A stretch of 64,000 nucleotides of DNA, taken from the NCBI GenBank assembly GCA_002269645.1, contig NIVC01000173.1, forward strand, positions 124,001 to 188,000, in the 5' to 3' direction. This document shows, piece after piece, positions 1 to 64,000 of this stretch. The stretch is from Macrostomum lignano. Taxonomy: Eukaryota. A model generated the notes under the pieces. That model ran no database searches. It was given only the letters and a program-made list of their open reading frames with translations, and had not been told where the DNA came from. Both the position numbers and the translations under genes were made by a program. Within the stretch, counting starts at the first letter, position 1, and each line of letters starts with the position of its first letter.

Positions 1-788
1 CCAACCGCGCCCATTTTGGACCCCCCTCCCCCCTCGAGCTGACTGGCAGAATCTGCATTATGTAGTCTAGAGACCTACTAGCTATGAACACAATTTTAGA
101 TCGTAAATATCAAATTGGGGCTTTTGTGCTCGGGTTTGAGCAGTTTAAGACTGCTGGGGGTGTGCGTCTTAGAGTGAGGCTCAGACCATGGCAACAGTTG
201 TCTCTCTCTCTCCTTCTCTCTTACTTTGGGGTCATCTGCTTTCTTTCTTTCTTTCTTTCTTTCTATTTACTCTCTCGGCCTCTCTCACCCTCATCCTTAC
301 TCCTCCAACCCTTTCTCACCCTTCTCCCTCACCTTCCTCTCTCACAGTGCTGGGCAAGTTAATCAATTTTTTTAACTCGTTAAAAGTTAAAAAGTTAATT
401 TAATTGCTCCAAAAAAATTAACTGTAACTAGTTAATTATTTAACTTTTGCCCAAAATTTAACTTCTGAAAAGTTAAAAGTTAAAGTTAATAATTCCCTAA
501 CGGAAAAAGTGACATTTTCCCGGACATGTGTTCGGCGTGTTTTTTTTAATTTCAGGTCGGCGCGGCGCGGCTGTGGCCAGGTCGCGGCGCCCTGGGGAGC
601 TTGTCGGGGAATACTCCCCTGGGAATTAGACCGGGGACCCCGGGGAGAAAAAAAGCATTTTTAACTAAATTTTTGCCATTTAAATAAGAAAATTATTCAC
701 AGAAAGCTGATTGAAACTCTGTCTATGCTTTTTTACCGCAAAACTGCTTATTTCAATGTATTATTTCAAACACAACACACGTTTGAAT

Positions 789-958
789 GGGGGGGGGGTT
801 CATAAGACCGAAATTCACAACGCCGAAACACCATACTTCACAAGACCGAAACTTCATAAGACCGAAATTTCACATCGTAGAAAACTTTACAATAAGGATT
901 GTATTGCATGCAGAATTTTTGGCGTTGTGAAATTTCGGTCTTATGAAATTAGCGACCC
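789..958. mobile_element. Small MITE with GGG...CCC termini and 8-bp TSD, nested in the hAT element
   Basis: TSD gtttgaat at 781-788 and 959-966. Inverted arms ttcataagaccgaaattcacaacgcc / ggcgttgtgaaatttcggtcttatgaa. Confidence 0.75.
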
Positions 959-1245
959 GTTTGAATGTTTTTTTCACTATGAGTCTTTCAATCAAGCAAA
1001 TTGAACGTACGAGCGTAGAAACCCATCAGGAAAAAGAAGCCTTACTGACTATTGTGTTGGTCTGCGTTGACGGCTTGACACATTTGACGCAGGCACAGCG
1101 CCATATCCTGCGTCAGTCACTGACGCATAGGGGGGTATCATACAATAACAAAATACTCCGTATTAGACAGGACAAAATGGTGATTTATTTGTATCTGCAA
1201 GAAGTTAAAATTTCGATTATAAAAACAGTCTCATTCATTAATTAT

Positions 1246-1375
1246 CCTCCCACGAGTGCAGCTGCTGAGTATGCATTTTCCGCCTCCGGAGTCTGGACCC
1301 TTTCTGATAAAGGTGCGCGCACGATTTGGTGATGCCACGTTGTCAAATACAGTTTTAAACAAACATTGCCTTAAG
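1246..1375 (+). pseudogene. Frameshifted remnant of a hAT transposase C-terminal dimerisation domain
   Basis: Reads PPTSAAAEYAFSASG then, in another frame, KVRARFGDATLSNT, resembling the hATC motif P.TS...ER.FS..G...K.R.RL.D..L. A second hAT-like end (ccccggggaatcgacatcccta) lies at ~1545-1569. Confidence 0.6.
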
Positions 1376-1989
1376 TTTTTACCCTTGCGCCTTGAACATG
1401 TAGTCCATCCAAAGCTTTAATCAAAGTTTAAAAAATGCCACTTAGTGACTTATAAAGATCTAAGTTATCCGCCGTTTTTTACTTATTTTTTTCCCCGGGG
1501 TCCCCGGGGAATGACAGTAAATTCCCCGGGTCCCCGATAAGAAAATTCCCCGGGGAATCGACATCCCTATGTACAACGATAACTTATAGTAGTGCTTGGG
1601 TAGAATATCAATAGATAATAGTTGAAGATTCCAGAATCTTCCGGAATATTCTATACATTATAACTTGTAACTGAAATATATACATGTAATAGTAGTTTGT
1701 GACGCGTTAAATAATGCTTAGAAAGGCGAAGTTATTTTATGTATGTATTAATTTTACTTTTTAATGGCATACAAGCTGTTGAAACCCGCGGATTTTGAAC
1801 CCGGGGAACTCCATTTCCCGGAATTATTAACTTTTGTCATTTAACTTTAACTTCAGAAAAAAATTAACGATTTTTGTTAACTAGTTAATACATAAAAAAT
1901 TTAACGAAAATTTAACGATTTTTTTAAAAATTTAACTAGTTAATTAACTAGTTAAACAATTAACTAGTTAACGCCCAGCACTGCTCTCT

Positions 1990-2597
1990 CACCCTCCCTA
2001 CTATCCCTCTTTCTCCCTCCATCTTTTACCATCACTCATTCACCACTCTCTTTCTCCCTCCTTTCTCCCTCCCTCTTTCACCCTCCCTCTTTCACCTTCC
2101 CTCTTCCACCCAACCCTTTTCACCCTCCCTCTTTCACCACCTTCTTTCACCCTCCCCCATTCACCTTCCCTCTTCCACCCTCCCTCTTTCACCCTCCCTC
2201 TTTCACCACCTTCTTTCACCCTCCCCCATTCACCCTCCCTCTTCCACCCTCCCTCTTTCACCCTCCCTCTTTCACCCTCCCTTTTTCACCCTCCCTCTCT
2301 CACCCTCCCCTCTATCACCCTTCCTTCTTTCACCCTCCCCTCTATCACCCTCCCTCTTTCACCTTCCCCTCTTTCACCTTCCCCTCTTTCACCCTCCCTC
2401 TTTCACTTTCCCCTCTATCACCCTCCCTCTTTCACCTTCCCCTCTTTCACCTTCCCCTCTTTCACCCTCCCTCTTTCTCCCTCCCTTTTTCACCCTCCCT
2501 CTCTCACCCTCCCCTCTATCACCCTTCCTTCTTTCACCCTCCCCTCTATCACCCTCCCTCTTTCACCCTCCCCTCTTCCACCCTCCCTCTTTCACCT
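1990..2597. repeat. Pyrimidine-rich minisatellite, ~14-15 bp unit (tttcaccctccctc)
   Basis: Directly visible tandem array. Confidence 0.9.
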
Positions 2598-3775
2598 GAA
2601 ATATTTCGAACATTACAACTAAACTAATTGGCCCAACAATGCCACTGAACGCAAGGCCTTGGCGGTTTCTGCAAGCAATCAAAACCTACATGCATACGCA
2701 TGTTTAAGTTCTACGCAACAATAATGCATGCGGGCTCGACAAAATGAAACATCAAATTTGTCTAACAGGCAACAAATGGTCCAAAATTAGCCATCGCTAA
2801 AATGAATTGTAGGTATAATTATGATACACGCAAACTCCTTATTCTGCATGCTCATTCATTGTCTTCTTTCTATTCGCATTCAGGGCCAGAGAAAGATAAA
2901 TATGCTTTCTAGAATTTTCTTTTGCTATACAAACTTGAGTAAGACAATTTCACCCTACAAGCTCTGAGTGCGTGGTGAGTGGCGCTATCATCTCCTGGGA
3001 AAGAAACTGCATGGCAGTTCATTAGGAACTTGAAAAAATCGTATAAACAGCATAAAAAATCCAGCGAAATGCGCATGCGTCTACTAGATCAAGCATAGTT
3101 AGTAGTGTAATTTGACTTTAACTAATATTCTGTTGTTTAACACTTGGAATTATGACGCTGCAATGATTCATCCCAAAGCATTCTGTACAGTTTTACCTAT
3201 ATATAAGCTGCCTAACTCTAAACCGATCCCCATGTTTTTGGCATTCTGAATGCAGCCACTGCAGATCCTATCCAAGAATTCTTCTCATATATTTATACTA
3301 TACATACATGCAGGCTGGCTTTAGCTGCTGGGTAGAGAAGGCTGTGCAAGGAAGAGGATCGAAGCTGAAAGCAGAAAAGCTGAAGCAGGCAAATTTTTCG
3401 GTTCAACGATCGCCCTCCCCTCCCTAAGGAATTATAGGGGATATGAGTCGAAATTCTGCATGCAATAACATGCAAATCTGCCGCTGAATGTACATGTACC
3501 GCAGATTAGAAGTACAACCCATGTTAGAAACAATTAATGTGTGCATACGTACAGTATATGTACATTAACTGTACCCTGAAGACATAAGAGTTAAACTTGA
3601 ATGCAAATTTCGCATTGAGGTCAAACGTGCGCAGATGTTAGATTAGATGACTGACTGATTAGCGTAAATGCAAACTGTAAATGTACATTCAAAATTTTGT
3701 AGTAGTTTGATGCATTATGAATATGTTTATGTAACAATTGCAGGAGAACTCGACTGTCAACTACCAAAGATTTAT

Positions 3776-4002
3776 TTAGGTTAGAGTTTAGGTTAAAGTT
3801 AGGTTTTAGGTTTAGGGTTAGAGTTATAGGTTAGGATGCTAGGGTTTTAGGTTAGGGTTCGGGTATAGGTTAGTATTGAGTAGCGTTTCAGTTAGGTTAA
3901 GATTGGAGCTTAGGGTTTTAGTTTTAGGGTTTGAGGCTTAGGGTTAGAGCTAGGGTTTAGGTTAGGGCTGCAGATAAATTTAGGTCAAGAATCGGAGTTA
4001 GG
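3776..4002 (+). repeat. Degenerate TTAGGG/TTAGG-like interstitial repeat tract
   Basis: ttagg, ttaggg and tttagggtt variants run over ~225 bp. Confidence 0.7.
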
Positions 4003-5295
4003 TTTTACGTCAAGTTTAGCAACTATAATAAACCGAAATCGCAGCCGATCCATGTACATGTTAACCAATTACTCAATGCCACCTGTATATCTCTATTTTA
4101 TCTTTATCTAAACGCCAGGGACTGGGTGCAGAAAGAGGGCTAAAGAGTGCTAAGCAAGGTGCCCTCAGCCAGTCAATTTGGTGATTTCGGTGTACCGGCT
4201 GGACTCGAGTTAAATTAAATTTCTTACTGAAAGAAGCAACTATTAACTAGCCTACAGGTGCATGATAAAATAAAGGTAAAACATTAAGGCAATCAATCCA
4301 TATCTTTTTCAATCCTGACAAATTGCTGCTGCTATAAACAGTTGTTGAATACAAGTGTGTTCCAATTTGAGTTAATAAACACATATATAATATATTTATC
4401 ATACATACAATGCTACTATACTATTTAAAACAAAACTATCGGTCATACAATTTAAGCTAGATTTAATAACCGCTTACAAAAACACGCACATGCAACGGCA
4501 ATTGATAAAACAACAATTGATGGACAGGCAGTAAACAAATAAGTAAAAAAGCCCCCCCCCATCCCCGGTTTTACATGTTACTCTCTAGCTGACCTCTTCA
4601 AATTCTTAATAATAATGAAACAATTCTCAAGCGTCTGACATGGGCTGTGTAAATAGTAATATGTTAAACTGAAATAATTCCATACAAAAATATGTGTTAT
4701 GCATTAGCCGCACAGTTTAATGTATATTAATGAGTAGGTTGGTGCCATCGTACAGAGAGGACAGTTGCACACACAAAAGACGCAGTGCATGCACAGATTG
4801 ATGCAAACAATAATCATAATAAGTAATAATAAAGAATAACAAGCAAGCAAGCAATAACAGGTAAGCTGAAGAATATGTAGGGCAGGTAATTCATAGATTG
4901 GACTATTTACAGAACACGGCTGGACAGACAGACAGGCAGGCAGATAAACAAGACAAAAACAAATTGGGGACAGCCGAAATTTAAAAACATAACAATCAGT
5001 TAATTCAGTAGACAGAGAAACAGTACACACAAGCACAAGAGACAGGCTGTGTGTGCGCGCTACACCTTCTCCCCCTCTTTCTAGGCTGGTATTCAAATCG
5101 GATAGAAAAATATTCTAATGACAATATTAAAAGTTGAATAATAAATAAGAAATTAATGAAAATATCATAAAAATTATCACAACAATAGCAACGAAGCTCT
5201 AACAATTTGAATAGGCCATCTTTTAAAGCTATTATTAAACAACCAGTTTCGTTGCTATGGCAATGATAACTATTATTATTATTATTGTTCCCCCT

Positions 5296-6130
5296 TCACA
5301 CGGTGGTGACAACAACCAGCAGGTGCGGAGTCTCCGAATTAGGCTGCGGAAACAGATTCGAGTACAGATCGTCAGCGTAGTGCTTCAGCTTGGCCGTGGC
5401 GAACGGGCCGGGCGGGAAGATGTGCACCACGTAAGCTGGTTGCTCCTGGTCGCCGAGATAATTCACGTTCACAATGCCGGCCGCCTGTTTCTCTTGCAGA
5501 TATTTGATGAAGGATTCGCGGAGACTGTGCGTCTGTTTGCGATAATCCTGGGCGTTGATGCCGCAGGCCACAGCTAGCAGCATACAGAACTCGGATTCGT
5601 CAGCCATCTTGCGTTCGACGCCTTCTAGTTGAGTTGGCTCCATGCGCATTCGCTGGACAATTTTCAGCACCCGAGCCTCATCCGGTGCGGCTAATTCCAT
5701 AGCGGATTTGACCAGCGCCTCGCTGCCGAACACAAAGTGCATCTGGACTCCGGCTTCGTCGTTCTTCAACGCCATCTTGCCCTGCCAACGGACCGGATAG
5801 CGACGTAGTAGGCCCTCTAATTGAGACGATTGGGGCGGCGGAGCGGCCTGCGGTTGCGGCTGCTGCTGCTGCGGCGTTGGCGGCGGCTGGTGATGATGCA
5901 GATGGTTCGGCAGCTGGGGCGGCGGTTGCTGCTGCTGCTGCTGGGGCGGCGGCGGCGGCTGCTGCGGCTGTTGCCCTACCGCGCCACCGTTGGGCGGCAA
6001 CAACTGCAGCTGAGGATAGGCGGCAGCCGTGGCGTAGGCCGGATAGAGCAGGTCCTGCCTGTACTGATTGAAGTACTGCATGTACAGCGCTGCCTGTAAT
6101 TGCTGCACCTGCTGATGCTGCTGCTGATGC

Positions 6131-6168
<38 letters not shown>

Positions 6169-6869
6169 CTGCTGCTGCTGCTGCTGTTGCTGTTGCATCA
6201 GCTGATGATTGTAAGCGGCAGCGGCCGCAGCAGCGGTTGGATCAGCGGCGGCACCAACTGGGCCGCCAAGTTGAGAGACCATCGATTGAGGCGGCGGCGG
6301 CGGCGGCTGAGGATGCGGCAGCTGCTGGTGCATTGAAGCGGCAACCTCCGACAGGTTAGACGGAGGCAACGGCACTGGAGGAGGAGGCGGCGGCGGCGGA
6401 GGCGGCGGTTGCAGCAAGATCTCGCCGCCAACAGAAGTAGGCGCGGCCGAAGACACAGCAGCTGGGTGATGATGATGCATTGGCACAGGCATCGAGTGCT
6501 GATGCTTCAAAGCTGTTGTTGGCAGCATGTGAGGCGGCGGCAGGTGCTGCTGCTGCACGGGCCCAGGAGTAGACGAGGACGATTCGTCAATGTGCAAATG
6601 GCGATACTTTTCTCTGTCCATGTATTTGTCTAAATCTACTCGGCCTTCGGTGACGTCTTGAATAATTTCGTCAATATGAAGCAATGCCAAAGCTTCCATT
6701 GGCGGCGGCTGTTTGCGGGCAGGTTTCTGCTTGTGCTGGCTAGCTGATGGAGCGACTGTGCTTGTTGAAGGCGTCGTGGAAGCTGCGGTGACTGTTAAGG
6801 ACGCAGTTGAAGCTGTAACTGCCGCTGAGTTGTTGCTGTTCATGGCCGCGCCAGTCAGACAGATGGTAG

Positions 6870-6904
<35 letters not shown>

Positions 6905-9900
6905 GCTGGGAGCAGCTGAGTCTGGGCAATTGAAGCGGTTGCCGCTTGCAGAACCTGCTGCTGCTGCTGCTGTTGCTGCTGTTGTATCGAAGCGGCGCTG
7001 GACGGTGTCAGAACGTCGTTGAAGGTATTCTCGAGATGCTTCTCCCAGGTCTTATTAGCAGTTGCGGTTGCTGATGGAGTAGCAGCGGTACTCCGGTGCT
7101 GTTGTTGATGCTGATCATGCGCCTGCGCCTGCGCCTGCGTTGTGGTTGTTGGCGGACGAACGGAAATGAGCGAATGCGAGCTCAGCTTGATGGTAGCAGC
7201 CGGGGCGGCGGCGCCATGCTGCTGCTGTTGCTGTTGCTGCTGCAGATGAAGCAAGGCCTCCGAGGTGACCACGGGTGGCTGGGCAATCTTGCCGGCAGTC
7301 ACAAGTGTTGCCGGAGCTGCCGCCGATGATGCAGGAGTAGTCGATGATGTTATCGGCGCTGCGGCAGACGATACAGTTGAAGGCGGCGGCAGTGGAATGA
7401 GCGGCCTCAGATTAATGTGCTGCTGCTGCTGCTGCAGTTCAGCACTCCTAGCCGCAGAGGCAGCCGCAGTTGGTAGCACACTGATAGATGGAAACTGGAA
7501 CTGATGCGACTGCTGCACACTGGCGGCAGAGGAGGAACCAGAGCCGGTCAGAGAGATGTTCGGCTTCTGTATTGACGACGCCGAATGCGGTTGGGCTCGC
7601 TGCTGGCTCAGCTGGGTCAGAGCGTGGGCCGCCGTGGCTTCCAGATCGGACGCCGCGCTGGCAGCGGCGGCTGTTGCGGCAGAAGACAAAGACGACGCGG
7701 AAGAGGATGCCGGCTGCTGTTGCTGCTGCTGTACAGACTGCTGCGGCAGCTTCGGAGATAGAATCCGTTGAGCCGACGGCTTGGCGGCAGCCGAGGCAGC
7801 AGGTTTGGCATCGGTGGCTGCGGCAGCGGCAGCGTCGCTAGCCAAATTCGGCGGTCCCTCATCGTCATCGTCGTCCTCGTCGGTAGACGGTCGGCCGGCC
7901 TGCTGCTCCATCTCGCTGGTGCTGATCCGCTCAATCGGCGGCAGGTAGGGCGCCGGCACGAACGCTTCGTCGTCCTCGTCGTTGTCGTCTTCGACATCGA
8001 CGACGGCAGCTTCGGGCAATAGCTTTCGCTTCTCGGTGACGGAGCACGGGTCGAGCTGGGCCTTGGCCTCGGCAAAGATGTCGGTCAGGCGGGTGACAGA
8101 CCGGCCAGTCTGGGGACTCGACGGCTCGCTAATTGTGTCGGCCAGACTCTCGTGCGTCATCTCTACAGTTGACGGAGTTCGTACGTCTTCCGGCGTAGGC
8201 AGAAAATCGTCTTCGTCGTCGTCTTGATGGCCAACATCCGACTCGCCTGAGGACAGATGGCCGAACACGCTGTCTACCGACATTTTGCCTTTGGCGCCGC
8301 TGCCGGCTGCGAATAGGCGATGCTTCTGCTGTTGTTGTCGGGACTGTCGACGAGCCGATGCTGAGCCTGACGTCGCGGCTTCGCTAGCAGCGGCGGCGGC
8401 GGCCAGCGAAGAGCCCGATGGTACAGCCGATTTTACAGGCGATGGCCGGCCGCTGGCAAAGTGCGCCTGCCGACGGGTGGCCGACGCTGACGTGGCGGAC
8501 GATGACGACGGATGCTGTTGGCGTTCTTTCTTGATAGCGGAGATTGGCTTGGCAGGAGTGGCTAAAGCGGCAACAGGCTTAGGATGCTTGCGCTCGGCGC
8601 CGCTGTCACTGCTGCTGCTGGTGGATCGTTTCTTAATTTTACTGGCTGCAGTCGAAGGCTGCGGTCGCTTCGATCGTTCGCTTCGATCGGAGTTGCTGTC
8701 CGAATCGCTGCCGCTACTGCTGCTGCCGCTATTGCTGCTGCTGTTGCTGGAACAGCTATGGCTGCTGCGAGCACTGGACATGCTCTTCTTGCTACTCCGG
8801 CTGCCAGTGCTGACTGTGCCCGCTGATTTCTTCGGCGTGTGCCGATGCTGATGCTTACGAGCCGGCGTTGAGACAGCAGCCGAGGAGATCGCTGGCGGAG
8901 TTGCAGCCTCCTCCTCATCATCATCATTTTCCATAGCGTCCTCGTTGTCATCGCGGCTAGAATCGCCCTCTTCGTTTGAATCGGAATCCGAATGCTTAGT
9001 CAACGAGCCGCGCATGCTAGGCACCGAGGCCGACGCTTGCAACGATTTCATTCGACGCCGCTTTGAACTCTGCGAACCCGAGCCGCTGCCGCGGTCTCTT
9101 CTGCGCTCCTTCGACGATGCAGAGTTAGTAGCACCGCCGCCGCCGCCGCCAGGTCTTAGTTGGACATCGGTGGCTCGACCAGCTTGTCGGCGTTTGATCT
9201 TGTCGTACATGGACTCGTAGGGCGACATGGCGGCGAATTCGGCTGCCCAATTAATAGTGGAACTGTTGCTATTGCTAACTACAGACGACTGGCGCACAGT
9301 TGCGGCAGGTTTCCAATCTGCCGAGTCCGAATCCGAGGACGACACGATGGAATTCTTCTTACGCTTGCTAGACACGGTCGAAGGCTTCGGCTGCTGCTGC
9401 TGCTGTTGCGGCCTGCTGCTAGCAGAGTCGGTTGCGGCGTCGACAGAGATTGACTTCTCAAATTTAGTCTTCTTTTTAGCGCTGGCGCCCAACGATTCGT
9501 CAACGCTGCTTAGTCTAGGCGTCTTAGTGGCCGGCCGGGGAGTTGACGAAGACGTCGACGCAGCGGCGGAAGCGGCCGCGGCCGCGGCTGCGGCTTTTTC
9601 TGATTCCCGACGCAATCGGCGTCGCTCCTTTTTTTGAGCGCGTGCGGCCTCTTTGGCTGCTCGACGGGACTCTTCAGACGATGAGGACAATGAGGCGCGC
9701 TGCCGCTGCTGTTGCTGAGGCTCACTAGAAGACACCTTCTCAGTCTTGATGGACGCTTGTGACGCGAGCTGCTGTTGTTGCTGCTGTTGTTGTTGCTGCT
9801 GTTTCCGCTGCTCCTTACCGTGGACAGTGTCGCTAGGCTTAGCTATTGCCGCCGTTTTACCAGCAACAGTTGGCTTCTGCTGCCCGCTGTCCTGACGGCT

Positions 9901-12900
9901 TCGCTCAGGCTGCTGCGGATGCTGCTTCTTCTTGACGGTAGTCGGCGCGGTTGTCAACGCTGATGATGACTGGGTGACGCTGGCAGCAGTCTGTTGCTGC
10001 TGCTGCTGATTATCTGGCTTGAACAACACGTCGGCAATTGAGGGCCGACGCTCGGATTTCACTTTCATCTTTTTAGGCTCGCTAGGCTGATCAGCTAGAG
10101 ACGACGAAGACGAATGATGATGATGATGGTGGTGGTGATCAGGAGTCTTGCGCTTGGCTACATTCTGATTTAACGAATAGGCTGTACTTGTAGCAGCGGC
10201 GGCGGCAGACGACGGCGATATCGATAACGGCTTGCTGTTGGCAACAGCTGGCGATGGAGTTGCCGAAGCAATCGAACTCGGCGTTGGCGGAGGATGCAAC
10301 GGCGACTTTAAAGCGCTCGCCGAAGCAGTGCCGGTTGTCGTAGACGACGACATTGTCGGCATTGTAGTTGTCGCTGTTGGCGATTTCAGTATCGAACGAA
10401 CATTAGGCGACGCAATTTGCGGACTCCAACAGCTGACATGCTGTTGCTGCGGCTGTTGAAACGATGGCGGAGCAACATTCGGCGAGGCGATTGGAACGCC
10501 CGAGGAAGAAGGCGTCGAAGGAATGGACGCCGAAGCGACGCTACTAGGCGTTGCCGTAGTTGCTAACGATGCTGTTAAGCCAATGCTGATAGACAGTGGC
10601 GCCTGATGGTGCATCTGCTGCTGCTCCAATCGCCGAGCATCCTGGGCAAACACTGACGATTTAGCGGACGCAGCCAGCATGCTTTTAACAAAATCGCTAG
10701 TGTCCTGAATTGGCGCTGGCGTAACAGCGCCGCCGATTGCCGGCGACGAGGCTGGAGCGCTGCTGACGCCGCCAGCGGACAGGGCGGGAGACGGCACCGT
10801 GGCTGCGGAAGCAGACGAACTGCAGCCGGTTGATAATGGCAGAGCACTTCCAGGAGCCGAGGAACAAACTGTTGCCGAGGAGGTATTAGTAGCGGCTGCG
10901 GCGGAAACGCACAACGGCGGGAGATTGGTCTCGTTACGTTTCCGTATACGGAATTTACTATAGTCGATAGTTGGCGCACCGCTTGCTGCTGTTACAGTTA
11001 CCGTTGCTGTTGCAGACGCTGCTGTTGCTGCTGCTGCTGCTGTTGGAGTTGCAGAGGACAAGGAAGAGGCGGAGGAAGCAAAAACAGATGATGTAGGCGC
11101 GGAGGAAGACACTGTCGCAGCGGCAGACATCGAGGACAAGGAAGTGGACAGCGTAGAGTAAGAAGTCAAACCGCCTGTAGTCGACAGGGATGCCGACGTA
11201 GTGGGCGGCAGCCTTGTCGGCGCTAATCTAGCATCGATGGCACGGATTCTGGCTTCAACTTCGCGATCCTGCTCGGACTCGAACGTGTCTGGGGAGTGAC
11301 GCCCAGATGCCTGCGTGGTAGCCGCAGCGGCGCTAGAAGTCGCTGACGAAGCCGACGGATGGTGATGATGCGAATGATGATGATGCTGAGAATGGTGATG
11401 ATGCTGATGATGCGCTGAATGAGTCGGCGGCCGCAACGATGCACTGGACGACGAGGAAGGCGGTGGCGGCGGCGGAGGTGGTGGAGGCGGGGGCGGCGGT
11501 GGAGGCGGCGGCGGAGGCGCCGAGGTCTGACTGACTGCGCCGGCGCTTGGCGTCACTAAATCTGTTGAGCGACTGCGCGACACCAGATCCTGCAGCAGGC
11601 GCAGCATAACCTGCTTTTGGTCTGTTGCACCGGCCTTGCTGCTGCTAGTAGCAGGCTGCTGTTGCTGTTGAAGCCTCGGATCCCGGGGTGGCGGCTGGGC
11701 ATCGGGTGCAGCAGCGGACGGCGACGAAGATGACGGGCAACCGTTGGCCGTTCGCCTCTGCTGCTCGTCTATTGAAGAAGCCGAAGCGGAAGCCGATGCT
11801 GCTTCTGTTTCCCGACGAATCTCTTTAATAGCGGCATCAACAGAGGCGGATGCGCAGGCCGAGAATGCGGTGGCGGATGCGGCGGTGGCCACCGAATCGG
11901 CGCTGTCCCGCCTGGCGCGTCGACGCTTCTGACTGGCGTCATCAGAGTCTGAGCTGACTGGACTGTGCTGCAGATGCTGCTTTTGATGTTGCAGCGGCGC
12001 TGCCAGCGGTGCAACAGGCTGTTTGCTGCTGCTGCTATTAGAAGAAGCTTCCAATCCGTCGGCAGTTCTGTAGAATGAAAAATTATGAACAAGAATAATA
12101 ACTAATAAAGTGTAGTATCATATTAATAATTTATTTTAAGAAATCTACTAGCAGCACTTCTAGCCACGGCAGAAATTTGTGTAAACAAAAAAGAGATGTT
12201 ATGAGGTGGGTGAGGTAGGTAAGATTCAACCCAACCAACTCAGTCAGCCCATGCATAAGTTACTCGACACTATTGTACTGCAATGAACACAATAGATTTT
12301 TTGTATAGCCTTCCTTCTCTCTTCTCTCCCTCTCACGCACGCGCGCTATAATTAGTTTTGCCAATATAGACCTCAGCATAGTAAATATACAGGCACAGCA
12401 GAGCCAAAACTAAAACCCCACAATGTGCTTTCTCGTCCGTTCTAACCTAGTCTCCGTCAATCATACAGAAGCTTATTTTAAGAGCTCGGCCTTTCACTAA
12501 CCAATGCTAAAAAACCTATGGCGCTAATACCAGTGGCGCTAAAAACAATGCCATTGGCGCTAATACCAGTGGCGCTTAAACCAATGCTAGTGACGCTAAA
12601 ACCAATGCCCAGTGGCGCTAAAACCAATGCTAGTGACGCTAAAACCAATGCCCAGTGACGCTAAAACCAATGCTAGTGGCGCTAAAACCAAAGCCAGTGG
12701 CGCTCAAACGAATGCCCAGTGGCGCTAAAACCAATGCCCAGTGGCGCTAAAACCAATCCCAGATTCCCAGCGGCAAAAAAAATCTACCTAACCCAACAAA
12801 CTAACCTGTGCCTGGACTCTACAGCGTGGCCGCGTCTCTGGCGTCGAGGCGTTCCGGTCGAACCGCTGCCAGTTCTGTGCCGCTTCTTTCTAGACGAGTT

Positions 12901-15900
12901 CTCAGCGTCGCTGCCAGCTACAGAATCTGCGCTGGAATCGGATCTGGCATCCTCTAGATTAGCCAACTGAGCTAGCAGCATCTGTTTCTCCTGTTCCAGC
13001 TTTCTCAACGACATATCCTGGGTGCTGCTGCGACCGGCGGCGACTGCGGCAGCTACCGCCGCTGCGGCCGCATTAGCAGCGGCGGCAACACTTGAAGCAA
13101 CGGCAGCTGCTGAGGATGCCGATTCGTTGCCAATAACAGCATTGGAGACATCTTCTCCAGAGGACAGATTGGAATCGCTGCTGGAATCCCGACGTCTGCT
13201 ACTAGCAGTTGGATGCCCAGCAGCAGCAGCAGCAGCAGTAGTAGTCAAAGCGCTAATTCGATTCGATGACGCGCTGGTGGAACTGATGGGAGCGGCGATT
13301 GAACAGCTGGACGCTATGCTGGCCGTTGTTGCCGGCGGATGCGACACTGTCACTGTCGATGCAACTAACGACGCGGCGCCAACGGAGATATTCGACGCGA
13401 CTAACGAGGAGGCGGTGGACACGGCCAGGGTTGCCACCGAGGCTAAGCCGCGCCGACCAGACGAGGACGTCGCTCTTTCGCCGCCGCCGCCGGAGCCTTT
13501 GCTGGCGCTACGCCGACGCCGAGAGGAATTAGAGGCCAGCCGACTGTTGCTGCGCTCGAGTAGGGATCGAAGATCGCCGCTGCCTAGCGCCGGCCTGACC
13601 GGACTAGACGAAGTCGACGAGTCTGCCGAATGCTTGGCGCCGCCGTGGTGGCTGGTTGGCGACCGGCTTGAGTGACGCCAGCCGCGACCGCCGCCGCCTT
13701 TCTGGCTGCCGCTGCCCGACGGGGAGGAAGTTGCTCCCGGCTGGTGCCGGTTGTAGCCGTGCTGGTGCTGCTGTCTGCGGCTGCTACCACCGCCGCCGCC
13801 GTGCTGACGGCGAGAACTGCTGCTACGGCTGGATTGCGGGCCGCCGCGACCGCCGCCTGGCAGGTAATCGTCGGCGTAGCTCTGATCGGAGTAGGGCGAG
13901 CTGAACTCGTCTTGCCTGCGAGGGGTGTTAGAGGAGACGGCGATTTTAGTGGGATCAATAGCTTCAGTTTAAGCCCGGAGACTGGCCCAGCAACTGAGGA
14001 TCTGAGAGGCTGATGGCCCAGCAACTGAGGATCTGGGAGGCTGATGGCCCAGCAACTGAGGATCTGAGAGGCTGATGGCCCAGCAACTGAGGATCTGAGA
14101 GGCTGATGGCTCAGCAACTGAGGATCTGGGAGGTTGGTCCAGTAACTGGGGATCTGGGGGTGGCGGATGTCACGTTACAAAAATCGTGGTTTAAAGAAAT
14201 TCCTAGACATACCTTCTGAAGTGGTCGCCCGAGCTTTCATAATGGTGATCGCGAAATTTTCTCCAGGACTTGTGATTCGATTTCACATAATCATCCGTAA
14301 TCACCATGTCGGAGCGGTAACGACCTTTGCTGCCGCCTCGGCCGCCAGCACTGCCGCCGCCACCACTGCTGCCGCTGCGACCGTGGACGGCGCCACGATC
14401 GAATTCGGGCGGATAAAGTTGCTCGAATATCCTGTGCAGATGATAAAGCAGATTGACAAAGTTGAAAAGCATGCTTGTAGAGACAAACTTCCTTTAAATC
14501 TAGAGACAAACTCCCTGCAAATCTAGAGACGAATTCTCTGCAAATCTAGAGACGAATTCTCTGCAAATCTAGAGACGAATTCCCTGCAAATCTAGAGACG
14601 AATTCCCTGCAAATCTAGAGACGAATTCCCTGCAAATCTAGAGACGAATTCCCTGCAAATCTAGAGACGAATTCTCTGCAAATCTAGAGACGAATTCCCT
14701 GCAAATCTAGAGACAAATTCCCTGCAATCTAGAGACAAACTAAACTGATATAAAAAGGAAGCAGAAAGCAGAAAAAGAAGCAAGCAAAGCCGGTACTCAC
14801 TTGTAACCGCTGCGACTTTTGCCGCCAGTCCTAGCCAGATCTTCCATGAAATCTCTCTGACACTTTTGGCTAGCAAAGTCGGCTTGCAGTTTCCTGCCGC
14901 AGAGATAACGATTCTTCATCTCCATAAGAGCTTTCTGCGCCTCGTCGGAATGATGAAAATATACTAGAGCTCGTAATCGATTGAAATTTAAGCAAACATT
15001 TCGAACCCGACCGTAAGTTGAGAACGTTTTAGATAGGAATGATTCGCTAACGTTCTCGGACAGATTGCCCAACCAGAGACACTCGGTTGGCGGGGAGCGG
15101 CCGAATCCTAGCTTTGGCTTCTGGCCTTTCAAAGCAACCGTATCTGGCCGTTTCAACACGCCAACAACGCTTTTAATATCGGGAAATTGTACGAAAGCGT
15201 AGGCGCTGCAACTGCTGCCGGTGCTATTGTTGCCGCCAGGACCAGTGTTGCCGGAGCCGCTGTTACTGTTGCTGCTTTGAATTTTGATGTCGATGTCCTG
15301 ATGAAGTTTATTTTAGGGTTTTTATTAAGAAAGTAGATTAAATATTAATCCAGCGTGTTTTGAGTTGAGTCGGAACAAACATTAGCAAGCAGTTGTCTCT
15401 AATAACTGTCTATGGCCAATAGATAGCCATATAGAAATAAGTCAGGCCCATAGACAACTGGAAAGTACAAATTGCTACACGTAAATGAAGAATAACTCGC
15501 AAATTCTTTTCCCACATGTTGTTGTCAGAAGAATTATCAGCAGAGACGAGACAAAAGAACGCGAGTGTACAGTCCCAGACAGTTTACAAAGGACAAATAA
15601 GAAGAAGCAAAAATGCATTTAAGAATGTTAGGCAGATCCAGTTTGTAGCGGAAACTAGAACAATTAACGGAAAATTAGCATCCAGAACTATTGTGGCCTT
15701 ATTATTGGACTAGAAGAATACAGCTAGACAGACCCTGGGGGCATATTGCAGAAATTGCAGTTCAGTTTAGAAACACGACTAAAAAGTTTATTCTACATCT
15801 CATACTCAGGCAATACAGCAGAAGATGGTATGTGTGTAGATGTAGGCTAATAAAACAAACCGTTTATAAGTGTATGAATAATTATAATAACGACAGAGGC

Positions 15901-18900
15901 CTCAATTAAATCCAAATTCTAGAAGTACAATTAAGAAGCCTCCATATTAAAGTTCCACAATAAAAAAGCTAGGCAACAAGAGAAGAGAGAAACGAGATTA
16001 GATGCTCGACCAGGAAGAGACAAAACGCATAGACTATGTTTAGATGCCAGAGAAAGAGGAGAGAGAAGACTGAGATTATGAGATCAGATCCAACGGGGAG
16101 AGGATACTGAGAGGGTGAGATCAGATCCTGTACGGGGAGTGAGGAGACTGAGAGGGTGAGATCAGATCCTGTACGGGGAGAGAGGAACTGAGAGGGTGAG
16201 ATCAGATCCTGTACGGGGAGAAATGAGACAGAGAGGGTGAGATTAGATCCTGTACGGGGAGAAATGAGACTGAGAGGGTGAGATCAGATCCTGTACGGGG
16301 AGTGAGGAGACTGAGAGGGTGAGATCAGATCCTGTACGGGGAGAGAGGAACTGAGAGGGTGAGATCAGATCCTGTACGGGGAGAAATGAGACTGAGAGGG
16401 TGAGATCAGATCCTGTACGGGGAGAAAGGAACTGAGAGGGTGAGATCAGATCCTGTACGGGGAGAAATGAGACTGAGAGGGTGAGATCAGATCCTGTACG
16501 GGGAGAGAGGAACTGAGAGGGTGAGATCATATCATGTACGGGGAGAGAGGAACTGAGAGGGTGAGATTAGATCCTGTACGGGGAGTGAGGAGACTGAGAG
16601 GGTGAGATCAGATCCTGTACGGGGAGAAATGAGACTGAGAGGGTGAGATCAGATCCTGTACGGGGAGAAAGGAACTGAGAGGGTGAGATCAGATCCTGTA
16701 CGGGGAGAGAGGAACTGAGAGGGTGAGATTAGATCCTGTACGGGGAGTGAGGAGACTGAGAGGGTGAGATTAGATCCTGTACGGGGAGAGAGGAACTGAG
16801 AGGGTGAGATCAGATCCTGTACGGGGAGAAATGAGACAGAGGGTGAGATCAGATCCTGTACGGGGAGAAGAGACTGGGAAGGTGAGATGAGATCAGATCC
16901 TACGGGGAGAGAGGAACTAAGAGAGTGACATCAGTCTTGTACGGGGAGAGGAGACTGAGATGGTGAGATGCGACACAAAATAGACAGTTGAGACGGTGAC
17001 TCACCAAAACATTGCCAAACCGAGACAGCGCATCGCGCAAATCGGTTTCCCAGACAGTTTTGGGATCCAGATTGCCTACGAACAGAGTTCGCGTAGCCCT
17101 AGGGTGGTACTCGTCTGGAGACTGAGTCAATAGCAGAGTAGACGAAGAAGTAGAATCGTCGGCTTGAGCTGGCGGCTGCTGCTGCTGCTGCTGATGAGGC
17201 GACGCCACATGGGCGGAATCGGCGGCGCGTTTGACGCTTAAATTGGCGCCGCAATAATTCTTGCCAGCGCGCGTAGTTTCCAGAGCGCGCTCGGCGTCGT
17301 CTGCGCGCCTGTACATAACGGTGGCGTACCTGTCCTCCAGGATGCCGCCGTGCAATTGTACGCCTAATATCCTGCCCAGGCGGCGGAACTCGTGATAGAG
17401 GCCGCTCTGCAGGCTGGCGTCTGGGCGATAGGGGGGCGGCGGGTTGGCGAAATATGAAATTTTACTGATCTCCTCTATGAGTTTCTTGGAGTACACCGAG
17501 TGAGTACAGCTGGAGGGGTACTGAAGGACAGGAGGGTGGCACTGAAGGACAGGAGGGTGGCACTGAAGTGCAGGAGGATGGCACTGAAGAACGGGAGGAT
17601 GGCACTGAAGAACGGGAAGATGGCACTGAAGGACAGGAGGATGGCACTGAAGGACAGGAGGATGGCACTGAAGGACAGGAGGATGGCACTGAAGGGCAGG
17701 AGGATGGCACTGAAGAATGGGAGGATGGCACTGAAGAACGGGAGGATGGCACTGAAGAACGGGAAGATGGCACTGAAGGACAGGAGCATACATGCGCAAC
17801 GTCCAAAATTCGGTCGGCCGTGCGACTTAGTTTTAACAAAAATGCGACGTAGTTTTTGGCCAAAAATGCGACTTACATGTAAAAAAACCCTAAAGCAAAA
17901 TTAACGCAACTTTGGGTAAACGGCGGGAGTAACTATGACTGTCTTATCAGGCAAAAATGCCTCGTCAGCTACTTAGTACTACTGCGTGGGTATTTTTTGG
18001 GTGGGCATTTTTGCGACTTCCTTGGTTGGCTGCCAAATCAGTCGGCCGGATCGGCCGACTCGGCCGACTGTTGCGCATGTATGGACAGGAGGATGGCACT
18101 GAAGGGCAGGAGGATGGCACTGAAGAATGGGAGGATGGCACTGAAGAACGGGAGGATGGCACTGAAGAACGGGAAGATGGCACTGAAGGACAGGAGGATG
18201 GCACTGAAGGACAGGAGGATGGCACTGAAGAACGGGAGGATGGCACTGAAGGACAGGAGGATGGCACTGAAGGGCAGGAGGATGGCACTGAAGAACGGGA
18301 GGATGGCACTGAAGAACGGGAGGATGGCACTGAAGAACGGGAGGATGGCACTGAAGGGCAGGAGGATGGCACTGAAGGGCAGGAGGATGGCACTGAAGGG
18401 CAGGAGGATGGCACTGAAGGATGTGCAGCCTCACCTGACAACCTATCCGGGAGGTTGCAAATCTTCAACGTTCTCGATCTGTTGTCAATATCGACAGCGG
18501 TTGACTCGTTAAGTGCCGCTGTCGGGCTGCCGTCATCCCGCCTGCCGCAGGATTTGCTGGCGCTGCAAGCATGTTAATAAAATAATAAGCATTGTACTGA
18601 TAACATGTACATTAGCGACAAAGAAGAAAGTCTACGTTGAAGAAAATTCTAATTGCAAGGGTCTATCGGGGCTTGGGTTATAAGTGTATACATTAATCTT
18701 AACATAAGCATTCGTGTACATTAATACATGCGAAAGAAGAAGGCATCGCATTAATTCCATCACAGTTTGAAACCCCCATCCACCACCCCACATTCCCCTG
18801 GGCCTAGCATAAGCTTTTGCCATGTCCTCGAGAGTTAAGAGAGAGTCCCTGAGAGATATATACTAATGCATATGCATAACTAGATGCATAAAATATATAT

Positions 18901-21900
18901 AACTAAAGCCCTAAAGCTCCCCCCAAGGCCAAGCTAAAGAATCCCCACCTCAACTGTAGCAGCCTCAGCTCAATCCAAGTAGATGGAAAGTGGAAACGCT
19001 CGAGGGGGTGGAGGGATTGAGGTCGGATGAAGAAGAGGGAGAGAGGCTGGGAGCATTTGGGAACGGACTAGCGGAAACTGTGAAGCCAAGATCTACTAAA
19101 GCATTGCTCCCGCTGCCTCGGCCTCTCGCCGGGCCTCACAAGCCGTGAGCGGTGAGCAGAGGGACAGAGGCCCTGGGGAGGCCACGAGAGAAGCCTACGC
19201 AGATGAGGAAAACAGGGAAAGAAGGGGATGGCGATGGAGAGGGTAAAAAATCGATATTCTTTATTCCCCAAACCCCCCCAGTCCTCTTACTTTACCAGGC
19301 CATGAGGAAATAAGGGGAAGAGAGGGAAGGAGCGCGAGATGGATTGGACAAGGCTTAGGTAGGACTAAAGGCAACTATATACTCTGTATTATAGCCTTAC
19401 TATAGCTTTGAGCCCCGGCGGGGTTGGCTAAGGGGTAAGGGATGGAATGAAAGCAAGGCTGATGGGCGGACTAGGGCTTGCCTGAGCACATTATATATAA
19501 TGTAAAAGCTAGGATTGAGAACAGCCCAGAGTTGCTGGCTTGCTGCATATAAACAGGAGCATGGATTAGCACGCAGATTTTGTACGCGCTAGCCCAACTA
19601 GTAGTTCAGTTATATTTATTATACTTACGCTGATCCTTACTTAAGCTGACTTAAGCTTAAGCTGTATTATACTTAAGCTGACTTATTCTCGTATACTACG
19701 GCTACTACGATACGAGATGAAGAAGGAAGGGAAATGAAGGGGCTAGAGAATAAGTCAGGACTAGCTTGGGAAAGGAGGATGGGAAAATAGCGTGGGCTGG
19801 GCTGAGCTGAGCTTGACGAGAGCAGGGGGGACTCCCAATACATGGTACATTCGCCTGTCTTAACCCACCAACTTCCGCAGTTCCCCCCCAAGGAAGCTGC
19901 TCCTGATTGCAGGCCTCGTAGCTGTGCCTTTTTTCTCAGCAGTAGCCAGATCTGTCTCTGTGTCAGTCCCAGATATTCTCTAATTTTTCGTGTCTGTGAA
20001 ACGCAGCTGTTTCTTAAAGCCTCAGCGCCTGCCAAATTATAAATGAATATTGGTATCAGAAAGAGAGGGAAAGCAGGGGAGAAAAGGTCCACTGAATCCA
20101 TTGAGTAAAGGGTCTGGATTTTTAGCATCAATGTATGCATGAGATATCGCTCAATATCATTACATTATTATTAATAAATTATTCCAGGCAAATAGAACAG
20201 GGAAAGAAATGCGGATTAAGCCTAGGGATTAAGGATTATTTAGCCCCTTCTTAAAAGGTAAAAGCCTTTAGCTCGACAATACGAATGATATATAGTAAAA
20301 TAAAGCCAAAGAGAAACTGATCGTGACGGTCGATTTGTATTGAAAGATATTTTTCTTGCTGAATAACACGTTATTTTTTAAAGAGGAAATTCGGAATCAT
20401 TCTCGCATTTAATACTATAACTAAGGCTAATAGATATATCTCTGTAGCAGCAGATGCGCGGCCATACGCGCGCAACCTTGGGAATCACCCGGCCGTTTCT
20501 ATTGGCAACACACACATGTAAGTCGCTATTGGCTGAGAGCAGTCACGTGACTACTATTCTGTCCAATAGCGACATACACGTGTGTGTTGCCAATAGAAAC
20601 GGCCGAGTGAATCCCAAGGTTGCGCCCAAGCATGGATGCGCCGATGTGAAGATTACACTCAAAGGCAAAGGGGCAATGGGGCATTTATTTCTCTTTTTGC
20701 TCCCCCCCCCCGATTTTTCGTCTGTTCTTGACTCGCTTAACATTTAGAATTCGCCTTAGCAAGCAGACAGCTAGACTATAATTGTCGAACAGCTCCCATG
20801 AGCGTAGCTCAGCTGCAGATTTTCTAAATAATCTCTAGACCAAGTCGGGCAATAATCCCTTCCCCTTACCTCAAGAAAAAAAAGAAAATAATTTCTGAAA
20901 CAAAATGCCATCTTATTACATTTAAAATATACACAGTAATTTTTTTTAACAGTACAACAGATATGGGTTAGACTTTAGACCTACAACTGCGCTTTTAGAT
21001 ATGTTCTGTTAGTTACAAAGAATTGCTGTCAATGCTATAGTTAAAAAAACAGATAATAAATATAGGATAAAAATGAAGACAGCTAAGCTAAATAGAGATT
21101 TCTAAGGCGTGTTAACGGCAGCCCAGAATTGGGAGGGAATTGGCTGGGGTAAAAAATGGGGCCACTGGAAATAGAAAGTAGAAAAAAGAGAAAGAAGCTT
21201 TTTTGGGCTATTGGACTGCAGTTGGGTATAGTAGAGCCTACACAAGAGAGGAAAGACAGGGAAGGAAATGCTTTTTTGGCTTTCCAATTCCAACTAAAAA
21301 CCGCGCATAGTCAGTCAGGCACGCACGTTCGCGCCTTACTTTAATTGTACAGTGTACAGTTTTTACACAAGTCCAACAATTCCAAGGCATACGATATGCA
21401 TTAGATTAGGAAAAAATCTTTCTACACGACGCAACGCCAGTTTTAGAGGGGGAAGGGGGGAATTCTGTGTGTGAACGTTCAAGTTCTGTTCAGGGCTGGG
21501 GCTTGCTATTGCCTAGGTTTAGCAACCCCATACCCCAACTCCCTCAGTCCAAGCCCCAGCACCCCTTTTAACCCAAACGCCTGCCTCCCGCCTATATAAT
21601 CAACATAGCTTGGAAGTTTGGGGCGGGCACGGGGGAATGGGGTGGGGCGTCATAGATAAGGCTTAGTATTAGTTATATATATACGTATAGAATATAGGGT
21701 TATACATATAAAAGGATCCAAGGGGCGTGCGCTGTGTGCGCACAAACCGACAAGCACCCACCCCACTCTACACTGGGGGCTACACAACACACTTAATATT
21801 ATAAGCTTAGTAATGACTGATATGTATAATAGGTTCTATACTATAGGCATGCAAAGACCTGGAGTTGGCGGGGGGGGGGGGGAGAGGGGGGGAGTGGAGT

Positions 21901-23905
21901 GGAAAGGACGGGAAGGGTTTTTAGGGCCAAAAAGGCTTGGCCTGTTTCTCTTTCTCTCTCTCATTCTCGCATTGTGAATGCTTTGTAAACCCCACCCACT
22001 CCTCACTGGCATAGTCCAGTCCAGTCATACATAGCCCTTCCTAACCCCCAACTTAGAATTGTAATATAGTAAAGTAAGGCTTTCTTATTCTCTATAGCAT
22101 ATATGCATACTATATGGTAGAAAAAACGTCACACACACACACACACACACAACAGAACAGGCTAGAGCTCCACAACTTTGAAAACCCAAGTGTAGATAGG
22201 TATACAATAGAATATGAAGAAAGCCAGCCTAGCCAAGGGCTGCCTTAGTATATAAAATATAGGCGCAGGCTAAAACGCGCACACAGAGAACTAGGGGCTT
22301 GTGTCCTGTGCAAAAATGAGTAATAATACGCACGGCCCTTTCCCTTAGTTCTAATTATTATATATTAACAAAGTATTCTATTGTGAATTGCATTGCACTG
22401 CGTGCAAGTTTTCAAAAAAAGAAGCCTTGGTCCAAATGCATACATGAACAAATTAGAACAATACGCACGCCACAACAGTGAGGCATGGGGCTATAATGTA
22501 AGAGCATTTTACACTAAACAACTTAATAAGCCTGCGAAACCAAAGCCTGCTTAGGCAAGTTTTTAGTTCGTTTTTTTTTCAGACTTCTCTGTCTATAGAT
22601 GCATAATATACAACTTAGCGTATTTAAGAATGAAATTAGTAACAGAAACTTATATATAATACATATTCTACTAGAGCTATTAAGAGTGGAAAAATAAATG
22701 CAACAAAAAATCCGTACCTGCTCGGCGGACTGTTATTATTATTAACGCTAGTCGTTGTAGAAGAACCGTTCTCCAACACTGGAAGCCTGCGAATAATGAT
22801 ATTAGATTATTAGAATATTTATAGTTTTCAACTCACAACTTTCTTTCCTCGTCAATCAATAATGAAATAAATTAATCCAATGGCCATCGTATTAACACGC
22901 TCAAGGCTCACTTATCAAATTTGACGCAAGCGGAATCTTTTAATCGTTGCAAACCCGGTTCGCCTGACTGATCGCAATATTCGGACGTCAACGACTGTCC
23001 ATCAAGCAAATGAATGCCTGTGCAAGCTTTAACGGCTGTTTTCGTATCCAGAAATGATAATACTGCTCCTCTAAGTTGGCCGGCCTCGTGAATCTTGGTG
23101 CTCAGAATGCGACCGTAGCTAGAGTAGTGAAAAAGTTGGAATAAAAAGTACAACCAGTTAGTTATTATGAATCGAGATTAAAATAAACAAACATACACAA
23201 TTAAGGTATTAATCCAATGAAAACCTGCACTGCTATTCCTTGTGCTAAGAGAACTGCTTCAGTGTCGGTCTGTCTGTATCTCTGTTTTGAATCCAATGAC
23301 AGATAGGTTTTATAACAAATGAAACACAGAAATTCAGTGAACTGACAAACTCACCACTGACAGCAGCGCCGATAGGGCTCAGCGGATATTTGTTTTTAAA
23401 TAATATATTCCTATTATTAATACTAAGAATCAAGAGCATGCAAATTAAAACGCACGTGATTTTATCTGAAATATCCACTCTCTTAGGCTTAGTCTAGCTT
23501 CAATATCTCTGACCCTGATTTTGAATTTATGGAATGTTTAAAAAAGTACCAAATTTAATATTAACTAACATTCTTCTAAGCCAAGCCCAAAGACAAAGTA
23601 TGTGTGTTACTTATAGCTTAGCTAATGATAAATAAAATTTATTTTCACATAGCCAGTCTACTCGTAACAATTTATAAACTTACTACTGCAATAAACCAAA
23701 TTTTGTTTGAGTTCAAGTTACTCTTTGCAACTATCAAATCAAACATTAAGTCTCTCCCAGTATACTGAAAACTAAATCGATACGATATAAAACTCATTGA
23801 CAGGTCGTGCGGATTAACTTACCTCGAAAACAGATCCGTCAATTTTTTCTGTGTAGCATTTGGCGGTAATTCACTAATCCACAGATAGCGTGTCTCTTCT
23901 TTCAT
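5296..23905 (-). CDS. spen: Split ends / SPEN (SHARP/MINT) transcriptional co-repressor: RRM domains plus C-terminal SPOC, ~3166 aa
   Basis: Exons (minus): 23905-23823, 23118-22912, 22786-22718, 18562-18435, 17420-17005, 15297-14801, 14431-14213, 13915-12806, 12067-5296. All GT-AG, phases consistent, total 9501 nt. N-terminus MKEETRYLWISELP resembles SPEN RRM1. DASLQSGLYHEFRRLG, ATRTLFVGNL and KLGFGRSPPTECLWLGNL resemble RRM2-4. LLRRYPVRWQGKMALKNDEAGVQMHFV is the SPOC domain. Confidence 0.93.
12517..12760. repeat. 21-22 bp minisatellite (ggcgctaaaaccaatgcccagt) in spen intron 8
   Basis: Directly visible tandem array. Confidence 0.9.
13984..14160. repeat. 31-bp minisatellite (gctgatggcccagcaactgaggatctgagag) in spen intron 7
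   Basis: About 5 tandem copies. Confidence 0.9.
14490..14737. repeat. 23-bp minisatellite (ctagagacgaattccctgcaaat) in spen intron 6
   Basis: About 10 tandem copies. Confidence 0.9.
16065..16965. repeat. 40-41 bp minisatellite (gagggtgagatcagatcctgtacggggagagaggaactga) in spen intron 5
   Basis: About 20 near-identical tandem copies. Confidence 0.92.
17787..18083. mobile_element. 297-bp MITE with 14-bp TIR and 8-bp TSD (hAT-like) carrying a 28S rRNA fragment
   Basis: Perfect TIR catacatgcgcaac / gttgcgcatgtatg. TSD gacaggag at 17779-17786 and 18084-18091. Subterminal gtcggccga repeats. Confidence 0.88.
17914..17977 (+). rRNA. 28S (LSU) rRNA-derived fragment, helix 69-71 region; not a functional rRNA gene
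   Basis: gggtaaacggcgggagtaactatgact is a 27/27 match to the conserved eukaryotic LSU sequence. It is followed by aaatgcctcgtca.cta.ttagt. About 53/64 identity by eye. Confidence 0.8.
20463..20634. mobile_element. ~172-bp palindromic MITE in spen intron 3
   Basis: Near-perfect inverted structure centred on gtcacgtgac. Ends are catacgcgcgcaac / gttgcgcccaagcatg. A second copy lies at 33673-33847. Confidence 0.82.
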
Positions 23906-25041
23906 TACACACAATCGAAATAGTCGAATTACTCCTCATATCATAGCATAATCTGAACGGATGAAACACTGATACTGTTAAAAAAACAATCCGCGAAACG
24001 AATTAACAAACTGATTGATGCAGTGAATCCCACTGATCGATCCAAAAATGCAGAGCAGAGGCGCTTTCAACGTAGAATTCTGTTATGCAGTGTAGATGCA
24101 ATTGCAAGCCGTAAAGACGTGGCCCGAGCTCAGGGCAGCCAAGGTTCTTGCTGGGTATATAGAAAAGTCTGCATAGGGCTCGTCGTTTAGCTAATTTGAA
24201 TAGCTCATGGGCCAACCCCACGGTCGATAAGTCCATACCACTTTTTGGGGGGCAGCATGGTTCACGCGCACGAGCGTACTAGCCTACTTTAAATAGTAGG
24301 CAGCTAAAAATATACACACCGATAATTATGCAAAAATGATTTAATTTACCTAGCCGTATCAAAATGGAGAAAAAAGATGGATAGACATAATTTACCAATA
24401 ACTTTCACAAATAACTTGATCGAAGAAAAAATAGACGCACCAAACTATACTGTATATTTTAGAGTTCAAGTACACCCAGCCTTATCGGGCTAAGTATTAG
24501 AAAAATATGCAAAAGTAGATGCAACATGTAGTATTACACGTACACAATAAAACAAACACGAAATCTAAATGTAATACATGCAAAATTTGTTCTCAATCAG
24601 GTAACGCCAGTTTTTACTCCAATTGTGTAATAATGCGAACCTTTAACCGTGCATTTACTTGTGCAAGTTATTCAATTTATGCAATGGACAGCTACTGGAT
24701 ACTACTGAGAATTGAGAGACCTGTCATTTTTGTCAACCGTTATGTTTTCCTGTAGTCTTGACACAGCCAAGTATTATTCAGATTTATACGTTACTTTGTG
24801 AAAATTTGGCAATAAAAATGTACAGTAGTAAAATTTTTAGGATAGCATAAAAATAATCTACAGAAACGACACCTACTTATAGTACTTAAATTTAAACGCA
24901 TTAAAAAGTTAAATAAAAATATAATCCATAATCACTGAGAAAAAACACTATAAAAGAATTCCTTTTACCGACATAGCCATACACTTGTTTAATATCAAAT
25001 AGTTTTGCCAACAATCTATACGACACAATCAAAAGTACAAA

Positions 25042-34347
<9,306 letters not shown>

Positions 34348-37034
34348 GTTGCTAAGCAATGACTCCTTACTCTGTAGGACTAACACCTAAAATAAATAAA
34401 TAGATATCAAATTAATCAGGAATAAAATGTGGCTATCAATTTTGTTTGTAATAGTGCTCAATTTGCATGCATGTGCACTTCTAGTGTTTTCAGTTGTTTT
34501 CTCCATATTTCTTTTTGCATTATCCTATCCTTGCATATAACCTTTTGCAAAATTTCTTCTCATTTTTGATTCCGATTAGCTGTAAATGTAGGAATAACAA
34601 GCCCCAACCAATGAATGCTTAGTGCCTATACCCTGCCAGCGAAATCCAATTGGGTAAGATTGTCTAAGCTGCACCTTCCACCCTATCTTCCCCTATGCCC
34701 ATGCGGTAAAGTCTATAAATTTAAGCAAGCTGACAAGCTAATAAATCAAGTTTCTTCAGCTAACAAAGTCTTCTATAGTTGGTAGAAATTTGAACTCTGG
34801 AATACACAGCTACATGTTGTTAAATTAAAAAGTGATTAAATTAATTATCTACATTGTAAAAACCAAATTTTCTCTAAGTATATATTTTCCATATATTCAT
34901 TCACCATTGTATTTATGATATGTACTATGGCCATAGGGTAAAGGAAAAACCACTTCTCATCTTTATTATTAAAACTAGGCCTATTATAGATACAACTTAT
35001 TTAAAAGAAAATTATATAATTTTTTTATTAAAAAAACTGATGGTAATTTTTGCAAAATAAAAAGAAAATTATAAAGATGCCTAAATGCTATAAAAGTAGT
35101 AGGTTCTAATACAAATGGCTTGGATTATCCATCATTATCATTTTATTATAATATTATCATTTATCATTTTAATTTATCCAGTTCCATTCTAATAAGAATA
35201 TCAATAAATAAAAAAAGTCAACATACAGAGCTATTAATATTATCCTCACCTCAGTCCTTCGTGTGGAAATGCCGCAGGTCCTAAGACCTTTATTTGGAAG
35301 TGACGGTGAGGTAAGACCTGGGTTTAATAAGAAAGAATAAGACTTAGTTGGGACGTGTTTTATTATGTATATCAGTCGAAGATTGCAAATGTTAATTACT
35401 TAATTTGTACAACAAAGTACTTCTTAGAAAAGTCTCGTGTTAAAATTACTCAGAAAAATAGAGTCCAGTAAAACAATCTATAATCAGTGAGTGTTAAAGC
35501 AAGGCTAGAAAATAGTTTTATTTACATTTTTAAATATAAAAATCAGCTAGAAACTGCATATCCGATTAGTTACTTAAATTAATGATAAAAATAGCTTAAA
35601 AGGAAAAGTTAACTACATTTTTTAACTTCCCATGCATATATTTTGGTGTATATTTTGTGCTTTTTCATTGGCCTACTGCGGCAAAAAAGCGCGCACAGGC
35701 ATGGATGGAGATCACATGTGAAGCCAAAACATTTTTACTTTAATCATGCAAATTTATATTTTTATTTTATCTTTAATTATTTTCACTGTGTCGTACATGA
35801 CATTTTCTTTATAATCGGTGATACAGATATCATCGGTGATATCTGTATCACCAAACGCTTAATTGTTACATGTATGCGTGTATATAATTTCTAATGAAAA
35901 ACAGTTTCTAGGAAACTTGTAAACTTGTACATGTAAAATGTTTAACTTGTCTTTTAGTCTATCAAAGCATGTAGACTATGACTGTAAGCATTTCTTCGAT
36001 CGATCATTCAGTGATGCTACACTTTGGAAGCCACCAGTTCGTCCAGATCCATCGTTAGACAGTGGACAAATTCTGCATTGACAATGGGAATCAAACAATT
36101 GTTATTGTTATTTAACTCATTCTCAATTTCATTTGCATTAACAATAGAACTATAGCTCGCACTAACAGGGGGTGAATTCCCCCCGGCCCCAATTAACCCT
36201 GACAATTTTTTTGCTGCGCCGGAACGGAGCAACGCATGCACACGAAATTCAAGAACACGGGCCAACTTTTTGTTGCGCACCTTCTCAAGCAAGAATCAAG
36301 TCGCCAGCTCTCCGGACCGTCGAGATATTCGACGATTCTGCCAGAAGTTGGGGTTTTTCCCATAAGCGCTAGTGTATTCAGTACACCGGCCGGCCCCGTG
36401 CGCCAATCAGCCCTGTGCCTAGTGCAGCCTTGCCAAGTCTCCAAATTTCATCAGCACATCGACCACATGTGTCTGCATCAGCTCTGACTTCGTTGGTCAC
36501 TAGCCTTCACCCAAGCGGAGCTTCTGGACCTTCAGCAGGTGGCACCAGGGCCCAGGGGATAATGAACACCCTGATGCGAATTTCTCAAGTTTCGCTGATC
36601 AAGCCTCGACAGCCGGCAAACGTCAACTGCTGGACATCCTCAGGTAGTCTCTCAAGCATTCAGTCATCACCCCGACGCCGTCGGCACCTACTGTTAATTA
36701 GAGCTGACAATACAATTGCCCCTAATTACCATCGATGCTGAGGTCACCGCTGCCATCGCGATCGCCCATCTGGAAGATGGTCTCCAGTTCGGCTTCGCTG
36801 AGCGGCTCCGCGCCAAACGAAGTCAGCGCCAGGGCCAGCTGTTCACGACTCAGTCGGCCGCTGCCGTCCTCGTTGAAGTGCTGGAGGGTTTAGCATGAAA
36901 ATTTGTTACACATTGTCTGATCCTGCAGAAAAATCATTTGGCTTCTTTTTTCAAGAGCGTAATCAGAATTATTCATTGAAAGGTACATGTGAATGCCACG
37001 CCTTGCCGTGTGATTTTATTACTGTGAGCTACAG

Positions 37035-37180
37035 CGAGCACCAGGGGCGCCAGCACCAGGGGCGCCAGCACCAGGGGCGCCAGCACCAGGGGCGCCAGCA
37101 CCAGGGGCGCCAGCACCAGGGGCGCCAGCACCAGGGGCGCCAGCACCAGGGGCGCCAGCACCAGGGGCGCCAGCACCAGG
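37035..37180. repeat. 15-bp minisatellite (cagcaccaggggcgc)
   Basis: About 9 perfect copies. Confidence 0.92.
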
Positions 37181-37194
37181 AGCTAGAAAACCAT

Positions 37195-37541
37195 TGCATG
37201 TATTTAACCAGCACCCCAAAACCAGCAAATGTGCATGTCAGCCAGCACCTAAAACCATCAAATGTACTTGCCGGCGCACCCCAAAAGCAGCAAATGTACA
37301 TGCCAGCCAGCACCCCAAAAGCAGCAAATGTACATGCCAGCCAGCACCCCAAAAGCAGCAAATGTACATGCCAGCCAGCACCCCAAAAGCAGCAAATGTA
37401 CATGCCAGCCAGCACCCCAAAAGCAGCAAATGTACATGCCAGCCAGCACCCCAAAAGCAGCAAATGTACATGCCAGCCAGCACCCCAAAAGCAGCAAATG
37501 TACATGCCAGCCAGCACCCCAAAAGCAGCAAATGTACATGC
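37195..37541. repeat. 34-bp minisatellite (ccagccagcaccccaaaagcagcaaatgtacatg)
   Basis: Tandem array abutting the exon-3 donor of the EF-hand gene. Confidence 0.92.
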
Positions 37542-37904
37542 CTCAAAAGCCGCTCGCAGCTCGGCCTGCCTCTCAGCTTTATCTTTATAATGCTTTCGAG
37601 CGGCGATGCAAAACTCTTGGAAGCTGATTACGCCGTCTGAGCCTGCGGTGTCCGAAAAGAACAGGTACAGAGCTAGTGAAGTTTATATACGCTAGTGGAG
37701 GTCTAAATATACCCTCCGAGTTTAAAATTATAAATTTTACGACGTACTAATGTCGATCTCGGCCATGATGTCGCTTAGCTGGGCATCGGTGCAGTCAACT
37801 CCGAATTATCTGAGCACGTTGCCGAACTCGCCAGCCTCGATGGCACCGCTACTGTCCGAGTCGAAGTAGTGAAAACTGCGCCACAGCTCTGCGGAGCAGA
37901 TTGG

Positions 37905-38852
37905 GGCGGGATCGGGGAGGGATCAGGGAAGGATCAGGGAAGGGATTGGGGAGGGATTGGGGAGGGATCAGGGAGGGACCAGCGAGGGATCAGGGAAGGG
38001 ATTGGGGAGGGATTGGGGATGGATCAGAGAGGGACCAGGGAGGGATCAGGGAAGGGATTGGGGAGGGATCAGGGAGGGATTGGGGAGGGATCAGGGAGGG
38101 ACCAGGGAGGGATCAGGGAGGGATCAAGGAGGGATCAGGGAGGGATCAGGGAGGGATTGGGGAGTGGGATCAGGGAGGGATCAGGGAGGGATCAGGGAAG
38201 GGATTGGGGAGGGATCAGGGAGGGACTAGGGAGGGATCAGGGAGGGATTGGGGAGGGATCAGGGAGGGATCAGGGAGGGATCAGGGAGGGATCGGGGAGG
38301 GATCGAGGAGGGATTGGGGAGGGATCAGGGAGGGACCAGGGAGGGATCAGGGAAGGGATTGGGGAGGGATCAGGGAGGGATTGGGGAGGGATCAGGGAGG
38401 GATCGGGGAGGGATTGGGGAGGGATCAGGGAGGGATCAGGTAGGGATCGGGGAGGGATCGAGGAGGGATCAGGGAGGGATCGGGTAGGGATCGGGTAGGG
38501 ATCAGGGAGGGATCAGGGAGGGATCGGGTAGGGATCGGGTAGGGATCAGGGAGGGATCAGGGAGGGATCGGGTAGGGATCGGGGAGGGATCAGGGAGGGA
38601 TCAGGGAGGGATCAGGGAGGGATCAGGGAGGGATCGGGGAGGGATCAGGGAGGGATCAGGGAGGGATCAGGGAGGGATCAGGGAGGGATCAGGGAGGGAT
38701 CAGGGAGGGATCGGGGAGGGATCGGGGAGGGATCAGGGAGGGATCGGGGAGGGATCAGGGAGGGATTGGGGAGGGATCAGGGAGGGATCAGGGAGGGATC
38801 AGGGAGGGATCAGGGGGGATCAGGGAGGGATCAGGGAGGGATCAGGAAGGGA
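37905..38852. repeat. 11-bp minisatellite (gggagggatca)
   Basis: About 85 units filling intron 1 of the EF-hand gene. Confidence 0.92.
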
Positions 38853-39794
38853 TGTCGAATTCCAAAAAAACTGTTAAACTCACGCTTAGCTTGTGTTTCA
38901 TCGAATCCCAAACCCAGAGCCATACGAAGATTCTCTTCTGAGATTGTCTGAAATTGATTAGGGAGTCTTAAATGAATAAAAATTAGATTCCAAAGTAAAA
39001 TAAAAATACAATTGTAAATATTCTCAGGGGGTTGCGGTCAACTCTGGCGCAACGCCGCTGACTCCTGAAAACATACAAGCGCGGCACTACTATGCAGAGC
39101 GTGTACAGTGGCATTCGGACTCTCTCATTGTCAGGCATTGTACACAGCTATCTGTGCCTTGGAGGTTGACCTACTATGCACTGCATGACAATTTATTTAT
39201 CCATCAGCCAATCATTTTTCGTGCGCATGCACACAAATATAATATAAACTCACCATTTTTGCTTAAATGTTCGATGCAATGCCTGCTGTCGAAAATTAGA
39301 ATTTTCATGTATATGCAGCTGAGTCCAAAACAGATTATAGTGGTGGCCTATGAAAAAGTTCTCTTAAATACCTGCAGCCTGATGGTGCAAGTTGACCATT
39401 GAAAAGGTTTTCTATTGTAATCTCTTTTACAATGAAGTAGGAAAAGCATCACAATATATTTCTATAGGCCATTGTTGCCTTCTGGCTTTGTATAGAAGTT
39501 TCCTATAGAAAAGGAGTTACTGATTCATTCTTTTTTAATTGTGAATTGTTACCGTGACTGCGATGAGAAATAGTCCTGTGTCTGGTGAATAGGAGTTTTA
39601 ATTATGCTTCACTTCATATCTTTACTGCGTAGGTCTGTCTCAATTGCCAGCTATTCATAAAATATACAGTAAGATATAGCCATGTTTACAGTGTATTCTG
39701 GCTACTTTAAGTAGCATTTTCGACTTATTATTTTCGACTTTTAACAGATAAAAATGAAAATGAGCTGCCGAAGCCAAAACTCTATAGAAAGCCC

Positions 39795-39950
39795 GCGAAG
39801 GGAGAAGAGAGGGTGATGGAAACTCCACGGAGGGAGAAGAGAGGGTGATGGAAACTCCACGGAGGGAGAAGAGAGGGTGATGGAAAGCCCCACGGAGGGA
39901 GAAGAGAGGGTGATGGAAAGCCCCACGGAGGGAGAAGAGAGGGTGAAGGA
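39795..39950. repeat. ~33-bp minisatellite (core ggagggagaagagagggtgatggaaa)
   Basis: About 4-5 copies. Confidence 0.85.
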
Positions 39951-40465
39951 AAAGATTTGCAGAGAAGAGATGCTGATGGTAATGTCCCCAACAGAAAGGC
40001 TGCAAAAAATAAAATATTCAAACAGCCATTGGCAATTGCAATCAGTAGTTTAAAGTATTTTGTAAGACATTAAATTAGCGGCAATAAGATAAATATCGAC
40101 CGACAGATAGTAAGTAAAATTATATATTTGATTGGATAATTTTTAAGTAGAATTTTTTGTGCGTCAATTAATGTAAAGTGATAAAATGGACGATGCACTG
40201 AAATTCAATACACTTGATCTACACAGCTGATGCTAAATTATCAAAAGTACTTTATGTACTTGGAAGAATTTCTGAAAAACAGAAGCAGCAAAAAGTGAGC
40301 GAACAATTCAATAAAATACAGACAAAAGCTTTTCAGTGGATGTGGACCTTTTTAATTCCAGATTAGAAATGTTGTAGCGTCGACCACGTGAGTCAACTAT
40401 TCGTTGTTCGTTATTCATTTGTTGTTATAATACAGTAAACCTGACGGTGTTAATTTACGAACATC

Positions 40466-40801
40466 TTAGCGCACCAATTCCGGCTTGCATTCAAAAACTT
40501 GAGATGCGAAGAACAAATGAAGGCCCATAATAATTGCTAAAAGGCCTAGCATACTCAGGAGGGCCGCACGACCAATCAGCATGGCATCCATGATAGCGAA
40601 GGCCCTGGCATTGTCTGTAGCCACATCGGATTTCGGTATAACAATCAACACTAATGATATTAGGAAGACTGATAGCAGTAGTATGATGCCGACATAGCGC
40701 ATGCCAGACTTGGCCTTCGCCGTGGCCAATAGGACTATTAAGGTGAACGACCATAGTACACCCAGTACTATGATGCCAACTCCAACGCCAAGTAGAGTGG
40801 C
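40466..40801 (-). CDS. Terminal exon of a small multi-pass membrane protein (possibly claudin/tetraspan-like)
   Basis: Acceptor ctttcag at 40802-40803, then a phase-0 open frame ATLLGVGVGIIVLGVLWSFTLIVLL...RYVGIILLLSVFLISLVLIVI...AALLSMLGLLAIIMGLHLFF with three hydrophobic segments. Upstream exons not found. Confidence 0.5.
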   Translation of the reverse strand, partial: ATLLGVGVGIIVLGVLWSFTLIVLLATAKAKSGMRYVGIILLLSVFLISLVLIVIPKSDVATDNARAFAIMDAMLIGRAALLSMLGLLAIIMGLHLFFASQVFECKPELVR

Positions 40802-42249
40802 CTGAAAGGAGTTAGTTGCTTGTTGTTTATAAAAGTGTTCTACAGATGGATTTTGTCATTTCTGCATATGAGAAACCAGAAAATCAAAGTGCTTAAATAA
40901 ATATAATTAATGACAAACAAACTACACAATAAAAGTAGTAATTATGAAAATAGTTGTGAAAATAATCTAAAAAATTAGATTCACACTGAGGAATCATCAC
41001 ACTAAACTCATTCTCAGGAGAGTATTTAATGGTGTGGTGGCAAAAATTCTCACAATAAAATCAGTCTAAAGGAACATCTAGTAGACATTCAGTTAGAGGA
41101 ACCACAATTTTTAGCTTATTTCATATTTTTTATCATCACAGATCTGTAGTTCCATAAACCTTGCTAAATATTTAATTGATAAACTGAACTAGAGTTTTAT
41201 TTTCAATGTAGGCTAATTTTCTAATTTACTAGTACGGAATGCTGAAATCCACAACTTTTGAATCCAAAAGTCCTGCATAAAAAAGTACAATGGATTGAAA
41301 GTAAAAATGGTCTTATATGATTTTTAAGTGTGTACACAATGTTATATATCTATACTCTATCAGTGATTAAGTGAGGACAAAGTTCTACTGCAAATTATAC
41401 TTTAAGATTTATCCTGCTAAAATTAACTGTAAATTTGAACTTTTTAATGAAATAATTAAATGACTATTTCATATAGCTGTTATTGCTAAACTTGGTTAAT
41501 ATAAACCAAAATGCACAAAAAAGTTTGAGAATAAGTTTTTGCACTAAACTGAGCAATAGCACGCCATCAAGTTCTTATCAAACTTTTTAACTTTTCAACA
41601 GCCAAATTGGACATGAATAGATACGATATTAGAATAAAATAATGCAAAATAATCATACACAAGAATTCTACAAGTTTTCATTATTTCGTGCTCTAGCTTC
41701 TGCGTTTTTGTTCGTGTCGTTTGCATTGTACGAGCGTATACATGATAATTTGTAAATCATTTTTAAATTACGTTTCTTTCAACCAAAAGTTTGTTTTCTG
41801 TCAATGGAAGTGCTAATTTACGATTAATACAGTTGAAATTCCAAATTTGTACGGCTGTGCGATGGAATATCGAAGTTTCGAACAACGCTTTGGTTTACCA
41901 CCAAACCTAAATGTTTTCAACATGGTATAAAAAGTAGTAGTAGTAGTAGTAAGTTGGCTCAGGCAAGAAGCCTGTTTGGCCAATATATTTCTATGTATTT
42001 AAGATTGCTTCAGGAATAGGAGACAATATTTTAGCACTAGTTATTTAATTATGATTAGTACGAGTTTTGCAAAATGGTATTTGAAAGAACGCGGAAAAGT
42101 TATTAACGATACTTGGACGGCTAACGAAGCGAAAGAAAAAGCAAGGAGTTAAAAAAAGTATTGCAGTTAATAAAAGTAAAAACGAAAGAAAAATGAACAA
42201 AAACGAACTTCGAAGGGACTTTACGTTAAGCGAATGACGACGATTTAAA

Positions 42250-42985
42250 TAGGTATTAGATAGGAAACTAATTAAATACTAATTAAGTGCTAATTAAGTA
42301 GGAAATTAAAAATGGGAAAGGCGGATTTATTTCACTGCTGATATGTCTGTTTCAGTTTGCATAACTGTTTTAGCTATTCATGACTTCATATATTTTAGCT
42401 ACACCAGTGAGCTCTTTTCTGACTCTTTTTTCATTTGTAGCATATCCTAACTTGTGTACTTGCTTGTCATTTAGGAGGTACTGACAGAAGTATTTTTTTC
42501 TGAACTTTTCGGTTTGTGGACATTCGGTCAAGTAGTGTAGGATATCGGAACCATTTCTCGCTCCACACAGTCTACATGGTTCATGAGAGAAAGTGTTGGG
42601 TGTAATTTCGCATTTCAGTTTTAGGAGGGTTGTTAGGAATTTTTTGTTTCTAAAAGTGTATGGAAAGTAATCTGAAAGGTCAGGCCTGCAGATTTTTTTG
42701 TAGAGATAGGCGTTTTTATAGAGTTTAATATGTTGCTGATTCTCTAGCTTTTGGCTAAGTTCTCTTTCTCTGTGTATCTTGAGGTGCTTTTTCACTAGGT
42801 ATTTCTCGTTATTAAAGCTTTGGGAAAGTTTATCTTCAGTTAGTGCTTTTAAGTCTATACTTTCCAGTTTCTTTAGTATATTTGTTTTCCATGGATTTTT
42901 TTGGCTGGTGTTTGAGTAGAAAATTTCTAGTGTCGTTTGGCAAAGTTTTTGATGTCTAATCTTCAGCCAGTAGGTAAGATAGGTT
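42250..42985 (-). mobile_element. Non-LTR retrotransposon (LINE), 3' part of ORF2 and 3' UTR
   Basis: The 42370-42983 frame ends with a CCHC-like knuckle (CRLC...ILHYLTEC). It joins the RT portion in frame once 42986-45908 is removed. The tail may extend to the (TAC)n run at 41933-41951. Confidence 0.8.
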
Positions 42986-45908
42986 CCCAGTGAAAAAAAT
43001 GATATGGATTCCATGTGGATTTTTCATATGAAATCCATATGTGCATTTGTCTCCGTCCATCCATGTGGAATCAAGATATGGATTCCACATGGAAGATCCA
43101 TATGGAAGTAATTATGTATTTCACATAGAATCCACATTGTCATTGAATAAGCAGCCATTATTACTGGTTGCCATAATAAATTGTTGCATCCTAAATCTCA
43201 AAATAATACCAGATCTCAAAATTTCATACGAACCCCAGATCTCAATACCATATAAAAGAAACTGAAACACAGATAAAACACTAGCTATAGCCAAAAATAT
43301 TTCTGCACAAAAATTCAAAATTCAAAATTCAATATTCAAAAACGATGTAAGGTGTATTTATGTACAGTAGTGAGTCACTGGCACACAAAGAATAAACACA
43401 CTGATGTAAATATTGATATCTTTAGAGTTGCACTGCGCATATGATATAATATATAATTTGAAATTGACATTGTCAATAGCATTAATTAACAATAATATAA
43501 TGCATCAGAATTAGAACAGTCAGAAACATGCTGCTGCCAATTGCCAGAATGCTGCTTCTTCAGGTCAGGTGAGCAACCTTAGAAAAGAAAGGGGTTAAAT
43601 TACAGAATTTTATAACAGATTGATGACAGATTTTGTAATAGATTTTGATAGATTTTGATGACAGAAAAAAATAAGTTTATAACTAAAACTTACCATTGCT
43701 TCACAAAAGGTAGCATTTGAGATATTAAATTCAAATTCCAAGTAGCTTTGCAAGCTTCTTCAAATGCAAGACCAAGGTGACATCCAAGTTTGAGGATGGG
43801 TCATGTAATGTTAGGCTGAAATGAAATAGAAAAATAATTGTTGCCAATTAAGATTGATAAATAATATTGATATAATTCATAAAACTAATTTAATGATGAA
43901 TACTTATAAAATAAAATAAAGTTTATTTTAAAATTAACTAGGCCTAAGTCCTAGGTTTATTTTTTAAGCGCAAAGTGTGCATATGCACCCTAAATTTAAA
44001 AATTGCACCTTGAAAATTGAAATTAAAAAGTTGATGATACAGTTTAGGTGTGATCTCATTACCTATTTTTCTGTTGAAGCCTTTTTTGCACTGCCTTTAT
44101 ATAAGAAAAAAAAGAAACTGCATTTTAAGCCTTAAAATCATAAAACCCTAAAAGTGAGCATAGGGTATGATTTTGCACCTTGTCTCTAGCAAAAAATAAA
44201 ACCCTACCCAAGTCAATCAATAAAATTAAATTAATAAAATTAAAATAATAAGTACAAAAAATTAATATATGTTTCTAAAAATTTAATTTTTTATTTTAAA
44301 ATTGATTTTAGACTATAAAGTATTTAGGCAAAGCAATGCATGTTTTTTTTTATATTTGCGGGCCTATTATGATTAAAAGGGGGGCTGTAGCCAAGCGGTA
44401 GCATAGCTGCTCTGGTGTGCCAGCGACCTAGGCTCGATTCTAAGTGCAGTCACATTAATTTGGGGCTGAATTGGAATCTTGGCTTGGCTCTCTGCTTGTG
44501 CAATTAATGGCCTTGAGAGCCAACCCCCAAGGCACAGTGAAGTATACATGCCTAACAATAAATAAAGTTAGGGCCACTGTACACTCCTATGTAAATGTGC
44601 CTACATACGTATCCGCACGCTTGTGTGCCTGCTCAAGGGAGTTAATGGAATGGGCAGCAATGCCTCTCGCCAGTTGTATGCCTATGTCGCTTAACGTGTG
44701 CCAGGGTGCACACAACCCCCTGCCTCTAATAAAAAAAATAGTATGATTAAACATTAGGCCTAATCTTAAAAGCTATGCCCTATAGCTATTAAATTCTAGA
44801 CTTGGCCTAAATCAGATCAAATTTACAATAATCATTATTTATTTATAATAGCAACCTTAGGGATCTGCTAGGCTAGCTATGCCAAAAACAGGTTGCAAGT
44901 GTAATTGCAAAGAATTATTTATAATGATTAATAATATTGTTTTTAAAAATGCAACAAGTCTAAAAGACGCTAACAGGCTTTTTTGAAGAAAATCATAAAT
45001 GAATAGATTTTTAACAGATTAACTAGATTGACTAGTCACAATTCACAAAGTCAAGCTAGTCTTAACCTTAATTAAAATAGAAGGACCTAAATTGATAGTT
45101 ATAGGCCTAGGCCTAGCCTAAAATAGGCCTAATAAGCATACATAAATAGATAAGACTAATAGGTAGGACTAAGAGGAAATTATGAACTTCTAAAGGACTA
45201 TTTAAGTTTAAAAAATGAGTAGCCAATCTATGGACATGGCCATGGGATTCCTAGAAATTGGATAAGCCTAAATAAATTTATCATGGATGGATTTTACCAA
45301 AAGTATTAGGCCTATCTATGATGAAATACTGATTTATCTAATTTCTAATTCTATGGAGGCCATGGCCTTATAAGTTATTGCCTATAGGCTACGTCTACTA
45401 AAATTTTTAAGGTGCTTAAATAGCCATAAACAAGGCAATTTATCTTTCAAGGCCTTGAACCAAGACATTGACGAATATAAAATAAAATAAATTTAATTTT
45501 AAAAAGCACGAAACGTTTTTTATTGTTCACTTCTATTTTGTCTATTTTAACAAACAGTATCTTATTTTCTGATTATAATTTAGCTTTAAGATATTAATTT
45601 TTACTTAAAAGCATATAAATATAATAATTAATTATAGTAATTTCATAAAAACGTCTTAATGTGGTGTGTCACAGTTTTTTTATCGAAGTGGATTCCATGT
45701 TGAATCAATATACGCTTATTTCTCATGAATTCCTTGTAAAATCCACATCAACATTAGGACAGTAAAAATTAAAAAATAGTGCATAAAAAATACTTTGCAT
45801 ACCATTATGTCATCTTTAAGTCATTAATTTGCAAAAATTAAAGAAACATTTAAATTCCACATGGCCACGTGGAACCCACGTGGAATCCATGAATCATTTT
45901 TCACTGGG
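42986..45908. mobile_element. 2.9-kb non-autonomous DNA transposon with CCCAG termini and 2-bp TSD (EnSpm/CMC-like)
   Basis: TIR cccagtgaaaaaaatgatatggattccatgtgg / ccacgtggaatccatgaatcatttttcactggg, TT duplication, subterminal (ccatgtgg/atggattcc) repeats. Precise excision restores the LINE frame ...RIAK-TYLTYWLKI... Confidence 0.85.
44378..44741 (+). mobile_element. tRNA-derived SINE inserted in the DNA transposon
   Basis: A-box-like tagccaagcgg, B-box-like ggctcgattct, A-rich tail, 10-bp TSD tatgattaaa (44368-44377 and 44742-44751). Confidence 0.78.
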
Positions 45909-47656
45909 TTTTAGCAATTCGTTGGGAGATTGGAGTAAGCTCAAGTTCTGATGATATCACACTGTTGCTAGCAAATTTTGGTAGATTGAGGAGATATTTG
46001 TAGAATTTCAGCTGAATGTTATCAATAGCTTTTGTTTCAGAAATGGTAGCCAGAGGGCCCCAGAGCTCACAGCCGTACGTGATAACGGGGGTGACAAGCG
46101 CGTCGAATAGTCTGCGAATGAGTGTGATGTCCAGGGACGTATTTTTTACCTTGTGGAGTAGGGAAAACATAGCTGAATAACCCTGCTTAGTTTGATGTTC
46201 AATACATTTTTTAAAGCTGTTTTTTGGTTCAAAAATAATTCCCAGGTATTTAAATTCATTTACTTCCTCTATTTCTTGGTTGTCGTAGATTATTTTTGTA
46301 GCAAAACTTTCTGTGTCATTTTTTTGTCTGGTACTGCCCTGCATAAACTTTGTTTTGCTTGCATTAACTTTCAAGTAGTTTTGCTTGCAGTAATTTTCCA
46401 TAGTTGTAAATGTGTCTTGAAGTTCATCTTTGTTTTTAGCTAGAATGGCTTGATCGTCCGCAAAGAGCAGGATGAGTGGGAAAGCAGATCTCGTAAGAGA
46501 GCGCCTAGCGCTAGAGAGTTCAAGATATTCAACAATGTCGTCAATATATAGTTCAAAAAGGATGGTAGAGAGAGGGTTACCTTGAAGAACACCTTTAGAT
46601 ATTGGGATTGGCTGGGTTTCATCATCATCATCATCTTTCTTTAGAATGAAACAGGCATTTTTATGCATGTTCTTGATAAGTTCTGTCATTTGACCTTTAA
46701 TACCTTGGTTATCCGTTTTGTGCCAAAGGGTCGGTTGATTTAAGCTATCGAAGGCTTTTTCATAGTCAACAAAACCGATAAAGAGTTCATTTTTGTTGTA
46801 GATGGACTGGTTTATAATGTTGTAAAGATTAAAACATTGGTCGATTGTGCTGTGATTGGGCTTGAAACCGTATTGGTATTTTGATATAAGATTGTTAGCG
46901 TATGCTAGGTTTTCAAGTCTGGATTTAATAATTTGGCAAAAGAGCTTGCCAAAAATTGGTTGAATGCAGATTCCTCTGTAATTGTTGGGGTCGGCACTGC
47001 TGCCTTTGTTTTTATAAATCGGATGAAGAGTATTTGTAATCCAACTAGTTGGAAAGGTTCCTTGTTTGAGTGCTTCGTTGAAAAGTGAGCATAGGAGGTC
47101 AGTAAGTTCGTTTTCAAGGTATTTGAGTGTTTCTACATATACTTTATCATGCCCAGGTGCTTTGTCGGTTTTGAGCTTTTTAATATGTTTTATAACTTCT
47201 TCTTTGGTGAATGGGGCATTGAAATCCTCTAAATTAGTCAGAATAGGGTTGTCAAGGTGAAGATTGTATGCTAGTCTAATGCTGCTGTCTTGTTCAGTTA
47301 CAAGATTTTGAAAGTGTATGACAAATTTTTCGTCAATTGCTGCATTGTTATTGGGGCGGTTATGTGGTTTCAGTAATTGCCAAAGCTGTCTTGTATCATT
47401 TTGAATATAAGCCTGGTTGATCATGTTTTCTGCACACAGTATTGATTCATGTTTCCAAGAAATCAAGCTTTTTTCATATGTTTTTTTAAGCTGTATTTTG
47501 GATGCGAGGTTGCTACTTGTGGGGAACATCTTATATCTTCTGCTGGCATGCCTGGTGGCATTTCTCAGGTCTTTAAGAAATTGTGGCAATGCTGAACAGA
47601 GTACAACTGGTGGCATTTCTCAGGTCTTTAAGAAATTGTGGCAATGCTGAACAGAG
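45909..47656 (-). mobile_element. Non-LTR retrotransposon (LINE) reverse transcriptase region, 5'-truncated
   Basis: 571-aa stop-free frame with KAPGHD, NYRGI, QYGF, FVDYEKAFD, GVLQGNPLS, LLFADD and FKYLG. No endonuclease domain. A ~50-bp direct duplication lies at the 5' junction. Confidence 0.92.
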
Positions 47657-47890
47657 AAAAATTATAGTTATTTTTTGTACTTAAATACAAGAAACTACGC
47701 CAAAAATGTTAATAGTTAATACTGTAAAAAATAGAAAAATATTAACAATTAAATAATTACTAATCATATCAATTTGGAATAAAAGTTAAAATATAACTTA
47801 AAAGTATTAAGCAGTAAATATTGTTTTAATCAGGCATACTTTTTACGATGATGTAGTACTTGTGATAGTTGTAGAGTAAATAAGTAACGT

Positions 47891-47941
47891 CAAGGACTTC
47901 TAGACTAGTCTAGACTAGTCTAGTTAGTCTAGAAGTCCTTG
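47891..47941. mobile_element. 51-bp palindromic micro-MITE with 8-bp TSD
   Basis: 17-bp perfect TIR caaggacttctagacta / tagtctagaagtccttg. TSD agtaacgt at 47883-47890 and 47942-47949. Confidence 0.8.
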
Positions 47942-49391
47942 AGTAACGTACACGATTTTTTAAATAAGAGGAATAACTCCGGTTGCTTGTTAAGTGCTAG
48001 GATTGTCAAAAATGCAAAAAACTTCGAATGCTTCTTACACGTAATTTACTTTAACCAAACCCTTTTCATGGGAGCAATGGAGACCCCAGACTACGGAACA
48101 TATAGACGCTTCTATTTTTGAACGTACATGCTTTTGCATTTACATGAAATTTTCAGCGTTGCATGGGCCCTTTCTGCGTACGTGTGAATATTTTTTCACT
48201 AGAACTTACCGTTGTATTAGGACGCAATTCACTCGCAAATATCATAGAGCTTCCGAGGCTCAAAGAAAAGTGCAGGTTTCTTTAAAACAGTAGAGTATGG
48301 TGCTTTTTTGAAGATAAACATCGCTAAATACATGTAAACAAGCGGACCTTCAAAATATCTACGAGTGTTACGTTCTGATACAACGCGGTAACTACGCTCG
48401 TACTAGTGGCCCTTATGGTAATTATATTAAAAGACAAACGCTAAACAAAAAGCACCATGGCTAGGTGAATCATTTGTGATAGCTTATTTTTGAACAACAT
48501 AAATCATACCCTAAAAACCTTAATAACTAAGTTTTTATTTTATTCTTATAAAATAATTACTTCTGAATGCTAGCGAGTGCAAGTAGTGAAGTACGAATAG
48601 AATATTATTTTATCAGTGGTAAGGAATAATAATAACTCGATCCTCTGAGAAGCTAAAAATTAGACGAGCGATAATAAGTTTGTTAGACAACACGACTGTA
48701 CAGGCTGCACTTAACAGCATATCTATATTGCAATACACAAAGCAGCCACAAATGGCATTAAACATGAAACACATTTCTTGAATCGAATCTAATAATCACA
48801 GTAAATTGTGGTGTCCTAAATTTAATACACACATAATGAGCGCATTATGCTACTACGAGTAACTGCATAAGTAAAGCTAATAAATAATATTATGCTTTAT
48901 TTTAAGAAATCGGAAAGTACTTATAGCATAAATGAATGATCTAATTACTAGTAAAGAAAGCAATAGAAAATTTAATTGATGACGTAATCCTTCAGTGTAC
49001 AATACTTAGACACCTAGACACCTCTGTGACTGGAATGGGATTGCGAGCAATAATTGCTAAGCACATAAAATTTCTACGAATCAATGCTTAGGTGATAAAA
49101 CGAAAAAATCAACTCATCAATAGGTTAAAAAATCGCTATATAGGGTCTCACTCTAAAATAAATAATCATATTTCTTGGGGCAAAAAACTATAATTTAACA
49201 ATAAAACGCTTAACATACGCTAGCATAAGTAGTTTAAAAACTTCACTATAGTTGTACTGCTACCAAATTGATCCAAACAGAGAAATGAGATTGCAAAAAA
49301 TTTGATTAATTAATTAATTAATTAAAAAAGATAACCATATAAACATTGTCAGTAGTATATACGAGCTATATAAAATAGTTTTAAAAACAGG

Positions 49392-52300
49392 TCACGGCTG
49401 AAACGTGGCATGAATGCCGCTAGGCGTCAGGACGGCTACAGTTTTCGGATCGATCCAATTCAGCCGGCAGCTGCGACCCTGCAGAGACGGACTGATATTG
49501 AACTGTTTGCCAGTTTTGATGTGACTGCTGCCCATGTTGAACAGGGTTGGCGCGCTTAATTGAAAAAATCTGACGTTGTTATCCGTTGCGCTTAGCGAAG
49601 CCACGTGACGACCGTCCGGTGAAAAGGCGCACGCGCTGCAGCTGGCTCCGTGCCGGTGGGCCTGACCAATTAGGCGCGTACAATAATATTTACTTGACAT
49701 TGTGCTACTTAAAGTAGGCGGATTTGAAAAGCGATTCTCTAAATCAAAGGAGCTATTCTAAGAAAATTAAAAAAAGGCGATTCTAAGAAAATTTAAAAAA
49801 AGGCGATTCTAAGAAATACTTGTAGTTGAAAGTGCTTTTCTAGGAAATGTTGCAAAAAGGGTGATTCTAGGAAATGTTGTAAGGGAGCGATTCTAGATAA
49901 TTGATTACACCTGCCCCAACTGGGCCAGATGTGCAACCAACAGCTCAGCCGCAGCTATTGCGCGGCGCATCTGAAGGCTGCGTACGGCTGTTCAGTCCAA
50001 GGACTGGGGAGGTGGTCGCCACACAGCCTCAATTACCCCAGCTAATGCTGGCACCCATTTTACAGCTGGGTGAGCTGAAGCAAAGCAGAGTTAGGTGCCT
50101 TGCTCAAGGACACAAATTGTTCCGAGAGGGTCGGGAATCGAACCCCCGACCTTCAAGTCGTGAGTCAGACGCTCTTACCCTTAGGCTACAACCTCTGCTA
50201 GAAAAAGCGACTAAGATGGCGATTTTTGGAAAAGCTACAAAAAGGGGGTTTCTACGAAATTATGCAAAGGGATAATTCTAGGAAAAGCTACAAGGGAAGC
50301 CGATTCTAGTAAAAAAGAATAATTCAATACAACAATGAAGCATAGAAAAAGTAAAACAATACGAGTTGGCGCACCTGTGTAGTATGCAATTTGCCCGCCC
50401 GAATATCAAAGAACGCCAATTGGCCAATTTTATTGCCAGCAACAATTTTGCCAGACTTCAAATGACAGGACACGGTGCAGAACCGGCTGATAGGCGGGAA
50501 CAGCTCGGCCAGGCCGCGGTCTCTGGTCAGCTGACCTTCCAAGCAGAACAGCAGCAGTTCGATGGTGTCAAACATCAGGTCGTGCACGTCAGCTGCTGCA
50601 CGTTCGCACACTGGGGTTATAAATAATAATTGTTTCTGTTACAAATGCTCGAGGAATAAGTAAACTAAAATTATGATGATTTTGTTAGTTGTATAAATTT
50701 AGGATATTTCAGGTGTCTAAATTTAGGATAATTTGGGTGTCTTGGTGTCTAAATTTAGGATAATTCAGATGTCTTAGGTGTCTAAATTTAGGATAATTTA
50801 TTAGGTGTCTAATTTTGGGATGCTTTAGTAGGTGTCTAAATTTACGATAATATAATTTAGAATAATTTAGGTGTCTAAATTTAGGACAGAAGTGCAACTC
50901 ACCCAACTCCAAGAGTTTCAGTATGGTGCTCCGACCTTTGTACACAGGTGCCTGTTCGGGTGCCTTCGCCCCGGCCAAGTGGGCATTAGTTGCCAGGGTA
51001 TTGTAGCGGAGCAGCTCCCGTCTCATTGTAATGAGAAACAGCTGAGGCCGGGAGGTGGCAATCTGGGTCAGGGCCAGACGGGCCTGCAGGGCCAGGTCAG
51101 TCTCCGAGCTCAGCACACGCCAGCTCAGAGCCACAGTGGCCGAGGCGGCGCTGTCCGTGCTGGCTGTGAGACTGTCTGAGCTGTTCGGCATCAGGCGGTC
51201 CAGCTCGGCCGCCATGTCCAGCAGGAAGCGGAGCACCTTTTAGTGGGGTTTATTAGGGTTGATTGAGGTTGATTGGGTTGAATTAGGTTTTATTGGGGAT
51301 TTATAAGGGTTCACTGGGTTTAATAGTGTTCACTGGGTTCAATAGTGTTCATTGGGGGGTCAATAGGGTTCACTGGGGTTTAATAGGGTTCATTGAGGGG
51401 TCAATAGGGTTCATTGGGGGGTCAATAGGGTTCATTGAGGGGTCAATAAGGTTCACTGGGGTTCAATATGGTTCATTGGGGTTCAATAGGATTCATTGGG
51501 GTTCAATAAGGTTCATTGGAGTTCAATAGGGTTTATTGGGGTTTATTGGGGTTGAATAGGGTTCATTGGGGTTCAATAGGGTTCATTGGGGTTCAATAAG
51601 GTTCATTGGGGTTCAATAGAGTTTATTGGGGTTCAATCATTGGGGTCAATAGGGTTCATTGGGGTTCTATAGGGTTTATTGGGGTTCAATAGGGTTCATT
51701 GGGGTTCAATAGGGTTCAATAGGGTTCAATAGGGTTCTTTGAGGTTCAATAGGGTTCAATAGGGTTCAATAGGGTTCATTGAGGGGTCAATAGGGTTCAT
51801 TGGGAGGTCAATAGGGTTCATTGAGGGGTCAATAAGGTTCACTGGGGTTCAATAGTGTTTTTTGGGGTTCATTGGGGTTCAATAGGGTTCATTGGGGTTC
51901 AATAAGATTCATTGGGGTTTAATAAGGTTCATTGGGGTCAATAGGGTTCATTGGGGTTTAATAGGGTTCATTGGGGTTCAATAGTGTTTTTTGGGGTTCA
52001 TTGGGGTTCAATAGGGTTCATTGGGGTTCAATAAGATTCATTGGGGTTTAATAAGGTTCATTGGGGTCAATAGGGTTCATTGGGGTTTAATAGGGTTCAT
52101 TGGGGTTCAATAGGGTTCATTGGGGTTTAATAGGGTTCATTGAGGGGTCAATAGGGTTCATTGGGGGGTCAATAGGGTTCACTGGGGTTTAATAGGGTTC
52201 ATTGAGGGGTCAATAGGGTTCATTGAGGGGTCAATAAGGTTCACTGGGGTTCAATAGTGTTTTTTGGGGTTCATTGGGGTTCATTGGGGTTCAATAGGGT

Positions 52301-55300
52301 ATATTGGGGTTCAATAAGATTCATTGGGGTTCAATAAGGTTCATTGGGGTTGAATAGGGTTTATTGGGGTTCAATCATTGGGGTCAATAGGGTTCACTGG
52401 GGTTTAATAGGGTTCACTGGGGTTTAATAGGGTTCATTGAGGGGTCAATAGGGTTCATTGAGGGGTCAATAAGGTTCACTGGGATTCAATAGTGTTTTTT
52501 GGGGTTCATTGGGGTTCAATAGGGTTTATTGGGGTTCAATAGGGTTTATTGGGGTTCAATAGGGTACATTGGGGTTCAATAGGGTTCATTGGGGTTCAAT
52601 AGGGTTTATTGGGGTTCAATAGGGTTCAATAGGGTTCAATAGGGTTCTTTGAGGTTCAATAGGGTTCAATAGGGTTCAATAGGGTTCATTGAGGGGTCAA
52701 TAGGGTTCATTGTGGGGTCAATAGGGTTCATTGAGGGGTCAATAAGGTTCACTGGGATTCAATAGTGTTTTTTGGGGTTCATTGGGGTTCAATAGGGTAT
52801 ATTGGGGTTCAATAGGGTATATTGGGGTTCAATAGGGTTTATTGGGGTTCAATAAGGTTCATTGGGGTTCAATAAGGTTCATTGGGGTTCAATAGGGTTT
52901 ATTGGGGTTTAATCATTGGGGTCAATAGGGTTCATTGGGGTTCAATAGGGTTCATAGGGGTTCAATAGGGTTCATTGGGGTTCAATAGGGTTCATTGAGG
53001 GGTCAATAGGGTTCATTGGGGGGTCAATAGGGTTCATTGAGGGGTCAATAAGGTTCACTGGGGTTCAATATGGTTCATTGGGGTTCAATATGGTTCATTG
53101 GGGTTCAATAGGGTTCATTGGAGGGTCAATAGGGTTCACTGGGGTTTAATAGGGTTCATTGAGGGGTCAATAGGGTTCATTGGGGGGTCAATAGGGTTCA
53201 TTGAGGGGTCAAAAAGGGTTACTGGCGTTTAATAGTGTTTATTGGGGTTCATTGGGGTTCAATAGGGTTTATTGGGGTTCAATAGGGTTCATTGGGTTTT
53301 AAGAGGTTAACATTGGGGTTCAATAGGGTTCATTGGGGTTCAATAGGGTACATTGGGGTTCAATAGGGTTTATTGGGGTTCAATAGGGTTTATTGGGGTT
53401 CAATAGGGTTCATTGGGGTTCAATAGGGTTCTTTGAGGTTCAATAGGGTTTAATAGGGTTCAATAGGGTTCAAAAGGGTTCATTAGGGTTCAAAAGGGTT
53501 CATTAGGGTTCAATAGGGTTCAAAAGGGTTCAAAAGGGTTCAAAAGGGTTCATTAGGGTTCAATAGGGTTCAAAAGGGTTCATTAGGGTTCAATAGGGTT
53601 CAAAAGGGTTCATTAGGGTTCAATAGGGTTCAATAGGGTTCATTGGGCTTCAATAGGGTTCATTAGGGTTCAATAGGGTTCATTGGGTTCAATAGCAAAC
53701 GCGTCTCACCTGAGTGACATCAACATGCGCCTCCCAGGTGCGAAAGCCCCTGCCAAGCAGGTCAACAGCAGTCCTAGATTCGGGCGCCAGCAGCCGTTTC
53801 GAACCGCAGGGCGCCATCTCGCCGCCAGCCTGCCCCGGCTCCTGCAGCAGTCGAATCAGAGCGCCAGCAGCGGCCCTAGTCAGGTTCAAATCCGACTGGC
53901 CAGCCGGGAACTCGCAGCAGATTAAGCAGACAAGCACCAGCGAGGCTAGAGAAGTTTTCAAGCTTAAATCGTGCTGGCCGAGTAGTTCCTGCCGGCCGGC
54001 CGGGCCTAGGCGACGCAGCTCGGCCATGAGAAGCTGTTGAGCAGCCTGGCGCAGATGCGGACTGGCAGTGTGATACAGGCCGGCTAGGGACAGCAGGCAT
54101 GGCTGCTGGTACAGGCTGGGGTCAAGCAGGTCGGCTAGCAGTACCGTGTGATGCGTCAGCGTCAGACCCCACGCCTGACGCTGTTCAGCGGTTGGCGGAG
54201 GCAGCGACGCGGAATTCGATGCTGCCGTTGGATCGTTGTCGGCTGTTGGATCTTCGACAGCGGCGGCCAGAGACGCGCGATGAGGCTGATCAAGCGGCCA
54301 GGCTTTGAAGCTGGATGCGGTCCTGGCTGTGGCCAAAGCGCCGGCCAGAGCTGTGGTGGCTAGCAGGTGCAAAGTGGTCAGCTGACGGTTGGTCTCCCAG
54401 TGCGGCGGCGGGTTGGGGCACATCAGGCAGGCGGCGCGGGAGCGGACCAGACCGAAACAGGGGGCGATACGGGGCGGCCAGAGGCCCAGAGTTTCACCTA
54501 CGGTTCGATCAAGGCCAGTGTCCAGGCCCCAGGAGTGAATCAGCGATAGGAGCAGTTGGGCAACTTGAAGTGTTAGAGCTTGCTCGTCTGCGCCAGTTGT
54601 GGCGTTGGCTGCGGCGGCGGCGGCGGCGTCGACAGACGACACGGCAGCTCTGGACGATGAAGCATCGGAAAGTCGGGCAGCTGAGAGGCCGCTGCGACCT
54701 CCGAGATATGCTGATAGAAGTAGGGGTGCATTAGGATAGTGAAACACTGATTTGGAGCCTAGCACCCACCTCACTCTACCTAGCACCCACCTCACTCCGC
54801 CTGGCACTCAACCTCACTCCGCCTAGCACCCACCTCACTCCGCCTAGCACCCACTTCACTCCGAATAGCACCCACCTCACTCTACCTAGCACCCACCTCA
54901 CTCCGCCTGGCACTCAACCTCACTCCGCCTAGCACCCACCTCACTCCGCCTAGCACCCACCTCACTCCGCCTAGCACCCACTTCACTCCGAATAGCACCC
55001 ACCTCACTCTACCTAGCACCCACCTCACTCCGCCTAGCACCCACTTCACTCCGAATAGCACCCACCTCACTCTACCTAGCACCCACCTCACTCCGCCTGG
55101 CACTCAACCTCACTCCGCCTAGCACCCACCTCACTCCGCCTAGCACCCACCTCACTCCACCTAGCACCCACCTCACTCCGACTAGCACCCACCTCACTCC
55201 GACTAGCACAAACCTCACTCTACCTAGCACCCACCTCACTCTACCTAGCACCCACCTCACTCTACCTAGCACCCACCTCACTCTACCTAGCACCCACCTC

Positions 55301-58300
55301 ACTCCGCCCAGCACCCACCTCAGTCCGCCTAGCACCTACCTCACTCCGACTAGCACCCACCTCACTCCGACTACCACAAACCTCACTCTACCTAGCACCC
55401 ACCTAACTCTACCTAGCACCCACCTCACTCAACCTAGCACCCACCTCACTCCGTCCAGCACCCACCTCAGTCCGCCTAGCACCCACCTCACTCCGCCTAG
55501 CATCCACCTCACTCCCAACACTTACGAGACCTAGACGACTCCTGCGTTTCGCTGTCTCTCGATCGACTCCTTAGCCTGGCCAACTGATCGTTGCTCAGAA
55601 TGCGTTCAATGAGGCAGGCCACATTAAAATGTAGCACAATAGGCAGACCCCGACCGCCGCCGGAATCCTCGCCCCGAAGTTTAGTGACGCGCAGAGGCGC
55701 AGCCGATCGGCTAGAATCGCTCAAGGACTCTTCGCTACGCCGGAGCAGCTCTTCCAACGCCGGGCCGCTAACAATGCGATCTAAGGCTGGCACCTCGGTC
55801 TGCCACACGTAAGCGCTATTATCGCTAGTGTGCACAACTAGCAAATCCTCTAGCGGCCGCCAACGAACCGACAGCACCGGGTACAGATGCCGAGAGGCCA
55901 ACAATAATAATCGACGTTCGCGCAGATTCAACAAGCTGACAGAATGATCGGCGGCAACGGATACAACTGACACGGCCAGACGGGAGCCCTGGCAGCCGTT
56001 AGGAGGCAGCTGCAGCGATGCCACCGGGCCGCCGTGGACGCAGAATCGATGTATCAACGAGCCGGATTCGCAGTCCCACAGGGCGACGGAGAAATCTTCG
56101 GCTCCGGACACCAGATGGATGGGATTGTATCGATCTGGAGCCAGGCTGGCCGGGTGCAGCAGGGCAGTCACGGCCCGGGTGTGACCCGACAAGCGGAGAT
56201 GCGTGGGCGGATCGGGTCTGAAATATCGAGTCAAGTATTGTTGCAGCTAAGGGTGGATGTTGGCGATTAGCTTACAGTCATGCTTAATTTGATATACAGC
56301 TGGGGGTCATGAATTTCATACCGCATTCACACCACCTCCACCAACCTCACTCCATCTGGAACCCACCTCACTCTATCTGGCAGCCACCTCACTCCATCCG
56401 GCAGCCACCTCACTCTATCTGGCAGCCACCTCACTCCATCCGGCAGCCACCTCACTCCATCCGGCAGCCACCTCACTCCATTTTGCAGCCACCTCACTCC
56501 AAATGGCAGCCACCTCACTCCATCTGGCAGCCACCTTACTAGATGTGGCACCAACCTCACTTTATCAGGCACGCATTTCACTCCATCTGGCACCCACATC
56601 TATCCATGTTGGCACTAACCCCACTCCGCCTGGCACCACCTCACTCTGTCCGACACCAACCTCACTCCGCCCGGCACCAACCCCACTCCGCCTGGCACCA
56701 AACTCACTCCGCCCGGCACCAACCTCACTCCGCCCGGCACCAACCTCACTCCGCCCGGCACCAACCTCACTCCGCCCGGCACCAACCCCACTCCGCCTGG
56801 CATCAACCCCACTACACCTGGCACCAACCCCACTCCGCCTGGCATCAACCCCACTCCGCCTAGTACCCACCTCCCTAGCACTCAAGCAACAAAAAAGCAG
56901 CCGGACTCACTTAGGCGCCTGGAAGCAAGCTGCGGCAAGCCATTGCACCATAGTTAGCAGCACAATATGGCCAGACTGCAGACCTAACGCTAACCGACCG
57001 CTAGTATAAACCAGCGTAGCCGCCGTAACTTCCCAGTCAGCCAGTGGCCAACGCTCGGCCGGCCAGAGCAGCCGCAGGCTTGTATGCACACTCGGCCGCA
57101 CGCCGGACAAGGCGGCGCCACCGGCGGCAGCCGGCAAAGCGGCGCCAACATTTGGCGCCAGAAACCAGAGAGTCAGGCCGGCTTGGCCGTGTGCGCAGAT
57201 GACTAGCGAGCCGCCAGCGGGCAGTCGGTGATACAGGAACACGGCGCCAGCGGCGGCCGGATTGAAGCCGGGACCGTACGGTTCGGCCGGTTTGTTCCCT
57301 GTTGGACCGCCGCCGGCCAGAAGCAATTTACAGGTAAGTGTTGGCTGCTCGCACCGACGCAGATGCTCTGCACCATCTGTAGCACTGTGGCGTCAGTTTA
57401 GAAATAAAAAGTAATGAGAAATAAAAAACAAACAAAAATAGGAAGTAAATTTTATTGCTAAAGCAGTTTTTAAAAAGTAATAGTAGTTATCTATTGTACC
57501 CTACGCATCTAGTTTATTGTCTGAAGCAGTAGAACACACACCACGCTGCCTAGCACCCACACCACTCCGCATAGCACCCACCCTCAGTCCTCCTAGCACC
57601 CTGTCCGTCCTCGTAGCACCCACCCGTCCTCCTAGCACCCATCCGTCCACCTAGCACCCACCCCCAGTCTTGCTAGCACCCACCCCCAGTCTTGCTAGCA
57701 CCCACCCCCAGTCTTGCTAGCACCCACCCCCAGTCTTGCTAGCACCCACCCCCAGTCTTGCTAGCACCCACCCCCAATCCGACCAGAACCCACCCCAAGT
57801 CTACTTAGCACCCACCCCGTCCTCCTAGCACCCACCCCAATCCGCCCAGCACTCACCCCGCTCCGCCTAGCACTCACCCCACTCCGCTCAGCACTCACCC
57901 CACTCCGCTCAGCACTCACCCCACTCCGCCTAGCACCCACCCCACTGCGCCCAGCACCCACCCCGCTCCGCCTAGCACTCACCCCACTCCGCCTAACACT
58001 CACTCCACTCCGCCCAGCACCCACCCCGCTCCGCCTAGCACGCACTCCACTCCGCCTAACACTCACCCCACTCCGCCTAACACTCACCCCAATCCGCCCA
58101 GCACCCACGCCACTCCGCCCAACACTCACCCCACTTCGCCCAGCACCCACCCCACTCCGCCTAACACTCACCCCAATCCGCCCAGCACCCACCCCACTCC
58201 GCCTAACACTCACCCCACTCCGCCCAGCACCCACCCCACTCCGCCTAACACTCACCCAACTCCGCCTAGCAACACCTTGCAAAGTGTTGAAGACCACAAA

Positions 58301-61300
58301 ACTTAAAGAACAGTCGATAAGTTGTGCAATATGTGCAAAATACACAACGAATCCTTCTAGATTCTATAGTAAAGAAAATAATGCTAAAAAACAATATTTT
58401 TAATCAAGGGTGGGACACTACAGTAAATACTTCAGAACCCGAACCAGTAAAAAACCTTAATGCATTTATAAATGTCAATAGATATAGTACGCCAGTTACC
58501 TATACATAATAAATGAAAGATATGCTACTATTAGTAATTAAAATGTGAGTAAGCACTTTACCAGGTAAGATTTAATAATTATAAAATAAACAGTTGATCA
58601 CCATTTTTCTGTGCTAAACTTTGTACAGTGCTTTAAAAACTCATCCAAAAATTTAGCGTCTATAACGCTGGGAGTGACTAATTTGTTACGTAACATTTAT
58701 AAATATATTTTCGCTCTAATTACAATACGTAAAAAAGGCGCAAGAACTTTCCGGATGACCAGATAAGTTGAAAAAATACCTATTCGTCAAACTGGGCATG
58801 CAATTTTATACAACGTGCAATTTTGATTAAAAAACTAGAAATTAGTAAATTATTATTGATAGAAAAACAGATTCTTTACTGCCAATGTTGCTCTCAACTT
58901 ACCCGGCAGAGAACTTTTTACCGCGTAGCGCACTGCGTATTAATATTAATGATACGGAATTAAGTGACATTTTTTGTATGACAAAATGATAATCCAACCA
59001 AGGTAATAAAAAATATACTAGATATTCTTAATTTTAATCAAATATTAGCCATAGTAGTATAAATAATTTTAATTATTCAACTTTGTTATACATGGCAATA
59101 ATTGCCAAAGCAAGTGCAGGTTTCGTTACAATTGTAAATACAGTTTCCCAATACAAGCAATGTGCTTATTGGGGTCTGAGGATCTGAGGATCTGGGAGTC
59201 TGGGGTCTGAGGATCTGAGGATCTGGAGTGTGAGGATCTGGGGTGGGGTCTGAGGATCTGGAGAGTGAGGGTCTGAGGATCTGGAGAGTGAGGGTCTGAG
59301 GATCTGGAGAGTGAGGGTCTGAGGATCTGGAGAGTGAGGGTCTGAGGATCTGGAGAGTGAGGGTCTGAGGATCTGGAGAGTGAGGGTCTGAGGATCTGGA
59401 GAGTGAGGGTCTGAGGATCTGGAGAGTGAGGGTCTGAGGATCTGGAGAGTGAGGGTCTGAGGATCTGGAGAGTAAGGGTCTGAGGATCTGGAGAGTAAGG
59501 GTCTGAGGATCTGGAGAGTGAGGGTCTGAGGATCTGGAGAGTGAGGGTCTGAGGATCTGGAGAGTGAGGGTCTGATGATCTGGAGAGTGAGGGTCTGAGG
59601 ATCTGGAGAGTGAGGGTCTGAGGATCTGGAGAGTGAGGGTCTGAGGATCTGGAGAGTGAGGGTCTGAGGATCTGGAGTCTGAGTATCCGGTTTCTGAGGA
59701 TCAGAGGATTTGGTGGATGAAAAACGGATTCGAAAGGGTAATTAATAAATTAATTAAATCAAAGAAATGAAACAAGAAATCAACGAATCAAAAATAATTT
59801 CACGTTCAACAATCAAACAAACAGCCATAAAAGCCATTGATTGATCACTTCACAGACTCCACTATCAGTTTAGCAATAACAAATCAAACAAAACTGATTG
59901 ACTTCTCACCCGGCAGGCAGCTGATAAACGTAAGCTTCGCCATCAGTAGTGCCGACCAGTACCCGATTGATGGCTAGAAAATCTCCCGACTGCCAGCGAG
60001 TGCCCTTGGGCGCCTCCTGCGACACCAGCAGGCACATGTCTACGGCGTCATAAATCTGCCAGAACTTTGGCGTCACCAGCAGCAACGTGCGAGGATTGTC
60101 TGGGTGACAGGCCATCGCCTGGGTGCTCATGCACCGAACGGTTTTCGATTCGTCCTCGAGTTTGACGCCTCCCTGGCGTTATTGTTATGATTCATTGCAC
60201 CGAGTTGGAGGTAACTTCATCAGTTGAAATTTAAATGCCAAGTTCCAAGGCCTGGTCTTCTTCCGCTCTCTCCTTCAACTGATCTTCCGCTTTCTCCCTC
60301 AACTGATCTTCTTCCGCTCTCTCCGTCAACTGATCTTCCGCTCTCTCCCTCAACTGATCTTCTTCCGCTCTCTCCCTCAACTGGTCTTCTTCCGCTCTCT
60401 CCCTCAACTGGTCTTCTTCCGCTCTCTCCTTCAACTGATCTTCCGCTCTCTCCCTCACCTGGTCTTCTTCCGCTCTCTCCCTCCCCTTCAATTGATCTTC
60501 CGCTCTCTCCCTCACCTTGTCTTCTTCCGCTCTCTCCCTCACCTGGTCTTCTTCCGCTCTCTCCCTCACCTGGTCTTCTTCCGCTCTCTCCCTCACTCTG
60601 GTCTTCTTCCGCTCTCTCCCTCAACTGGTCTTCTTCCGCTCTCTCCCTCAACTGATCTTCCGCTCTCTCCCTCAACTGATCTTCTTCCGCTCTCTCCCTC
60701 AAATGGTCTTCTTCCGTTCTCTCCCTCCCGTTCAATTCATCTTCCGCTCTCTCCCTCACCTTGTCTTCTTCCGCTCTCTCCCTCACCTGGTCTTCTTCCG
60801 CTCTCTCCTTCAATTGATCTTCCGCTCTCTCCCTCAACTGATCTTCTTCCGCTCTCTCCCTCAACTGGTCTTCTTCCGCACTCTCCTTCAACTGGTCTTC
60901 TTCCGCACTCTCCTTCAACTGGTCTTCTTCCGCTCTCTCCTTCAACTGATCTTCCGCTCTCTCCCTCAACTGGTCTCTTTCCGCTCTCTCCTTCAACTGG
61001 TCTTCTTCCGCTCTCTCCTTCAACTGGTCTTCTTCCGCTCTCTCCCTCAACTGGGCTTCTTCCGCTCTCCTTCAATTGATCTTCCGCTCTCTCCCTCAAC
61101 TGATCTTCTTCCGCTCTCTCCCTCAACTGGTCTTCTTCCGCTCTCTCCCTTAACTGGTCTTAGATCCTCTCCTTACTACATCAGAACATTAAAATACATT
61201 CTCGTTTAGCACTGAGTACTGTCAGAATTATGTAAGAGATAATTATATTTCCACTATATAGTTATGTACCTTCTTTTCATCGCCAGTAATAGTCCACATG

Positions 61301-63113
61301 AAAACCGTACCACAGCTGGATATGCCTAATAGTACGTCCTCTGAAAATTGATTTGAACAATTAGCTAAATTAATAAATATCGAATGGGGTTGTGGATGTA
61401 TTGTACATTGGTCTCGGGGTTGGGGTTGTGGATGTACATTGGTCTCGGGGTTGGGGTTGTGGATGTACATTGGTCTCGGGGTTGGGGTTCTGGATGTACA
61501 TTGGTCTCGGGTTGGGGTGGATGTACATTGGTCTCGGGTTCATGTTTTGGATGTAAATTGGTCTCAGGCTAAAGGTGTGGATGTACATTGGTCTCGGGTT
61601 GGGTTAGTGGGTGTACATTGGTCCTGAGTTGGGGTAGTGGATGTACATTGGCCCGGGTTGGGGTTGTGGATGTACATTGGTCTCGGGTTGAAGTTGTGAT
61701 TTACATTTGTCTCGGATTGGTGTCTTAAGTGTACATTGGTCTCGGATTGGTGTTTTGGGGTGTACATTGGTCTTGGGTTGAAGGTGTGGATGTACATTGG
61801 AAGGTGTGGACTCAATAAGCACACAAAGGCGCACGAACCATTGCAGCCTTGGTGGCTGAACACGCTAAAAGCGGACATCCATTGCGGCTTCCTACGTGAA
61901 GACAAAGTGAACAATGAATCCAATGTGGCCGGATTTAGTACTAGAATGTCCGGATAGCGACCGCAGCACAGCAGCATGGGTGTACTTGACGAAGTTGATT
62001 GATAGTACTTGATCGCAGTGTGAACGAACTGCGAGTGTCTGGTCAGCTTGCACGTGGCTGCGTTCATATTCCACAGCATCATTTTGCTGTTGGCGGTTGG
62101 AAATTACTGCTGCTTTGATTAAGTGCTTCAGTCATGTTTGCTGCTCTTCCCTTCACATGGCTGTCATCAACTGACTCTCACCTGGTCCTCGTTCTCCCCT
62201 CACCTGGTCTTCCACTCTCTCCCTCTTCTGGTCTTCCGCTCTCTCCCTCCTCTGGTCTTCCGCTCTCTCCCTCCTCTGGTCTTCCGCTCTCTCCCTCTTC
62301 TGGTCTTCCGCTCTCTCCCTCTTCTGGTCTTCCGCTCTCTCTCTTCTGGTCTTCCGCTCTCTCCCTCATCTGGTATTCCGCTCTCTCCCTCACCTGGTCT
62401 TCCAATCTCTCCCTCTTCTGGTCTTCCGCTCTTTCCTTCACCTGGTCTTCCGCTCTCTCCCTCACCTGGTCTTCCGCTCTCTCCCTCGCCTGGTATTCCG
62501 CTCTCTCCCTCGCCTGGTATTCCGCTCTCTCCCTCACCTGGTATTCTGCTCTCTCCCTCACCTGGTTTTCCGCTCTCTCTCCTCACCTAGTCTTCTACTC
62601 TCTCTCACCTGGTCTTTCGCTCTCCCTGACGTGGTCTTCTACTCTCTCCCTTACTTTGTCTTTGTCTAACATTCTCCATTCCTCTGTACCAATTCTACTC
62701 ACCCGCTAGCATCGGAACTAACAAAATGCCCATCCAAATCTGGTGTGGAGTCTGGCAGCGTTACAAACACTTCGCACAGAACATCAACGCTGGTGTTGTG
62801 CGAGAAGTACACAAATTCAGGCTTCAGCTGTTGGTTTGGGAGAGATAACAAGAATAATTAAATTTACAAACCTGATCATTATTACTAATAAGAAGATAAA
62901 TTTGAATATTGCTCAATATTTTATACAAATACCAACCTTCCATTGTTCCTGAACATCCCAGACAATAATATGTCCCTCTCTGCTACCAGTTACAATACTG
63001 CTATGCTCTGGCATGAGTATTATAGATGTGATGCAATGACTAGGTGGCTCTTTGCTCCATAGTGTCACTGGCACTATACACTTGAAGGTATCAGAGTTTG
63101 TAGAAGAAAGCAT
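49392..63113 (-). CDS. WDR7: WD repeat-containing protein 7 / Rabconnectin-3 beta, ~1296 aa
   Basis: Exons (minus): 63113-62937, 62827-62703, 62086-61839, 61340-61270, 60172-59910, 57384-56911, 56217-55526, 54710-53710, 51236-50903, 50610-50375, 49661-49392. GT-AG, phases consistent, 3891 nt. VPVTLWSKEPPSHCITSI, CCGRYPDILVL, LEDESK, SVAADHSVSLLNL...ASRHLYPV...WRPLEDLL and AFSPDGRHVA all resemble WDR7. Confidence 0.88.
49900..50198 (-). mobile_element. tRNA-derived SINE with CORE-like central domain
   Basis: Minus strand: A box (tagcctaaggg), B box (ggttcgattccc), then tgtgtccttgagcaaggcacctaac...ctgtaaaatggg, resembling the CORE domain of MIR-type SINEs. Confidence 0.72.
50695..50886. repeat. 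Degenerate ~25-bp tandem repeat (ggtgtctaaatttaggataattt)
   Basis: About 7 copies next to the WDR7 exon 9 donor. Confidence 0.8.
51245..53692. repeat. 2.4-kb 10/20-bp minisatellite (gggttcattggggttcaata) filling WDR7 intron 8
   Basis: Continuous array with recurring variant blocks. Confidence 0.93.
54755..55518. repeat. 21-bp minisatellite (ctagcacccacctcactccgc) in WDR7 intron 7
   Basis: About 36 units. Confidence 0.92.
56325..56880. repeat. 21-bp minisatellite variants (ggcagccacctcactccatcc / ggcaccaacctcactccgccc) in WDR7 intron 6
   Basis: Tandem array related to 54755-55518. Confidence 0.88.
57535..58272. repeat. 21-bp minisatellite (ctagcacccaccccactccgc) in WDR7 intron 5
   Basis: Tandem array related to 54755-55518. 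Confidence 0.88.
59170..59700. repeat. 23-bp minisatellite (gtgagggtctgaggatctggaga)
   Basis: About 20 near-perfect units. Confidence 0.92.
60250..61162. repeat. 24/27-bp minisatellite (ctggtcttcttccgctctctccctcaa) in WDR7 intron 4
   Basis: About 35 units. It explains the ERAEEDQ-type ORFs. Confidence 0.92.
61383..61805. repeat. ~30-bp minisatellite (gtacattggtctcggggttggggttgtggat) in WDR7 intron 3
   Basis: About 14 diverged units. Confidence 0.85.
62175..62650. repeat. 24-bp minisatellite (ctggtcttccgctctctccctcac) in WDR7 intron 2
   Basis: About 19 units, same family as 60250-61162. Confidence 0.9.
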
Positions 63114-63699
63114 ATTCAATCTTAGATATTTATTTTTTGCAAGTCTGAAATAATAAAATGGTTAAGTTTCTGATATAAGAAAATATGTAAATCTCCATTT
63201 TATAATGTAAGGAAAGATACAAGGTGCATGCAAGGGGTATTAGGACATTAAATGTAGGAGGGGTGCATTGAGGATAAAGGTATATATAAGGAAGTTTTAG
63301 CATAGGTCTAACTAATTTTAGCTATTGAATTTGAATATTAGATACTATCATTACATTATGCTTAATAGCTTAGAATTAACTATTATATACAAATAAGTTA
63401 TTAAATAATTACAAAATGGATAAAATAAATTGACAATAATTAATCTTAAATAAATCTATATCTAAACAAACCTATTCAATCTAAACCCATTCAATAATTA
63501 ATCCTCAAATAGTCAATACCTACAGCTAAGATACTTGTCAACTAAAAATCATAGCCTAGTAGCAATTGCCTTGCTTTGATTTGTTAATCTTTAATATATA
63601 GGCTAGTAAATAGAAGCCTATGATTGCAGAGATACAAAACAGAAGCTGTTAGCAAAAAGTAAAGATATTTAATGGTATAGTAATGTATAAGCTTTATAT

Positions 63700-64000
63700 G
63701 GGATAATAACAACAACAGACAACAGAGTACGCTGCCAGTTCACAAAAGCAGCGTCAGATGGCGCGCTTCAAAGCTTGGGCGCGAACAAAAGCCGCACCGC
63801 CGGCAGAGTCCAGGGTGCCAGCGTCAGCCAGCAGACAGTCGACGTAGCGCCGAGTCTTCGCCTGTCCCCGCCGGTAGGGTGCCTGCAACGTAAGTAGCAG
63901 CACCTCCTGCACCGGCTCCGGACAGTAGGCCTCGGCGCGGATGACGTGGCCTGCCAGCTGGAGTCGCCGACGGCGCAGCAGATTGCTAGGACGGGCCAGG
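63700..64000 (-). mobile_element. 3' end of a non-LTR retrotransposon ORF2 (RTE-like C-terminus), truncated by the window edge
   Basis: Minus frame 63999-63754 reads LARPSNLLRRRRLQLAGHVIRAE...RRGQAKTRRYVDCLLAD, resembling the RRL..GH..R / R.RGRP...Y.D.L C-terminal motif of RTE-type LINEs. A short (tgt)n-like tail follows. Confidence 0.7.

Follow-up and report, generated by a model that had tools for sequence, protein, structure and literature searches.

The window, that is, the whole 64-kb stretch of Macrostomum lignano DNA analyzed here, carries on its minus strand a spen-family gene with SPOC (PF07744) and RRM domains. The C-terminal SPOC region lies in a minus-strand open reading frame of 2252 codons (5296–12054), and one database protein is 100% identical to this region, the next-best matches being 46–50% identical. 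The identical protein is encoded on contig NIVC01001757.1 (GCA_002269645.1), and NIVC00000000 is the Mlig_3_7 assembly of M. lignano (PMC5730564). Over 5.9 kb, the window and this contig show 98.9% identity and 25 gap openings; the contig stops at approximately window position 10139, short of the 297-bp element described here.

This element (Table 1) appears to lie in an intron that splits an RRM of the spen-family gene. The predicted donor (CAG/GTGAGG at 18435/18434) and acceptor (CCCAG/AC at 17421/17420), both on the minus strand, would join exons to read ...RTLKICNLPDRLS-D-ASLQSGLYHEF..., and the resulting frame, RTLKICNLPDRLS-D-ASLQSGLYHEFRRLGRILGVQ...RYATVMY, corresponds to an RRM. Approximately 600 nt of the predicted intron are minisatellite and 305 nt come from the insertion.

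Table 1. Coordinates of the 28S-bearing element, its host site, and related elements in the window
Feature	Position	Strand	Basis or remark
Predicted spen intron, 1014 nt	17421–18434	−	Splice sites read from sequence alone
21-bp minisatellite, interrupted by the 297-bp element	17520–18421		Two arrays, 17520–17786 and 18083–18421 (Tandem Repeats Finder)
TSD, left copy, GACAGGAG	17779–17786		
297-bp non-autonomous TIR element (MITE)	17787–18083	No strand	TIR and TSD
Left TIR, CATACATGCGCAAC	17787–17800	+	
Left subterminal region	17813–17881	+	GTCGGCCG, repeats, TGCGACTTACATGT
28S (LSU) rRNA-derived core, helix 69–71	17914–17977	+ (sense)	LSU profile, Rfam
Right subterminal region	18005–18068	No strand	Inverted repeats and motifs
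Right TIR, 14/14 complementary to left	18070–18083	−	
TSD, right copy, GACAGGAG	18084–18091		
Family B MITE, copy 1	20463–20636	+	174-bp near-perfect hairpin, terminus CATACGCGCGCAAC, without 28S core
Family B MITE, copy 2	33674–33847	−	Terminus CATACATGCGCAAC, as in the 28S-bearing element

The ends of the element are exact reverse complements of each other (14/14), and the same 8 bp abut it on both sides without a mismatch (8/8). When up to two mismatches are allowed, the terminal 14-mer has 4 matches in the whole 64-kb window, compared with 0.34 expected by chance. The element has a GC content of 47% and is non-coding, with no stop-free stretch longer than 67 codons and no match for its six-frame peptides in a set of 5.8 billion proteins. 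As single-stranded DNA, the element folds better than shuffled sequences (z = −5.6), owing to its TIRs and subterminal inverted repeats. TIRs, a TSD of fixed length, small size, and non-coding sequence are generic features of MITEs, and the element shows each of them; of the multiple homogeneous copies that also characterize MITEs, one is present in the 64-kb window and 5.7 kb of further contig sequence. A first-pass annotation of this DNA had described a DNA-type MITE of 297 bp with a perfect 14-bp TIR and a perfect 8-bp TSD; we found each of these features again in the window, in a non-coding insertion bounded by TIR and TSD.

Since a repeat that flanks an insertion in a 21-bp minisatellite could be trivial, we examined the register of the array. 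At the insertion, the spacing of the 21-nt repeat copies shifts by exactly 305 nt (297 + 8). Lag-21 identity across the junction rises from 0.76 to 0.87 once 305 nt are removed, and removal of 297 nt instead leaves an 8-nt phase slip in the minisatellite. Because removing 305 nt restores the register, the repeated GACAGGAG is a true TSD rather than a by-product of the tandem array. Insertion into the minisatellite was fairly recent, and the earlier description of a clean insertion into an intronic minisatellite of spen fits both the restored register and the SPOC and RRM domains on the minus strand. In principle, rDNA-like sequence might have been brought here by a chimeric join or by mis-collapsed reads, since the site is a minisatellite, the genome is difficult to assemble (PMC5730564), and the Mlig_3_7 contig NIVC01001757.1 shows many indels relative to the window and stops short of the site. 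However, a chimera would not make exact 14-nt inverted ends, an exact 8-bp duplication, and a register that fits to 305 nt, and this terminus is also found at the ends of two further elements in the window. We find an assembly artefact hardly credible.

Within the element, the core is flanked by subterminal arms. The left arm contains three TGCGAC(T/G)T repeats (at 17821, 17843, and 17867) and two CAAAAATGC repeats (at 17837 and 17861), each of which precedes a TGCGAC(T/G)T repeat, and its TGCGACTTACATGT motif is common to the 297-bp element and the family B MITEs. In the right arm, an inverted CAAAAATGC (18005–18013) is fused to TGCGACTT (18012–18019) and is followed by three GTCGGCCG motifs, at 18041–18048 on the plus strand and at 18052–18059 and 18061–18068 on the minus strand. 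Four of the seven CAAAAATGC sites in the 64-kb window fall within the element, one of them in a remodeled block of the 28S-derived core.

The first 27 nt of the core (GGGTAAACGGCGGGAGTAACTATGACT, 17914–17940) are identical to the eukaryotic LSU consensus and occur only once in the window. Using this 27-mer, we fetched eukaryotic LSU segments from metagenome contigs; a profile of 476 columns made from 69 of these segments was searched against both strands of the window (nhmmer, all filters off). The core was the sole match in the window (51 bits, E = 1.1e-15), a value that rejects a chance likeness to 28S, and in an ungapped comparison 53 of its 64 positions are identical to the LSU consensus. 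Rfam aligns 17925–17979 to positions 2255–2310, of 3401, of LSU_rRNA_eukarya (RF02543), in the helix 69–71 region. The profile and the Rfam placement therefore agree with the first-pass claim that the center of the element comes from the helix-69 region of 28S, and the extent given there for the likeness (27 nt exact, ~53/64 overall) was recovered as well. We also considered whether the core could be an LSU rRNA gene or pseudogene. As its Rfam score (11.8 bits) is far under the gathering score of 50 and only a small part of the model is matched, we rejected this identification and regard the core as a fragment rather than an rRNA gene. An Rfam scan of the whole window returned no family at threshold and no further rRNA-like fragment at E ≤ 1. 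Because the core is sense on the plus strand and the gene lies on the minus strand, the 28S piece would be present in antisense form in spen pre-mRNA, an orientation that had been pointed out before and that follows from the two strands alone.

After the 27-mer, the core differs from the consensus by 3–4 point changes, one directly 3′ of the 27-mer and the others before homology fades at ~17977, and by the complete replacement of one 8-nt block (AGGTAGCC to TCAGGCAA). All of the differences lie at sites that are shared by ~90% of the eukaryotic LSU sequences sampled, and some of them might be native to the rDNA of this species or to an rDNA pseudogene that served as the source. This amounts to about five mutational events in 64 nt of core, compared with none in the 44 nt of TIR and TSD. 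Since the chance that all five would fall outside the 27-mer is about (37/64)^5 = 0.065, its intactness gives no evidence of selection or constraint. A functional core, with the 27-nt helix-69 block retained across a multi-copy family and rRNA sequence co-opted by a DNA transposon, is in our opinion very improbable. Were the core functional, it could, in a flatworm that has somatic piRNAs, act as a seed for small RNAs of either orientation relative to 28S; it might serve as a decoy or binding site for machinery that targets rDNA, as it covers the R2/I-PpoI site region; or, once remodeled into CAAAAATGC, it might offer an extra transposase-binding site.

The block replacement converts the 28S sequence GCCAAATGCC to CAAAAATGC, a 9-mer that is present three more times in the element. 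The copy in the core may be a patch from the element's own subterminal repeat, or it may reflect microhomology that aided capture. The replaced 8-nt block is also the site (CTCTTAAGG/TAGCC) that R2, Pokey, and I-PpoI-type introns use as their target, an overlap that gives no evidence of anything beyond coincidence. R2, Pokey, and homing introns of the I-PpoI type insert into 28S; here, by contrast, a piece of 28S lies inside a transposon and the target site is destroyed by the block change. In one of the metagenomic LSU loci, foreign sequence occupies the R2/I-PpoI-type target point.

Two further elements in the window, which we call family B, share the terminus. The two copies are 94% identical to each other, and their 174-nt hairpins fold with z = −15. 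With the 297-bp element they have in common only the 14-nt terminus and a motif of about 20 nt, GCCAA.A..GCGACTTACATGTA; the corresponding local alignment scores, 28 and 30, exceed shuffle maxima of 26 and 22. Because terminus and motif recur in otherwise unrelated sequence, the termini are real and mark a heterogeneous group of non-autonomous transposons, and two shared blocks are what would be expected if different derivatives were served by one transposase. No 28S-like sequence was found in either family B copy, and the core is therefore not an obligate part of the group that shares this terminus. The family B copies have no clear TSDs, one possible 7/8 match appearing only with a 2-nt offset. 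We also considered, and rejected, a composite of two MITEs around rDNA: CGCAACTTTGGG, left of the core, resembles the family B terminus, but its orientation is wrong for an inner TIR, and its score as a TIR-like sequence lies within the shuffle range and is not statistically significant.

To which superfamily does the element belong? The termini of hAT elements read YARNG and those of P elements CANRG. Besides hAT, an 8-bp TSD fits the P superfamily, in which TSDs are 7–8 bp, and a few rarer superfamilies. The terminus here, CATAC, with T at position 3 and C at position 5, agrees with YARNG at three of five positions and with CANRG at four of five. The TSD, GACAGGAG (A at position 2, AG at positions 4–5), agrees with nTnnnnAn, the Ac consensus, at position 7 alone. 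It also misfits the Buster consensus, nnnTAnnn (PMC3517528). In both its terminal motif and its TSD the element thus departs from hAT, a single TSD being a weak test of a consensus. By length, its 8-bp TSD and 14-nt TIR agree with hAT elements, which have 8-bp TSDs and short TIRs of 5–27 bp (PMC3517528). Because CATAC and the TSD fit poorly, and because an 8-bp TSD is also P-like, we did not file the element under hAT; hAT and P-like affinities are equally possible, and the mobilization by hAT proposed in the first-pass annotation is not established.

In ~70 kb of M. lignano DNA (the 64-kb window and 5.7 kb of further contig sequence), there is one core-bearing copy, two relatives without the core, and no visible autonomous partner for the 297-bp element. 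The six-frame peptide search is uninformative about copies, as gene calls for M. lignano are sparse and the species is seemingly absent from the Logan-derived part of the protein set. A 37-amino-acid open reading frame wholly within the element, a mariner open reading frame in the window, and 10 further open reading frames of the window had no exact match in the protein collection; a homology search with the mariner frame returned no M. lignano copy, the best match being 65% identical. An element-specific 31-mer found nothing in metagenome contigs or prokaryotic genome contigs, and the 27-mer GGGTAAACGGCGGGAGTAACTATGACT found nothing in viral contigs. A literature search yielded no paper with the TIR sequence, on Macrostomum MITEs, or on a TIR element that carries 28S.

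We favor, with good though not full confidence, the explanation that the element is a miniature cut-and-paste MITE with a 28S-derived passenger that was probably acquired through repair-associated template switching and that would be carried passively. A transposase encoded elsewhere would recognize the 14-nt TIRs and the subterminal repeats TGCGACTT, CAAAAATGC, and GTCGGCCG, excise the 297-bp element, and reinsert it with an 8-bp staggered cut. An ancestor of the copy at 17787–18083 would have taken up the 64-nt piece of 28S as filler, through template switching during repair of a double-strand break or gap, and the captured core would then have drifted, with about four point changes and the 8-nt patch that created an extra CAAAAATGC. 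Internally deleted P and hAT derivatives gain foreign DNA through template switching in break and gap repair, and it is from their example, rather than from the junctions, that we take gap repair to be the most likely mechanism of capture. Pack-TYPE transposons, which acquire foreign DNA in this manner too, are an established case of non-autonomous TIR elements that capture chromosomal DNA (PMC6379663, PMC8903248).

When was the core acquired? Because it differs at conserved sites while the 44 nt of TIR and TSD are unchanged, the core appears older than the present insertion. Capture thus probably predates insertion, which predicts at least some other core-bearing copies. It is also conceivable that an ordinary MITE inserted and that 28S filler entered it in place later, in which case the core was never mobilized and would be unique to this locus. 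The single core-bearing copy, the core-less family B relatives, and the general occurrence of filler-DNA insertion at breaks would all suit a one-off event of this kind, but the core has changed relative to near-invariant rRNA while the TIRs, the TSD, and the adjoining minisatellite units are undecayed, suggesting that the core came first. The argument from age would not hold for a source that was itself an rDNA pseudogene and had diverged beforehand. On balance, we think later entry of the filler improbable.

An alternative to which we give rather more weight, while still considering it unlikely, is that the element belongs to an established hAT MITE family of many copies whose 28S core is fixed, so that rDNA is being dispersed and the intronic RNA antisense to 28S is biologically relevant. 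Perfect TIRs and TSD imply recent mobility, and a core that looks older than the insertion has probably been carried through at least one transposition. The orientation does give antisense 28S in spen pre-mRNA, and the lengths of TSD and TIR are inside the hAT ranges (PMC3517528). However, ~70 kb of sequence holds no second core-bearing copy and two relatives that lack the core, CATAC misfits YARNG, and GACAGGAG misfits Buster and matches Ac at one position, while the intact 27-mer, as calculated above, says nothing of constraint. Moreover, rRNA would vastly outnumber any antisense RNA derived from an intron, and a biological effect of such RNA from the spen intron is speculation.

How does a MITE with a passively carried 28S piece compare with known systems? 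Internally deleted P elements share with the 297-bp element an 8-bp TSD, a terminus that starts with CAT, subterminal repeats, and deletion or filler derivatives of gap repair, but P elements have longer TIRs (31 bp in Drosophila, compared with 14 nt here). Mar and Vege, hAT-type MITEs of Drosophila willistoni, are likewise short, non-coding, often intronic, and mobilized in trans, with TIRs of 11–14 nt and 8-bp TSDs (PMC3517528). Mar differs in that its TIR starts CAG(G/A)GG and its TSDs fit nnnTAnnn (PMC3517528), whereas here the terminus is CATAC with the single TSD GACAGGAG, and in that it contains no rRNA-derived segment. With its 64-nt LSU core, the element resembles Pack-TYPE transposons, which likewise are non-autonomous and enclose a piece of host chromosome between their TIRs. 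Pack-MULE and Pack-CACTA elements are known chiefly from plants, are as a rule larger, and take up fragments of protein-coding sequence (PMC6379663, PMC8903248); Pack-TYPE elements also belong to other superfamilies, with TSDs of 9–10 bp or 3 bp, whereas here the captured piece is rDNA, 64 nt long. SINE28 and other rRNA-derived SINEs are similar in being mobile sequences of LSU rRNA origin (PMC4994717). SINE28 originates in the 3′ end of 28S, relies on RNA polymerase III for its transcription, and spreads by reverse transcription (PMC4994717), whereas the 297-bp element has a fixed 8-bp TSD and a piece from helix 69–71. SINEs such as SINE28 and SINE3 join an rRNA-derived head that has a pol III promoter to a LINE-like or A-rich tail, and their TSDs vary in length. 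Unlike them, the 297-bp element has TIRs and no A-rich 3′ tail, and its rRNA piece is internal. The rRNA-derived mobile elements on record are retroposons, and the 297-bp element has none of their defining features.

Finally, the internal sequence of MITEs is rarely traceable, and here about a fifth of the element has a known source, a part of 28S rDNA that is universally conserved. If the copy proves to be single, it is a mere anecdote of filler-DNA capture. If there are many copies, they would provide a dated example of the dispersal of an rDNA fragment by a DNA transposon in a flatworm model, and would be a source of rRNA-like matches in RNA-seq, rRNA-depletion, and small-RNA analyses. They would also give a handle on an active M. 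lignano transposase, which may be useful for transgenesis.

The public Mlig_3_7 contig NIVC01001757.1 matches window positions 1-10139 at 98.9% identity, with 25 gap openings in 5.9 kb and a repeat-rich stretch of 1.6 kb at only 89%. These gap openings break the spen ORF relative to the window, and the contig ends within the large spen exon; its annotated product comprises only the last 159 residues of the ORF.

The two copies of family B, a second MITE family that lacks the 28S core, are 94% identical to each other. Their ends read CATAC(A/G)(T/C)GCGCAAC and CATGCTTGGG(C/A)GCAAC. Two blocks are common to the family and the 28S-bearing element: the 14-nt terminus and a further motif of ~20 nt. 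Because the copies are hairpins, they give miRNA-precursor-like Rfam matches that fall below threshold (mir-249, 36 bits vs 70).

Among the metagenomic LSU loci fetched with the 27-mer of the MITE core (L002-L121), one eukaryotic sequence continues into unrelated sequence directly after CTCTCTTA. This is an intron or insertion, and it lies at the same 28S hot spot as the 8-nt block change of the core.

The elements and repeats noted in the window are listed below.

Mobile or probably mobile elements and examples of minisatellite arrays in the window
Feature	Position	Strand	Remarks
Family B MITE, copy 1	20463-20636	+	174-bp near-perfect hairpin
Family B MITE, copy 2	33674-33847	-	174-bp near-perfect hairpin
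Mariner-like transposon	30829-32145		TIRs, TA flanks, transposase ORF
ORF with RVT_1 domain	45901-47616	-	571 codons; E=2e-31
Minisatellite arrays	2004-2596, 16058-16969, 28000-28888, 29374-30831, 32179-33158		Examples
Minisatellite arrays	37904-38853, 51267-53695, 54757-55515, 57530-58271, 60252-61161		Further examples

The mariner-like transposon, which lies between two minisatellites within a neighbouring sugar-transporter-like gene, is apparently intact: its 33-nt TIRs are 94% complementary, TA borders it on either flank, and its transposase ORF (31017-32078) runs for 353 codons without interruption. The closest protein in a set of 5.8 billion is only 65% identical to this transposase. The ORF with the RVT_1 domain, a reverse-transcriptase domain, lies in AT-rich surroundings (GC 32%) and probably represents a non-LTR retrotransposon.

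Minisatellites are spread across the whole window, which holds over 20 arrays with units of 10-43 nt, many of them in introns. This abundance is in line with the 15% of simple and tandem repeats reported for the M. lignano genome (PMC5730564).
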